Origin: an uncultured Clostridia bacterium
Lineage (GTDB): Bacteria; Bacillota; Clostridia; Christensenellales; CAG-917
Reading direction: 5' to 3'
NCBI GenBank assembly: GCA_947305865.1
Contig: CAMZEU010000001.1
Coordinates: 1,607-65,606 of the forward strand
DNA length: 64,000 nucleotides
Shown here piece by piece: positions 1 to 64,000 of the stretch. The stretch's first letter is position 1; each line of letters starts with the position of its first letter. The notes beneath the pieces are model-generated. The model was not told where the DNA came from, searched no databases, and was given only the letters and a program-made list of their open reading frames with translations. The position numbers and the translations under genes were made by a program.

Positions 1-206
1 AAGGCATCTATAAAGTATCTCTTTAGTACTTTTTTAATTGCTGATTTAACTGGATGTTCTCTTTTAATTTCTTGAGCTAAAATCTCAGAATCACAAAGAG
101 GTACGACCTCTATAATTTGAGCTTCCTTTGTTGATACAGAAGTACTAGATCCCCAAGAGTTTATAATTTCACCCTCGCAAAGACCTTCCGTGTTCTTTTC
201 CTTCAT
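1..206 (-). CDS. hypothetical protein, N-terminal part only (gene runs off window start)
   Basis: Own minus-strand translation from ATG at 206 (MKEKNTEGLCEGEIINSWGSS...). AAGGGA SD-like motif lies just upstream. Open to the window edge; no family recognised. Confidence 0.35.
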   Translation of the reverse strand, partial: MKEKNTEGLCEGEIINSWGSSTSVSTKEAQIIEVVPLCDSEILAQEIKREHPVKSAIKKVLKRYFIDA

Positions 207-286
207 TTTTCCCTTATGGTATTCCTGCGACAACGTCTACTAAGATATACCGTTTATATAATAATGCAGACTTTATCGTCGCACCC

Positions 287-1564
287 TTAAAAACTAGTTT
301 TATCCTCTTTTAGGATATCTTTCACTGTACCCAGTGTCAAGTCGAAGAGTTTTTGGATAGACTCTGAGTTAACTGGTACAGGATTATTCTTGGATTCATC
401 CTTTCCGTACAAGCTTATTGCTTGTATTCCTTGTTTTTGGAATGAATTTGCGATGTGTCCATGAATGGCACCAAATATCTTTTCATCCTTTAATTCTATG
501 CCGTTTTCTTGTCCAACTTTCTCTAATTTGGCTCTTATCTCTTCACTATACTTTATTCTACGAATAATATCTTCCTTAGATACCATTATGGAGCCGCTAT
601 TTACTTCTTCCAAGCAGATAACCTTGGCATTGGCAAATCCTCTGTCCCTAGCCAAATGTCTCTCTACAAACGCTTTAGAGCCTCCATGACCAGAGTTTTC
701 TCCTCCGAATGAGACATATACTATTCTTGTGTTTTCTGGGAGGTAGTTTCTTTGTCCGTATAGTGTTACAAAAACTGCTAGAGCAATGGAAGGAGAAATA
801 CAGTTATTCTCTCTTGCATGTGCTGGGAACAAAGAGTAATGTGCGATGAATACAAACATAGCCACTATAGACAACAATCCTGGGATTAGAGAAAGAGCCA
901 CTATCTTTCCAACGGTGTCATTTCCAACACCCATTTTAATTATGCACATAAGGATAAATATAAACATGAAAATTGGCGTATAAATCAAAGCGAATTTTTT
1001 AAATATTCCTCTATCTTCAAAATACATTCCTGGAAGTGAATCATGGTTAGCACATAATACTATAGTATTATTAGGCTCTGTATTTTCATTACTTTTTACA
1101 CTATATTTATATGGCGTTGTGAACTCTGTTTCAACGTTATAACAAGCCTTTTTTGGAAGGAAGAAACTGAGTCTATCTTCTCCCAAATACATGGCAAAAA
1201 TTATCCCCATTCCGCCCATAAACATAAGCATTGCAACAAGTGTTAAAACTATTGCTGCAACAACATTCTTTTGGAAGGAAACAAAGTATAGAATATCACA
1301 AATAAAAAGCCAAACTGCCATGAACATAAAACTTCTTCTTCCTAAGAATGGTCTAGCATAGAATGGCTCGAGTTTAGCATTAAAGTCTTTATTAACAGAA
1401 GAAATGATATCTCTAATTCTTCTTGCTGCTGCAGTCTCAGATGGTTCAGAAGTAAGCCTATATTGCTCCTTTTCTAATTGAGAAGCAAAAGTTTCAACAA
1501 ACATACTGCTTGTTTGTTTCTTATCCTCTACTATTGGTTCTTGTTGTACTACTTCTTCATCCAT
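287..1564 (-). CDS. polytopic membrane protein with M28-peptidase-like C-terminal domain
   Basis: 425-aa ORF with several hydrophobic helices. ANHDS and FGGENSGHGGSKAF motifs resemble M28 metal-ligand blocks but look partly degenerate. Confidence 0.4.
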   Translation of the reverse strand: MDEEVVQQEPIVEDKKQTSSMFVETFASQLEKEQYRLTSEPSETAAARRIRDIISSVNKDFNAKLEPFYARPFLGRRSFMFMAVWLFICDILYFVSFQKNVVAAIVLTLVAMLMFMGGMGIIFAMYLGEDRLSFFLPKKACYNVETEFTTPYKYSVKSNENTEPNNTIVLCANHDSLPGMYFEDRGIFKKFALIYTPIFMFIFILMCIIKMGVGNDTVGKIVALSLIPGLLSIVAMFVFIAHYSLFPAHARENNCISPSIALAVFVTLYGQRNYLPENTRIVYVSFGGENSGHGGSKAFVERHLARDRGFANAKVICLEEVNSGSIMVSKEDIIRRIKYSEEIRAKLEKVGQENGIELKDEKIFGAIHGHIANSFQKQGIQAISLYGKDESKNNPVPVNSESIQKLFDLTLGTVKDILKEDKTSF

Positions 1565-1697
1565 AATAAATACTGCTTATTTTTATATTAAATATATTAT
1601 ATCTATATTAAAATTAAAAAGCAAAAATAAAAGAGCCTAGACATTTCTGCCTAAGCCCTTTTGTTGTTAAGTTAGATTAAACTAATTGTTTAGTCTA

Positions 1698-4604
1698 TTA
1701 TGCTGGTTGTGCGAGTAAGAATGCATCGCCATATACGTCAAATGCACCAACACCTGCGATTGTTAAGACACCGTCAGCTAATGTATATGTTGTCTTTGCG
1801 CCAACACCTGCTGTGCTATAAAGTGTACATTCTGTTGCACTTGTAATTACACAAACTTTGTGTTCTGCATCAAATGTGTAAGATGTTACATTGCCTTGTG
1901 CATCTGCTACAACTGTTGCTGCATAGTAAATAGACTTGTTCTTTCCATGTGCTACTTCAACACTTGTACCGAATCCTGAGCCATAAGCTGCATTGAATAA
2001 TGTGTAGAAGTCTTCATTGAGAGCAACTGTTGTATACTTAGTAGCATCTGTGCCTAAGCCAGCATCAAATGTTGTTGCGTATGCAGTATTTGTTCCCTTG
2101 AAGTCGTAATCGAATGTTCCGTTGCATTCTTTGCCGTTGAGAGCAATGTGTGCACCGAAGTTGCCTGTATTCTTGTTGAGGTCGATTGCGATTGCGCTTC
2201 CTGCTCCAGCGAGTTTAGTAATTCTTGCTGTTGGTGTATCGCCTGCACCTGTTAATACAGATGAGCTACGGATGAATGTGAAGAACCATTGAATGAGGCT
2301 GTTTGCTAAGAATCCAGCTTCTGTATCCTTTTCTGGAGCCTTATCGTGACCTTCGAAGTTGTAGTATGTATATGCACCACCGTTTCCTAAGATGTTAAGC
2401 TTTGTTGTTCCGTTACCACAAATGTAGTTCCAGATTGCAATAGCGTCTGCCTTAGAAATCATCTTGCCAGATACATAGTAATATCCTTCTGCTGCAGCTT
2501 GTTCTGGGCTGTATGAAGATGAGATGTACTTAGTTGTGATTCCATCTTTGTAGAGTGGAAGAATACCATGGTTGGTTAATTCCTTAAGTAATCCATCATT
2601 TGTGCACATAAATAATGCCATCATTTCTGTTACATCTGCTGGCTTTTCAACTGGTGTCTTTGTATCAGCTTGCTTTAAGTCTGCATCCTTGTATGCTTGT
2701 ACTGCACCATCTTTAAAGAGGCCAGATAATAAGTCATAGATGTTAGATACACCGAATGTGTAGTTAGATGTTGTTGCATTATAAGAAATTGCATTGATTA
2801 CAGCATTTACAACATTGAGGATGTTGAGTGACCATGCATATTGTGAATCTTTGTAATACTTTGTTCCGAGCTTGTAAACATCACCTTTGTATGTTTCAAG
2901 TTCTGCAACTGCGCCAACGTTCTTTTCTGCATCAATCTTTGTTGCTGTATTTTGGAAGATTGCATAGAATGCACCTTTTGCGAGAACTTTAATGTCTACA
3001 CCAGTAATTTCAATACCCTTGAAGTCTTCTTTTACAACATATGGGTCTGCTTGTGTTCCTGCACCAGATAATGCTTTTGACATTACGTCATCTGCCATAT
3101 CTGCAAAGAGTTTGAATGGAACTTCTGCATCTTTACCTGTTGCTGCTTTCTTAATAGCATCTGCAAGTGATGGTAATCCAGCAATCATGATCTTCTTTGC
3201 TGTAGCATTTGTTGCATCAACTTTGATAGATAATGTGTTGTTCTTATATGTTGCTGTGAGCATTGCTGTTCCAGTTGTAAGTTTTCCATCAATGATTTGT
3301 AATTCTGCAGCTGTCTTGTTTTCTGCTTTTGCACCAACTAAATCTACAGAACCGTTGAACTTAATTGCATATGTTCCAAATCCAATTGCTTGGTTGTTTG
3401 GATTAATAACAACTGTGTCGTTTTCAAGATTCATTTCACCTGCAACGTTGAATTCAACATTACTCTTGAATGTATTTGTTGATTGACCAAGAGCAACTTT
3501 TGCATCTCTTGTTTCAACATCAATAGCCATTTCTGTGAGGTTAATCTTTAAGCTTGTGTTCTTGTTGTCTTTTGCAATACCATTTACTGCGATTGTGAAT
3601 CCATGGAACTTGGTTCCATCTGTTCCGAATGATAATGCTAAGTCATAGCTTGATAAGAGGTAATCAACCATTCCGTTAAGAATACCCTTTGCTGTTCCGA
3701 GACCATTTGCTGTGTAGTATGTAATACCATCTTTTGTCTCTTTTGTAACCTTATCTTTGTTAAGAACGATGTTTGCTGCTGTTTGGAGAATATCACCGAG
3801 AGATGCAACACCCTTTGATGTGTCGATCTTAAGAACTGACTTAACGAGATCGTTTTCAAGTAAGTCTGTGAGGTTTAATCCAAATAATCCGAGTAAACTT
3901 GTTGTTCTACCGTTAACTGTTTCACCAATGATGAGCTTATCTAATGACCAGTCAGAGCCTCCGGATCTTGCAATACCGTTGATAACGTCAAGAATTGTGT
4001 TGTATGCTGTAACGTTATTTAATGCACTGCCGATTTCCCAGTTCTTTGCAAGGTCTCCAAGTAATGTTGTGAATTGATCGTTCCAATATGCATCAAATGC
4101 GAGTTCGAAATATTCATCTTGTACTTGGAAATAAAGCTTATTATTTTCACTAAAGAAATACCAAAGTGTGAGCCAGTTTGTCTTAGCTGCTACTGAATTG
4201 TCGAAGAACTTAATCTTTAATGCTGTGTCACCGAGAGTTGGTGTAGCTGCATTCATTGCCTTAAGGTCAACGATGATTCCTGCTTCAAGACCGATGTCTG
4301 TTGAACCTGCAGCAACTTTATCACTTGTGAATTCCATGTCGCCTGCTACGGAAATCTTAATCTTGTCTCTTGTTGGATCTACAACTGTAGCGCCTAAAGA
4401 CTTAGATGCTGTCCATAATTCAGCGAAGAATTGTTGTGGAGTTGCTTTGTTTGTTGGTTTGACTGGTGTGTCACCACCTGGTGTATCATCAGGAGTGTCA
4501 TCATTGTTATTTGTCTTACCGCCCTTGTTACATGCAACAAGACCGAAAGCAAGAATAACAACTAATACCAAAATCAATAACCATTTGATATCAAATTTCT
4601 TCAT
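1698..4604 (-). CDS. large surface lipoprotein, unknown function
   Basis: 968-aa ORF with signal peptide plus lipobox (LVACNKGG) and a Thr/Ala/Gly/Asn-rich body. GGAGG RBS and a TTGACT-17-TATAAT promoter lie upstream on the minus strand. Confidence 0.7.
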   Translation of the reverse strand: MKKFDIKWLLILVLVVILAFGLVACNKGGKTNNNDDTPDDTPGGDTPVKPTNKATPQQFFAELWTASKSLGATVVDPTRDKIKISVAGDMEFTSDKVAAGSTDIGLEAGIIVDLKAMNAATPTLGDTALKIKFFDNSVAAKTNWLTLWYFFSENNKLYFQVQDEYFELAFDAYWNDQFTTLLGDLAKNWEIGSALNNVTAYNTILDVINGIARSGGSDWSLDKLIIGETVNGRTTSLLGLFGLNLTDLLENDLVKSVLKIDTSKGVASLGDILQTAANIVLNKDKVTKETKDGITYYTANGLGTAKGILNGMVDYLLSSYDLALSFGTDGTKFHGFTIAVNGIAKDNKNTSLKINLTEMAIDVETRDAKVALGQSTNTFKSNVEFNVAGEMNLENDTVVINPNNQAIGFGTYAIKFNGSVDLVGAKAENKTAAELQIIDGKLTTGTAMLTATYKNNTLSIKVDATNATAKKIMIAGLPSLADAIKKAATGKDAEVPFKLFADMADDVMSKALSGAGTQADPYVVKEDFKGIEITGVDIKVLAKGAFYAIFQNTATKIDAEKNVGAVAELETYKGDVYKLGTKYYKDSQYAWSLNILNVVNAVINAISYNATTSNYTFGVSNIYDLLSGLFKDGAVQAYKDADLKQADTKTPVEKPADVTEMMALFMCTNDGLLKELTNHGILPLYKDGITTKYISSSYSPEQAAAEGYYYVSGKMISKADAIAIWNYICGNGTTKLNILGNGGAYTYYNFEGHDKAPEKDTEAGFLANSLIQWFFTFIRSSSVLTGAGDTPTARITKLAGAGSAIAIDLNKNTGNFGAHIALNGKECNGTFDYDFKGTNTAYATTFDAGLGTDATKYTTVALNEDFYTLFNAAYGSGFGTSVEVAHGKNKSIYYAATVVADAQGNVTSYTFDAEHKVCVITSATECTLYSTAGVGAKTTYTLADGVLTIAGVGAFDVYGDAFLLAQPA

Positions 4605-4703
4605 AAACTTTCCTCCTTTAGGAATTGTGTACTAAATTTTAGTGTTTTAATTATAATCTTTATTTATAAATAAAGTCAATAAAATATATTTTTGAAAAGC
4701 GGA

Positions 4704-4712
4704 TGTGGATAA
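4704..4712 (-). promoter_or_regulatory. perfect DnaA box (TTATCCACA on minus strand) upstream of the lipoprotein promoter
   Basis: TGTGGATAA read on the plus strand. It overlaps the inverted repeat GATAAGTT-aga-AACTTATC (4708..4726). Confidence 0.5.
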
Positions 4713-4798
4713 GTTAGAAACTTATCAAGATATCACTATTCTAATCGGTTTTTTTGATGTTTTTATTGTGCGGTTAAAAATATTTAGATAAAAAATTT

Positions 4799-5518
4799 TT
4801 AATTAATTCCGCCACCATTCACTGGCAAAACGCAACCTGTAATATAGGATGCTTCAAGTAAGAAAATGATGGATTCGGCAACTTCTTTAGGGTCTCCTAA
4901 TCTGCCTAGTGGAATAGATGAAACTACTTCTTCTATATCTTCTTTTGAATATTCTTTCATCATATCTGTGTCTATTGCGCCAGGTGTTACTACATTAACT
5001 CTAATTCCGTTCGGAGCAAGTTCTTTTGCAAGGGATTTAGCAAGACCAATTATTGCAGCTTTACTTGAAGAATATGCACTTTCCATACTTGCACCTTCTT
5101 CTCCCCAAATGGAAGATACATAGACTATACTTCCGCTCTTTCTTTGTAGCATACCGTTTACAACTTCTTTTGTGAGATAGAATGTTCCATCTACATTTGT
5201 TCCAAATGTATTCTTCCAATCTTCTGCTGTGAGATCTATAAATAATTTTGTCTGAGAAATCCCTGCTGCACAACAGAGTTTGTCTATTTCCCCAAATCTT
5301 TTAAGTACTAGGGATACTGCTTCCCTGACTGATTCATATGAAGAAACATCACAATAGAAAGCTTCAATTGCTCCCTTCTTAGATAATTCTTCACAAAGTG
5401 AAAGTGCTTTGTCCTTGCTATTCTTGTACAAAATAGCAACATTATATTTACCTATTGCTTCTCTGGCAACGGCTGCACCTATTCCTCTTGAACCACCACT
5501 AATTAAAATCGTATCCAT
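4799..5518 (-). CDS. SDR-family oxidoreductase (FabG-like 3-oxoacyl reductase)
   Basis: GGSRGIG cofactor motif and YSSSK catalytic motif; PGAIDTDM block. Confidence 0.8.
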   Translation of the reverse strand: MDTILISGGSRGIGAAVAREAIGKYNVAILYKNSKDKALSLCEELSKKGAIEAFYCDVSSYESVREAVSLVLKRFGEIDKLCCAAGISQTKLFIDLTAEDWKNTFGTNVDGTFYLTKEVVNGMLQRKSGSIVYVSSIWGEEGASMESAYSSSKAAIIGLAKSLAKELAPNGIRVNVVTPGAIDTDMMKEYSKEDIEEVVSSIPLGRLGDPKEVAESIIFLLEASYITGCVLPVNGGGIN

Positions 5519-5567
5519 AGTATATAAATATGCCAGAGATTTTACTCCCTGGCATGTCTAATGTTAA

Positions 5568-7019
5568 TTAATCTTCTTTATTGTCTTCGTCGTATTTTGC
5601 TTGGTCTTCACTATTGAACTTTCCTAAGAGAGTTGCTTTAACTTCTTCGCCAGCATATTTGCTTAAGTCTACATAGTGAATGTATGAGTATTCATCTTCT
5701 CCAAAGTAAAATACTTTGCTTCCTACGAAATCGATGTCATAAGATACATCTGCAAAACAGTCTTCTGCTATAACTGTTTCGTTATCTTGTGCAGTAATTC
5801 CAACACGATAAATCTTTTCCTTATCTGAATCGAGATAGTATACATATGTATTGTTGTTGATTTCTAATGTTGTGAGAACTGTTGCACTCTTGTTAATTGC
5901 AAGCTTTGTATCTGTGCCATCTGCATAGTAATACTTGCTATCTGAAGCAATTAATGCACCTTTGTCATAGCTAATTCCAATAACTTCTGAGATATCTTGT
6001 GTTGAAAGTTGTTTTTCTGCTGCAGCAATAAATCCTGTTCCTAAAACAAACTTGTTTTCAAATGTGCCAACAACTGTTGCAGAAGATGTCCCAAGTTGTA
6101 CAGACTTTGTGTAATAAAGTGTTGCTTGGTTGTCGCTTTCAATTTTTACATTCTTAAGAGAGAATGTGAAAACCTTTTCTGGATAGTTTGTATATCCGTT
6201 TGCGATTTCATCTGCTGTTAAATATGTAATAACTGTTGCAAGTGTTGTGCCATTGCATCCGTCATAACGGATTGCTTTTAATTCATTATACTTTTCGTAT
6301 GAGTTTGTTAATGTTTGTGTATAGAATACATAGTCTGCTACAGACTCACCTTGTCCTACTGTATATTCTGCATCATAACCCCAGAAGTATGAAGAAACAT
6401 TCTCTGCGAGAACTCCAGATGTTGCACCCTTTCCATTGTTTGTGCTCTTCTTTGTGCTCATCTTAGAGAAATCAATATAATTGATTGTATTGCTTGTATA
6501 ATACAAGATTCTTGTTGGTGTAAAGATAAAGTCATTGCTTCTTGAATTTAATGTTGCAATACGTTGTGTTATTGTTCCATCTAAAGATGTACGCATGAAA
6601 TCTGTATGTGTTGTAGATGCTGTTCCAGACTTATCTTTTTCAAGGTTTGGTGTTGCATAATAAATGAAGTTTCCAAAGATTGCAAAACCTGCTTTTTGGT
6701 TATCATAGTAAATGCTCTTTGGTACTACTACAACTGCTGTGCTGTTATCATATGTACCATCTGCATTCTTCTTGCAACGCATAATAGATTGCTTGTATGC
6801 TTTGCCCCAATCATTGGAGTCTACAGATCCTACATATCCGTTTACAAAGTAAACGTAATCACCTTGTTCTACAACATATCCACCATTTGAAATGGATGCT
6901 GCTGATGCATTTCCACCATCTATCTTGTCCCACTTGAACTTGTTACAAGCTGTGAGTGTGAGAGCTGAGATGATAACTAATGCAACTAATGCTACTACTA
7001 TAAGAAGTTTCTTTTTCAT
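5568..7019 (-). CDS. lipoprotein with DUF5050-like beta-propeller repeats
   Basis: Signal peptide with lipobox LTACNK. Recurrent aromatic blades (YVYFVNG, FIYYATP, ILYYTSN, TLYYTKS, KYYYADG, YVYYLDS, KVFYFGE). Confidence 0.6.
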   Translation of the reverse strand: MKKKLLIVVALVALVIISALTLTACNKFKWDKIDGGNASAASISNGGYVVEQGDYVYFVNGYVGSVDSNDWGKAYKQSIMRCKKNADGTYDNSTAVVVVPKSIYYDNQKAGFAIFGNFIYYATPNLEKDKSGTASTTHTDFMRTSLDGTITQRIATLNSRSNDFIFTPTRILYYTSNTINYIDFSKMSTKKSTNNGKGATSGVLAENVSSYFWGYDAEYTVGQGESVADYVFYTQTLTNSYEKYNELKAIRYDGCNGTTLATVITYLTADEIANGYTNYPEKVFTFSLKNVKIESDNQATLYYTKSVQLGTSSATVVGTFENKFVLGTGFIAAAEKQLSTQDISEVIGISYDKGALIASDSKYYYADGTDTKLAINKSATVLTTLEINNNTYVYYLDSDKEKIYRVGITAQDNETVIAEDCFADVSYDIDFVGSKVFYFGEDEYSYIHYVDLSKYAGEEVKATLLGKFNSEDQAKYDEDNKED

Positions 7020-7054
7020 ATCCTTCTCCCTGACAATTCTTTTGAATTGGTTAT

Positions 7055-8803
7055 TTATTTATCTTCTTCAGGCAAGTCCAATTTAATATGAACTTCCTTC
7101 AATTGTTTGTCTGTTACTGTTGTTGGTGCTCCCATTAATAAGTCTCTTGCATTTCTATCCATTGGGAATACGATAACTTCTCTAATAGATGGTTCATCTA
7201 AAAGTAACATTACTATTCTATCTACCCCAGGAGCAACACCTGCGTGTGGAGGTGCACCAAACTTAAATGCATTATATAATGCACTAAACTTTTGCTCTAT
7301 TACATCTTTGCCATATCCAACTATTGCAAATGCTTTTTCCATAATAGAAGGCTCATGGTTTCTAACTGCACCACTAGCAAGCTCTACGCCGTTTACAACT
7401 AAGTCATATTGGTCTGCAAGGATTTCTAATGGATCTTTGTTTTCAAGAGCTTCTAAGCCACCTTGTGGCATAGAGAATGGGTTATGACAGAATGTAAGAA
7501 CTCCCTCGTCATCATATTCGTACATTGGGAAGTCTACTATCCAGCAGAAACGGAATACGTTTTGTTCGTTTAGTCCAAGGTCTGCGCCTAAACAGTTTCT
7601 TACAAAGCCTGCTTGCTTTTGAGAATTGATTAAATTGCTTTCAGCAAGTACTGCAACGAATGTGTTCTTTTCAAGACCTAACTTCTCTACTAATGCATCT
7701 GTGTATGGGGCTGCAAATTTAGCAACACCACCAACAAGTGCTCCAGTTTCGTCCATCTTGAACCAATACATATTGCTTGCGCCATTAACCTTTGCTCTTT
7801 CTGTTAATGCATCGATATATTTTCTTGTTTCCTTAAAGTCTTTTACAACAACTGCTTGAATGAACTTACCTTCAAACATTGGTCCTTTATCCTTAAGGAT
7901 ATCTGTTATTTCTTTAATACGAAGTGGGTTTCTTAAGTCTGGTTTGTCTGAACCATATTCTTTCATTGCTGTTAAATATGGAATACGTACGAATGGTGGT
8001 TTGTCTACTTCGCAGTTGGAGAATTCTTCAAAGGTTTGTGGAATAACTGCTTCCATTTCCTTTAATACATCTTCTTGTGTTGCGAAACACATTTCGCAGT
8101 CTAATTGGTAGAACTCACCAGGACTTCTATCTGCTCTTGGATCTTCGTCTCTGAAACATGGTGCGATTTGGAAATATTTGTCAAATCCAGAAACCATAAG
8201 CAATTGCTTATATTGTTGTGGTGCTTGAGGAAGTGCATAGAATGTGCCTGGATGTAATCTAGATGGAACTATGAAGTCTCTTGCACCTTCTGGTGAAGAT
8301 GATGTTAAGATAGGTGTTGTGATTTCTAAGAATCCTCTTTCTGTCATTCTTCTTCTTAAAGAAGCAACAACATTTGCTCTTAAAACTATCTTCTTTTTAA
8401 CTTCTGGATTTCTTAAATCCAAGAAACGATATTTTAATCTTGTGTCTTCTCTAGATGATGTAGATGTTGATACCTCAAATGGTAATTGCTCATAGCAACG
8501 TCCAAGCACTTCAATCTTGCTTGGTTCAACTTCTATCATACCTGTTGGCATATCTTTGTTAGGGCTGGATCTTAAAATAACCTTACCATCTACGCAAATT
8601 GTAGATTCTCTTGGAATGTTACGTAGTATATCTTTCATTTCGTCTGTGTCTGCAACTATTTGTGTATAACCATAATAGTCTCTAACTACACCGAAAACTA
8701 CAGCACCTAAGTCTCTGATTGAACTTAACCAACCAGAAATTCGTACTTCTTGTCCAACGTTCTCCTCACGGAGTTCTCCACAGTTATGTGTTCTGTAATA
8801 CAT
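7055..8803 (-). CDS. aspS: aspartate--tRNA ligase
   Basis: 582 aa. N-terminus MYYRTHNCGELR typical of bacterial AspRS; class II motifs (FRDED, GGLDR-like GVDRIVML). Confidence 0.95.
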   Translation of the reverse strand: MYYRTHNCGELREENVGQEVRISGWLSSIRDLGAVVFGVVRDYYGYTQIVADTDEMKDILRNIPRESTICVDGKVILRSSPNKDMPTGMIEVEPSKIEVLGRCYEQLPFEVSTSTSSREDTRLKYRFLDLRNPEVKKKIVLRANVVASLRRRMTERGFLEITTPILTSSSPEGARDFIVPSRLHPGTFYALPQAPQQYKQLLMVSGFDKYFQIAPCFRDEDPRADRSPGEFYQLDCEMCFATQEDVLKEMEAVIPQTFEEFSNCEVDKPPFVRIPYLTAMKEYGSDKPDLRNPLRIKEITDILKDKGPMFEGKFIQAVVVKDFKETRKYIDALTERAKVNGASNMYWFKMDETGALVGGVAKFAAPYTDALVEKLGLEKNTFVAVLAESNLINSQKQAGFVRNCLGADLGLNEQNVFRFCWIVDFPMYEYDDEGVLTFCHNPFSMPQGGLEALENKDPLEILADQYDLVVNGVELASGAVRNHEPSIMEKAFAIVGYGKDVIEQKFSALYNAFKFGAPPHAGVAPGVDRIVMLLLDEPSIREVIVFPMDRNARDLLMGAPTTVTDKQLKEVHIKLDLPEEDK

Positions 8804-8817
8804 ATCTATTCCCTTCT

Positions 8818-9825
8818 TTATAGCAACACTATATTTGCTGCTTTACATTTTTCTCTCATTTCATCTGGCCATAATGAAACTTGTACTTCTCCAATATGAG
8901 CTTTTTGTAACAACAACATACAAAGTCTGCTTTGGCCAATTCCTCCACCAATTGTTAATGGTAATTCACCATTTACTATTCCTTGATGATATTTATGCTG
9001 TAATCTGTCTTCTGCATTTGCCATCTTTAGTTGTTTAACTAAAGAATCTGCATCTACTCTTATGCCCATAGAAGAAAGTTCTATACCACTTTGAAGGATC
9101 TCATCCCAGAAGAATATATCTCCGTTCAAAGACCAATCATCGTAGTCTGGAGCACGTAAATCATGTGGTTTGCCATCACTAAGCGGTGCACCAATGTTCA
9201 TGATAAATACTGTGCCATATTTCTTTGAAATAAGATTCTCTCTTTCTTTTGCGCTCTTGTCTGGATACATATCCAGTAACTCTTGAGATGTAATGAAGAA
9301 TACGTCTCTGTTGAGCTTTAGGTCTATAACTGGGAATTGCTTCTTGGTTTCTTCTAATGTTTCACATATTGTGGCAACAATACGAGATACAATCATCTTT
9401 AAGAAATCTACATTTCTTTGTTTCTTATCTATAACCATTTCCCAGTCCCATTGGTCTACATAAATTGAATGGTAGTTGTCACAGTTATCGTCACGTCTAA
9501 TTGCGTTCATATCTGTGTAAATACCTTCGCCAAGGGAGAAACCATATTTATGAAGAGCTAATCTCTTCCACTTTGCTAAAGAGTGTACTATTTCAACATC
9601 TACGCCTTGTTCTTTAACATCAAAACGAACTGCTCTTTCTGTTCCAGAAAGGTCATCGTTAACACCAGTTTTAGATTTAACAAAAAGTGGTGCAGAAAGA
9701 CGTTCAAAACCAAAACTCTTTACGAATTGATGTTGAAAAGTGTCTTTTACGAATTTTATTGCTTTCTCTGTTTCTCTAACAGACATTCTAGGTTTATAGC
9801 CAGTTGGAGTAATTAAGTTCCACAT
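8818..9825 (-). CDS. asnA: aspartate--ammonia ligase (asparagine synthetase A)
   Basis: Near-colinear with E. coli AsnA as I remember it (HSLAKWKR, VDQWDWE, RAPDYDDW, SSMGIRVD, IGGGIGQSRL). Confidence 0.9.
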   Translation of the reverse strand: MWNLITPTGYKPRMSVRETEKAIKFVKDTFQHQFVKSFGFERLSAPLFVKSKTGVNDDLSGTERAVRFDVKEQGVDVEIVHSLAKWKRLALHKYGFSLGEGIYTDMNAIRRDDNCDNYHSIYVDQWDWEMVIDKKQRNVDFLKMIVSRIVATICETLEETKKQFPVIDLKLNRDVFFITSQELLDMYPDKSAKERENLISKKYGTVFIMNIGAPLSDGKPHDLRAPDYDDWSLNGDIFFWDEILQSGIELSSMGIRVDADSLVKQLKMANAEDRLQHKYHQGIVNGELPLTIGGGIGQSRLCMLLLQKAHIGEVQVSLWPDEMREKCKAANIVLL

Positions 9826-9836
9826 ATTCTCACCTA

Positions 9837-11237
9837 TTACATCATTAAGTCGCCAGTTGTTCTTGCATAGAGTTGTACATCGCGGATGTTTTGGATACCA
9901 GTTACATACATGAGCATTCTTTCAAATCCAAGACCGAATCCAGAGTGTGGTACCGAACCGTATTTTCTAAGATCTAAGTAGAACTTATAGTCACTTTCTT
10001 TCATTCCACGCTTTTGAATTGCATCTAAGAGTTTGTCATAGTCTGCTTCTCTTTCGCTACATCCAATAATTTCTCCAATACCTGGAACAAGTAAATCTGT
10101 TGCTGCAACTGTCTTTCCGTCTGGATTTTGCTTCATATAGAATGCTTTAATATCCTTTGGATAGTTTGTTACGAATACAGGTTTTTGGAATACCTTTTCT
10201 GTGATATATCTCTCGTGCTCACTTTGTAAATCTAAACCCCATTCAACCGGGAATTCAAATGTACCTTCTGGCACTTTCTTTAAAATTTCAATAGCATCTG
10301 AATAATCTAATACTTTGAATTCACTATCTACAACGTTTTGAAGCTTTGCTTTTAATCCTTGTTCGAAGTTCTTTTCAAAGAAATCTAACTCTGGACCACA
10401 TTGTTCCAAAACTTTCTTTGTGATGTATTTGATCATTGCTTCGGCTATCTTAATAATGTCTGGCAATTTAGCAAATGCAACTTCTGGTTCAATTTGCCAG
10501 AACTCTGCTGCATGTCTTGGTGTGTAGCTCATTTCGGCTCTGAATGTTGGTCCGAATGTGTAAATCTTGCCTAGAGCAAGAGCAGCAACTTCACCTTCTA
10601 ATTGTCCAGAAACTGTTAGACCAGCTGTTCTCTTAAAGAAATCTCCAGCAATATATTCCTCTTCACTCTTACATTCTTTTGCAGAATTGTAATCTCTTGT
10701 TGTTACATGGAATATTTCACCAGCACCTTCACAGTCTGATCCAGTGATAATTGGTGTGTGTACGTATGTGTAATCATTCTCTTGGAAGAATTGGTGAATT
10801 GCAAAAGCAAGCTTACTTCTTACTCTTAACATTGCATTGAATGTATTTGTACGAACTCTGAAATGAGGAATTGTACGTAAGAATTCCATTGTGTGGTACT
10901 TCTTTTGAAGTGGGTAATCTTGTGGGCAATCTCCTAATAATTCGAGACCTGTTACGTTTAATTCATAGCCATTATTATTCAAAGCTTTAACAACAATACC
11001 TGTAGCTGTGAGTGAAACACCAACCTTTAAGAACTTAGCTAATTCACCTGTATAAGTGTTCTTGTCTATAACTAATTGCAAATGGGTTAAAGAAGATCCA
11101 TCATTTAATGCTATAAAAGCCATGTTCTTTGAATCTCTTGCTGTACGAACCCAACCAGCAACTACTATAGACTTGCCTTCAAATTGCTCGCCTTGTGTTA
11201 AAATCTTTGAGATTTCTATGTTTTCCATACTTTTCAC
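9837..11237 (-). CDS. asnS: asparagine--tRNA ligase
   Basis: 466 aa. Class IIb OB-fold N-terminus plus FRAE..RH..EFW and GFGLGFERM motifs. Confidence 0.93.
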   Translation of the reverse strand: MKSMENIEISKILTQGEQFEGKSIVVAGWVRTARDSKNMAFIALNDGSSLTHLQLVIDKNTYTGELAKFLKVGVSLTATGIVVKALNNNGYELNVTGLELLGDCPQDYPLQKKYHTMEFLRTIPHFRVRTNTFNAMLRVRSKLAFAIHQFFQENDYTYVHTPIITGSDCEGAGEIFHVTTRDYNSAKECKSEEEYIAGDFFKRTAGLTVSGQLEGEVAALALGKIYTFGPTFRAEMSYTPRHAAEFWQIEPEVAFAKLPDIIKIAEAMIKYITKKVLEQCGPELDFFEKNFEQGLKAKLQNVVDSEFKVLDYSDAIEILKKVPEGTFEFPVEWGLDLQSEHERYITEKVFQKPVFVTNYPKDIKAFYMKQNPDGKTVAATDLLVPGIGEIIGCSEREADYDKLLDAIQKRGMKESDYKFYLDLRKYGSVPHSGFGLGFERMLMYVTGIQNIRDVQLYARTTGDLMM

Positions 11238-11395
11238 TTCCTGTTTTTTCGTGTACGCATATACAAAAATTATAAGCTATACTTTGCTATTATATTTATT
11301 CACATAAGATTTGTAAAGAAAAATTAAGCGTGTATATTAAGCTGTTTGCTGTTGTTTTTTCACATAATTCTATGTAGAATAAGGCGAGGTGTTTT

Positions 11396-12304
11396 ATGAT
11401 TTACGATGTATTAATTTTTGGAGCAGGACCAGCAGGATTGACAGCTGGAATATATTCTGCAAGAGCAGGATTGAGCACAGTTATTGTTGAAAACAATGCC
11501 CCAGGTGGCCAAGCATCTATTACTCCAGATATTCAAAACTATCCTGGAATAGATTCAATTGCTGGATTTGCTCTTACTCAAAATATGATAAACCAATGCC
11601 AAAAATTCGGCGTTACTTTTGTTTATGACCAAATAAAAAACGTAATTCTAAACGGCTCAATTAAGGTTTGTGAGACCTCTTTTAATGACAAAATCGAAGC
11701 CAAAACTGTAATAATCGCATCCGGTGCACACTCTCGTAAACTAGGATTAGAAAACGAAGATAAACTTTTAGGTAAAGGTATTAGCTACTGTGCAACATGT
11801 GATGGCGGTTTCTATAAAGGTAAAACTGTTGCAGTAGTTGGTGGTGGAGATACAGCCGTAGAAGATGCTATGTATTTGCTTAAATTTGCAAAGAAAGTGT
11901 ACCTAATTCATAGAAGAGATCAATTAAGAGCAAAAGGAACAATGGCAGAAAAACTATTATCTTCCTCTGTTGAACCAATATGGAATTCCCAAGTAGTTGC
12001 TCTTAATGCAAACGAGAAACTAGAGAGTATCTCTATATACAATAAAATAAATAATGAAGCAACTACTATTCCTGTAGATGGATTATTTGTTGCAGTTGGA
12101 CAAGTACCTTCCTCTTCTCTATTTGATGTAGAAAAGGATGAGAATGGATATATCATCACAGACGAAAGAACACTAAAAACTAATATAGAAGGTGTTTTTG
12201 CAGCTGGAGATATAAGACAAAAAGACTTAAGACAGATAGTTACAGCTACTTCAGACGGCGCAATTGCTTCAAATCAGGTATTTATCTATCTATCAAATTT
12301 ATAA
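11396..12304 (+). CDS. trxB: thioredoxin-disulfide reductase
   Basis: GAGPAG FAD motif, redox-active [21 protein letters not shown] motif. Confidence 0.93.
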
Positions 12305-12540
12305 ACACTTTTTATAATTTTTGTCGCAAAAATTTTAGAATACCGAAAATATTTTATTATTCGTTCTATTGACACAATTAGAATACTTTTTTACATTTTC
12401 ATATTTTTTGAAATTGCAAATTTGCAGTATTTGCTAAAAATATCTACAAAAAGCCACATTTTTGCAAAGATTTTTTAATAGTTTTGTAAAGAATTTTGCC
12501 GATATTGTGAAAAAGTACTCAAAAAGTTTACAAAAAGCCG

Positions 12541-12569
12541 TTGACAATTAAATAATAAAGTTGTAATAT
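12541..12569 (+). promoter_or_regulatory. near-consensus sigma-A promoter with no downstream CDS
   Basis: TTGACA (12541-12546), 17-nt spacer, TAATAT (12564-12569). Lies in the convergent trxB/mnmG spacer. Confidence 0.45.
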
Positions 12570-12575
12570 GTGAGC

Positions 12576-12668
12576 GAAGTTAGATGATTCATTTCATCCA
12601 TACCTCATAATTTTTCCCCCTTATCATAAGTAAAAGATGCCAGTCGAGTTGATCTCCTGGTGTTTTTT
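12576..12668 (+). ncRNA. candidate small RNA (orphan promoter to intrinsic terminator)
   Basis: Bounded by the 12541 promoter and a bulged hairpin at 12639-12661 followed by a T6 run. Contains a UUUUUCCCCCUU stretch and a tiny ORF MIHFIHTS. No family recognised. Confidence 0.25.
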
Positions 12669-12688
12669 ACTTTTATAGAGAGTTTCTC

Positions 12689-14536
12689 TTAATCTGCTTT
12701 TTTGAGATAAACAATCAATACAGCTATATCTGCTGGAGATACGCCAGAGATTCTAGATGCTTGTCCTAAATTAAGTGGTTTAATCTTGTTAAGTTTTTGT
12801 CTAGCTTCAATTCTTAATCCTTCTATATCCATATAATTAATATCATTTGGTAGAAGTTTTGACTCTAATTTTCTATGTTCCTCAATAACTTGTTCTTGTT
12901 TTTTAAGATATCCTTCGTATCTTATATCTTCAAATGCGGTGAATAAAGATGCTGGAGAAGCGTCAAAGGATACCAACTTATATAATTCCTTAGATTCGAA
13001 CTCTGTTCTCTTAATTAAATCTTCAAGTCTTATTCCCCTACATGGATCTGCATAACCCTTTTCTTCAAACAATTGTTTTACATCTTCTTGTTTAATTGTT
13101 GTAGCCTTTGCATATTCTTTAATCTTATCCACTTCTGCTTTTCTTGCTAGCATTGTTTCATATCTATATTGAGATGCAAGACCTATCTTATATCCTAATT
13201 CGGTTAATCTGAAATCTGCGTCATCTTGTCTAAGTTTTATTCTATGCTCTGCCCTAGCGGTCATCATTCTGTAAGGCTCGTTAGTACCTTTGGTTACTAA
13301 ATCATCTATTAATACACCAATATAAGCCAAGTCTCTTCCTAGAATAACTTGTTCCTTCCCTTGTATTCCTAATACAGCATTTATACCAGCAATTAAGCCT
13401 TGTCCTGCTGCTTCTTCGTAACCACTAGAACCATTTAATTGTCCTGCAAGGAATAATCCTTTAATATCTTTTGCTTCAAGTGTTGGGAATAATGATAATG
13501 AGTCTATGCAGTCATATTCAATTGCATAAGCATATTTAGCAAACACACAATGTCTAAGTCCTGGAAGAGTTCTGTACATTGCCTCTTGTACATCATGTGG
13601 AAGAGATGAGCTCATTCCTTGTATATACATTTCTTCGCTGTTTCTTCCCTCTGGTTCTATAAAGATTTGATGTCTGCTTTTATCCGCAAATCTCATAACC
13701 TTATCTTCAATAGATGGGCAATATCTTGGACCTATTCCGTGAATACTTCCATTATATAATGGAGATCTTGAAATATTAGCGCGAATAATCTCGTGTGTTT
13801 TCTCATTTGTATATGTTAAATAACATGGCTCTTGTTCAAAAGTTTCCACTTTAGATAAGAAGGAGAATCTGTTCATTGGGTCTCCCCATTGTGGTTCGGT
13901 TTCATCAAAATCTATGCTATCTCTATATATTCTTGCTGGAGTTCCAGTTTTAAATCTTCTAATTGGCAAACCATTATCTATTAAAGATTGTGTTAAATGA
14001 GTAGCTCTTGCAAAACCGGTTGGTCCACTTTCTTTAACATAAGAACCAGTAATAATTCTTGCGTTAAGATATACACCTGTTCCAAGGACTGCTGCCTTAC
14101 ATTTAACCTTATGTCCCTTAAGCGTCTCTACACCTTCTATTTGCCCATTATTTACAATAATGGATGTACACTCATCCTCTAGAATATCTAAGCCCTGTTG
14201 GTCTTGTAGTGTCTGTAACATAACATCATGGTAGTCTATCTTGTCTTGTTGGCTGCGTAGAGAAAATACTGCTGGGCCTTTAGATGTATTTAAGGTCTTT
14301 ATTTGTATTAAGGTCTTATCTGCTGCAATACCCATTTCTCCACCAAGAGCATCTATCTCTCTAACGATTTGTCCCTTGGCTGTGCCACCAATAGCTGGGT
14401 TACATGCCATCCAAGATACTGCACGCAAATCCAAACAAATAAGGAGCGTATCTGCTCCCATTCTTGCACTTGCTAGAGCAGCTTCCACTCCTGCATGTCC
14501 TGCGCCTACTACTATGACATCATATCTTTCTTTCAT
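12689..14536 (-). CDS. mnmG: tRNA uridine-5-carboxymethylaminomethyl synthesis enzyme MnmG (GidA)
   Basis: 615 aa. VIVVGAGHAGVEAA FAD motif and conserved GidA blocks throughout. Confidence 0.95.
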   Translation of the reverse strand: MKERYDVIVVGAGHAGVEAALASARMGADTLLICLDLRAVSWMACNPAIGGTAKGQIVREIDALGGEMGIAADKTLIQIKTLNTSKGPAVFSLRSQQDKIDYHDVMLQTLQDQQGLDILEDECTSIIVNNGQIEGVETLKGHKVKCKAAVLGTGVYLNARIITGSYVKESGPTGFARATHLTQSLIDNGLPIRRFKTGTPARIYRDSIDFDETEPQWGDPMNRFSFLSKVETFEQEPCYLTYTNEKTHEIIRANISRSPLYNGSIHGIGPRYCPSIEDKVMRFADKSRHQIFIEPEGRNSEEMYIQGMSSSLPHDVQEAMYRTLPGLRHCVFAKYAYAIEYDCIDSLSLFPTLEAKDIKGLFLAGQLNGSSGYEEAAGQGLIAGINAVLGIQGKEQVILGRDLAYIGVLIDDLVTKGTNEPYRMMTARAEHRIKLRQDDADFRLTELGYKIGLASQYRYETMLARKAEVDKIKEYAKATTIKQEDVKQLFEEKGYADPCRGIRLEDLIKRTEFESKELYKLVSFDASPASLFTAFEDIRYEGYLKKQEQVIEEHRKLESKLLPNDINYMDIEGLRIEARQKLNKIKPLNLGQASRISGVSPADIAVLIVYLKKAD

Positions 14537-14537
14537 T

Positions 14538-15866
14538 TTATTTGCCTACACAGAAATTCTTGAATATTCCATCTACTACATCTTCTGTAGCACTCTTTCC
14601 GTTTATTTCTCCTAAACACTCTAGTGCGTTTCTGAGGTCTACGAGTATGCAATCTATTGTTGAATTAATATTATTAAGAGCAGATTCTAAATTTTCTTCT
14701 GTTCTCTTTAATGCATCTAAATGTCTTTGGGATGTAATAATTTCACCACCATCTACAAGTCCTTCTGTATATAAAGAAACTATTGCATGTTTAAGTGGTA
14801 TTATTCCTTCTCCTGTCTTAGCAGAAATGTGGAATACATTATCCTCTGCTTCTGGAACTTCTAAGCATTGTGGAGAATCCATCTTATTATAAATACGGAA
14901 TACCTTTTTATCTTTTAAGAGCTTTTCAAGCTCTGGGAACGAAGTGTTGTCTGTAGAGTCTATAACATAAAGAACTAAGTCTGCATTCTCTATTGTTTGT
15001 TTTGCTCTCTCTACTCCAATACCTTCTACCTTTTCATTTGTTTCTCTAATCCCTGCTGTGTCTACTAAATTTACAAGAACTCCATCTACTTCAAGACTTG
15101 CCTCTATAGTGTCTCTAGTTGTTCCAGGAATATCTGTAACTATTGCTCTATCTTGTCCTAATAATGCATTAAGAAGTGAGCTCTTGCCTGCATTAACGTG
15201 TCCTGCTATAGCAACAAGTATTCCATCTCTTGCCATTCTTCCACTTCTTGCGGAAGAAATTAAATCTTTTACACTCTGAGAAATTGCTGGCACTTCTGTT
15301 CTAATTGCTGGGAGAACTTCGTCTTCCATTTCCTCTGGATAATCCAAAGATGCTTCTAATGCAGAGATAAGGTCTGTTAAGCGAGAGGATATCTCATCTA
15401 TCTTCTTGCCAACCATGCCTGTCATGAGACGATATGCTGCTCTTAGTCCTGCTGCACTTTGAGATGTAATCATCTCAGATACACCTTCTGCATCTGATAA
15501 AGTCATTCTTCCGTTTACATAAGCTCTCTTAGTAAACTCGCCAGGTTGAGCCATTCTTGCACCTTCTTTTATGATGCGATCTACGGCTCCTTTCATAATT
15601 CTTACACCGCCATGTAGATAGAACTCTACAGTTGGCTCACCAGTAAATGCTTTTTCCTTTGGAAAATATACTAAATATCCTTTGTCTTTAAAGTCTAAAC
15701 CAATGAAGGTGCCAAAATGCATCATCATTGGATAAACATCATAATTAATATTGTTTTTTGTTTGGAAAACTTTACTAGCAATGGAGACAACATCATCTCC
15801 AGACATACGAACTATACCTATACCACCTGCTCCAACTGGAGAAGAAATTGCAACTATTGTTTTCAT
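14538..15866 (-). CDS. mnmE: tRNA modification GTPase MnmE (TrmE)
   Basis: MKTIVAISSP start chosen 15 codons inside the track ORF, directly abutting the jag stop. G-domain GHVNAGKSSL and DTAG motifs; C-terminal CVGK. Confidence 0.93.
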   Translation of the reverse strand: MKTIVAISSPVGAGGIGIVRMSGDDVVSIASKVFQTKNNINYDVYPMMMHFGTFIGLDFKDKGYLVYFPKEKAFTGEPTVEFYLHGGVRIMKGAVDRIIKEGARMAQPGEFTKRAYVNGRMTLSDAEGVSEMITSQSAAGLRAAYRLMTGMVGKKIDEISSRLTDLISALEASLDYPEEMEDEVLPAIRTEVPAISQSVKDLISSARSGRMARDGILVAIAGHVNAGKSSLLNALLGQDRAIVTDIPGTTRDTIEASLEVDGVLVNLVDTAGIRETNEKVEGIGVERAKQTIENADLVLYVIDSTDNTSFPELEKLLKDKKVFRIYNKMDSPQCLEVPEAEDNVFHISAKTGEGIIPLKHAIVSLYTEGLVDGGEIITSQRHLDALKRTEENLESALNNINSTIDCILVDLRNALECLGEINGKSATEDVVDGIFKNFCVGK

Positions 15867-15867
15867 C

Positions 15868-16686
15868 TTAGAATCTCTTTTGTCCGAAGCTCTTAAACTT
15901 AGGAGCACCATTATTTGAAGGAGCCGCTGGTTCTATATCTGTGAATGTACCTCTAAATACTTTGCCATCTGCTACTTCTTTGTCTGAATCGTTTCTTCTA
16001 TTGTTACGATTTCTGTTTTGGTTGTTCTTTTTATCATGGTGTTGATGTTCTTCGCCTCTTGCTTTGAATCTTGGGCCTGTTATTTCTGTTTGAGGAATGA
16101 GAACAACATATCTGTTTGGTTCTTCACCTTCGCTTTCTGTTTTTACAAGCGTACTGTCTTGTAATGCTGTGTGGATAACACGTCTTTCAAATGGGTTCAT
16201 AGGTTCGAACTCTACTTCTCTTCCCATCGCATAGGCTTTGTCTGCCATCTTAAGTGCAAGTTGAGATAATGTCTTTTCTCTTCTTGCTCTGTATCCTTCA
16301 CAGTCTATAGACAATTTCTTGTAATCATAATTGTTTTGGTTGAGGTAACTTAAAAGGATATATTGGAAAGAATCTAAGACCTCTCCTCTAAATCCTATAA
16401 CGGATGCGCTATCCTTTCCTTCTATAATTACGGAAATATCATTGCCTTTCTCTGTAATATTTGCCTTAAGGTTTAATCTCATTCTCTCTAGAATACCATT
16501 AGCAAATTCAGTAACAAGCTCAAGAGCTTGGTCTTCAACTGTTACTCTAACTTCGGCTTGATCAAATAATCCACCATTAGAAAGAACTTCTATTTTTGCT
16601 TTTTCTTTGGTTATTTTAAGTTGTTCAAGAGCTAATGCTGTTGCTTCTTCAACTGTAGAAGCTTGAACTGTTGTTGTTTTTGTCAT
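15868..16686 (-). CDS. jag: RNA-binding protein Jag/KhpB (Jag_N-KH-R3H) with basic low-complexity tail
   Basis: Position between yidC and mnmE. R3H block (ERRVIHTALQ). Unusual N/R/K-rich C-terminal ~70 aa. Confidence 0.85.
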   Translation of the reverse strand: MTKTTTVQASTVEEATALALEQLKITKEKAKIEVLSNGGLFDQAEVRVTVEDQALELVTEFANGILERMRLNLKANITEKGNDISVIIEGKDSASVIGFRGEVLDSFQYILLSYLNQNNYDYKKLSIDCEGYRARREKTLSQLALKMADKAYAMGREVEFEPMNPFERRVIHTALQDSTLVKTESEGEEPNRYVVLIPQTEITGPRFKARGEEHQHHDKKNNQNRNRNNRRNDSDKEVADGKVFRGTFTDIEPAAPSNNGAPKFKSFGQKRF

Positions 16687-16702
16687 AAGCTATACCCTTA
16701 TC

Positions 16703-17980
16703 TTAGTCTTTTTTCTTTGACTTAAAGCTTATTGGTGCAGCCTCTCCCCTCTTAAGATCTATTAAATATCCTATAATGTTGAATGTTAACTGGAATAAAA
16801 TTGCCATTAACGAACTTACGAACATATATATAGTAAAGGCACCAGAATATAAGAGAGCAAATACACCTATCATGATAGGCATAAAGTATTGCATCATCTT
16901 CATTGTGCCTTGGTTAGAACCTGCGGTTTGAGCTGGTGGTTGACCTTGTGCCTTTTGAGCAAGTCTTTGTGAGAAGAAACCAACTACTATTGAAAGGATA
17001 GGAAGGATTAATAAACCATTCCACTTTCCGTTCTTTCCCCATCCACCTGTGCCAATAACTTTGGCCATTATTTTATTGTATTCATCTGCTGTGAATCCAA
17101 CGACACGTGCTGTTGCAAATCCACTTTGTCCAGTAATAAATGTGTATTCTGGAACTGAAGTCTTCCAACCGTCTTGGACGAATATGTTATTAATCAAGTA
17201 CTTATCTGCTTTCTTAATATAAATCCATCCTCTCATAGAACGTGCACTGTCTGAATTATATTGATCTTTTACTGCTGTTTGAGCATTATCTACTGCATAA
17301 GCATCTGCTTGAGAGATTTTTACTAAATCTTGGTCTGCATTTGCTTTAACAACGCCATCTTCAACAATAGTATAAGCAACACCTAATTCGTCATACTTCT
17401 CTTTAAGAGAAGCATTGTACTCTTCATAGTATGTGTCTCTGCTTGTTTGATAATCTTTAGCAAATTGGTATCCAACCATATCTCTAAATCCAGCAAAGAC
17501 TAAGAAGAAAACTACCAATGTAATAATTGTTGGCAAACATGCGCCAAGCATTGAATAGTGCTCTTTCTTATATAATTGTTGTTGCTCCATTTGAAGACGT
17601 TGCTTGTCATCACCATATTTTGCTTGCAAAGCTTCAAGTTGTGGCTTCATTCTTTGCATAGCTTTAGCATTCTTTCTTGCAACTATCTTTTGCCAAATGT
17701 CTAATGGTGAAAGTATAAGTCTCAAAATTACTGTGAAAACTACAACTGTCCATCCGAAGTTGCCAACCTTGTCATTAAGACCTATTAATGCTTTACGGAT
17801 GAATCCAGTTAATGATGAAGATGCTGAGGATGTGATTTGGTCTACATTCTCAACATTGCTTAAATCATATGTTCCACTATTACTATTACAGGCAGTCAAC
17901 AAAATCAATGACAATACGATAACTATCGCTAAAAGCCAAATCTTTAGAAATGTTTTATGTCTATAATCTAAACGAGCCAT
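16703..17980 (-). CDS. yidC: membrane protein insertase YidC (lipoprotein type)
   Basis: Lipobox LLTACNS, five-TM YidC core, basic C-terminus. Synteny with rnpA/yidD. Confidence 0.9.
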   Translation of the reverse strand: MARLDYRHKTFLKIWLLAIVIVLSLILLTACNSNSGTYDLSNVENVDQITSSASSSLTGFIRKALIGLNDKVGNFGWTVVVFTVILRLILSPLDIWQKIVARKNAKAMQRMKPQLEALQAKYGDDKQRLQMEQQQLYKKEHYSMLGACLPTIITLVVFFLVFAGFRDMVGYQFAKDYQTSRDTYYEEYNASLKEKYDELGVAYTIVEDGVVKANADQDLVKISQADAYAVDNAQTAVKDQYNSDSARSMRGWIYIKKADKYLINNIFVQDGWKTSVPEYTFITGQSGFATARVVGFTADEYNKIMAKVIGTGGWGKNGKWNGLLILPILSIVVGFFSQRLAQKAQGQPPAQTAGSNQGTMKMMQYFMPIMIGVFALLYSGAFTIYMFVSSLMAILFQLTFNIIGYLIDLKRGEAAPISFKSKKKD

Positions 17981-18234
17981 TTAATTTTTCCTTTATAATT
18001 TTCTCGAACCGGATCAAAAGACCCTTCTCTAAACGGATTACAGCGGAGTATTCTTAGTGTTCCTAATGCTATTCCCACTATTACTCCCCAACGTTTTATT
18101 GCATCATAAGCATACATTGAACATGTAGGTGTACTTGGACATCTTCCGATATAAGGTGAAAGGTGACGCTTGTAAAACAATATCATCGCTAGAAATGGAT
18201 TACGATAACTAAACTTTACTTTGTTTTTTTGCAT
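17968..18234 (-). CDS. yidD: membrane protein insertion efficiency factor YidD
   Basis: 88 aa. YKRHLSP..CRF/PTCS-type motif (CPSTPTCSMYA). Confidence 0.9.
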   Translation of the reverse strand: MQKNKVKFSYRNPFLAMILFYKRHLSPYIGRCPSTPTCSMYAYDAIKRWGVIVGIALGTLRILRCNPFREGSFDPVRENYKGKIKWLV

Positions 18235-18547
18235 TCTCGAAAACCGATTTCACTTCTTCTTCCAATTCTTGGAATGAACGCTCAGCTATAGACTGCTTTG
18301 TGACGATAACATAAAAGTACTCTTTACTAAGATCTGGAATCAATTCTGTAACGATAACTCTCAATCTTCTTTTGATTTTATTTCTTACTACAGCTTTTCC
18401 ACATTTCTTGGATACTGAAAATCCTATTTTCAAACCCTCTTTAGATGGTGCTGTTATCAAAACAAAATCTTTGGCAGGAAATCTCATTCCCTTGTTAAAT
18501 ACGTACTTAAACGTCCCTTCTTTCTTTAATCTGAAACGTCTTTCCAT
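18209..18547 (-). CDS. rnpA: ribonuclease P protein component
   Basis: 112 aa, basic, with KAVVRNKIKRRLR motif; sits between rpmH and yidD. Confidence 0.92.
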   Translation of the reverse strand: MERRFRLKKEGTFKYVFNKGMRFPAKDFVLITAPSKEGLKIGFSVSKKCGKAVVRNKIKRRLRVIVTELIPDLSKEYFYVIVTKQSIAERSFQELEEEVKSVFENAKKQSKV

Positions 18548-18566
18548 CTACACTTGTTGTTTGCTA

Positions 18567-18707
18567 TTAGATTGTGAGGTTCTTTCTGCCTTTTGCTCTA
18601 CGACGCTTGAGAACGTTTCTTCCACTCTTAGTCTTCATACGTGCTCTAAAACCATGAACGCCTTGGTTCTTTCTGTTGTGTGGTTTGTAAGTAATTCCTT
18701 GGTACAT
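18567..18707 (-). CDS. rpmH: 50S ribosomal protein L34 (absent from ORF track, below length cutoff)
   Basis: Own translation: [46 protein letters not shown] (46 aa). Carries the L34 signature HGFRxRM...GRxVLxRRRxKGR. Confidence 0.92.
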
Positions 18708-18831
18708 TTTCTCTATCTCCTTTATGAATTGCCACGAGGGCTTCTTATTATCGTATATATGCGTGTAATTTTATACACGTTCAATTATTATAAATGTACT
18801 ACTATTTTTAGTCAAACGAAAAAATTTTAAT

Positions 18832-18861
18832 AAAAAAGCCATGCGAAGATATAGGCATGGC
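18832..18861 (-). terminator. intrinsic terminator downstream of argS
   Basis: Stem GCCATGC (18838-18844) pairs with GCATGGC (18855-18861), followed on the minus strand by a T6 run. Confidence 0.7.
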
Positions 18862-18900
18862 GAGGTGTTATACCACATTGTATTGTGTTTTTGGACTGTT

Positions 18901-20577
18901 TTACATTACCTCTGGAGCATCAATTCCGAGAAGAGTTAGTCCTTCCTTAATAACATTTGCTGTAATTGAAACGAGAGCTAGTCTTGCATTCTTAATCTTT
19001 TCTTCTTGATCTACGATTCTATGGTCTATATAGAAACGATTGAAGTCTGAGACTATTGTCATAATGTGTCTAGATACAACACAAGGTTCTCTTAATCTTG
19101 CTGCAGTTTGTACTGCTTCCTTGAATGAAAGGATGTCTTTTACTATTGCATATGTCTCATCATCTGTTAAACAAGCAAAGTCTATATTGGATGTATTTAT
19201 ATTTCCTGCCTTTCTAATAATGGACTTACATCTTGCATAGGCATATTGAATGTATGGTGCTGTCTCTCCATCAAAGTTAAGAACCTTATCCAATGAGAAT
19301 GTGATGTCTTTTATTCTTTGGTTGTATAAAGCTGAGAACACAACTGCACCAATTCCAACGCTTTGAGCTATCTTGTCCTTGTCTTCAAGATTAGGATTTT
19401 TCTCGTTAATGATTTCTTTTGCTTTTTCAACGGATTGGTTCAATACATCCTTTAACCAAACCACCCTTCCTTCTCTTGTCGACATGGCTCCATCTTCGAG
19501 AGAAACCATTCCAAATGCAATATGTTCGCAATCTGCGTATTTTGCAAAACCCATTAGTTCAAGTACCTTAAATAGCTGTTTAAAGTGTAGATTCTGCTGA
19601 TATGCAACGACGTAAAGGTTCTTGTAAAAGTCGTATGTTTTGGCTCTATAATATGCTGCTGCAATATCTCTTGTGGCATATAAGGTTGCACCATCTGCTT
19701 TGATTAAAAGGCATGGTGGCATACCATATTTTTCAAGATCTACAACCCATGCACCATCAGATTGAACGAGTAAATTCTTCTCTCTTAGGATGTCTAAACA
19801 GGCCTCCATTTTATCATTATAGAAAGCCTCTCCATTGTAGCTATCAAACTTAATTTTGAGGGTATCATATATCTTTCCAACCTCATCTAATGTTATCTTT
19901 TTGAAGACTTCATAGTACTTGGTTGCCTCTTTGTCTCCATCTTCAATCTTCTTAAATTCAGCCCTTGCTTCATCCTCTAAAGATGGTTCTTCTTTTGCTA
20001 CTTGGTGGAATTTAACATATAGTCCATTAAGGAATTCAACACCCTTTTCAGATACTTCTTCTAATGAACTCCACTTCTTTGTTGCAACAATGAGCTTACC
20101 AAATTGTGTGCCCCAATCTCCTAAGTGGTTAATACCAACAACCTTATATCCTAGGTGTGTGAATATTCTATATAATGCGCCACCTATTACTGTTGTAGAT
20201 AAATGTCCAATATGGAATGGCTTTGCAATATTAACTGAGGAATAGTCTATTGTAATGGTTTTACCATTACCTTCATCAGATATAGCTATGTTTTCGTTGT
20301 TTAAATTAGAAAGAGCTATTCTTGCCATCTCTTGTCTGTCGAATCTTATATTCACATACCCATTTACGACCTCTACATCGCTTACAAACGCTTCTTCCTT
20401 AATAATTGGTGCTAGTTCTTCGGCTATGAGTTGTGGTGCTTTGTGCATGGTTTTAGCAAGTCTAAAACAAGGTAGAGCCAAATCTCCCATCTTTGGATCC
20501 TTTGGTTTCTCAAACATAGACTCTACATCTATGCCTGTTTTAGCTAATAGTGCGCTTCCTAGTTCTTTCTCGTACAT
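18901..20577 (-). CDS. argS: arginine--tRNA ligase
   Basis: 558 aa. Class I HIGH variant (PFHIGHL). The C-terminal DALR anticodon-binding call rests only on overall length and colinearity with ArgRS; no motif was read there. Confidence 0.93.
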   Translation of the reverse strand: MYEKELGSALLAKTGIDVESMFEKPKDPKMGDLALPCFRLAKTMHKAPQLIAEELAPIIKEEAFVSDVEVVNGYVNIRFDRQEMARIALSNLNNENIAISDEGNGKTITIDYSSVNIAKPFHIGHLSTTVIGGALYRIFTHLGYKVVGINHLGDWGTQFGKLIVATKKWSSLEEVSEKGVEFLNGLYVKFHQVAKEEPSLEDEARAEFKKIEDGDKEATKYYEVFKKITLDEVGKIYDTLKIKFDSYNGEAFYNDKMEACLDILREKNLLVQSDGAWVVDLEKYGMPPCLLIKADGATLYATRDIAAAYYRAKTYDFYKNLYVVAYQQNLHFKQLFKVLELMGFAKYADCEHIAFGMVSLEDGAMSTREGRVVWLKDVLNQSVEKAKEIINEKNPNLEDKDKIAQSVGIGAVVFSALYNQRIKDITFSLDKVLNFDGETAPYIQYAYARCKSIIRKAGNINTSNIDFACLTDDETYAIVKDILSFKEAVQTAARLREPCVVSRHIMTIVSDFNRFYIDHRIVDQEEKIKNARLALVSITANVIKEGLTLLGIDAPEVM

Positions 20578-20586
20578 AACTAATCC

Positions 20587-21669
20587 TCAAACATTGAATC
20601 TAAATAAAACTACATCATTTTCTTGCATGACATAGTCTTTGCCTTCACTTCTTACTTTTCCTTTTTCTTTTGCAGCATTAAATGAACCACATTCTAGCAA
20701 TACATCATAGTCTACTATTTCTGCACGGATAAATCCTTTTTCGAAGTCTGTATGAATCTTTCCTGCTGCTTGTGGTGCTTTTGTACCCTTAACAATAGTC
20801 CAAGCTCTTGTTTCTTTTTCACCTGCTGTAAGATAACTTATCAATCCTAAAAGCTTATAAGAAGCTTTTACAAGTTTATCTAAGCCACTTTCTGTAAGAT
20901 TATAATCTGCTGCAAATAGTTCTCTATCTGCATCGTCCATTTGTGCTAATTCTTCTTCAAGTTTTGCACAAAGAATAATTGCTTCAGAACCTTCTGCTTT
21001 AGCTATTTCTTCTACTTCCTTTGTATATGCATTGCCATCTAATGAGTTTTCATCTACGTTTGCAACATATATAACAGGTTTACTTGTTAAGAAAAAGTTT
21101 TCATCTATAAATGCCTTTTGCTCTTCATCTGCTTCAAAAGTTCTTATTGGATTACCATCTTCCAAATGTTTCTTTAATGCCTTAAGAAGTTCTACATCTG
21201 CTATCTTGTTTTTATCTGCTTTTGCAAGAGATTCTGCCTTGCCCATTCTCTTGTCTATTGTTTCAAGATCTGCAAATATTAACTCATAGTTAATAGTTTC
21301 AATATCTCTCTTTGGAGATACTGTTCCATCTACGTGAGTAATGTTCTCGTCGTCAAAGCATCTTACAACATGAACAATAGCATCTGTTTCTCTAATATGA
21401 GATAAGAATTTATTACCTAATCCTTCACCTCTGCTTGCACCTTTTACCAAACCAGCAATATCTACGAATGTTAACATTGTTGGTGTAATCTTCTTTGAGT
21501 TATAAAGTGCTGCAAGTTTATCTAATCTTTCATCTGGAACAGGAACAACGCCCTTATTTGGTTCTATTGTACAAAAAGGATAGTTTTCTGCTGCTATTCC
21601 AGCTTTAGTAATTGCATTAAATAGTGTTGATTTACCTACATTTGGCAATCCTACTACGCCTAGTTCCAT
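20587..21669 (-). CDS. ychF: redox-regulated ATPase YchF
   Basis: GLPNVGKSTLFNA P-loop, TGS-like C-terminus (DFEKGFIRAE). Confidence 0.93.
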   Translation of the reverse strand: MELGVVGLPNVGKSTLFNAITKAGIAAENYPFCTIEPNKGVVPVPDERLDKLAALYNSKKITPTMLTFVDIAGLVKGASRGEGLGNKFLSHIRETDAIVHVVRCFDDENITHVDGTVSPKRDIETINYELIFADLETIDKRMGKAESLAKADKNKIADVELLKALKKHLEDGNPIRTFEADEEQKAFIDENFFLTSKPVIYVANVDENSLDGNAYTKEVEEIAKAEGSEAIILCAKLEEELAQMDDADRELFAADYNLTESGLDKLVKASYKLLGLISYLTAGEKETRAWTIVKGTKAPQAAGKIHTDFEKGFIRAEIVDYDVLLECGSFNAAKEKGKVRSEGKDYVMQENDVVLFRFNV

Positions 21670-21682
21670 ATTTTCTCCAATT

Positions 21683-23347
21683 TTATTTCTTGGTTAAGTA
21701 TACGTGTGTTTCGTATGGACGGAGTTTATCTCCCATTCCTTCATAGTTTGCAAGTATTTCTTCTGCACCCTCTGGGATAAACTTCTTTACCTTGCTTGAG
21801 TTAACTTCTTTTTCAGATAAGTTAATAACTACTGTGAGCTTGTTTTCTTCGCCTATCTTGTCATAGACAAACAATTGTTTGTCTCCCTTTAGATAAAGTT
21901 TGAATTCGCCATAAATTGCAGCATCTTTATATTGCTTTCTCAAAGCTATAACTTTTCTATAGTAATGTAACAATGAGTTAGGATCTTTCTCTGCTGCTTC
22001 TACGTTAACTTCTGTATAGTTAGGGTTAATTAAATACCATGGCTTTGCGTCTGGAGTTGTAAATCCTGCATTTGCTTCTGCACTCCATTGAACTGGTGTA
22101 CGTGCATTATCTCTTGCTGCATATTTTGCCATCTTGAATATCTTTTTATCACTGAAACCTAACTTCTCAATTAACTTCTTTGTTGAGAATGTAGATACAT
22201 CTACAAAGTCATCCCAAGATTTGAATGGATAGTCTACCATACCAATTTCTTGGCCTTGGTAGATATATTGCGTTCCTGAAAGGAACGAATACATTGTTGC
22301 CAATGCTTTTCCACTTTCAACTCTATACTTTTCGCTTCCATATCTAGAAATATTTCTTGGTTGGTCATGGTTTTCAATATAGTTTGCATTCCATCCTTTG
22401 TTATATAACATTGTTTGCCAATTGTTATAAACTTTCTTGAGCTTTCTAAGATTGAATCCTGTATGAATCCAGCTAATGAATAAGCAGTCTGCTTCCATGT
22501 GTTGGAATCCAAACATCATATCTAAGACTTTGTCTTCTCCGTCTGAAACATATAATAAAGCTTTCTTAGGAGTCATCATTGGAGCTTCACCAACTTGCAT
22601 ACAGTCATAGTCTTTTGTTACTTGTCTGTATTCTGTTAGATACTTCTTAAGGTTTGGTCCTTGCATATAGTGTTCCATACCTCTCATTGCAGGAAGCCAA
22701 ACTCCGTTTGGAAGACCTTCTCTCTTGGATATCATAGTGATAACGTCTTCTCTGAATCCGTCTACACCCATATCTAACCAATATCTCATAATCTTCTTAA
22801 CTTCTTCTCTAACTGCTGGATTGTCATGGTTTAGATCTGGTTGTTCAACTGCGAATAAGTGTAAATAGTATTCGCCTCTTTGTTCATTGTATGTCCAACC
22901 ATCTCCTGGGAATGTTGCCATCCAGTTATTTGGGAACTTCTTACCATCTTTGCCCTTACCTGGTCTCCAAATATAATAATCCTTATATTGTGGGTCTCCT
23001 GCTGCAGATTTCTTGAACCATTCACATTGATCTGATGTATGGTTGATAACTAAGTCCATAATAACCTTGATGCCTCTTTCATGTGCACCAGCTAATACTT
23101 CCTTGAATTCATCCAAAGTTCCATACTCTGGATTAATGTTGTAATAATCTGCAATATCATAACCATAGTCTGCTTGTGGAGATACATACAAAGGTGAGAA
23201 CCAAATAGCGTCTGCGCCTAAGCTTTTGATGTAATCCAACTTGGATAAGATACCCTTTAAATCACCTATTCCATCTCCGTTTCCGTCCTTGAAAGAACGT
23301 GGCCAAATTTGGAATACTGTCATCTCTCTAAACCATGTTTTTTCCAT
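21683..23347 (-). CDS. GH13 alpha-glucosidase / oligo-1,6-glucosidase family
   Basis: QIWPRSF, DLVINHTS, GFREDV, EAP..., NHDQPR conserved GH13 regions. Confidence 0.88.
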   Translation of the reverse strand: MEKTWFREMTVFQIWPRSFKDGNGDGIGDLKGILSKLDYIKSLGADAIWFSPLYVSPQADYGYDIADYYNINPEYGTLDEFKEVLAGAHERGIKVIMDLVINHTSDQCEWFKKSAAGDPQYKDYYIWRPGKGKDGKKFPNNWMATFPGDGWTYNEQRGEYYLHLFAVEQPDLNHDNPAVREEVKKIMRYWLDMGVDGFREDVITMISKREGLPNGVWLPAMRGMEHYMQGPNLKKYLTEYRQVTKDYDCMQVGEAPMMTPKKALLYVSDGEDKVLDMMFGFQHMEADCLFISWIHTGFNLRKLKKVYNNWQTMLYNKGWNANYIENHDQPRNISRYGSEKYRVESGKALATMYSFLSGTQYIYQGQEIGMVDYPFKSWDDFVDVSTFSTKKLIEKLGFSDKKIFKMAKYAARDNARTPVQWSAEANAGFTTPDAKPWYLINPNYTEVNVEAAEKDPNSLLHYYRKVIALRKQYKDAAIYGEFKLYLKGDKQLFVYDKIGEENKLTVVINLSEKEVNSSKVKKFIPEGAEEILANYEGMGDKLRPYETHVYLTKK

Positions 23348-23414
23348 AAATACACTCCTAATTTTTCCGTTTATTTTTTTTGTTTATTTTCACAAAACAG
23401 ATATTTAATCTATA

Positions 23415-25967
23415 TTATTCGTTTGTATCATCTGTTTGTTGTGCATCTTGAGCCTCTGTTGCTTCACCTTCAGTTTCGCCTTCTTCCGTGGCTTCTTCTT
23501 CGACATATTCAACATGTGGTGTGAGGGCTATTGAAACAATCTTTGTTTCGTCTTTAAGTCTCATAACTTTGACACCTTTTGTTGCACGTCCGATTCTGCT
23601 AATCTCGTTCGCATCTACTCTGATAATGATTCCATTATCTGCAATCATCATAACATCTGTATCTGCTGGGATAACCTTGAGGGCAACCAATGAACCAGTA
23701 TCTGCTGAGAAGTTACCAGCTTTAACACCCTTACCATTTCTACCTTGTAATGGGTAATCTGCGATTGGGCTTCTCTTTCCGAATCCGTTTGCAGAGATTG
23801 TTAATAATTCACTGTCTTCTTGTACAACACACATATCAACAATATGTTCGCCATCTGGAACTCTCATACTCTTAACACCTTGTGCTGTTCTGCCCATTGG
23901 ACGTATTGTATTCTCATTGAAATGAATGCAGAAGCCTTCGCTCGATGCAATTATCAATTCGTTGTTACCGTTCGTTATAACGGCTTCTACGAGTTGATCG
24001 TCATCTACGAATGTGATAGCTCTCTTACCGTTTCTCTTAATGGATGCAAATTCTTCAAGTGGGGTCTTCTTAATTAAACCGTTCTTAGTTGCGAGCATTA
24101 AGAAATATCCTTCTTTCTCCTCTGGAGAAGGTAAGAATGCTTGAACCTTTTCGCCTGGGTCCAGTTGTAAAATATTTACAACTGCTCTACCTCTTGCAGT
24201 TCTTGCAGCCTCTGGAATTTCATAACCTTTGAGTTGGAATACTCTACCAAAGTTTGTGAAGAACATAAGTGGTTGGTGAGTATTACATGTGAAGATTTTT
24301 TCAATAAAGTCATCTTCTTTTGCCTTATGTGCAGTAATACCTAAGCCACCTCTATGTTGAGATTGATATTCGTTAACATCTTGTCTCTTGATATATCCTT
24401 CGTGTGTTAAGGATACTACGATATCCTTACGTGGAATTAAGTCTTCATTGTCTATGCCACCATCAAAGTCGTAGCTGATTTCAGAACGTCTTGGTGTATT
24501 GTATTTGTCTTTAATTTCAAGCATTTCTTCAATGATGATATCTCTTTGCATATCTTTGGAACCAAGTATTGCTGTATAGTTCTTGATTTCTTCATGCTTT
24601 TGAGTTAATTCATCTTGAATCTTTGCGAGTTCCAATCCTGTTAATCTTTGGAGTCTCATCTCAATAACTGCTGTTGCTTGAACTTGATCCAAAGCAAATG
24701 TATCCATTAATTTTTGAATACCTTCGTCTCTATCTTTAGATTTCTTTAAGAGTTCTACAACTTCATCAATATTTTGAATAGCTATTGCTAAACCTTCTAA
24801 GATGTGTGCTCTTTCGGATGCTTTATCCAAGTCAAATTGTGTACGTCTTCTAATAACTTCATATTGGAATTCAATATATTTTTCGAGGATTTCTTTAAGG
24901 TTGCAAACCTTTGGTTTGCCATCTACAAGAACCAATAAAATCATACTGAATGAAGTTTGTAGATATGTTTGCTTGTAAAGAGTATTTAATACAACTTGTG
25001 CATTAGCATCTTTCTTTGTTTCTACAACGATACGAAGACCTGTTCTATCTGATTCTTCTTGTACATCTGAAATACCTTCTATCTTCTTATCTTTAACTTG
25101 ATCTGCGATAGTCTTAATTAACTCTGCTTTGTTAACTTGATATGGGATTTCAGTAATAACAATACGACTCTTACCATTTTGTAATTCTTCGATTTCAGCA
25201 CGTGCTCTTAAGATTGCACTACCCTTACCTGTTCTGTATGCCTCTCTAATATTTCCAAGTCCCATTACATATGCACCTGTTGGGAAGTCTGGAGCTGGGA
25301 TATATTGCATTAAATCATCTGCTTCCAATGTTGGATCTTTCAATAATGCTACGCATCCATCTATAACTTCACCAAGATTGTGTGGTGGAATGGAAGTTGC
25401 CATACCAACAGCAATACCATCTGAACCATTAACTAAAACGTTAGGGAATCTAGATGGAATTACAACAGGTTGTTCACGTGTGTCATCAAAGTTTGGATAG
25501 AAGTCTACTGTCTTCTTATCTATATCTCTTATCATTTCGTTAGCAATTTTGCTAAGTCTTGCCTCTGTATAACGATAAGCCGCTGGTGGGTCACCGTCTA
25601 TAGAACCGAAGTTTCCGTGTCCATCAATAAGTGGGCAACGAATTGAGAAGTCTTGTCCTAAACGAACTAATGCATCATAAACTGAACTATCACCATGTGG
25701 ATGGTATTTACCTAACACATCACCAACGATAGTAGCACACTTTCTGAATGGTTTATCGCTTGTTAATCCAAGTTCGCTCATGGAATATAAAATTCTACGA
25801 TGAACTGGTTTTAAACCGTCTCTTACATCAGGAATTGCACGAGAAACGTTAACAGCCATAGCATAAGCTATGAATGACTTTTTAAGCTCCCCTTCTATCT
25901 CAACTGGCTTAACGATACTTTTTTGTAAATCTTCTACATATTCCATTGATTTATTCTTGTCTGCCAT
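23415..25967 (-). CDS. gyrA: DNA gyrase subunit A
   Basis: 850 aa. DGLKPVHRR, active-site AAYRYTE region, beta-pinwheel CTD, acidic tail. Confidence 0.96.
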
Positions 25968-25982
25968 TTTCTTATCCTCCCA

Positions 25983-28064
<2,082 letters not shown>

Positions 28065-28115
28065 CTAGACAAATTATCATTTTTTTGAAAATTATTAAAT
28101 TTTATTTATTTAATA

Positions 28116-28145
28116 ATTGTACACGTACACGTGCGTGTGTGTCAA
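28116..28145 (-). promoter_or_regulatory. putative gyrBA promoter with an alternating pyrimidine-purine spacer
   Basis: On the minus strand: TTGACA (28145-28140), 18-nt spacer CACACGCACGTGTACGTG, TACAAT (28121-28116). About 60 nt upstream of the gyrB ATG. Confidence 0.45.
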
Positions 28146-28180
28146 CCAAAATTGTTAAAAAATAAATTTTTTAAAGCAAA

Positions 28181-28189
28181 TTATCCACA
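28181..28189 (+). promoter_or_regulatory. perfect DnaA box TTATCCACA
   Basis: Exact 9-mer in the 837-bp non-coding spacer. Confidence 0.6.
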
Positions 28190-28323
28190 ATTTAACCGCA
28201 CTTATTAACACTTTATATAAGCAAAATGCTTATATAAAAAATATTTACCTAACTTTTTATATACCGAATCATCCAAAAATATGAAGAATTCCTCGTCTTT
28301 TTGCCAGTTTTGTTATTATCTTT

Positions 28324-28442
28324 CTAGAAAACCACGGAAACTTATTGCTAGAAAAAATTATCTAGGGAAGTAAAATACCTAGAAAAAACTTAGAAAAATA
28401 CTCAGCAAAAAATTGTTGATAACTCTACAAATTTCTAGAAAA
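28324..28442 (+). repeat. cluster of CTAGAAAA direct repeats
   Basis: CTAGAAAA at 28324, 28348, 28379 and 28435, plus variants CTAGGGAA (28362) and TTAGAAAA (28390). The cluster ends 9 nt before the DnaA box at 28451. Confidence 0.6.
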
Positions 28443-28450
28443 TTTTTCTT

Positions 28451-28459
28451 TTATCCACA
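28451..28459 (+). promoter_or_regulatory. perfect DnaA box TTATCCACA
   Basis: Exact 9-mer. Confidence 0.6.
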
Positions 28460-28599
28460 AAAGTGAGAAATAGCGGTATTTTTCCTATAAAATCACTGTT
28501 TCCGCCCAGAAAAAACAAATTTTAACATTCCTAAATCTCTGTATATCGTTACCAAAAATGCACTAAATAGTGGACTTTTCAGATACTTTTGACGGCGTT

Positions 28600-28615
28600 T
28601 GTTTCACATGAAACT
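28600..28615. promoter_or_regulatory. degenerate parS-like site
   Basis: TGTTTCACATGAAACT versus the Firmicute parS consensus TGTTNCACGTGNAACA: 2 mismatches. Confidence 0.45.
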
Positions 28616-28632
28616 ACACGGAGAGACGGCAT

Positions 28633-28648
28633 TGTTCCACGTGGAACA
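28633..28648. promoter_or_regulatory. parS centromere-like site (perfect 16-bp palindrome)
   Basis: TGTTCCACGTGGAACA matches TGTTNCACGTGNAACA at every specified position. Confidence 0.75.
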
Positions 28649-28699
28649 TAAAAGAATTTTACAAGAAAATGCCTATAATTTCGCTATACAGTATTCTAT

Positions 28700-28750
28700 C
28701 GTTTTCTCGTCGTTTTACAGCGTTTTTCTAGCGATTTTTTTGAACCGTTT
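28700..28750 (+). repeat. helically phased T-tracts (CGTTTT every ~10-11 bp)
   Basis: CGTTTT at 28700, 28711 and 28721; CGATTTTTTT at 28732; CCGTTT at 28745. Confidence 0.55.
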
Positions 28751-28892
28751 CTCGACAAAGTTCTTCGTTAATTCTTATGATTTATTTGTATTACAGGCAT
28801 AATGTGCCATGCTCAGAACCGTTTAAAATGGCCCTAGTAATAGAGCCATTAAACATTTTAATAAGTTAAATTATATAAATATAATTTAAATG

Positions 28893-29621
28893 TTATCTTT
28901 TAACTGGTGGTAAACCTTTTCTGATGCCGAATCCGTCTATTGCTTCAATAATAGCTGGAATATATTGTTCATATTTGGTCAATCCATTTTGTAGAGTGAT
29001 TTTAAAGTCCTGTGTTGCTTCTGCATCTGCATTATCCGATACAATCTTCATACAAAATGCTGGAATTTCATTTCTTTCGCACACAAGAGCAATTCCTATG
29101 GATTCCATATCACAAATATCTGCTCCGAATAACTTTCTGCGTTCTTCTTTCTTCTCTTTGGAAGCTATGAAAGCATCTTCACTAGATATGGTTACTACTT
29201 TAGTAGTAACAGGTAAAACGTTTCTAACATAATTTAAAAGATTTTGATCAAAATAGAAGTATAATCCGTCTCTTCTGTCATATTGGCCTAATCCTGTTCC
29301 GTCTATATAACGAAGATCAAATGCGCTATGAACGGCTTTTTCAACGATTACTAGGTCTCCTATATTTAAAGATGGAGATAAAGCGCCAACAAAACCAAAA
29401 TTTAATATCACATCGATGTCAAATATGTCTATAAGCAATTGCGTTGCTTGTGCGGCTCTAATTTCGCCTGTACCGCTACATGCAAGGTAAATTGTATCTT
29501 TACTCGTTTGTATCTCATAAACACTCACTCCGGCTATTACACTAGCTTGAGTAAGGTTTCCAAGTTTTTCGTGTATTGGTAATGTTTCTTCTGCCAAAGC
29601 AGTAATAATTCCTATTTTCAT
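28893..29621 (-). CDS. MTA/SAH nucleosidase-family protein (PNP/UDP fold)
   Basis: MKIGIITALAEE start chosen 6 codons inside the track ORF. DMES block typical of Pfs/MtnN. Confidence 0.6.
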   Translation of the reverse strand: MKIGIITALAEETLPIHEKLGNLTQASVIAGVSVYEIQTSKDTIYLACSGTGEIRAAQATQLLIDIFDIDVILNFGFVGALSPSLNIGDLVIVEKAVHSAFDLRYIDGTGLGQYDRRDGLYFYFDQNLLNYVRNVLPVTTKVVTISSEDAFIASKEKKEERRKLFGADICDMESIGIALVCERNEIPAFCMKIVSDNADAEATQDFKITLQNGLTKYEQYIPAIIEAIDGFGIRKGLPPVKR

Positions 29622-29709
29622 ACAAAATCTCCTTCTCAATATTTTAGCATAAACAACTCTCCTCTTACAATTGCATTGTAATCAAATTTTATGTTAATAT
29701 ATTTTTGCT

Positions 29710-30402
29710 ATGGGATTACAGGTTGTTTTACTTAAATCTTTTATAAACGAGAAAAAAATCGTTGCTAAGGATGATCAAATAGAGAAGTTGCGTCTATTTG
29801 AGAATATGGTAATTGAAACAAACGAGAAATTTAACCTTACCAACATAACATCTGAACCAGATTTTACAATCAAACACATTATAGATAGTTTGGTTGGTGT
29901 TCCTTATATTCCTAAAAATGCAAAATTATTAGACATTGGAACAGGTGCTGGTTTCCCATCCATGCCAATTGCAATCATTAGACCAGATGTAACAGTTGAA
30001 GCAATCGACTCGACCGAAAAGAAAATCAACTTTGTTAATCGTTGTGCAAAGGAATTAAATGTTCCTAACATCAAAGCAATGAGCATTAGAGCAGAGGAGA
30101 TGCCTAAGGATAACAAGTATGATTGCATCGTTGCTAGAGCAGTTGCAGCATTGCCAATTTTAATGGAATTAGCCGTTCCAATTTTAAATATTGGTGGCAT
30201 TTTCATTGCCTATAAGGCAACCCAAGATGAACTATCAGATTGTAAGAAAGCATTTAAAGAACTCAATTGCGAATTAGATAATGTCGTTACCTTAACTCTT
30301 CCAAATGAAGATAACAGATGCTTAATAATCATTAAAAAGATAGGCGAAACACCAGATAAATATCCAAGAAATTATAGCCAAATTAAGAAGAAACCTTTAT
30401 AA
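29710..30402 (+). CDS. rsmG: 16S rRNA (guanine527-N7)-methyltransferase RsmG (GidB)
   Basis: NLT..., HIIDSL, LDIGTGAGFP SAM motif, ARAVA block. Confidence 0.88.
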   Translation: MGLQVVLLKSFINEKKIVAKDDQIEKLRLFENMVIETNEKFNLTNITSEPDFTIKHIIDSLVGVPYIPKNAKLLDIGTGAGFPSMPIAIIRPDVTVEAIDSTEKKINFVNRCAKELNVPNIKAMSIRAEEMPKDNKYDCIVARAVAALPILMELAVPILNIGGIFIAYKATQDELSDCKKAFKELNCELDNVVTLTLPNEDNRCLIIIKKIGETPDKYPRNYSQIKKKPL

Positions 30403-30578
30403 CAATATTTTTGTTATTTTCACAATATCAATATTTTATTATGCAATTTTGATAATATAAACTCTTTATATTGCAACAATAAACATTTTAATCTTGTGCT
30501 ATATTTTTTATTGTTAAACGCAATAAATATCCTAATAAAAAGCCGATTTCTCTATATTAAAAATATTTTAAAAATTGG

Positions 30579-30601
30579 TTGTGAAACTATTGTGTTTCAC
30601 G
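30579..30601. promoter_or_regulatory. everted parS half-sites upstream of parB
   Basis: GTGAAAC (30581-30587), 6-nt spacer, GTTTCAC (30594-30600). These are the two halves of parS in swapped order, 58 nt before the parB ATG. Confidence 0.3.
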
Positions 30602-30658
30602 CGCAAATGTGCTATCTTTATTTTATGTGATTTTACATTACTTTTAGGAGATGACATC

Positions 30659-31552
30659 ATGGCAACAAAAGGTGGATTAGGAAATAGAGGTTTAAGTGCT
30701 CTTTTCGACGACAACGAAACAAACGTTGAGGTTATTGTTCCAAATACTCAAACAAACGAAGTTGATATTACTTTAATAGACAGGAACCCAAACCAACCAA
30801 GACAAATATTTGATGAAGATTCATTAAATGAAATGGCTGAGTCTATTAAAACATATGGTGTTTTACAACCATTGTTATTGGCTCCAAAGCTTGATGGAAG
30901 ATATTTAATCGTAGCTGGTGAAAGAAGATTCCGTGCTTCTTCTAGAGCAGGTTTAAAGACTGTTCCAGCAATTATAAAAGACTTTGATGATGAACAAATC
31001 CAAGAAATATCACTTATTGAAAACCTACATAGAGAAGACCTTAATGCTATTGAAGCTGCTTTTGGTATGAGAGAATTGATGAAATCTCATGGCCTTAAGC
31101 AAGAAGATATTGCTGTAAAATTAGGTAAATCTCGTCCATATGTCACAAATACACTCCGTCTATTACAACTCCCAGATGAGATTATAGAGCTTGTAAAGAC
31201 TAATCAATTATCTCCTGGACATGCAAGAACAATCATTCCTATAGATGATCCAGAATATCAATTAGTTCTAGCAAAACAAATTATATCTGAAAAACTCTCT
31301 GTAAGAGATGTTGAAGAAAGAGTTAAGTTATACTTCACAAGAAAAGCTAATAAAGGTGGTCCAAGAGACAAAAAGGAGTTAAGCATTGAGCTCAAGAATA
31401 TGGTTGCAGAAATGAAGAGCCTTTTTGCTACTAAGGTTAAAATCACTGGAAACGAACAAAAAGGAAGAATTGCTATAGATTATTACACACCAGATGATCT
31501 TGAAAGAATCTATGCTTTAATTCAAATCCTTAAATACGAAAGAAAATTATAA
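30659..31552 (+). CDS. parB: ParB/Spo0J-family partition protein (no adjacent parA)
   Basis: Start at MATKGGLGNRGLSALF with an AGGAG RBS (28 codons inside the track ORF). GERRFRA arginine patch and an HTH region. Confidence 0.9.
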   Translation: MATKGGLGNRGLSALFDDNETNVEVIVPNTQTNEVDITLIDRNPNQPRQIFDEDSLNEMAESIKTYGVLQPLLLAPKLDGRYLIVAGERRFRASSRAGLKTVPAIIKDFDDEQIQEISLIENLHREDLNAIEAAFGMRELMKSHGLKQEDIAVKLGKSRPYVTNTLRLLQLPDEIIELVKTNQLSPGHARTIIPIDDPEYQLVLAKQIISEKLSVRDVEERVKLYFTRKANKGGPRDKKELSIELKNMVAEMKSLFATKVKITGNEQKGRIAIDYYTPDDLERIYALIQILKYERKL

Positions 31553-31572
31553 TACTTAACTTTATATAAAGT

Positions 31573-31602
31573 TAGTGCCCTTTGATAGGGCACTATTTTT
31601 TT
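31573..31602 (+). terminator. intrinsic terminator after parB (convergent with the dnaA 3' end)
   Basis: Stem TAGTGCCC (31573-31580) pairs with GGGCACTA (31588-31595), followed by a T7 run. Confidence 0.75.
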
Positions 31603-32968
31603 ATCTCTTTAAGAGCATATTCTTTATATCTGCTACCACGATCTTTATCTTGGTGTTTGTTCTGATATCGTCAGATATCTTATCCCTTGCATGCATGATA
31701 GTGGTATGATCTCTGTTTCCAAACATACTTCCAATTGCAGCTAGAGGCATAGATAACAATTCATTTATTAAATAAATGGCTATCATTCTTGGTTCAACAA
31801 TTTGTTTTAATCTCTTTGGTCCAAATAAGTCTTGAACAGAAACCTTATAGTATTGTGCAACTGTATTTACAATATCTGTTGCATCTATAACTTCTTTCTT
31901 ATCATTAAGAGAATCTTGTAAAGCCTCTTGTGCCAATGTTTGTGTATCGATTGTATGATTTGTTAGTGAAGAGAAGAATATTATCTTATTTAATAAGCCT
32001 TCCATTTCACGAACGTTAGTTGTTGAATTTTCTGCAATAAAGAATGCAACTTCATCAGATAAATTGAACTCTTGTTGGGCAGCTTTACTACGTAAAATTG
32101 CAACTCTTGTCTCTAAATCTGGAATTTGAATATCTACTGTTAAACCACTTGCAAAACGAGTCTTTAATCTTTCTTCAAGTGTTGGAATATCTTTTGGTGC
32201 TTTATCTGATGTCAAAATAATTTGTTTATTTTGTTGATATAAATCATTGAAGATAAAGAAGAATGCTTCTTGTGTGGCTGTTTTTCCACTTAAGAACTGA
32301 ATATCATCAACCATTAATACATCGCAGTTACGATATTTCTCTCTAAATGCATTGCTTTCTTGGTTAGATGGTTTATTTGTCATGTTGGAAATAATATCGT
32401 TAATCATTGTTTCTGAATTTACGTATAAAATACGTAATTTAGAAGATTTAACCATATAATTACCAATTGCATGTAACAAGTGAGTCTTTCCTAATCCAAC
32501 TCCAGAATAGATAAATAATGGATTGTAAGCACCACCAGGATTTGCAGCAACAGATTTTGCAGCAGCAAATGCATAAGCATTTGATTTTCCTTGTACAAAT
32601 GTATCAAATGTATATTTTTCTAAGAATGGATTTGCTACAGGACCTGCTGGTGTAGGGTCTTTAACGATAAAACCAGCACCATCTAAAACACTATCTTGTA
32701 ATTTGATGTAATCATCTTTTTGATCATCTGTAATAAAGACTACACCTTCTAATTGTGGATTAACCGCTGTTAACACCTCTGAAATAACATCCGAATATCT
32801 AGTCTCTACTGTTTTCTTTGCAGTCTTTGTTGGAGAACAAAGAACTAGCTTGTTTTGATATACGCAAACTGGTTCGAGTTTTTGAACCCAAACCTCAAAA
32901 CTTACTACCTGCATTAACTTGGATAATTCATCCAAAGTGTTGTTCCATATTTCATCAATGTTTATCAT
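31601..32968 (-). CDS. dnaA: chromosomal replication initiator DnaA
   Basis: 455 aa. AAA+ Walker A GVGLGKTHLL, Walker B LMVDDIQF, domain IV DHTTIMHA. Confidence 0.96.
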   Translation of the reverse strand: MINIDEIWNNTLDELSKLMQVVSFEVWVQKLEPVCVYQNKLVLCSPTKTAKKTVETRYSDVISEVLTAVNPQLEGVVFITDDQKDDYIKLQDSVLDGAGFIVKDPTPAGPVANPFLEKYTFDTFVQGKSNAYAFAAAKSVAANPGGAYNPLFIYSGVGLGKTHLLHAIGNYMVKSSKLRILYVNSETMINDIISNMTNKPSNQESNAFREKYRNCDVLMVDDIQFLSGKTATQEAFFFIFNDLYQQNKQIILTSDKAPKDIPTLEERLKTRFASGLTVDIQIPDLETRVAILRSKAAQQEFNLSDEVAFFIAENSTTNVREMEGLLNKIIFFSSLTNHTIDTQTLAQEALQDSLNDKKEVIDATDIVNTVAQYYKVSVQDLFGPKRLKQIVEPRMIAIYLINELLSMPLAAIGSMFGNRDHTTIMHARDKISDDIRTNTKIKIVVADIKNMLLKR

Positions 32969-33063
32969 GGTTTTTATTATAATAAAAGTATTTGAAAATA
33001 ATCAAGTAATAATGTAAATTGTTAATAGGAAATTATTTTTTACAAAAAATGGAGTAATTGGGC

Positions 33064-33912
33064 ATGAATAAGATAGAAAGACAATATATTGGTGAAGAAA
33101 TGAGCTTACAAAAGGCTGCAACTCAATTATTCCCAGAAATTTCATATAATTCTTTAATGAAATGTTTTAGAAACAAAGATGTAAAAATTAATAAAAAAAC
33201 ATCTTCTCCAAAAGCTATTGTTAAAAACAATGATGTCATTACTATATTTGTTCCAGATGAACAATTACGAGAAGTTGATATTATTTACCAAGATAAAAAT
33301 ATAGTTGTTGTAAATAAACAACAAGGATTAGCCAGTGTAGGAGAAGGATCTTTGGAAACTCTTTTAAGTGAGAAGCTTAAAACAACAATATATCCTGTAC
33401 ACCGTTTAGATACTAATACATCTGGATTAATCATATATGCTTTAAATCAAGAAGCACAAGACTGTTTGGTTAAGTATATTAAGGATAGAAAAATACAGAA
33501 AGATTATCTTGTAAAAGTATTTGGTAAACCTGAAAAAGACCATGCTATTTTATCAGACTATATAACCAAAGATGCAGATAAAGGTATAGTAAAAATAAGC
33601 CATACAAAAACAGCAAATTCTCAATCTTGTATTACTGAATATTCTTTGGTTTCAACAGACGAAAATACATCTATTTTAAGAGTAACTTTACATACTGGAA
33701 GAACTCACCAAATTAGAGCACATCTAGCATATTATAAGATGTATGTTGTTGGAGACGAAAAGTACGGAAACTATACTTTAAATAAACAATTTGATATGTT
33801 TAAACAGTGCTTAGTGTCATATTACATAAAAATTAACATCCCTCAAGATGATAAGATTTTAGGTTATTTATCTGGTGTAGAATTTTATAATTTAGATAAC
33901 CCTTTGGTATAA
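33064..33912 (+). CDS. RluA-family pseudouridine synthase
   Basis: ATG at 33064 lies 9 nt after GGAG. HRLDTNTSGLI catalytic Asp motif; GRTHQIRAHL. Confidence 0.85.
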   Translation: MNKIERQYIGEEMSLQKAATQLFPEISYNSLMKCFRNKDVKINKKTSSPKAIVKNNDVITIFVPDEQLREVDIIYQDKNIVVVNKQQGLASVGEGSLETLLSEKLKTTIYPVHRLDTNTSGLIIYALNQEAQDCLVKYIKDRKIQKDYLVKVFGKPEKDHAILSDYITKDADKGIVKISHTKTANSQSCITEYSLVSTDENTSILRVTLHTGRTHQIRAHLAYYKMYVVGDEKYGNYTLNKQFDMFKQCLVSYYIKINIPQDDKILGYLSGVEFYNLDNPLV

Positions 33913-33994
33913 ATGTACCGTTTTTTGACCATCATTTGAAAAACTTATAATTTCTGTTGTTTTATATATGTTTTTCATATATAATTTTAATATT

Positions 33995-35071
33995 ATGATA
34001 GTTGAATACATTTATCTTAAAAACTTTAGAAATTACACGGAGCAAACAGTAACTTTGGCTCCTGGTTTAAATGTATTGGTTGGAGGAAATGCAGAAGGTA
34101 AAACTAACATGTTGGAGAGTATTTATTTCTGTTCAACATTCTCTTCTCCACGTGCAACAAAAGATAAAGAGATGATAAGATTCAACCAAGATTATGCTGT
34201 GGTAAAATTATTCATTAAGAAGAAATATCATACATCATCCATTAAAATCAAAATTACCTCAAATAATAAAAAATATGTTTTAGTAAATGATCTTGAAATA
34301 AAAAGAGCTTCTGAATTATTAGGTGAATTGGGTGTTGTTTTCTTTTCTCCTAAAGAATTAAAACTAATACAAGAATCTCCAGATGAAAGAAGAAGATTTT
34401 TAAATATTTCAATTTCTCAACAAGATAAAACTTATTTTACTGCATTAGGAGAATATACTAAGGTATTACAAGATAAAAATGCTTTACTTAAAAAGAAGCT
34501 TGAAACAGAACATGTAGATACTATGTTAGATGTTTATGATGCTCAACTTGCAGAAAAAGGAGCATTTATCATAGATAAAAGAACAAAATTTCTTGAAATA
34601 TTGAGTGATTATTCTCATAGAGCTAATAATAAATTGAGTGATAACAAAGAAACATTATCTTTAGAATATGACAGTGATGTATCTTTAAATGGGAATGTTA
34701 AAGAAAATTTATATAATTCTTTAATTGCAGCAAGAGAAAAAGATAAACAAAATGGATTTACATCTGTTGGACCTCATAGAGATGATATAAAAATAGTATT
34801 AAATGGAAATGATGCTAGAAAATTTTCATCACAAGGACAACAAAGATCTATAACTTTAGCTATGAAATTAGCTGCTTTATATATTTATAAAAAAGAAACA
34901 GGTGAATATCCAGTTTTACTTTTAGATGATGTTTTAAGTGAATTAGATACTAATAGACAACATAAATTATTAGAAATGCTTAAAGATATTCAGATTATCT
35001 TAACATGTACAGATTATAATCTAAATGTTAAAGGTAATATTATAAATATTAAAAATGGAAAAGTAGTATGA
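33995..35071 (+). CDS. recF: DNA replication and repair protein RecF
   Basis: LKNFRNY N-terminus, GGNAEGKTNMLE Walker A, SSQGQQRS signature, LLLDDV Walker B. Start taken at MIVEYIYL; 33968 is an alternative. Confidence 0.9.
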   Translation: MIVEYIYLKNFRNYTEQTVTLAPGLNVLVGGNAEGKTNMLESIYFCSTFSSPRATKDKEMIRFNQDYAVVKLFIKKKYHTSSIKIKITSNNKKYVLVNDLEIKRASELLGELGVVFFSPKELKLIQESPDERRRFLNISISQQDKTYFTALGEYTKVLQDKNALLKKKLETEHVDTMLDVYDAQLAEKGAFIIDKRTKFLEILSDYSHRANNKLSDNKETLSLEYDSDVSLNGNVKENLYNSLIAAREKDKQNGFTSVGPHRDDIKIVLNGNDARKFSSQGQQRSITLAMKLAALYIYKKETGEYPVLLLDDVLSELDTNRQHKLLEMLKDIQIILTCTDYNLNVKGNIINIKNGKVV

Positions 35072-35637
35072 GAGCAAGACATATTGAACGTAAATCTATT
35101 ATGAATAAAACTAAAGATTTAGTTTACATAGCAATATGTACTTCTTTAATTTGTATTTGTTCTTGGATTACTATTCCAAGTGCTATTCCTTTTACACTTC
35201 AAACTTTTGCAATATTTGCAACATTAGGTTTATTAGGTGGTAAAAGAGGAATGCTTGCAATTCTAATATATATTATATTAGGAATAATAGGATTACCGGT
35301 TTTTTCTTCTTTTAATTCTGGAATAGGAGTTATACTTGGACCAACTGGAGGATATATTATTGGATTCTTATTCTCGTCATTTTTATATTTCTTATTAGAA
35401 AAATTTATTAAAAATGAAAATTTAAAACTTATTTTAGGTTTTATTTTGAGTCTAATTTTATGTTATTTAATTGGAACAATATGGTTTTATTATGTTTATG
35501 GAAACAATATTGAATACATGTCATTTTATAATGTAATGATGATTTGTGTTATTCCATTTATTATTCCAGATCTATTAAAAATATTACTTGCATTTGTAGT
35601 AGTAAAAAATGTAAAAAGAAGAATAAATTTAGACTAA
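35068..35637 (+). CDS. bioY: biotin transporter BioY
   Basis: Six-TM ECF S-component pattern (PFTLQTFAIF, GPTGGYIIGF). ATGA overlap with the recF stop; alternative start at 35101. Confidence 0.8.
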   Translation: MRARHIERKSIMNKTKDLVYIAICTSLICICSWITIPSAIPFTLQTFAIFATLGLLGGKRGMLAILIYIILGIIGLPVFSSFNSGIGVILGPTGGYIIGFLFSSFLYFLLEKFIKNENLKLILGFILSLILCYLIGTIWFYYVYGNNIEYMSFYNVMMICVIPFIIPDLLKILLAFVVVKNVKRRINLD

Positions 35638-35647
35638 AATATACAAT

Positions 35648-35696
35648 TGTGGAAAGAGTTGATGAATTGTGAATTATTTGTTAAATTTTATCCACA
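35648..35696. promoter_or_regulatory. DnaA-box cluster upstream of dnaN
   Basis: Perfect TTATCCACA at 35688-35696. Imperfect TGTGGAAAG (35648-35656) and TGTGAATTA (about 35668-35676). An AT-rich stretch follows at about 35790-35835. Confidence 0.5.
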
Positions 35697-35847
35697 TAAA
35701 ATAAAAATAGAAAACACTACATTTAGTTGAACAAACAAAAATAAAATATGATATATTGTGTTTTAGAAAAGTTTTCTACTTGTCAACATACATTATATTA
35801 TGTTATTATTATTTAAAAATAAAATTAAAAAATATAAGGCGTGAAAG

Positions 35848-36951
35848 ATGAAAGTTATTTGTAATGGAAATGAATTAAGCGAAGCTTTATCAAAAGTAAT
35901 TAAAGCATTACCAGTTAAAAGAATTAACCCAATTTTAGATGGTGTTAAATTAAAAGCAAAAGGCGATGTATTATCCTTATATGCTTCAGATTTGGAATTA
36001 TCTATTGAAAAGACAATTAATGCAGAAGTATTACTCGAAGGTGAAATAGTAGTTCCTGGAAAAACATTTGAAGAATATGTAAGACAAATTAAAGATGAAG
36101 ATAAGATCACATTAGACGCAACAGAAAAATTAAATTTAAATGTTTCTTATTTAGATAGTTATGTAAAATTTAAGTGCTTCAGTGCTAATGAATATCCAGT
36201 ATATAAAGAAGTATCACAAGACGAAAGTTTTGTAATATACAAAAAAGATTTCAAAACATTAGTAGAAAAAATCGTATATTGTGTTGCAACAGATGATTCA
36301 AGACCAGCTCTTAAAGCATGTTGTTTAAATATTAAAGAAAACGAAGTAGAAGGTGTTGCAAGTGATGGTTTCAGATTAGCATTTGTTAGAAAGACAATTC
36401 AAAATAATGGACAAGAAAAACAAATATTAGTTCCATCTAAGAGTTTAAGTGAAATTGGAAAATTGGTTGATGATGGAGATGAAACAATGACAGTTTATGT
36501 AGAATCCAACTACATGATGATTGATTTATTCCATACAAAAGTTATTACAAGATTAGTAAATGAATCTTATATTAACTATGACAAAATTATTCCAACAGAT
36601 TTCACAACTGAAGTAACAATAGATAAGAATTTATTACAAAAAGCAATTAACCGTGTTAATGTAATTAACAAAACAGAAAAACGTGGTGTTGTTAAGATTG
36701 AAATTAAAGAAGATGTTGCATATTTCACAACAAATACAACAGATGGTGATGTAAACGAAAAAATTTCTATTGGATTAAAAGGAAAAGATTTATTAATTGG
36801 ATTTAATCCAAAATATATCTCTGAATGTTTAAATGCAACAGATGATTCATTTGTAACAATGTTCTTTAAGACATCAACTTCTCCTGCAATTATTAAAGGT
36901 GAAGATGATAGCTGGCAATATCTTATTTTACCATTAAGAATTTCAGCATAA
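35848..36951 (+). CDS. dnaN: DNA polymerase III beta sliding clamp
   Basis: 367 aa with three-domain clamp architecture; typical N-terminus MKVICNGNELSEAL and C-terminus LILPLRI. Confidence 0.93.
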   Translation: MKVICNGNELSEALSKVIKALPVKRINPILDGVKLKAKGDVLSLYASDLELSIEKTINAEVLLEGEIVVPGKTFEEYVRQIKDEDKITLDATEKLNLNVSYLDSYVKFKCFSANEYPVYKEVSQDESFVIYKKDFKTLVEKIVYCVATDDSRPALKACCLNIKENEVEGVASDGFRLAFVRKTIQNNGQEKQILVPSKSLSEIGKLVDDGDETMTVYVESNYMMIDLFHTKVITRLVNESYINYDKIIPTDFTTEVTIDKNLLQKAINRVNVINKTEKRGVVKIEIKEDVAYFTTNTTDGDVNEKISIGLKGKDLLIGFNPKYISECLNATDDSFVTMFFKTSTSPAIIKGEDDSWQYLILPLRISA

Positions 36952-36971
36952 GATTAAATTAGTATGATAAG

Positions 36972-37002
36972 GGCAGGATCTTTAAAAGGTCTTGCCTTTT
37001 TT
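36972..37002 (+). terminator. intrinsic terminator after dnaN
   Basis: 9-bp stem GGCAGGATC / GGTCTTGCC (two G-U pairs), loop TTTAAAA, then a T6 run. Confidence 0.6.
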
Positions 37003-37008
37003 ATTATT

Positions 37009-37790
37009 ATGGGAAAGATAGTAACATTAAAAGTTGAAGAAAAAACATTATTAACAGAAAATGGATGCATTCCATATACTGTTTATTATAAAAATGTTAG
37101 AAATCTTTCATGTAAATTTGATTTAAAAGGAAGCAAGTTAAAAGTATCTATGATTATACAGATTATAAAATTGAATCCTTTTTATATAAAAATATAAAAC
37201 TTATAACAAAATGGATTGAAAAAGCTAGTCAAAATGACATAAAAATTAGCAGAGAATTTTTAGATGGAGAACAGTATTTATTATTAGGAAATTATTACAC
37301 TTTAAAAATAAATAAAGTTAATAATAAAAAGGAAGAAGGAATTAAGATAATAAATAATGAAATTATACTTAATACTTGTGATTTAACTAACAAAGATTAC
37401 AAGAGAAAAATAATAGAAAAATACTATAAAAATTTGGCCAATAGAATTATTTCTGAAGAGTTCCAAATTATTAAAAATAAATATGGTGAAAAGATTCCAA
37501 ATTCATATGGTTATTCTTTAAGAATAAGAAGAATGAAAACATTATGGGGAACAAATAGTTTAAGAACAAAGAAAATCACAATTAATTTCAACTTAATTTT
37601 TGCTCCAATTGAAGACATTGAATACGTAATTATCCATGAGTTTTGTCATTGTGCAGTTAGAAACCATAGCAAGGTTTTCTATTCATATCAACAGATGTTT
37701 TGTCCAGAGTATAAAGCTCGAAAGGCAGATTTAAACAAAAATATCCATCCATTTGTAGTAAAAATAGAGGCAATAAACTCAGCAATATAA
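37009..37790 (+). pseudogene. YgjP/DUF45 (M48-like, HExxH) metal-dependent hydrolase, interrupted by a 1-nt frameshift
   Basis: Frame 1 (MGKIVTLKVEE...GSKLKVS) stops at 37195. Frame 3 is open from 37122 and continues YDYTDYKIESFLYKNIKLITKWIEKA...HEFCHC to 37790. The two track ORFs (36964..37197 and 37434..37790) are pieces of one gene. Confidence 0.6.
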
Positions 37791-37858
37791 AAATGATTGT
37801 ATATTTTTATATTTTTTTGTGGTAAAATATTAGACACAAAATAAAATAGGGATAGTAG

Positions 37859-40800
37859 ATGAAGGGGAAAACTAAATTTTTAATATTAATGCTTGTATTG
37901 TTGATTGTTGCATCAGCAATGATTATGGTTTCTTGTAATAAATCAAAAGGAAATACAGGAACCACCAGTTCAGATACCCCAAGCGACATTGTTGTACCTG
38001 GTACAGACGTCAATTTCACAGTCTACTTTTATTATTTACCAACAGATACAGAGCCATATGCACAAATAACCGTTAAGAGTGGAAGCAAAATTAAAGTTGC
38101 AGATATTCCAACAAATTTAACAAGAGATGGATATCAATTTGGTGGTTGGTATAAGAATACTTCCTATAGTGATGAATTTAATACAAATGCTGTTATCAAT
38201 AAAGACATAAAGCTTTATGCTTTATGGATTGCACCATTTACCATTTCATTCTATGAAGATTTATATGATGGTGTTGTAAATAAAACAATAAAACGTTTCT
38301 CTAATGAAACAGTTAGCCAAGATGAAATTTATACTCCTACAAAGACTGGATACGAATTTGCTGGATGGTATTTAGACACAGATTATAGTCAAGCATATGA
38401 ATTCAGTGATCATTTGCAACGCAGCATTTCATTATATGCAAAGTGGAATTCAACTTATGCTAAACTTCAATTCATAACTAATACTAAATTAAAACAAATC
38501 AATACTATAAGTATTGAAAAAGATAAACCATATACTTTACCAGACCCAACAGTGCCAACAGTTTCATCTGAGAATATGACATTTGTTTGTTGGTGTACGG
38601 ATAAAGCATTAACACAAGAATTAACTGGTGGAACGATTACCATTCTTGAAAATACAACAGTATATGCAAAATGGAATTTCCATAATCATCAACATGATTA
38701 TAATGAACAAGACATAGAGGAAGTTAAACCAGCAACATGTACTGAAGATGGATATAAGGCACGTTGTTGTAAAGAATGTGGGTATTATGAAAACGAAATA
38801 ACTATAACAGCTCTAGGACATAATATTTATGAAAGAGAATGGTTAAACGGTGGGACATTCCATTACCATAGATGCTTAAAATGTGGAGAAGAGTTTGATA
38901 AAGCATCTCATACATATAATGATGGTGAAGTAACAACAAAAGCAACATGTACAGCAGATGGAGAAAAAACATATACATGTACTTTATGTAATGCAACAAA
39001 AACTGAAACAATCGCAGCATTAGGACATGACATAAATGAAGATGAATGGGTAAGCGATGGAGAACACCATTGGCATGCTTGTACCCACGAAGGTTGCGAA
39101 GAACACTTTGATGAACACGAACACGACAGAGTAAGAGACATGACAAAAGACCATGAATCTACAGGCTGTTCAGATCCAGAAGTAGAAGGATATAAGTGTT
39201 CTGTTTGTGGAGCAGACTTATCTAATAAATCTGAACCAATACCACATACATATAACGTAGATGTTTGGGAAAAAGATGAAAATCAACATTGGCATATATG
39301 TAGTGTCTGTAACAATAAAGTAGAATTAGCAGACCATGATTACAACATAGTTGTAACAAAAGCTGCAACTTGTACCGAAACTGGGATAAGAAAATACACA
39401 TGTAAGAAATGTGGTTATATAAAAGAAGAAAAGATACCTAAGACAGCACACGTATTAAAATGGGCTGATGAGAGCGTAACATTCTTAACAGATGAGCAGA
39501 AAGCATTGTTGCCTACATATCACTATAGATATTGTGCAACGTGTCATAGAGTATTCGAAGAATCTAAAGAAGAACACACAATAGACTGGACAGATAAAAA
39601 GTCTCCATCAAACCCGAAAGGTACTGTAACTATTACAGCACAGTCAACATGTACATCACACGGAACGGCGAATGTAACTTGTAAGGTATGCGGACAAACG
39701 CACTTAGGTGTAGAAGTTCCATTAAAGGATCATACATGGGAATTAGATGGACACGTGGATTGTGGATGTACAACGCCAGGATATGACCACTATACGTGTT
39801 CAGTTTGTCACGGTGAGAAACAAGATACAATCCCAGCAGCACATAGATATGTGCTTGTAGACGAAATAGCAAATACATGTACAAAACCTGGTAGCAGAAT
39901 TTATGAATGTGCAACTTGTGGAGATAAAAAGACCGAAGTAATTCCTGCTGGACATACATATACTCATTATGAATATAATGAGACTCACCATTGGCACATC
40001 TGTGAATCATGTCACGACACAATAGATTATGAAGCACACGACTTTGAAATGGTAATGCAGAATACTCCTACAACATGTGGTGAAGACGTCTATGTAATGT
40101 ATAGATGTAAGACATGCTCATACTATTATACAGTAATCGAAACAGGCTTCGGACACGAATGGGATAATGGTAAGGTTATTTCAGATCCAACATGTACAGA
40201 ACCAGGATATAAAGAATATACCTGTATGAAGTGTGGCGAAATTAGAACTGAAACATTTGGTGAACCATTAGGACATGATTGGGATGCAGGTGTTATTACA
40301 AGATCTCCAACATGTACTGTTCCTGGAGAAAGAACATACACATGTAATAGATGTCATATAACAAGAACCGAGTCTATACCAACAATAGATCATGATTGGG
40401 GTGAAGGAGAAGTTACAACAGCTCCAACTTGTACAGCAACAGGTGTTAGAACATATACATGTTCAATGTGTCATGCTACTAGAACAGAAGTCATTCCAAT
40501 GGTACCACATACATATTCAGACGAACCTGAAATCCTTAAACATCCAACCTGTACAGAAGAAGGCGAGAGAGCATTCTATTGTACGGTATGTCATCAAGCA
40601 ATAAGAGAAGCAATACCAGCACTAGGACATGCATGGGATTCTGGCACACAAACAACAGATCCAACCTGTACAGAGACCGGTGTAATGACATTTGAATGTA
40701 CAAGATGTCATGAAACCAAGACAGAGCCTGTTCCAGCATTAGGACACGATTACCACGATGTGGTAACACCTCCAACTTGTACCGAAAAAGGATATACAAC

Positions 40801-42454
40801 TCATACCTGCGCAAGATGTGGAGACGTAAAGGTTGATACATATGTCGATCCGTTAGGACACGCATGGGATGATGGAGTGATTACAACGGATCCAACCTGT
40901 ACAGCAACAGGTGTAAAGACATATACGTGTACAAGATGTCACGCAACAAAGACCGAGTCAGTTCCAATGATACCTCATACATATGGTACGACATGGACAT
41001 ATTTAGACGAAGGCCATGATGCTCTTGAGTGTATTTACTGTGGACATGTCAAAGAAACACGAGAACATGATTATGATGGATATTGCTGTAAGTATTGTCA
41101 TCACCACTTACTCGAGAAGTATAAGACTAAGTTTGATACGTATGGAGCATCTACTAATCCAGTTATTATAGAAAGTGAAGAAGAATATATCTTATTCTTA
41201 GACTATGTATTGTCTAACTACATGACATCAAGTAAGTACTATAAGTTTGGTGGCACATTTGCTTCAACATTGGCCTCTACATATGGAAACATTACACTTG
41301 AAAAGACACATAAAGCAATTCTTCAAGCATACATACCAAAGTGTACAACACCAGTACCAAGTATAGCTTCGTATCTCTGGAACTCAAATCAACAAGCTAT
41401 AGGTATTAAGTGGTCATTATCACTTGGTGGCATAGAGACATGGGAGAAAGCACAATTTGTAGAATACTATGGAACAGAGTTCTATAGTACAGATCCAAAT
41501 GAAACTTGTTATGATGATTCTGAAAACGAAAATTGCCCACAACAAGACTATTACTTCAGTGAATTCTCATCCACAAGAACAAACTCATTTGATGACTTCA
41601 AGTATAAAGAATACCTAGGAACATTTGATTGCGTAACATCAGACCAAATTGTATATGCATTCCAGAACTATCTAAAACCAAACTGCAGCGGCAGAGCATT
41701 ATCTATATTAAATAAAGCAAAAGCAGTATTGAAAAATATAGTAGATGATTCAATGACAGATGTCGAGAAGGTTAAAGCAATCTATAAGTGGTTGGTATCT
41801 AATGTTACATATGATAATGCTGTATTGAATCCAAACAACGGAACAGATACAACAGATGGGCAATGGGTAATGTATGCATCATGGTTTGCAGAAGGTGTAT
41901 TTGATTATGGATATGCAGTCTGTGATGGTATTTCTAAGGCATTCACAATCCTTACAGGATTGGAAGGCATAAGAAGTGTAAGAATTACATCTAATGCACA
42001 AGGCCATGCATGGAACAAAGTCTTCATAGATACAAACGGAGACGGAGTTGGCGAATGGTATGTTGTAGATGCAACATGGGGCAACACGGTAGTAAATAGT
42101 ACTGCGGAAATGTTCAATGCAAAGCATCTCTTTATGACAGATGCACAAAAGGCTGAAGCTGGATGTACTGGAGACAACTATGCAGACGTAGAAGCAATAT
42201 ATTCATTCAACTACTATGCAACAGAAACATTCACATATAATAGCGAAGACTATGATTTATTCATTATAAATGCAAGTGAGTTAACAATACTCATGAACTA
42301 TTTGAATGAAAATAGTGATAAGACAACAACATACAAGACTGTATCAGTCTTTATCTGCGGAAGCAACGTTCCAACAGGTGTTTCATTTGTTGAAGATGGA
42401 TCAGCATCAATAAGCGGTGTTCAAGGGAAATACTACATAATAATTATTAGTTAA
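37859..42454 (+). CDS. giant surface lipoprotein: Listeria-Bacteroides repeats, Cys3-His repeat array and transglutaminase-like core
   Basis: Lipobox MVSCNKS. GYQFGGWY...LYALW and GYEFAGWY...LYAKW repeats. At least 14 copies of the PTCTxxGxxTYTCxxCxxxxTExIPxxGH unit. C-terminal AVCDGISKAF / GHAWNKV / VVDATWG gives a Cys-His-Asp triad. Confidence 0.8.
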   Translation: MKGKTKFLILMLVLLIVASAMIMVSCNKSKGNTGTTSSDTPSDIVVPGTDVNFTVYFYYLPTDTEPYAQITVKSGSKIKVADIPTNLTRDGYQFGGWYKNTSYSDEFNTNAVINKDIKLYALWIAPFTISFYEDLYDGVVNKTIKRFSNETVSQDEIYTPTKTGYEFAGWYLDTDYSQAYEFSDHLQRSISLYAKWNSTYAKLQFITNTKLKQINTISIEKDKPYTLPDPTVPTVSSENMTFVCWCTDKALTQELTGGTITILENTTVYAKWNFHNHQHDYNEQDIEEVKPATCTEDGYKARCCKECGYYENEITITALGHNIYEREWLNGGTFHYHRCLKCGEEFDKASHTYNDGEVTTKATCTADGEKTYTCTLCNATKTETIAALGHDINEDEWVSDGEHHWHACTHEGCEEHFDEHEHDRVRDMTKDHESTGCSDPEVEGYKCSVCGADLSNKSEPIPHTYNVDVWEKDENQHWHICSVCNNKVELADHDYNIVVTKAATCTETGIRKYTCKKCGYIKEEKIPKTAHVLKWADESVTFLTDEQKALLPTYHYRYCATCHRVFEESKEEHTIDWTDKKSPSNPKGTVTITAQSTCTSHGTANVTCKVCGQTHLGVEVPLKDHTWELDGHVDCGCTTPGYDHYTCSVCHGEKQDTIPAAHRYVLVDEIANTCTKPGSRIYECATCGDKKTEVIPAGHTYTHYEYNETHHWHICESCHDTIDYEAHDFEMVMQNTPTTCGEDVYVMYRCKTCSYYYTVIETGFGHEWDNGKVISDPTCTEPGYKEYTCMKCGEIRTETFGEPLGHDWDAGVITRSPTCTVPGERTYTCNRCHITRTESIPTIDHDWGEGEVTTAPTCTATGVRTYTCSMCHATRTEVIPMVPHTYSDEPEILKHPTCTEEGERAFYCTVCHQAIREAIPALGHAWDSGTQTTDPTCTETGVMTFECTRCHETKTEPVPALGHDYHDVVTPPTCTEKGYTTHTCARCGDVKVDTYVDPLGHAWDDGVITTDPTCTATGVKTYTCTRCHATKTESVPMIPHTYGTTWTYLDEGHDALECIYCGHVKETREHDYDGYCCKYCHHHLLEKYKTKFDTYGASTNPVIIESEEEYILFLDYVLSNYMTSSKYYKFGGTFASTLASTYGNITLEKTHKAILQAYIPKCTTPVPSIASYLWNSNQQAIGIKWSLSLGGIETWEKAQFVEYYGTEFYSTDPNETCYDDSENENCPQQDYYFSEFSSTRTNSFDDFKYKEYLGTFDCVTSDQIVYAFQNYLKPNCSGRALSILNKAKAVLKNIVDDSMTDVEKVKAIYKWLVSNVTYDNAVLNPNNGTDTTDGQWVMYASWFAEGVFDYGYAVCDGISKAFTILTGLEGIRSVRITSNAQGHAWNKVFIDTNGDGVGEWYVVDATWGNTVVNSTAEMFNAKHLFMTDAQKAEAGCTGDNYADVEAIYSFNYYATETFTYNSEDYDLFIINASELTILMNYLNENSDKTTTYKTVSVFICGSNVPTGVSFVEDGSASISGVQGKYYIIIIS
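38729..41110 (+). repeat. in-frame tandem repeats encoding Cys-rich (Zn-ribbon-like) modules
   Basis: Seven regular ~114-117-nt units at about 40190, 40306, 40420, 40540, 40660, 40770 and 40885. More divergent units extend back to 38729. Confidence 0.75.
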
Positions 42455-42529
42455 CTAACTTGACATAAAAAAAATATACATATATATTATATAGCACTAT
42501 AAAAGCGCACACGTGCGTAGGAGGAAGCA

Positions 42530-43315
42530 ATGTTAAAGCGTAATCTCGAAAAGATATTTACAACAGCCGCAACAATCCTTGCAATGATTCTAATAATTAT
42601 ATTATTAGTTATCGCATACGGTGGAATAGATGCAAAGGATTTAGAGAATAACTTAGTAAGAGGCTTATTCATCACCTTAGCAATTATATTCGGTTTGTTG
42701 GCAACCACATCACTAGTATTCATCTTCATTAATGATGATGCAATTAAAGAAATCACTCTTAGAACTGAAACTGCACAAAAGACAAGAGTTACAGTTGCAG
42801 CAGTTAAGAAGTTGGTTGTAAAAGCTTGCTCAGAAATAGAAGGTGTAAAGTGCAGAGGTATTAAACTTTCCACATCAGATTATGGTGTAAAACTTAAAGT
42901 TAAAGTTTCCGTAAAAGAGAAAGATGTAGAACAAGTTGAAGCATATGTTCGTAACCTTATAACAGATGTATTCGATAAAGCATTAGGATTTGCATTCAGT
43001 GCAATAGAAATCGAAATCATGAAGTTCGAACCTGCATATAAGCCAGATGTTGCAGCAATACTTGCTCAATCAGATGCTGAATTACAACAAAATAAAGCTG
43101 AAGAGGCAGTAGAAGAAACAACTGAGGAAACAGTTGAAGAAACAACAGAAGAAGCTCCAGTAGAAGAAATTGTAGAGACTCCAGCTGTAGAAGAAGTTGT
43201 AGAAACTGAAGAAGCAACTACTGAAGTAGTTGAAGAAGCTGCAGAGGAAGTTCCAGCAGAGGAAACTGTAGAAGTTTTAGAAACTGAAACAGACGAACAA
43301 AAAGACGAACAATAA
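42530..43315 (+). CDS. membrane-anchored Asp23/Gls24-like protein with acidic E/T/V-rich tail
   Basis: AGGAGG RBS and two N-terminal TM helices. The segment VKKLVVKACSEIEGV...VKVKVSV...VEAYVRNLI resembles the Asp23 family. The last ~80 aa are poly-acidic. Confidence 0.5.
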   Translation: MLKRNLEKIFTTAATILAMILIIILLVIAYGGIDAKDLENNLVRGLFITLAIIFGLLATTSLVFIFINDDAIKEITLRTETAQKTRVTVAAVKKLVVKACSEIEGVKCRGIKLSTSDYGVKLKVKVSVKEKDVEQVEAYVRNLITDVFDKALGFAFSAIEIEIMKFEPAYKPDVAAILAQSDAELQQNKAEEAVEETTEETVEETTEEAPVEEIVETPAVEEVVETEEATTEVVEEAAEEVPAEETVEVLETETDEQKDEQ

Positions 43316-43401
43316 TAAAAATAACAACTAAACAAATAAGGCAGAATCCGTTATCGGGTTCCGTCTTAACATTATAGGGCAAGACCCAAATGAGGTATAT
43401 T

Positions 43402-44088
43402 ATGGCAAAAACAAGCAAAAAAGAGACAAAGAAAGATTTTGAAGCAGGAATATCTGAATATGCACAAAAGTATGCAGAAGAAAATGGTGTAAGTGCAGAA
43501 GTTATCGATGCTTTCTTCGCAATCGCTCAAACACATGATGTTTTAACAGAAAACGATATGAAGGTTATTGCAGAGCAAGCAAAGTTCTATCAATTAAAAG
43601 AAGATGAAGACTTATCAGTACTTAAAAAGAAAGACAACCATAAGATTTCTGCAAATGATGTTGTTTTCTCAGAAGCAGGTTACAAAAAAGCAAAGATGGA
43701 ATTATACATCTTAAAGACATGGAAACTTGCAAAATGTGAAGAACAAATTGGTATCGCAAGATCCTACGGTGACTTATCTGAAAATGCAGAATATGATGCA
43801 GCTAAGGAAGAACAAACAAAGATTGCTAGAAGAATCGATGAAATCGAGAACAATCTTAAGCGTGCTGTCATTACAGACAACATAGTTGTTGTAATTAAAG
43901 AAGTTGGTTCAGACGAAGAAGAAACTTATGAAATCTGTGGTACAACAGAAGCCAACCCAGAAGAAAACAAGATTTCCAACCAATCACCTTTAGCAAAGGC
44001 ATTAGCAGGAAAGAAGGCAGGAGACATCATTGAATATGAAGCTCCTGGCGGAACATTCAAGTTCGAAGTAATAAGAAAAGACAAATAA
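43402..44088 (+). CDS. greA: transcription elongation factor GreA with ~80-aa N-terminal extension
   Basis: [16 protein letters not shown] coiled-coil tip motif and GreA C-terminal domain ([17 protein letters not shown]). Start at MAKTSKK, 7 nt after GAGG. Confidence 0.8.
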
Positions 44089-44089
44089 T

Positions 44090-45586
44090 ATGGAAAACAA
44101 CAACAATCAAAACCAACAAGTTAAAGAAGTAGATGTTGCTGAAGTAGTTAGAGTTAGAAAAGAAAAACTAGCTAACCTTCAAGCTGCAGGGAAGAATCCA
44201 TTTGAGATTACTAGATTTGACCGTACAACGACTGCAGGAGCCATCAGAAAGGATGTAGACTCATTCATTGATAAAGAGGTTGTCATTGCAGGAAGATTGA
44301 TGTCAAAGAGAATTATGGGCAAAGCAAGTTTTGGTCATATACAAGATACAGATGGCAATTTCCAATTATACTTTACAAGAGATAACTTGGGCGAAGAAAA
44401 CTATGCTGAATTCAAGAAATTGGATGTAGGTGATATTATTGGTGTTAAGGGTGAAGTATTTATTACTCATTCTGGCGAACCAACAGTTACTGTTAGAGAA
44501 TATACATTACTAACAAAATCCTTATTACCACTTCCAGAGAAATTCCATGGATTAAGAGATAACGATTTAAGATATCGTCAAAGATATGTAGACCTCATTA
44601 TGAATCCTGAAGTTAAGGATACAATGATGAAGCGTTCTTTAATCGTCGCAGCAATAAGAGATATGTTAAATAATGAAGGCTTCTACGAAGTAGAAACACC
44701 TGTATTAAACACTCTTGCTGGTGGTGCAAATGCTAGACCATTCATTACACATCACAATACATTAGATATTGATATGTATCTTAGAATAGCTACAGAGCTT
44801 TATTTAAAGAGACTTATTGTTGGCGGTTTTGAAAAGGTTTATGAAATCGGAAGAATCTTCAGAAACGAAGGTATGGATCCAAAACACAATCCAGAATTCA
44901 CAACTATAGAGTTATACCAAGCATATGTAAACTTAGATGCAATGATGGATATAGCAGAGAAGATTATAGTATGTGCAGCAGAGAAAGTTTGCCCATCTCT
45001 TGATATAGAATATCAAGGAACACCAATCTCATTAAAAGGACCATGGAAGAGACAACCAATGAAAGATTTCGTTAAGGAAAACCTCGGAATGGATTTTGAT
45101 AATGATTCTCTTGATAATCTTATCGCTGAAGCCAATAGAAGAGGCCTAGACCTTCCTAAGGATACAACTTGGGGTAAATGTTTATATGAAGTCTTCGATG
45201 CATTTGGCGAGGAATTATTAGTTCAACCAACATTCATTACAGATTATCCAGTTGAAGTAAGTCCACTTGCAAAGAAATCTCCAAAGGATCCAAGAGTTAC
45301 AGAAAGATTTGAGTTATTCATTAACCACACAGAATATGCTAACGCATTTAGCGAATTAAATGACCCAATAGACCAAAGAGAAAGATTTGCAGCACAAATG
45401 GCAGCAAAGGCAGCAGGGGATGAAGAAGCTCAACCATATGATGAAGACTTTGTAAACGCTCTCGAATATGGTATGCCACCTACAGGAGGAATTGGCATTG
45501 GTATAGATAGAGTTGTTATGTTGTTAACAGACAGCCCATCTATAAGAGATGTATTATTATTCCCAACTATGAAACCATTGGCATAA
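44090..45586 (+). CDS. lysS: lysine--tRNA ligase (class II)
   Basis: 498 aa. OB-fold N-domain, FRNEG motif 2, [12 protein letters not shown] motif 3. The greA-lysS pairing is typical of Firmicutes. Confidence 0.95.
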
Positions 45587-45611
45587 TATAACCTTAAATG
45601 TAAATGATAAA

Positions 45612-45640
45612 AGAGTTAGGAAATCCTAGCTCTTTTTTAT
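45612..45640 (+). terminator. intrinsic terminator after lysS
   Basis: Stem AGAGTTAGG pairs with CCTAGCTCT (one G-U pair), followed by a T-run at 45633-45639. Confidence 0.75.
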
Positions 45641-45831
45641 TATTTTTTAGTGGATTATAAAAACATAGAATATTTATTCAAATAGACAACCAAATGTATA
45701 GAAAAAGGCCTTAGATAGAGGGTTTTGAAAAAGCACTTATTTTGAACCCTAAACACAACCAAAAAATTGTTCAAAATTTGAGAAAATAAAAAACAGCATT
45801 CTAGTGGGTAAAATGCTGATTTTGGGGTAGT

Positions 45832-45880
45832 TTATCCACATTTTTCCACTTCAGTGTGGATAAGTTCGTGGAGAACTCTG
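45832..45880. promoter_or_regulatory. DnaA-box cluster in a convergent intergenic region
   Basis: Perfect TTATCCACA (45832-45840) and perfect inverted TGTGGATAA (45855-45863). Imperfect TTTTCCACT (45842-45850) and CGTGGAGAA (45868-45876). Confidence 0.55.
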
Positions 45881-45949
45881 CATTTTTATTCAGTTATGCA
45901 TATTGTTAAAATATAAACAAAATGCAATTTTTTAATGAATAATTAGGCC

Positions 45950-46366
45950 TTAAATTCTATTATATTCCTCGAATATTGTAAGGTCTTCTCTAAAGATTCT
46001 AACGAGAACGGTTAGTTTCTCTTCTTCGCTTTCCCAGCCATATGTTTTTTCTATAATTTTCCATAGTGCATATGAGTTAAGGAAATCATACCAGAAATAA
46101 CATTCATCACCGAGCTTGAATATCTCTAAATCGCTAAAGGATTCATAAGCACTAGATTTCTTTAAGATATCAATAAGTTGCCATACTTCATGAGTCTCGT
46201 TGTACTTTTGATAAATGAACTTAAGCATGTATTTCTTAACGTCCTTAGAGAATGTGAAACATCCTTGTTGTGCATTAGCAATATCTTTAAGGATAGGTGC
46301 AATTTCTGGATCGTTAACATATTTCTTTAATATCTTTTGAAGTGGGTTAGCAAATTTATTATTCAT
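45950..46366 (-). CDS. hypothetical protein
   Basis: 138-aa ORF with coding-like composition; no motif recognised. Confidence 0.5.
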   Translation of the reverse strand: MNNKFANPLQKILKKYVNDPEIAPILKDIANAQQGCFTFSKDVKKYMLKFIYQKYNETHEVWQLIDILKKSSAYESFSDLEIFKLGDECYFWYDFLNSYALWKIIEKTYGWESEEEKLTVLVRIFREDLTIFEEYNRI

Positions 46367-46423
46367 AGTTGTTTCCTTTTAATTTTTTATATATTTTAGA
46401 ACATTATTACATACAATGCAATT

Positions 46424-47677
46424 CTAGAAGCATAGTCTCTTTATTGCTTCATAATATATTCTATACATCTTATCTAGTTGATCTATAGTGATACATTCGT
46501 CTACACAATGTATTGGCATTGGGTCGTCTGGGAACACTGGTCCAAAGCCAACAGCCTCGTTCATACACCTTGCATATGTGCCTCCGCCAATGGCTAAAGG
46601 TTGGGCTGTTAAATCCAATGTCATATCCTTATATGCGTCCATTAATGTGGTAAGTAGATTTGTGGACTTATCAACAAAAAGCCTATTTGAATTATGCAAT
46701 CCATACACTTTAACCCCTGGAATTGCGATTTGAAGCTGTTTGTCAATTTGCTCTGGTTCTATATTTAATGGATATCTAAAGTCTATAGTTATTTCCAATT
46801 TTTTACCATCTGCTTTGATGATGCCAACGTTCATTGTTAGAGGTTGTCCCTCCTTGTCTACGAGGTCCAATCCAACATTCTTTCCATAGCAATCATCCAA
46901 TTTTGTTGCTATATCCATTATGGCTTGGTCATCATATGTTCTTCCTAAAAGTTTAAGAAGTTTTAGACCGGCATTATCTCCTTCATTCGGTTTAGAGCCA
47001 TGGGCAGATATTCCTCTAGCAGACATCTTTCTTCCATCATATATAGCTGTTGCTGAGTTTGGAACCATGTTGGCTCTTTCACCACAGTCAAAGAAGGTGA
47101 GTTTTTCTGGACAAGGTAATTCTAGTTTGCAATGATATATGCCTTTCTCATAATAGATTGCAGGGAAGTCTGCATCTGGAGTAAATCCTTGAGGAGCAAT
47201 TTTATCTACTTTTCTAAAATGGTCCATACATTCCCAGCCATCTTCTTCATTGCATCCAAAGATAACACGAATATGTCTTCTTGGTTGTCCAACTCTAGCA
47301 ACTAATTCTTTTATGATGTATAAACAAACAAAGATAGGTATTTTATCGTCTAAGGCACCTCTGCCATAAATGGCAGGTCTTCCTTTATAGTCGGCAAGTT
47401 CTCCATAAGGAGAATGTGTCCATCCATCGCCTAGCGGAACGGTATCTAAGTGTCCAAGAATATCAAAACCAGGTAGAGATTCATCACCAATGGAGGCAAA
47501 TCCAACATAGTTGTCATAGTTGGTTACTTTAAATCCCATTTTCTTTGCTTTCTTTAGAACATATTCTAAAGCTTCCTTTGTGCCTTTGCCAAAAGGAGCA
47601 TTTTTTTTTGCAGGAGCTTTAACAGTATCAAAAGATAATAATACTAGAGCATCCTTAATAAAATCGTCTAAATACAT
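46424..47677 (-). CDS. M20-family dipeptidase (PepV/Sapep-like)
   Basis: GHLDTVP, GRGALDDK and NEEDGW metal-ligand blocks. Confidence 0.8.
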   Translation of the reverse strand: MYLDDFIKDALVLLSFDTVKAPAKKNAPFGKGTKEALEYVLKKAKKMGFKVTNYDNYVGFASIGDESLPGFDILGHLDTVPLGDGWTHSPYGELADYKGRPAIYGRGALDDKIPIFVCLYIIKELVARVGQPRRHIRVIFGCNEEDGWECMDHFRKVDKIAPQGFTPDADFPAIYYEKGIYHCKLELPCPEKLTFFDCGERANMVPNSATAIYDGRKMSARGISAHGSKPNEGDNAGLKLLKLLGRTYDDQAIMDIATKLDDCYGKNVGLDLVDKEGQPLTMNVGIIKADGKKLEITIDFRYPLNIEPEQIDKQLQIAIPGVKVYGLHNSNRLFVDKSTNLLTTLMDAYKDMTLDLTAQPLAIGGGTYARCMNEAVGFGPVFPDDPMPIHCVDECITIDQLDKMYRIYYEAIKRLCF

Positions 47678-47680
47678 ACA

Positions 47681-48385
47681 TTATAATTCCTCAACTTGCA
47701 TTGCAAAGTCTAAATTTTCCTTAAGTTTATCTAAAGATAAAGGTGCACCATGTCCAGGATAATATTTGTCTGCATTTGCATCGATTAATTTTTTGTATGA
47801 ATTTTTGAAATCTTCGGCATTATGGATTAATAAAGGAATTAGATGCTTTGCAGGAATGCTATTCATAATAGCATCTCCAACTATAAAGTCTTTTCCAACT
47901 ATAAATCCAATACTATCTTGAGTATGTCCTGGTAATGGAACGAGTTTAATTCCATATTCAGCAAGAGATGTGTCGTCTTCTTTATCTACGATAATAGGAT
48001 TGTATTTAGAGATATCAAAGGCATGCCATCTTGCAGGATGTCCACCTCTAAATTTAGCTGCCAAATATGTTAGTTTTCTGTTTCCCTTTGAAGAAAAGGA
48101 ATAGAATTGGTCTTCTCCTTTTTGTAATAATTCAACAGCTTCTTTTCCTAAAACCACTTTTGGAGAAATTTTGTTTAACAAATCTTCCATATAAGAAACG
48201 TGATCTGCATGAACATGGGTAAGAATAACAACCTTAATATCTTCTAAGGCTATGTTATACTTTTGCAATTTCTTTTCAACTTTTTCTAAAGAAATATTGT
48301 TGCCACAGTCTACCAAAACAACGTCCTTGTCAAAACGAAGGAGGTAGTTGGTATAAATTGAGTTCGCTATATTAATTATTTCCAT
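47681..48385 (-). CDS. MBL-fold metallo-hydrolase
   Basis: THVHADHV motif and a downstream GH..D histidine/aspartate ligand pattern. Confidence 0.8.
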   Translation of the reverse strand: MEIINIANSIYTNYLLRFDKDVVLVDCGNNISLEKVEKKLQKYNIALEDIKVVILTHVHADHVSYMEDLLNKISPKVVLGKEAVELLQKGEDQFYSFSSKGNRKLTYLAAKFRGGHPARWHAFDISKYNPIIVDKEDDTSLAEYGIKLVPLPGHTQDSIGFIVGKDFIVGDAIMNSIPAKHLIPLLIHNAEDFKNSYKKLIDANADKYYPGHGAPLSLDKLKENLDFAMQVEEL

Positions 48386-48578
48386 AAAAATAATTATATA
48401 GAATCTTAAACAATAAGTCCATATTGAAGCCTAAAAATGTAGAAAATAGTGCCAAATATGAACCCATGAGTTTGGATTTTACAAAATCCAACTTTCACTT
48501 TTAATCTTGTAATCATCATTAAAAAGTTATATATTATTATAATAGATAAATATACGGATTTTTTTCGGAGGAATAAAT

Positions 48579-50030
48579 ATGGCAGATAGCACAAAGGTCA
48601 GAACTCGTTTTGCACCAAGCCCAACAGGTTTCATGCACATTGGAAACCTAAGAACAGGATTATATAGTTATTTATATGCAAGAAAGCATAATGGAACATT
48701 TGTATTGCGTATCGAAGATACAGATAGAGAAAGATTTGTAGAAGGCGCAACAGAAATGATTTTTTCAACATTAGCAAAAGCAAAGATAGATTATGATGAA
48801 GGTCCAGGTAAAGATGGAGGATATGGACCATACATTCAAAGCGAAAGAAAAGCATTATATAAGAAGTATGCTGAAGAATTGGTTGCAGCAGGTAAGGCAT
48901 ATTACTGTTTCTGCGACAAGGAAAGACTTGAATCTCTTACAGATGCAAACGGTGTACGTACATACGATAAGCACTGCAGATATTTAAGCAAAGAAGAAAT
49001 AGATGCAAAACTTAAGAGTGGAGCACCTTATGTAATAAGATTTAAAGTCCCAGAGAATGTTGTATCTTCATATACAGACTTAGTATTTGGAGATATTTCG
49101 GTTGCCACAGAAGACTTAGAAGATATTATTCTTCTAAAGAGTGATGGAATGCCAACATACAACTTTGCGAATGTTGTAGATGACCACACAATGAACATCA
49201 CACATATCCTTAGAGGTGTAGAGTACTTATCTACAACACCACTTTATAACTTAATCTATGACGCATTTGGCTGGACAAGACCAACATATATTCACCTTTC
49301 TCCAATTATGAAAGATGCACAAAGAAAATTAAGCAAGAGATATGGAGATGCAAACTTTGAAGACTTTATTAAGAGAGGTTTCTTACCAGAAGCTATTGTA
49401 AACTACATTGCATTACTTGGATGGTGTCCAAAGGACAACACTGAAAAAATGACAATGGAAGAGATGATAGAGAAGTTTGATATAGATGGTATTTCAAAAT
49501 CGCCTTCCATATTTGATGAAACCAAGATGCGTTGGTTAAATGGAGAATATTTTAAAGCAATGCCTTTTGAGCAATATTTCGAAATGGCAAAGCCATATAT
49601 AGAGAAAGCAGGACTCAAAGGAAACTATGATGCAAAAGAAATTGCATTTTTAATGCAAACTAGAACAGAAATCCTAGACGACATACCAGAGAAGATTGCT
49701 TTCTTAGATAACTTTGGTGAATATGATCTAGAGTGGTACAACCACAAGAAGATGAAGGTAGATTTAGCAGTTGCAAAGCAATGTATAGAAGCTTGGCTTA
49801 AAGAAATCCCAACAACAAATTGGAGCGAAGAAGATATTAAAGCATCTATGGGAATTGCAGCAGAGAAAGAGGGAATTAAAGCTGGACAAATTATGTTCAC
49901 AGTCCGTCTTGCAATGACGGGAACACAAATAACTCCTGGTGGAGCTGTAGAAATGGCAATTATTCTTGGTAAAGAAGAAAGTGTAAGAAGACTAGAAGCA
50001 TCCTTAGAGATGATAAACAAGGCATTATAA
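48579..50030 (+). CDS. gltX: glutamate--tRNA ligase
   Basis: RFAPSPTGFMHIGNLRT (HIGH) and KLSKR (KMSKS) motifs. Confidence 0.95.
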   Translation: MADSTKVRTRFAPSPTGFMHIGNLRTGLYSYLYARKHNGTFVLRIEDTDRERFVEGATEMIFSTLAKAKIDYDEGPGKDGGYGPYIQSERKALYKKYAEELVAAGKAYYCFCDKERLESLTDANGVRTYDKHCRYLSKEEIDAKLKSGAPYVIRFKVPENVVSSYTDLVFGDISVATEDLEDIILLKSDGMPTYNFANVVDDHTMNITHILRGVEYLSTTPLYNLIYDAFGWTRPTYIHLSPIMKDAQRKLSKRYGDANFEDFIKRGFLPEAIVNYIALLGWCPKDNTEKMTMEEMIEKFDIDGISKSPSIFDETKMRWLNGEYFKAMPFEQYFEMAKPYIEKAGLKGNYDAKEIAFLMQTRTEILDDIPEKIAFLDNFGEYDLEWYNHKKMKVDLAVAKQCIEAWLKEIPTTNWSEEDIKASMGIAAEKEGIKAGQIMFTVRLAMTGTQITPGGAVEMAIILGKEESVRRLEASLEMINKAL

Positions 50031-50034
50031 GAAC

Positions 50035-52350
50035 ATGAAACTAAAAAGAATTAATTTACTACTCGTAATATTGGCCTTGACATTGGCGCTTATTCTAGGA
50101 TTTGGAATAAGTACTTCTGGTGTTGCCTTAGCAAACGAGGCAGAAACGAGTGGGACATATGGTGGACAAAACACAGATAACTTGTGGTATTACGGCCCAA
50201 CAGACTTAAACATAGAAGCCATTAGGGAAGTAATAATAGGTTGGAATATACCTGCAAGACTTGCTTTAGATGACTATCTAAAGAAAAAACCAATAATTAT
50301 TGCTGTAGCAGATACAGGTTGCAACTTGGCACACGAAGTGTTTGATGATGTTTTATTACAAAATGCAAATGGCGAAGTTGTTTCATATAACTCATATAAT
50401 GCAGCAAACCAAAGATCTGGAATAAATGATGTAACAGACAATGCAAAAGATTATCATGGAACAGGAATGATGTCTGTAATGGCAATGTTAATAAAGGACT
50501 TGGGATTACAAGACTATATTAAGATTTCTCCAATTAAGGTTAGTTACACTAACACAGACAACAAGAAGAATCCATATGAAGCATTTACTCTAAATGCAAC
50601 TAGAGAGGCTATAAGATATGCTGCAGTTGATTTACACGCAGATATCCTCAATCTTTCCTATGGAATTCTTGAAAGCAAGATTGGTCAAAACAATGATTGG
50701 ATACATGACGACAAATTATTGTCTACAATTAATTCGGCTGCAGATCAATTAGTATTAATTGCAGCAGCTGGAAACGATGGCAAAAACTCAGCAGATGATG
50801 CATATTACCTTGCAGCTAATGAAAATGTTATTGGTGTAATGGGATATGATGCAGAAAAGAAAAAGAACGATTCATCCAACTTTGGTAATGCATATGATAT
50901 GTATGCGCCAGCAACAAACATATATGCAGCAAGCAGTGGCTCTAATGCATATAGAGTAGGTACAGGAACATCCTATGCAACAACAATGGTTTCTGTTGCA
51001 ACTGCAATATATGAGCTTAGAGCAAAAGCGGAAAGCTTTACTGAGGACGAATACCCAACAGTTTCTCCTAGAAAAGTAACTAGAGTAATGAGACAACACT
51101 CCCCAAGTGTTATTACATATAGCTACAAAGAGAACCAAGGAACTCCAAACGAGAAGACTATTACTTATACACAACCTAAAATCAATCTCTATTCTCTCTT
51201 AACTGAAGACTATTCAGATATAGATACAAAGTTTGATCCAGTAACCGGTATTGGCATTACTCAAACAGGCACACAATTCGAGGATGTGGAGGATGAAAAA
51301 TTAGGTAATATTAAGCTCGCAAAAGTATCAATTCATGATAGTGGAGAGATAAATGTTAAGGCATACTTAAAACCTAAGAATGCTACAGATCCAGTACTTG
51401 ATAAGAACATAACATGGGTTATAACTAACGATTCTGGTGAAAGACGTGTAATTGCCTCTGGTGCAGAACTTAAATATTTGGTATCCAAAAACGATGTAAT
51501 TAGCAGCCAAGATCAAACAGCAAGAATATATCTCCAAGCAGAGTATGGCAGCTTTACAGATACATGGTATATAGACTTCCAATTTGATGCATATAACAAC
51601 AATTCAAGCATACAAATTAAGGCAGACGGAAAGATAAAGAATGGTGTTATAGATGTTAATAAGCCTATCAAACTAAGCATCTCTGGATTAGAGTATGTAA
51701 ACCTTAATGTTGGTATTATTTGGTATGTAAATGGCGAGATATATGCAACCACACAGACATCTTCTATAACCTTTACACCAAAGGAAGAAGGCACATATGA
51801 ATTCAGTGCACAATATGGTGCATGGCCAAAGAAAATATTAAATACAGTAACTATTAAAGCAGAAATTAACGTATGGTTAATAGTAACAACTTGTGTTGCA
51901 GCACTTTTAGTGCTGATTGCAGTAGGAGTAATTGTTCTTGCATTTGTTAAGAAGAATTATAAACCTAAAGAAAAACCAGAAAAGGTCGAAGCAGATGAGA
52001 CTGTAGAAGAAAAGAAAGGCCCATATAAACCAAGTGTAACAGTATGGCTCATAATAGGATTACTTATCAGCTTCGTGATATTAATAGTATTCTATGGAAT
52101 ACTAATGACCAAGGTCGAAGAGTTACAAATTAGTGCTGTAGGCGCAATAGTTTGCCAAGTGCTCATCTTATTGTTATTTGCATTTGTTGGTGTAATATTG
52201 GCTGCTCAAATTCTTTCAGAAAGAAAGAAGAAAGAGCCAGTACAAGAAGAACCAGCAGAGGATAACAATGTAGAGGAAGAAGCACAACCTGCAGAAGAGA
52301 CACAAGAAGAATTTGTAGAAGAACAACCAGAAGAGAATAATGAGCAATAG
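50035..52350 (+). CDS. S8 subtilisin-like serine protease with signal peptide, three C-terminal TM helices and acidic tail
   Basis: Asp (AVADTG), His (HGTGM) and Ser (GTGTSYAT) triad blocks. TM helices near aa 615, 665 and 700. Tail is EEPAEDNNVEEEAQPAEE. Starts 4 nt after gltX and overlaps the next gene by 11 nt. Confidence 0.85.
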   Translation: MKLKRINLLLVILALTLALILGFGISTSGVALANEAETSGTYGGQNTDNLWYYGPTDLNIEAIREVIIGWNIPARLALDDYLKKKPIIIAVADTGCNLAHEVFDDVLLQNANGEVVSYNSYNAANQRSGINDVTDNAKDYHGTGMMSVMAMLIKDLGLQDYIKISPIKVSYTNTDNKKNPYEAFTLNATREAIRYAAVDLHADILNLSYGILESKIGQNNDWIHDDKLLSTINSAADQLVLIAAAGNDGKNSADDAYYLAANENVIGVMGYDAEKKKNDSSNFGNAYDMYAPATNIYAASSGSNAYRVGTGTSYATTMVSVATAIYELRAKAESFTEDEYPTVSPRKVTRVMRQHSPSVITYSYKENQGTPNEKTITYTQPKINLYSLLTEDYSDIDTKFDPVTGIGITQTGTQFEDVEDEKLGNIKLAKVSIHDSGEINVKAYLKPKNATDPVLDKNITWVITNDSGERRVIASGAELKYLVSKNDVISSQDQTARIYLQAEYGSFTDTWYIDFQFDAYNNNSSIQIKADGKIKNGVIDVNKPIKLSISGLEYVNLNVGIIWYVNGEIYATTQTSSITFTPKEEGTYEFSAQYGAWPKKILNTVTIKAEINVWLIVTTCVAALLVLIAVGVIVLAFVKKNYKPKEKPEKVEADETVEEKKGPYKPSVTVWLIIGLLISFVILIVFYGILMTKVEELQISAVGAIVCQVLILLLFAFVGVILAAQILSERKKKEPVQEEPAEDNNVEEEAQPAEETQEEFVEEQPEENNEQ

Positions 52351-52927
52351 GAAAGAAGAACTTCAAAATGAGATCAAGGAATTGTATAACAAGTTAGATG
52401 TTATAGATAAATCTATAAACAAGAAAAAACAAACCTTGGCAGCATATATTGAAGAAAAGGAAAAAGCAGAAAAAGAATTAAATGACATGAATTCTGCTGA
52501 AACCAAAACCTATATGCAAGTTCAACTACATTCTTTAAAGAATGCAAAGATGAAAAACCAAATGGGAATCAAAAATATAGATGGAAAGATAGCCCAATTG
52601 GAAAAAGATATGCAAAACCCTAGAGAGGTAAAAGAAGGATACGAAGAAACACAAAAGGCAATAGCAGAATTAAAAGACAAAAAGCTTATTCTTCAATCCG
52701 AGATTTCTAGAATAGAAAGAGATATTTCTCAACTAGAGAACAAACTAGAGAGTGTTATTCTAGGGAAAAGCGAAGCAGATGAATTAAGACAAACTATAAA
52801 TGATTTAGAGTTTGCAATTAAATCATTAACGAAAGATATAGAAATAGAGGAAACACGGAACAAGTCTAGAATATATGACATAAAAGAAACAATAGAAGAA
52901 AAGGAAAGAGAACTTAGCACTTTATGA
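52340..52927 (+). CDS. coiled-coil protein (first gene of the kinase/vWA/PP2C/helicase operon)
   Basis: 195 aa, heptad-rich and K/E-rich throughout. ATGA overlap with the kinase gene. Confidence 0.6.
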   Translation: MSNRKEELQNEIKELYNKLDVIDKSINKKKQTLAAYIEEKEKAEKELNDMNSAETKTYMQVQLHSLKNAKMKNQMGIKNIDGKIAQLEKDMQNPREVKEGYEETQKAIAELKDKKLILQSEISRIERDISQLENKLESVILGKSEADELRQTINDLEFAIKSLTKDIEIEETRNKSRIYDIKETIEEKERELSTL

Positions 52928-54216
52928 TTGATTTAAAGCGTAACGAAAGAATACAAATCAAGAATGGTTCTAAAGCCGAGGTTATTCAAAAGATAGGCGA
53001 AGGTGGACAAGGGGCCGTTTATAAGGTTCATTATGCTAGAGAAGATTATGCTATGAAGCTTTACTTTCCGCGTGCAATAAAAAGAAAGAACGAATTTTAT
53101 GCTAATCTAGAAAATAACGTAGTTAATGGTTCTCCAAATGCTTCATTCCTTTGGCCTTTATATATAACCGAGATAAAGAATGGCACTTTTGGTTACTTAA
53201 TGAAATTAAGACCAGCTGGATATGAAGACTTTTCCAAGATTTTAACAGCAAAAGTACGAATGGATAGTGATCTAGCAATTATTAATGCAGCACTACATCT
53301 GGTTAATGCTTTTAAGGATTTGCATAGTAAAGGATATAGTTACCAAGACTTAAATGATGGCAACTTCTTCATAAATCCAACAAACGGAGATGTTTTAATT
53401 TGTGATAACGACAACGTGGCCCCATATGGACAAAATGTGGGAGTAGATGGAAAGAGCAGATATATTGCTCCGGAAGTTGTTACAGGTAAGAGTAGACCAA
53501 ATGTTCATACAGACAGATTCTCTCTTGCTGTTGTATTATTTATGCTTTTCTTTAGAGGACATCCTTTTGAAGGAGCAAAGACAGCTTCACATTGTTGTTT
53601 GACAGAACAACTTGAAAAAGAGTATTACGGAGTACATCCATTATTCTGTTATGATCCTAAAGACAACAGCAACCGTCCTGTAAGGGGCATACACAACAAT
53701 GTAATAAGATTGTGGGATATGTATCCAAAATACATCCAAGATGCATTCACAAAGGTTTTCACGGTTGGTATTAAGGATGTTAATGAAAGGCTCACAGAAA
53801 GAGAGTGGACTAATATTCTATTAAGATATCGAAATGCAACAATACATTGTTCCTGTGGCTGTTACAATACGTTTGAAGATGAATCACAAGTTAGATTAAC
53901 TTGTGCAGATTGCGGAGCAGAGATAAATAGACCATTAATTTTAACAATTAAGAAGAACAAGATATATCTATATCCAGATTCAAGGTTATACACATACCAA
54001 GTGGAAGATACAGATGACCTCTTCCAAGAATCCGGAATAGTTATTGTAAATAAAGCAAATAAATCTCTTTGGGGATTAAAGAACTTATCCAAGAACAGTT
54101 GGATAGTAGAGTATGCTGGTGGAGAACAGAAGGTTATACCTTCTGGAGGAGTACTGGTCTTATTAAAAGGAACAAAAATATTTTTCGGAAACGAATATAG
54201 TGGAGAAATAAACTAG
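52924..54216 (+). CDS. Hanks-type Ser/Thr protein kinase with C-terminal Zn-ribbon and FHA-like domain
   Basis: IGEGGQGAVYKV, AMK, YQDLNDGN, CDNDN, RYIAPE motifs. CSCGC...CADCG Zn-ribbon. The terminal ~90-aa beta-rich segment (LKNLSKNSWIVEY...GTKIFFGN) is FHA-like. Confidence 0.8.
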   Translation: MIDLKRNERIQIKNGSKAEVIQKIGEGGQGAVYKVHYAREDYAMKLYFPRAIKRKNEFYANLENNVVNGSPNASFLWPLYITEIKNGTFGYLMKLRPAGYEDFSKILTAKVRMDSDLAIINAALHLVNAFKDLHSKGYSYQDLNDGNFFINPTNGDVLICDNDNVAPYGQNVGVDGKSRYIAPEVVTGKSRPNVHTDRFSLAVVLFMLFFRGHPFEGAKTASHCCLTEQLEKEYYGVHPLFCYDPKDNSNRPVRGIHNNVIRLWDMYPKYIQDAFTKVFTVGIKDVNERLTEREWTNILLRYRNATIHCSCGCYNTFEDESQVRLTCADCGAEINRPLILTIKKNKIYLYPDSRLYTYQVEDTDDLFQESGIVIVNKANKSLWGLKNLSKNSWIVEYAGGEQKVIPSGGVLVLLKGTKIFFGNEYSGEIN

Positions 54217-54226
54217 GGGGCAAATT

Positions 54227-54940
54227 ATGGGTAAATATGACAATGTTGAAGGAATAGCAAGACGTACAATGATACTATTTTTCTTAATTGATACATCAAA
54301 TAGTATGTCTGGAACAAAAATCGGTGAAGTTAACGATGCTATAGAAGGTGTTATACCTGAAATCAAGGAAATATCTGCATCCAATGCAGATGCATTAATT
54401 AAGATTGCTTGTTTAACATTTTCTACAGGTATTAAATGGATGTATCCAAACCCAGTAGATGTAAACGACTTCAAGTGGAGTTATGTTAATGCAGGTGGCA
54501 TGACAGAAATGGGTAAAGCTTTTGAAGTATTAAATGAGAAACTATCTAGAAATGAGTTTATGGCAGAAGTTGCAGGTTCATATGCTCCAGCAATATTCCT
54601 TTTATCTGATGGTGCCCCAACAGATGAATATAAAGAAGCAATAGATAAACTCAAGAAGAACAACTGGTTCAAGTATGCACTAAAAGCAGCAGTTGCAATT
54701 GGTGACGATGCAGACAAAGAAATGTTGGCAACATTTACCGGAGACGATGAATTGGTATTAACAGCACACTCTCCAGAAGCTTTAAGAAAGGTTATTAGAT
54801 TTGTTAGCGTAACAGCATCTAAGATAGGAAGCAAGAGCTCTGTATCTACACAAACCAACAATGCAAAGCAAGATGATTTTGCAGAACAAATCACAGAATT
54901 CAATAGCGATTTAATAGATTCACAAAATGATAATTGGTAA
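54227..54940 (+). CDS. von Willebrand factor A (TerY-like) protein
   Basis: AGGGGG RBS. MIDAS motif DTSNSMSG with GGMTEMG and LLSDGAPTD. Confidence 0.8.
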   Translation: MGKYDNVEGIARRTMILFFLIDTSNSMSGTKIGEVNDAIEGVIPEIKEISASNADALIKIACLTFSTGIKWMYPNPVDVNDFKWSYVNAGGMTEMGKAFEVLNEKLSRNEFMAEVAGSYAPAIFLLSDGAPTDEYKEAIDKLKKNNWFKYALKAAVAIGDDADKEMLATFTGDDELVLTAHSPEALRKVIRFVSVTASKIGSKSSVSTQTNNAKQDDFAEQITEFNSDLIDSQNDNW

Positions 54941-55784
54941 TAAAAACATCTCCAATATTAAGTCTTTTGCACTATCTCAAATTGGCGCAAGCCATAAAGA
55001 TTATGAGATATGCGAGGATTATTCTGGTTCATACCAGGATGATATTATGTCCATTGTTTGCGTTGCAGATGGGCATGGAGATAGTAGATGTGTGAGAGCA
55101 AATATTGGTTCTCAAATTGCTGTAGAAGTAGGAATTCAAGCAGTACGTGAATTTATATCAAATCAACCAAACATAGATTTAAAAGATACAAAAGAAACAG
55201 ATAAAGCATTTGTTCAGTTAAAATCATATATTTTATATAAGTGGCTAGAAAAGATAAAAGAGCATCTAGATTATAATCCGTTGAAGGATGATGAACGCAG
55301 ATTAATGGACATAGAAATGCAAGAAGAATATGAAAGAGATGGGACTATAAAATATTTCCCATTGCTATATGGAAGCACATTTATTCTCGCATGCGTAACC
55401 AATGGATTTTATTTTGCTCTTCAACTTGGAGACGGAGATGTTGTTCTCCGTACAAAGAAAGCATATATCTTCCCAATGCCAGAAGACGAAAGGTGTGTAG
55501 GCAATTTTACAACGTCACTTTGCAATGCGGATGCAATAGATTCATTTAGACACTTTTATGAGAAAGGAAGTCCAAGAGCATTATTTGTTTGTACGGATGG
55601 GCTCAAGAATTCTTTTGCAGAAAGTAAGTTCTTGTTCCTGTTCCTGGAAAAGGTTGGAGAAAACGTTTTAGAAAGTGGTGAAGTAAAAGCAGTAAATGAT
55701 TTGTCTGTGTTCTTGGATACATTATCTGAGATGGGAAGTAGAGACGATATCTCTATTGGAGCAATTATAGATATAGGTGAGTGA
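54927..55784 (+). CDS. PP2C-family protein phosphatase
   Basis: GASHKD..CEDY, VADGHGDS, LGDGD, CTDGL and RDDIS metal-binding blocks. 14-nt overlap with the vWA gene. Confidence 0.75.
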   Translation: MIIGNKNISNIKSFALSQIGASHKDYEICEDYSGSYQDDIMSIVCVADGHGDSRCVRANIGSQIAVEVGIQAVREFISNQPNIDLKDTKETDKAFVQLKSYILYKWLEKIKEHLDYNPLKDDERRLMDIEMQEEYERDGTIKYFPLLYGSTFILACVTNGFYFALQLGDGDVVLRTKKAYIFPMPEDERCVGNFTTSLCNADAIDSFRHFYEKGSPRALFVCTDGLKNSFAESKFLFLFLEKVGENVLESGEVKAVNDLSVFLDTLSEMGSRDDISIGAIIDIGE

Positions 55785-55786
55785 GT

Positions 55787-58777
55787 ATGAGTGTTTATGA
55801 TGCATTATACAGAGCCATAGAAGAAAGTCCAGAAATCTGTACCAACATAAAAAGGTTCAGAGGTATTCTTTTGGACTTATCTATGGATGATGTCGCAAGC
55901 GTAAATCTTATAGAACTTGCCATGAAGCAAGGATTACATATAAAAGTTTCCAAGATTGCTAGAAATAATCAAAGAGAAATCCAGAATATTATTACAGACT
56001 TTGTTAAATCTTTCTCAATTAACCAATCTAGAATTCCTTGGCTAACTGAGTTCTTTACAAATGTATTTGCAGAAAGAGATTTAATTTCAAAGGAAGAAAG
56101 AGGATCTAAGTTAAAATTTGGTAAGCAAGGTAAATATTTGTTGTTAGATAGAACGGATATCGCCACACCAATTAAGAATTATATTCCATGTGGCTCTGGC
56201 AAGCAGGATTATGGTTTCTATGTTAACGGGCTAAAAGAAGAAGATATGTGTGTGCATCCTAGAGCAGGTGTATATGCAACGGTATTTGGCATTTTGCAAC
56301 GTAATCTTAATATGAAACCATCTGCATTTATAAAAGAATATGAGAAGAGTGTTAAAACTAGCTTGAATTATTCTATGGTATACAGGCTAGAAATGATGAT
56401 TCTTCTAATGATTAAAAACAATTACATAAAAGAAGACATAGTTTCTCTAAAATATGATGGAAATGTAGAAGATATAAATGCGGCCATAGAAGAAATTAAC
56501 CATATAAGTGAAAGTATCTGCAAATTAGCAAGAATTGAATTTAAGAAATTAAAGTATAAATTTGCAGCAACAGGTGTATTCTTATCCTCTAAGGAAGAAG
56601 ATGGCATTATCCAATTTAAGAATGCAAGCAAGAGAGAAACAGAGTGTAGATATATTTGGAACGAAAGAAACCTCATATATTCCATTAACAATGAGAACGA
56701 AGGATATTTAGATATTCTCTTAGACGAGATATTTGATTTCAAGACATTCTTACCAGGGCAAAAGGAATCTTTAATAGACATCTTAAACAAGAAGGATGCA
56801 AGAGAGATATGTATCATGCCAACAGGTAGTGGCAAGTCTTTAATATACTACTTCGTCGCAATGCTTAATCCATGCCCAACATTTGTCATTGTTCCAACAG
56901 ATATCCTTATTCTAGACCAAATAAGAAATCTACAACTCTTCCATGGTATAGATGATGTCATGTATTTGGCAAGCAGTATGAACTATTCTGCATTCATTCC
57001 AAGCAACAAATTCATATTCGTTAATCCAATGACATTTATGGATAGAAAATTGCTAAACAAATTAATAGATCTTAACAACAAACAAGTCATCGGAAACGTA
57101 GTTTTGGATGAGGTCCATTGTATATCTAACTGGAGCCATGATTTCAGGCCAGAATACCTAATGCTATCCTTTAACCTAACAGAATTCGTAGATAAAACCC
57201 CGTATTTGGGATTTACGGCTACTGCGAACTATTCTGTAGTTAAGGATATAAAAGAGCAATTACACATAGATGAAAAGAATATAATTTGTCCAATATCTTT
57301 GAAGAATACAGCTATGCATTTTAGCTATACAGAGTGTACAAATGTAGACAAAATATACTCTCAAATAGGGCAAGAAATAACCTCTTCTGTATCCGATTCT
57401 GTGGACACATTAAAGAGAACATTAGTCTTTACTCGCACAGCAAAAGAAGCCCAAAAAGTCTATGACCAATTAGACGAATCCACAAGGGAACATGTAGATA
57501 TTTTCAACAATAGTACCTCCTCGTATTCGGATTTTGCAGAAGGTGAAACAGATGTTTTAATAGCAGATGATACTATGGGAATTGGTATCAATATGCCAAG
57601 TATTACAAACATTATTCATATGGGTGCACCTATATCTAAGAGTGAATATGTACAAGAAATGGGTAGAGCCGGAAGAAACGGAATAGAGAGTTCTTCCTCC
57701 ATTGTTTATCTTGGCAAGAGTGAATATAAGGAAGATTATAAGAGACTTATAGATAGAAACGTAAAGATAGACAATATATTGTCTTTGCTTAATAGAGCAG
57801 ATTTAGAAGATGAATTTAAAACCATTGTTGGAAAGATATTTGGAAATGTAGAAGACAAGATAGCATTTGTAAGAAAAGTTATCACTGTTAGTGATAGCAT
57901 TCAAAAGATGGATCTTCAAGGTGTATTGGCATTTAATGTTAAGGATGTACACAATTATGCCGAAACATCTAAGATAATGAGATACCTTTATGTTTTACAT
58001 AAAACTGGCATAATTTACTCCTGGTACTTTGAAGGAATTAATGAAAAAGAAGGCATAATAAGTTTCTATATAGATCAAGGCAAAGAAAAAGCAACACTAG
58101 ATAGAGTAAAACAAGGAAGTTTAAACTATATTAATAGTTTAGGAATATACAAGAAAGCAACACATCAAATAAAAGAAGCAGAAAGCATAGAAGATGTCAT
58201 TATGGCATATGTAGAATGGCATTATTCTCAACTCTTGTATTATCACAGAGAACAATTCATAGATATGCTTGATTTCTTAGATGTATACAAAGATAGAAGT
58301 GATACAGAAAAGGCAGAAGCGCTTGAGAGTTATTTTGCATTGTCTATCTTAGATGTTCAAAGAGATGTTAAGAAAACAGACAATCTTTCTATTGAAGAAA
58401 TCATAAGATTTGCAAGCTCATCTCCAACTCTTGCTTTAGCAGATAATATGAGAAAGAGCAACGAAGGTAAGTATATGGTTAAGATAGACTTGTTCTTATT
58501 GTTATACAATCTCTTCCAATTTGACGACTTTGATAAATCCAGATATAAGAGAATATTAAGCAATCTCAACGATGCTGAACTCAAAGAGTTCATAGATGGC
58601 ATATACTTGTTCTATCCAAGACTTAAGGAAGAGGATAAGCTAAACATAATAGATGGTCTAGTTCCAAAGATTAATGTTGGAGAATTGCTAGATATCATAT
58701 ATAGAAACACACCAAAAGATACCGTATATTATTACATATTTGCATTATATGCAAATAAAGTGTTCGGAGACAAATAA
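55787..58777 (+). CDS. RecQ-family (SF2) helicase with large unassigned N- and C-terminal regions
   Basis: ATG lies 6 nt after AGGTGA (the track starts at GTG 55781). Motif I MPTGSGKS, motif II LDEVHCISNWSHDFRPEY, motif III GFTATAN, motif VI QEMGRAGRNG. The first ~320 aa and last ~350 aa carry no motif I recognise. Confidence 0.8.
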   Translation: MSVYDALYRAIEESPEICTNIKRFRGILLDLSMDDVASVNLIELAMKQGLHIKVSKIARNNQREIQNIITDFVKSFSINQSRIPWLTEFFTNVFAERDLISKEERGSKLKFGKQGKYLLLDRTDIATPIKNYIPCGSGKQDYGFYVNGLKEEDMCVHPRAGVYATVFGILQRNLNMKPSAFIKEYEKSVKTSLNYSMVYRLEMMILLMIKNNYIKEDIVSLKYDGNVEDINAAIEEINHISESICKLARIEFKKLKYKFAATGVFLSSKEEDGIIQFKNASKRETECRYIWNERNLIYSINNENEGYLDILLDEIFDFKTFLPGQKESLIDILNKKDAREICIMPTGSGKSLIYYFVAMLNPCPTFVIVPTDILILDQIRNLQLFHGIDDVMYLASSMNYSAFIPSNKFIFVNPMTFMDRKLLNKLIDLNNKQVIGNVVLDEVHCISNWSHDFRPEYLMLSFNLTEFVDKTPYLGFTATANYSVVKDIKEQLHIDEKNIICPISLKNTAMHFSYTECTNVDKIYSQIGQEITSSVSDSVDTLKRTLVFTRTAKEAQKVYDQLDESTREHVDIFNNSTSSYSDFAEGETDVLIADDTMGIGINMPSITNIIHMGAPISKSEYVQEMGRAGRNGIESSSSIVYLGKSEYKEDYKRLIDRNVKIDNILSLLNRADLEDEFKTIVGKIFGNVEDKIAFVRKVITVSDSIQKMDLQGVLAFNVKDVHNYAETSKIMRYLYVLHKTGIIYSWYFEGINEKEGIISFYIDQGKEKATLDRVKQGSLNYINSLGIYKKATHQIKEAESIEDVIMAYVEWHYSQLLYYHREQFIDMLDFLDVYKDRSDTEKAEALESYFALSILDVQRDVKKTDNLSIEEIIRFASSSPTLALADNMRKSNEGKYMVKIDLFLLLYNLFQFDDFDKSRYKRILSNLNDAELKEFIDGIYLFYPRLKEEDKLNIIDGLVPKINVGELLDIIYRNTPKDTVYYYIFALYANKVFGDK

Positions 58778-58787
58778 AGGAGACAAC

Positions 58788-59105
58788 ATGAGCGAGTTAG
58801 AAAATTTAGTACAAGAAATTGAAAAGTTCAAACAAAACGTAAGCCAATCTAATAAACTATATGAAAAATTAGACAAGGCCATTGAGGCAACTGAATTAGC
58901 AGCAGATTCTCAAAGATCTTTAAAAGATGATGTTGTAGCTAAATTTGATGAATTATCAAAGCAATATCAATCTTTAGAAAAAGAGATAAAAGAAATAGGT
59001 AACGAAGTTAAAAAGCAAAAGAAATTGAACCTTATTCTTGGTTGTGGACTAGGAGTTTTAGGTATAGTTTCTATCGTTTTGTTAATACTAATTTTGGCAT
59101 TATAA
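58788..59105 (+). CDS. tail-anchored coiled-coil membrane protein
   Basis: AAAGGAG RBS and MSELENLV start (16 codons inside the track ORF). Coiled-coil N-terminus and a single C-terminal TM (LILGCGLGVLGIVSIVLLILILAL). Confidence 0.6.
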   Translation: MSELENLVQEIEKFKQNVSQSNKLYEKLDKAIEATELAADSQRSLKDDVVAKFDELSKQYQSLEKEIKEIGNEVKKQKKLNLILGCGLGVLGIVSIVLLILILAL

Positions 59106-59144
59106 ACGGCTAAAATAAAACATAAAATAATAACTATAAATAAA

Positions 59145-59173
59145 TTGACAACAAAAAATACTTGTATTAAAAT
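59145..59173 (+). promoter_or_regulatory. putative promoter of tRNA-Ile
   Basis: TTGACA (59145-59150), 17-nt spacer, TAAAAT (59168-59173). About 20 nt before the tRNA 5' end. Confidence 0.45.
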
Positions 59174-59192
59174 AAACACGCTAACGAAATAA

Positions 59193-59269
59193 GGGGTTGT
59201 AGCTCAGTTGGTTAGAGCACGCGCCTGATAAGCGCGAGGTCGATAGTTCGAGCCTATTCAACCCCACCA
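59193..59269 (+). tRNA. tRNA-Ile (anticodon GAU), CCA encoded
   Basis: Acceptor stem GGGGTTG/CAACCCC, D-arm TAGCTCAGTTGGTTAGAGC, anticodon stem CGCGC/GCGCG with loop CTGATAA, T-arm GGTCGATAGTTCGAGCCTATT; 77 nt. Confidence 0.93.
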
Positions 59270-59275
59270 TATAAG

Positions 59276-59306
59276 ACACTTGATTTTACATCAGGTGTTT
59301 TTCTTT
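59276..59306 (+). terminator. intrinsic terminator after tRNA-Ile
   Basis: Stem ACACTTGA pairs with TCAGGTGT (one G-U pair), loop TTTTACA, then TTTTTCTTTT. Confidence 0.75.
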
Positions 59307-59373
59307 TATTTGCCCTTGATTTTTTATAACGAATGTGTCAAAATTGATACATAACACATAAGGAGAGACGACT

Positions 59374-60363
59374 ATGGCAGGCGAGAAAAAAATGGCAATA
59401 GTAGTAATACTTAAAATACTTCAAGATGAAACCGATGAAAATAATCCTCTTAATCAAAGCGAAATTAAAAAAATACTTTCTGAAGATTATGGTATTGATT
59501 ATGCAAGAAAAGCTATTGGAGATAGTGTCAAATTATTAATTGGTTTAGGATACCCTATTTGCCACACTAGACAAGAAGGCTATTACATGAATAAAAAAGT
59601 TTTTACAGATCCCGAATCAAATGTTTTAATAGATGCTATTCTTGCAAGTAAGTGTATTTCCACCACAAATACAAAGAAATTAATTGATAAAATAGTAGGC
59701 TTGGCTGGGAAAAACTTTAAAACAAATGCAAAGAGAGTATTACTCGCTAACGATTGGGATAAAACAGAAAATGACGATTTATTCAAGAATGTAAATAACC
59801 TTGCTATTGCAATCGAAAAGGGCAGACAAGTTGAATTTGATTATTATAAATATCAAAAGAATAAGAAACTTGATAAGACTAGCCACCAAGTAGTATCTCC
59901 ATATCAATTGGTTATGCATAACCAAAGATATTATTTAATGTGTCATGACGACAGACACACAGGAATTGCTTATTTCAGAGTAGATAGAATGAAAGAAATA
60001 AGAATTAATACTGATATAAAAGCAACAGATATACGATCTGTTCAAGGATATAAGGCAGGAATAGACTTCAAAAAATTCTCTAGATGTTTACCTTATATGT
60101 TTGCAGATTATCCAGAAACAATAATATTTAAAGCAGAGAATTGGGCAATAGACCAAGTTATTGAGTGGTTTGGTAAAGATATCAATATAGAAGACATTCC
60201 TGGAGACGATAAACATGTACAAGTTACAGTAACAGTTAGTCCAAATGCAATGGAGTACTGGGTACTTCAATTCTCAAAAGGTGTAGAAGTTATATATCCT
60301 AATGAGTTTAAGGAAAGAATTATTAACGACATCAAAGAGATGGCCAAAAAGTACGGTATTTAA
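59374..60363 (+). CDS. wHTH-WYL-WCX transcriptional regulator (BrxR/CapW/PafBC-like architecture)
   Basis: AAGGAG RBS. N-terminal winged-HTH-like segment. WYL core VSPYQLVMHNQRYYLMCHDD...AYFRVDRMKEIRI. C-terminal WCX-like segment. Confidence 0.75.
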   Translation: MAGEKKMAIVVILKILQDETDENNPLNQSEIKKILSEDYGIDYARKAIGDSVKLLIGLGYPICHTRQEGYYMNKKVFTDPESNVLIDAILASKCISTTNTKKLIDKIVGLAGKNFKTNAKRVLLANDWDKTENDDLFKNVNNLAIAIEKGRQVEFDYYKYQKNKKLDKTSHQVVSPYQLVMHNQRYYLMCHDDRHTGIAYFRVDRMKEIRINTDIKATDIRSVQGYKAGIDFKKFSRCLPYMFADYPETIIFKAENWAIDQVIEWFGKDINIEDIPGDDKHVQVTVTVSPNAMEYWVLQFSKGVEVIYPNEFKERIINDIKEMAKKYGI

Positions 60364-60467
60364 GCAAATAATACCCTTTTAATGAATTAAACACTATGTC
60401 AACTTTTGAAATGGTTCGGCATAGTGTTATAATATTATGTACAAAACATAAGCGAGGAGGTATTTAT

Positions 60468-61475
60468 ATGAATAAGAAAATTATTTCACTTTGTTTGTGT
60501 ATATGTATTGTATTGATTATGTGTGCAGCTCTTGTTGGATGCAACAACAAGTATATTAAAACATACTCCGTAACATATGATTTAAACGGAGGATCTTGGA
60601 CAGATGCATTTAAAGAATCCAAGAGCATGCAATCCAATAACCTAATTTCTATTATTAATGCTCTATATTATGAAGGAGCAACAAACTCATTGCCAAAGTA
60701 TGGAGATATTAATCCACCATCCGGAAAGATATTTGCAGGCTGGTATATAGATAAAGAGTTTAAAAAGCCATGGACAAAAGCAAATTTTGATGCTTATATG
60801 GAAGAATTCCCAGATACAACAACTGTAAGAGTTCATGCAAAATGGATCAATGCTGGTTCGCTGGATGTTGTTTACTATGTAAACAATAAAAACTCTTCTT
60901 TCACAAGCGATGGTTTATATTGTAAAGTAGTTAATTCTTCTCATTCTATAACAGCAGACCAAGTTTTATCTTCAGCACCATCTGTTTCTCAAATGACACC
61001 TATAGATGGTTATGAATTTAAAGGATGGACAGAATCTCCAGAAGCACTTCAAACTCAATTAGATGGTATTGAAGCCAATAACGGACAAATTATTCTTAAT
61101 GCAAAATGGAAACAAATACCTATGGTAATTCTATCTTATGACTGTGTATCTTGCTTGGATGAAAATGGTCAGTTCAAAACAATAGAGAATTGTCCAGTAT
61201 GGTTTAATGGAACAAATTATAATTCTCCAAAGATTAGAAGAGATTTAATAACAGCAGAAACTTTGACACAAGCAACAACAGAGTTTGAATCATATTTGGA
61301 ACTTAACGAAGGGTATACATCATATACTATATCTAAATGGATGATAGCAGAATATGATATGAATGCAAGTAAGTATGTATTGAAAGAATACACAGTATCC
61401 AACATAGTTGAATACTTGGAAGGCTACGATTATCTATCAGAGTGGGTATTTACACTTCTTCCAATATATGAATAA
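60468..61475 (+). CDS. lipoprotein with Listeria-Bacteroides repeat domains
   Basis: AGGAGG RBS and MNKK start (24 codons inside the track ORF). Lipobox LVGCNNK. FAGWYIDKEF...HAKW and GYEFKGWTE...NAKW repeats. Confidence 0.7.
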   Translation: MNKKIISLCLCICIVLIMCAALVGCNNKYIKTYSVTYDLNGGSWTDAFKESKSMQSNNLISIINALYYEGATNSLPKYGDINPPSGKIFAGWYIDKEFKKPWTKANFDAYMEEFPDTTTVRVHAKWINAGSLDVVYYVNNKNSSFTSDGLYCKVVNSSHSITADQVLSSAPSVSQMTPIDGYEFKGWTESPEALQTQLDGIEANNGQIILNAKWKQIPMVILSYDCVSCLDENGQFKTIENCPVWFNGTNYNSPKIRRDLITAETLTQATTEFESYLELNEGYTSYTISKWMIAEYDMNASKYVLKEYTVSNIVEYLEGYDYLSEWVFTLLPIYE

Positions 61476-61502
61476 AGGCTCTTTAAAAAGAAAGTCAAAT
61501 TG

Positions 61503-61520
61503 TGTATAATAAGTTATCAA
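61503..61520 (+). promoter_or_regulatory. extended -10 promoter with overlapping Fur/PerR-like dyad upstream of the rubredoxin-like/rubrerythrin genes
   Basis: TGTATAAT at 61503-61510. Imperfect 7-1-7 dyad ATAATAA-G-TTATCAA at 61506-61520. Confidence 0.3.
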
Positions 61521-61544
61521 ATAACAAAAAAGGAGAGAAAAATT

Positions 61545-61652
61545 ATGACATTTATTTGCAATATTTGTGGTGTTGAATTTGAAGCAGACGATCAAGAATC
61601 CGCAATCTGCCCAGTATGTGGAGCAAGCGGTGACGATGTACAACCAGCATAA
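61545..61652 (+). CDS. rubredoxin-like CxxC...CxxC mini-protein (35 aa; below ORF-track cutoff)
   Basis: Own translation [47 protein letters not shown]. Ends 11 nt before the rubrerythrin gene. Confidence 0.6.
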
Positions 61653-61663
61653 GGAGATGTATT

Positions 61664-62203
61664 ATGGGTAACAAATACGAAGGAACTCAAACAGAGAAGA
61701 ACCTCCAAGCAGCATTTGCTGGAGAATCTCAAGCAAGAAACAAATACACATATTTTGCTTCTAAAGCAAAAAAAGAAGGATATGAACAAATAGCAGCATT
61801 ATTCCTTAAGACTGCAGACAATGAGAAAGAACACGCAAAACTCTGGTTCAAAGAATTAAATGGAATTGGAGATACAGCAGAGAACTTAAAAGCAGCAGCA
61901 GATGGTGAAAACTTCGAATGGACAGATATGTACGAAGAATTTGCTAAGACAGCTGAAGCAGAAGGATTCCCAGAACTCGCAGCAAAGTTTAGAGGTGTTG
62001 CAGCTATTGAAAAGAACCACGAGGAAAGATATCGTGCACTCTTAAGCAATGTGGAAGCACAAGAAGTATTTAAGAAGAGCGAAATCAAAGTGTGGGAATG
62101 CAGAAACTGTGGCCATATCGTAGTTGGACCAGAAGCTCCAGAAGTATGCCCAGTATGTAACCATCCTCAAGCATATTTTGAAGTTGAAGCAAAGAATTAT
62201 TAA
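61664..62203 (+). CDS. rbr: rubrerythrin
   Basis: Diiron four-helix motifs ([32 protein letters not shown]) plus a C-terminal rubredoxin CxxC...CxxC (CRNCG, CPVCN). Confidence 0.92.
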
Positions 62204-62281
62204 TATTTAGAATATTAAGCACATTATTGCCTGCACTTAATGTGTGGGCAATTTTAGCTTGATTAAATAGGAGATATTGAA

Positions 62282-63106
62282 GTGATTATAAGGGTATACG
62301 GCAAAGTAAACCTAGCATTAAATGTTACAGGCAAGATGCAAGGACTCCATACATTAGATATGGTGGAGACCAATATTTCCTTATATGATGAAATTGAAGT
62401 CAAGAAATCTCAAGAGAGCCACATAGAATTCATATTTGGGGATAACTTTGTACAAGAAGTTAATGATGATTACTATGTAAAACTCTGCCAAGCAATATCT
62501 TCTTTTTATGCTAAATACGGCAAAGAAACTGTTTCCATTAAGATTAAAAAAGGCATACCATTTGGTGCCGGATTGGGTGGTGGTAGTGCTCCTATAGTTG
62601 GAATAATTAAAGCATTAGCTTTAATGAAAGGTGTGGAGCCAGATAAATGGTTCTTATTGTCTCTTGGCAGTGATGTTCCATATATGTATGAAGGTGGTCT
62701 ATGTAGGGTAAGCAGTCTAGGACAAGTCGTAGAGCATCTTGAATACAAGCCTATGAAATTATTGCTAGCAATTCCAGAAAGCGTTATAGACACCAAAGAG
62801 TGCTTTACAATGTATGATAAAATCAACATTGAACATATCATAAAGACTAGAGAGATTGAATCTATTATTGAAGACATAACAGGTGCAAGTTTATTCAATG
62901 ATCTCGAAAGTGCAGCATTTATGCTGAATGAAGAAATTGAGAATACAATGTTAGAATTACGAAATAATGGTTTCGAACCACACATGAGTGGTAGTGGTAG
63001 TGCAGTATTCTCCATAATAGAACCAGAGACAGAAGTAGACGAAGAACTTTATATTTCATGCGAGACTGTTGAAAGCGGTATAAAAATTATTGATAAAAAT
63101 TTTTAA
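62282..63106 (+). CDS. ispE: 4-(cytidine 5'-diphospho)-2-C-methyl-D-erythritol kinase
   Basis: GTG start. YGKVNLALNVTGK N-terminus; GHMP motif IPFGAGLGGGSA; SGSGSAVF. Confidence 0.85.
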   Translation: MIIRVYGKVNLALNVTGKMQGLHTLDMVETNISLYDEIEVKKSQESHIEFIFGDNFVQEVNDDYYVKLCQAISSFYAKYGKETVSIKIKKGIPFGAGLGGGSAPIVGIIKALALMKGVEPDKWFLLSLGSDVPYMYEGGLCRVSSLGQVVEHLEYKPMKLLLAIPESVIDTKECFTMYDKINIEHIIKTREIESIIEDITGASLFNDLESAAFMLNEEIENTMLELRNNGFEPHMSGSGSAVFSIIEPETEVDEELYISCETVESGIKIIDKNF

Positions 63107-63295
63107 GATTTCCAAACACAACATATTGATAAAAGCGCAGTTTTCTTCCACAATTTGTGGAAATTTTTGTTAATTTTTAACAAATTTTATTAATTTAACA
63201 AATTTCAAAAAGCATTTTTGTCAATTTTCGGTATTGAGTATTATATATAACTTTGTTATAATAATAAAACCAAGTTAAAGGAGAAACTTGAATTA

Positions 63296-64000
63296 ATGGC
63301 TATATTAGATAGTTATGCTACATATCTTTTTCACGAAGGAACTAACTACCAAGCATACAAATTACTATCCCCAAGTCGCTGTTTTGAAAATGGTGTAGAG
63401 GGATGGTCTTTTAAATGTTGGGCACCTAATGCAAAGAGTGTTTCTGTGGTTGGAGATTTTAATCAATGGCAAGCAGGACTCAATCCAATGGATAGGAATG
63501 CAGATGGCATTTGGACATGTTTCATTCCAGGATTAAAACAATATGATACGTATAAGTATGCTGTAGAAACATCTGCAGGTAAAACAGTCTTAAAATGTGA
63601 TCCATTTGGATTACACTTTGAAACAGCTCCAGCAAATGCATCCAAGCTATATGATATTACAGGTTACAGATGGAAAGATAAGAAGTGGATGACAGAACGT
63701 CAAAACTTTGTTCCATATGGTGAACCAATTAATATCTATGAAATGCACTTTGGAAGCTGGAAGAAATACAAAGACGGTAATTTCTTAAATTACGAGGCTA
63801 TGGCAGATGAACTTATTCCATATGTAAAGAAGATGGGATATACGCACATAGAATTAATGCCAATGACCGAGTTCCCATTTGAAGGAAGTTGGGGATATCA
63901 AGTAACAGGGTTATATGCACCAACATCTAGATATGGAACACCAAAGGGATTTATGGAATTTATAGATAGATGCCATAGAGCAGGAATTGGTGTTATTTTA
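63296..64000 (+). CDS. glgB: 1,4-alpha-glucan branching enzyme, N-terminal part (runs off window end)
   Basis: Own translation MAILDSYATYLFHEGTNYQAYKLL...WAPNAKSVSVVGDFNQW...YEMHFGSW...GYTHIELMP...SWGYQVTG. AAAGGAG RBS. Confidence 0.88.
   Translation, partial: MAILDSYATYLFHEGTNYQAYKLLSPSRCFENGVEGWSFKCWAPNAKSVSVVGDFNQWQAGLNPMDRNADGIWTCFIPGLKQYDTYKYAVETSAGKTVLKCDPFGLHFETAPANASKLYDITGYRWKDKKWMTERQNFVPYGEPINIYEMHFGSWKKYKDGNFLNYEAMADELIPYVKKMGYTHIELMPMTEFPFEGSWGYQVTGLYAPTSRYGTPKGFMEFIDRCHRAGIGVIL

Follow-up and report, generated by a model that had tools for sequence, protein, structure and literature searches.

The window, a 64,000-nucleotide stretch of DNA from an uncultured Clostridia bacterium, encodes a helicase of a rare family with a RecQ-type core and large N- and C-terminal parts that match nothing known. 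With a probability of about one half, we read this helicase as the motor that acts on nucleic acids within a defence-island cassette, with its first domain (N1) serving as the coupling to a phospho-switch. Conservation of the gene order, the co-occurrence of N1 with an upstream kinase-vWA-PP2C triad and the domain anatomy of the helicase are shown here. If this reading is correct, the cassette would be a concrete and testable case of how a eukaryote-like kinase/phosphatase/vWA switch is joined to a bacterial immune effector acting on nucleic acids. Two confidently predicted domains of the helicase are new to solved structures, with one of them (N2) also having no neighbour among predicted viral structures, and the helicase is repeatedly paired with a tail-anchored coiled-coil protein in defence islands, one of them a BREX-like locus. 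The claim is computational and the helicase family is uncommon.

The helicase gene, its RecQ-type core and its operon

The helicase gene (Table 1) encodes 998 aa from the GTG at 55781 or 996 aa from the ATG at 55787, the latter being the start used by helicase homologues; residue numbers are counted from 55781 throughout. A protein search returned 641 homologues, most of which are about 1000 aa long with a query coverage of 86-100%, and for this reason the gene is regarded as real. Both flanks of the core are kept in 120 of the 120 full-length homologues listed, with identities outside close relatives of 24-43% for N2 and 20-36% for the C-terminus.

All six RecQ signatures tested by regular expression on the translated ORF are present, namely motif 0 (FDFKTFLPGQ, at 318), motif I (TGSGKS, at 348), the DExH motif II (DEVH, at 443), the RecQ aromatic-rich loop (HCISNWSHDFRP, at 446), motif III (TATA, at 479) and motif VI (QEMGRAGR, at 625). 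In keeping with this, Pfam DEAD and Helicase_C cover residues 325-489 and 544-634, the NCBIfam model TIGR00614 (RecQ_fam) spans 314-643 and the PDB entries for RecQ, BLM, WRN and RECQ1 align to 313-643 only, with E-values down to 2e-28 for RecQ, BLM and WRN. The TIGR00614 score of 165.9 lies below the curated RecQ family cut-off of 219.8, as does that against the recQ equivalog model (163 bits, cut-off 640.2). A profile scan of genome contigs with full-length alignment gave 80 ordinary recQ loci as core-only matches, from which a canonical RecQ C-terminal profile (Zn/WH/HRDC) was built. Plasmid and phage records searched by tblastn yielded generic RecQ cores only and no member of the helicase family, while a family-specific DNA pattern had no matches in IMG/VR and matched 13 metagenome contigs.

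The genes for the kinase, vWA protein and PP2C phosphatase lie directly upstream of the helicase with ends that overlap or abut, the PP2C stop being 2 nt upstream of the helicase ATG. The kinase (Pfam Pkinase, 1.3e-18) has readable catalytic motifs, with the kinase domain followed by a CxCxC...CxxC segment (HCSCGCYN...TCADCGAE) that no Pfam model matches, and the PP2C protein contains a DGHGD motif. PADLOC gave no family match for the vWA and PP2C proteins and matched the kinase to the mad6 and PD-T4-6 models only. Further upstream, the S8 subtilase gene starts 4 nt past gltX and the CC1 gene overlaps its neighbours on both sides, both being confined to the closest relatives. Downstream, the CC2 ATG is preceded by the ribosome-binding site AAAGGAGA. 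The first-pass annotation had described a RecQ core, with flanks lacking recognisable domains, inside a signalling operon, and this description holds for the operon, for the core at 313-645 and for flanks that are blank in Pfam, NCBIfam, PADLOC and PHROGs.

Table 1. Features of the helicase cassette, in window coordinates
Feature	Position	Strand	Basis
Membrane-anchored S8 subtilase	50035..52350	+	ORF list, Pfam, locus comparison
Coiled-coil protein CC1	52340..52927	+	ORF list, locus comparison
Ser/Thr kinase with C-terminal Cys-rich (zinc-ribbon-like) segment and beta-rich tail	52924..54216	+	ORF list, Pfam, PADLOC
vWA protein, DxSxS MIDAS motif (DTSNS)	54227..54940	+	ORF list, Pfam VWA 6.7e-10
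PP2C phosphatase	54927..55784	+	ORF list, Pfam PP2C_2 2.9e-25
Helicase gene	55781 (GTG) or 55787 (ATG)..58777	+	ORF list, homologue search
N1, helical domain, residues 1-100	55781..56080	+	AF2 model, alignment, N1 HMM against gene context
Linker, residues 101-125	56081..56155	+	low-confidence model, alignment occupancy
N2, family-specific alpha/beta domain, residues 126-312	56156..56716	+	model, conservation, profile search
RecQ-type SF2 helicase core, residues 313-645	56717..57715	+	all motifs, aromatic-rich loop, Pfam/NCBIfam/PDB matches
Four helices, RECQ1 zinc-subdomain-like, cysteine-free, residues 646-710	57716..57910	+	model, family-profile alignment
Beta-alpha-beta-beta unit, residues 711-770	57911..58090	+	model secondary structure, conservation
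Family-specific domain of ~12 helices, residues 771-998	58091..58774	+	model, conservation
CC2, 105-aa coiled coil with C-terminal transmembrane helix (tail-anchored)	58788..59105	+	ORF, locus comparison

The domains flanking the core

Residues 1-312 gave no Pfam match even at E≤1 and none in NCBIfam, PADLOC, PHROGs or PDB sequence profiles. The AlphaFold model of this flank (pLDDT 89.1) has no Foldseek neighbour in the PDB or in BFVD (predicted viral structures), in agreement with the earlier description of an N-terminal third without an assignable motif. N1 (pLDDT 77-96 in the AF2 model) has an invariant D32 and a near-invariant W92 in the alignment, and no conserved Ser/Thr acceptor was found in it. 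In no locus did an N1 HMM detect a further copy among the cassette proteins, and the idea of N1 as an adaptor shared by other proteins was rejected on this ground. Searched against a set of 5.8 billion proteins, the N1 profile, whose sensitivity is low as it is short and diverse, matched only five short proteins, two of which proved on inspection to be N-terminal helicase fragments. A HEPN ancestry of N1 was likewise rejected, with hhalign negative for N1 against both the alternative N-terminal domain of N1-less relatives and DUF4145-type N-termini. That alternative domain showed no hhalign similarity to the DUF4145-type N-termini either and is silent in Pfam; it carries an NxxANxxKH motif. 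The linker that follows N1 is charged and variable in length, with a pLDDT of about 50 and an alignment occupancy of 0.69.

N2 carries a PCGxGxxDxGFxIxG motif at P136-G150 and the conserved residues D143, R174, R202, K212-N214, N240, R290, W293 and Y300. Its profile had only 154 matches among 1.84 billion representatives; in the matches listed, N2 either opens a protein ~880-1370 aa long or belongs to a short one, and every long N2-bearing protein scanned has DEAD/Helicase_C. As such N2 is restricted to this helicase family. Two roles proposed for N2 were rejected: a zinc site formed by Cys137, Cys157 and His159, as C157 and H159 are substituted in many members, and a D143 loop acting as a ligand of the vWA protein, because N2 is conserved equally in members without the triad.

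The C-terminal flank (646-998) is equally blank in Pfam (E≤1), NCBIfam, PADLOC, PHROGs and PDB sequence profiles, and its AlphaFold model (pLDDT 93.4) has no Foldseek neighbour in the PDB, RecQ chains included. The position of its first two elements nonetheless raises the question of whether the flanks hold nothing new, being canonical RecQ accessory domains (Zn, RQC winged helix, HRDC) that have diverged very strongly, plus an N-terminal extension, an explanation that we consider unlikely. The HMMER alignment of the family profile to human RECQ1 extends beyond motif VI by ~65 residues, reaching the zinc-hairpin region, with residues 646-710 aligning to the helical part of the zinc-binding subdomain (conserved N/D677-D678), the unit at 711-770 places its conserved LYxLxxxGxIxxWY helix (L739, G743, W748) at the position of the RecQ winged helix, and alignments to phrog_33220 and phrog_6819 reach ~residues 753-790. 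However, the query has zero cysteines after residue 645 and no column from 646 to 770 exceeds 20% cysteine in a 121-sequence alignment, so that the four-cysteine zinc site is absent. Because the RECQ1 alignment continues through 646-710 but the conserved cysteines are missing, a degenerate RecQ zinc-hairpin element probably makes up the first fifth of this flank. The unit at 711-770, judged from the model, is a putative winged helix at the position of that of RecQ, and it has no fold or profile match, with Pfam RQC and Foldseek RecQ hits both absent.

Pfam HRDC and RecQ_Zn_bind are, like RQC, absent at E≤1, hhalign of the whole C-terminus against the canonical RecQ Zn/WH/HRDC profile gave a probability of 0.26%, and the conserved positions of 771-998 (W813, Y815, H822, E824, Q825, F832, F852, D903, R921, R924, D980 and N992) lie in a domain without HRDC or other RecQ C-terminal likeness. 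Divergence from RecQ could account for no more than ~120 residues of the C-terminal flank (353 in all) and for nothing in the N-terminal flank (312). The earlier remark that no RQC or HRDC signature was seen after motif VI agrees with the lack of hits to either. The flanks are not the ordinary RecQ accessory domains it had allowed for, except for a cysteine-less zinc-hairpin remnant, whose helical scaffold aligns to RECQ1 without the zinc ligands.

Relatives and a possibly exchangeable N-terminus

The order STK-vWA-PP2C-helicase-CC2 is found in 10 loci (the window, L001-L005, L086, L088, L095 and L098), and a CC2-type gene lies just downstream of the helicase in every locus with a complete downstream gene. 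N1-bearing helicases stand behind the kinase-vWA-PP2C triad in four of five lineages, and the N1-less helicases (L093, L096, L099, L100, L101, L104 and L105) all have no triad in the available upstream sequence (7/7). Six of these seven loci keep the CC2-type gene, the contig of L093 stopping inside the helicase gene. In place of N1 the N1-less members have NERD, HEPN (HEPN_Swt1), DUF4145 or an unassigned N-terminal domain, with some family members carrying PIN at the C-terminus; nuclease domains were recognised in relatives P0115, P0071, P0146, P0184, P0213 and P0081. The neighbours of the triad-less members are defence genes, including DarT/NADAR (DarTG), SIR2, Schlafen, DUF488/DuOB and PglX/PglZ/BrxC-like genes. 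The co-occurrence with the triad is the reason for singling out N1 as the putative adaptor. N2 and the C-terminal domains, being present with or without the triad, would serve the working of the helicase itself and not phospho-signalling.

The strongly conserved polar residues of N2 (all those listed above except W293 and Y300) and of the C-terminal domain (H822, E824, Q825, D903, R921, R924, D980 and N992), together with the frequency of nuclease fusions in defence helicases generally, could be taken to indicate a cryptic nuclease or other enzyme in one of these domains, so that helicase and nuclease would be united in one self-contained effector protein. This seems to us quite improbable: neither domain matches any nuclease family or fold, and the helical C-terminus, with its conserved aromatic-rich helices, looks structural. 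In addition, relatives have NERD, HEPN or PIN as a separate domain besides N2 and the C-terminus, which suggests that N2 and the C-terminus supply no nuclease activity. Of the functions that the first-pass annotation had offered for the flanks, a nuclease is not supported for the query, though relatives carry NERD, HEPN_Swt1, DUF4145 or PIN, while that of a sensor or phospho-acceptor is plausible only for N1, which tracks the triad but has no conserved Ser/Thr acceptor.

The RecQ-type core and the setting of the cassette, which is chromosomal, with the origin region ~20 kb away and gltX directly 5′ of it with no terminator between, would also suit a housekeeping or stress-response helicase of DNA repair or recombination, a RecQ paralogue tuned by Ser/Thr phosphorylation with no role in defence. 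Against this, the family is patchily spread (154 clusters among the 1.84e9 representatives) and has a membrane-anchored coiled-coil protein as its obligatory partner, and the query scores below the RecQ family cut-off. The cassette is found between unrelated housekeeping genes that differ among genomes, and in the relatives the helicase is joined to NERD, HEPN or PIN, with DarTG, SIR2, Schlafen and BREX-like genes around it. A role confined to repair is, on this evidence, improbable.

We favour the defence-cassette reading, in which a RecQ-derived helicase would have lost the zinc site and HRDC and gained N2 before the core and a 12-helix domain behind the winged-helix-like unit, always working with the small tail-anchored coiled-coil membrane protein CC2. 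Its extreme N-terminus would be an exchangeable slot, filled here by N1 as a non-catalytic helical domain linking the helicase to the upstream TerY-P-like phospho-switch, and in relatives without the switch by a nuclease/RNase domain or another unassigned domain. The triad may regulate the helicase via N1, by binding or phosphorylation. CC2 or nucleic acid may dock on the C-terminal or N2 modules, with the whole cassette predicted to act against phages or other invading DNA. More tentatively, the cassette may represent an undescribed anti-phage system, with a membrane-tethered RecQ-derived helicase in which N2 and the C-terminal 12-helix domain would be folds not seen before, and which the vWA-kinase-PP2C triad would either restrain or activate via an N1 adaptor. 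N1 would be functionally interchangeable with the fused nuclease effectors of sister systems, and its invariant Asp32 could be the ligand of the MIDAS site in the vWA protein; we regard this fuller version as possible but doubtful.

Comparison with known systems

With canonical RecQ helicases (E. coli RecQ, human RECQ1, BLM and WRN) the protein shares motifs 0-VI, the aromatic-rich loop (HxxSxWGHDFRP), its best PDB and NCBIfam matches and the helical hairpin after motif VI that aligns to the RECQ1 zinc subdomain. It differs in the absence of the four-cysteine zinc site, a detectable RQC winged helix and HRDC, in its ~310 extra N-terminal residues and unique ~230-residue helical C-terminal domain, and in an operon that encodes a kinase, a vWA protein, a PP2C phosphatase and a membrane protein. 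Its best PADLOC matches, DpdF of Dpd 7-deazaguanine restriction (9.1e-49) and PsyrT of the PsyrTA toxin system (4.9e-44), likewise have RecQ-like cores in defence contexts, but the likeness is limited to the core (313-659), the flanking domains are not common to them and the NCBIfam DpdF equivalog, matched over the core only, scores 109.6 bits where its cut-off is 550. The ORF list and Pfam show no dpd genes in the window, and a PsyrA-like partner is not present nearby. Zorya (ZorAB with ZorD) and Kiwa pair a membrane-embedded coiled-coil component with a cytoplasmic nucleic-acid enzyme, and the pairing of CC2 with the helicase may be analogous, although the proteins are unrelated in sequence and CC2, unlike a motor complex, is a tail-anchored protein with a single membrane pass.

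The TerY-P triad brings together the vWA protein TerY, a Ser/Thr kinase and a phosphatase of the PP2C type (Anantharaman et al., 2012, and Gao et al., 2020, as summarised in PMC11090510 and PMC4978471). The same three domain types are adjacent here (vWA with MIDAS, PP2C and Ser/Thr kinase), the Cys-rich segment at the C-terminus of the kinase may correspond to the zinc ribbon described for TerY-P of CoCoNuT loci, and in both cases the triad is tied to a predicted nucleic-acid-processing helicase. In contrast, the partners here are a RecQ-like helicase and a tail-anchored protein, with vWA and PP2C proteins that no PADLOC model matches, and no description of this combination with a TerY-P-like triad was found in the searchable literature. 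CoCoNuT types II and III-A have the UPF1-like helicase CnuH with accessory TerY-P (PMC11090510). These systems differ from the cassette in having an SF1 UPF1-like rather than an SF2 RecQ-like helicase, and the cassette has no McrBC or CnuE HEPN partner and a coiled-coil partner that is tail-anchored in the membrane. In both, TerY-P is an optional addition to a helicase-centred, coiled-coil-rich defence module, and the TerY-P-less variants of CoCoNuT fuse other nuclease effectors to the helicase, the same logic as is seen here.

The helicase core and its conserved flanks

The RecQ-like helicase has a complete RecQ-type SF2 core, with motifs readable in the translated ORF (see table; residues numbered from GTG 55781). 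Pfam matched residues 325-634 as DEAD and Helicase_C, while TIGR00614 aligned to residues 314-643 with 165.9 bits, under its cut-off of 219.8. The PADLOC models DpdF and PsyrT aligned to residues 313-659, and residues 313-643 were matched by PDB chains of RecQ, BLM, WRN and RECQ1/5. The first-pass annotation had described a RecQ core between flanks lacking recognisable domains, and this was borne out, with Pfam, NCBIfam, PADLOC and PHROGs giving no match in residues 1-312 or 646-998 (separate flank pieces being searched in Pfam down to E<=1).

Among 5.8 billion clustered proteins, 641 homologues were found, most of ~1000 aa and covering 86-100% of the query. The best 120 of these were aligned and the identities in the table exclude seven close relatives, which are 59-97% identical to the query in N2 and the C-terminus and 67-97% in the core. 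In this alignment N2 carries a conserved motif PCGxGxxDxGFxIxG (P136-G150) with further conserved residues at R174, R202, K212-N214, N240, R290, W293 and Y300, and the C-terminus carries LYxLxxxGxIxxWY (L739, G743, W748) and WYYxxFLYHHREQFLD (W813...D828) with conservation also at F852, D903, R921, R924, D980 and N992. AlphaFold2 models built from 98-99 homologues were confident for residues 1-325 (pLDDT 89.1) and for residues 640-998 (pLDDT 93.4), the latter running from four helices through a beta-alpha-beta-beta unit to ~12 helices. Judged by this sequence conservation, the flanks are conserved modules rather than junk.

Features of the cassette, its downstream neighbours and the helicase
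Feature	Position	Strand	Remarks
S8 subtilase	50035-52350	+	signal peptide, C-terminal TM segments, acidic tail
CC1, coiled-coil protein	52340-52927	+	195 aa
Ser/Thr kinase	52924-54216	+	catalytic motifs readable
vWA protein	54227-54940	+	MIDAS motif DTSNS
PP2C phosphatase	54927-55784	+	DGHGD motif
Helicase	55781-58777	+	start GTG 55781 or ATG 55787 (as in homologues)
CC2, small coiled-coil protein	58788-59105	+	
tRNA-Ile(GAT)	59193-59269		
WYL/WCX regulator	59374-60363		
N1	residues 1-125		5-25% identity to query; presence variable
N2	residues 126-312		24-43% identity; in all full-length members
Core	residues 313-645		41-52% identity; in all members
C-terminus	residues 646-998		20-36% identity; in all members
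Motif 0	residue 318		FDFKTFLPGQ
Motif I	residue 348		TGSGKS
Motif II	residue 443		DEVH
RecQ aromatic-rich loop	residue 446		HCISNWSHDFRP
Motif III	residue 479		TATA
Motif VI	residue 625		QEMGRAGR
Helical domain	residues 1-100		AlphaFold2 model
Disordered linker	residues 104-122		AlphaFold2 model
Alpha/beta domain, then helix into motif 0	residues 130-300		AlphaFold2 model

Kinship of the flanking domains

Neither the N2 profile (A3) nor the C-terminal profile (A4) matched any PDB sequence. Among 1.84 billion representative proteins, all scored, the N2 profile had 154 matches (E<=0.001), and in the 150 listed N2 lay at ~residues 130-350 of ~1000-aa proteins, at ~320-570 of ~1200-1270-aa proteins, at the extreme N-terminus of ~885-aa proteins without N1, in a few outliers (e.g. 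445-626 of 1320 aa, 645-784 of 1373 aa) and in short proteins that are probably contig-end fragments. By its sequence matches N2 looks restricted to the helicase family, since all long matches scanned carried DEAD/Helicase_C except P0220, which had no Pfam match.

That the flanks are ordinary RQC/HRDC domains, merely diverged, would account for at most ~120 residues of the C-terminal flank. The full-length family profile aligned human RECQ1 for ~65 residues beyond motif VI (HMMER), covering the helices of the zinc-binding subdomain, with no conserved cysteine in that stretch of the family and none at all in the C-terminal 353 residues of the query. The Zn/WH/HRDC tails of canonical RecQ, profiled from ordinary recQ loci (A6), showed no similarity to the family C-terminus (hhalign, 0.26% probability). 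On sequence grounds residues 646-710 are read as a remnant RecQ hairpin lacking zinc; a winged-helix counterpart is possible for residues 711-770, and residues 771-998 are read as family-specific, standing in place of HRDC.

In members without N1 the N-terminal slot holds HEPN_Swt1 (P0115), DUF4145 (P0071, P0146), NERD (P0184, P0213), another domain with an invariant NxxANxxKH motif (alignment A8) or nothing (the ~885-aa proteins), while one member, P0081, has an added C-terminal PIN domain. No evidence points to a hidden nuclease within N2 or the C-terminus, and the addition of separate nuclease domains in relatives argues against one. The A8 domain, from triad-less proteins including P0031, P0034, P0054 and P0059, has invariant Y28, Q32, N88, K91, H92 and N117; by eye it resembles an Rx4-6H HEPN motif, while Pfam and hhalign comparisons were negative.

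The cassette and its gene order

The cassette comprises seven genes in series with ends overlapping or almost abutting, including the S8 subtilase with CC1 and CC1 with the kinase; the subtilase gene begins 4 nt past the gltX stop. The subtilase-CC1 pair is confined to the closest relatives (L004, L088) and is therefore a lineage-specific addition. No system was called for the cassette by PADLOC. The tRNA-Ile(GAT) gene immediately following comes with a promoter-like site of its own, close to consensus (TTGACA-17-TAAAAT), and with a hairpin resembling a terminator (59145-59301). In the matching stretch of the 85%-identical relative (L004, 13667-17076), CC2 and the WYL gene are separated by an inserted RelE/HTH pair and AAA_14/DUF4143 ATPase, and this interval looks like a variable hotspot. 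Elsewhere in the window, 28000-38000 is probably the chromosomal origin region, with a cumulative GC skew minimum and a switch of gene orientation from - to + at ~28-30 kb, a recF-like SMC_N gene (33968-35071), dnaN (35848-36951) and GC down to 25-26% at 34-38 kb. Also encoded are a protein of 1531 aa that combines Listeria-Bacteroides repeats with a transglutaminase core (37859-42454) and a smaller repeat protein (60396-61475).

ORFs of the homologue loci were classified by jackhmmer and an N1 HMM. Wherever the gene downstream of the helicase was complete, it was of the CC2 type. CC2 proteins share an N-terminal motif, continue with a coiled coil that differs in length and end in a transmembrane helix. 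The kinase-vWA-PP2C triad lay directly upstream of N1-positive helicases in the window, L001, L002/L003, L004, L005, L086, L088, L095 and L098, representing four independent lineages, and was absent from the available upstream DNA of all seven loci with an N1-negative helicase (L093, L096, L099, L100, L101, L104, L105). The exception to this pairing is P0081, which has N1 but lies in a BREX-like locus with a PglX C-terminus, not PP2C, directly upstream. At L102 (1-11835), a BREX-like locus employing this helicase family, a helicase bearing N1 and, at its C-terminus, a PIN domain has a PglX C-terminus on one side and PglZ, TerB_N and BrxC/BrxD-like genes on the other.

N1-negative loci with longer flanks have DarT/NADAR, DUF488/DuOB, SIR2, Schlafen, NERD-HRDC, PIF1 and mobile-element genes as neighbours. 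DarT (an ssDNA ADP-ribosyltransferase) and NADAR antitoxin genes lie directly upstream of the helicase in L096 (197-1901), and a different helicase (Zn_ribbon_Top1, DUF559, DEAD) lies immediately upstream in L099 (2380-6667), accompanied by a CC2-like coiled-coil/TM gene and DUF488/DuOB genes of its own, making L099 a tandem of helicase and tail-anchored-protein modules.

Proposed roles and known systems

Helicase and CC2 are the constant core of the cassette. N2 and the C-terminal domains are counted with this core, as their conservation does not depend on the triad being present. Only N1 among the helicase parts tracks the triad in its presence, and sister proteins have fused nucleases in the slot that it occupies; most economically, N1 would be the interface by which a vWA-kinase-PP2C switch acts on the helicase, whether through binding, phosphorylation or both. 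No conserved Ser/Thr was found in N1, where the only invariant residue in the alignment is Asp32, which, speculatively, could complete a MIDAS site. A putative defence function is inferred from the neighbouring genes, the fusions to nucleases, a distribution that is patchy and the variety of chromosomal insertion sites. A housekeeping repair helicase is unlikely in view of this patchiness and of the defence-type context. No family member was found in 72,556 plasmids and 50,697 phage records, and IMG/VR had no match to the family-specific DNA pattern.

The searchable literature yielded no description of the N2 and C-terminal domains of the family, of an obligatory tail-anchored helicase partner or of the alternation of N1/triad with nucleases, nor of TerY-P with a RecQ-type helicase, which the 2012 TerY-P paper, outside that search, may mention. 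The kinase, vWA protein and PP2C of the window have the same composition as the TerY-P triad; such triads attached to helicase-centred systems are already known from CoCoNuT, as are RecQ-like helicases in defence from DpdF and PsyrT.
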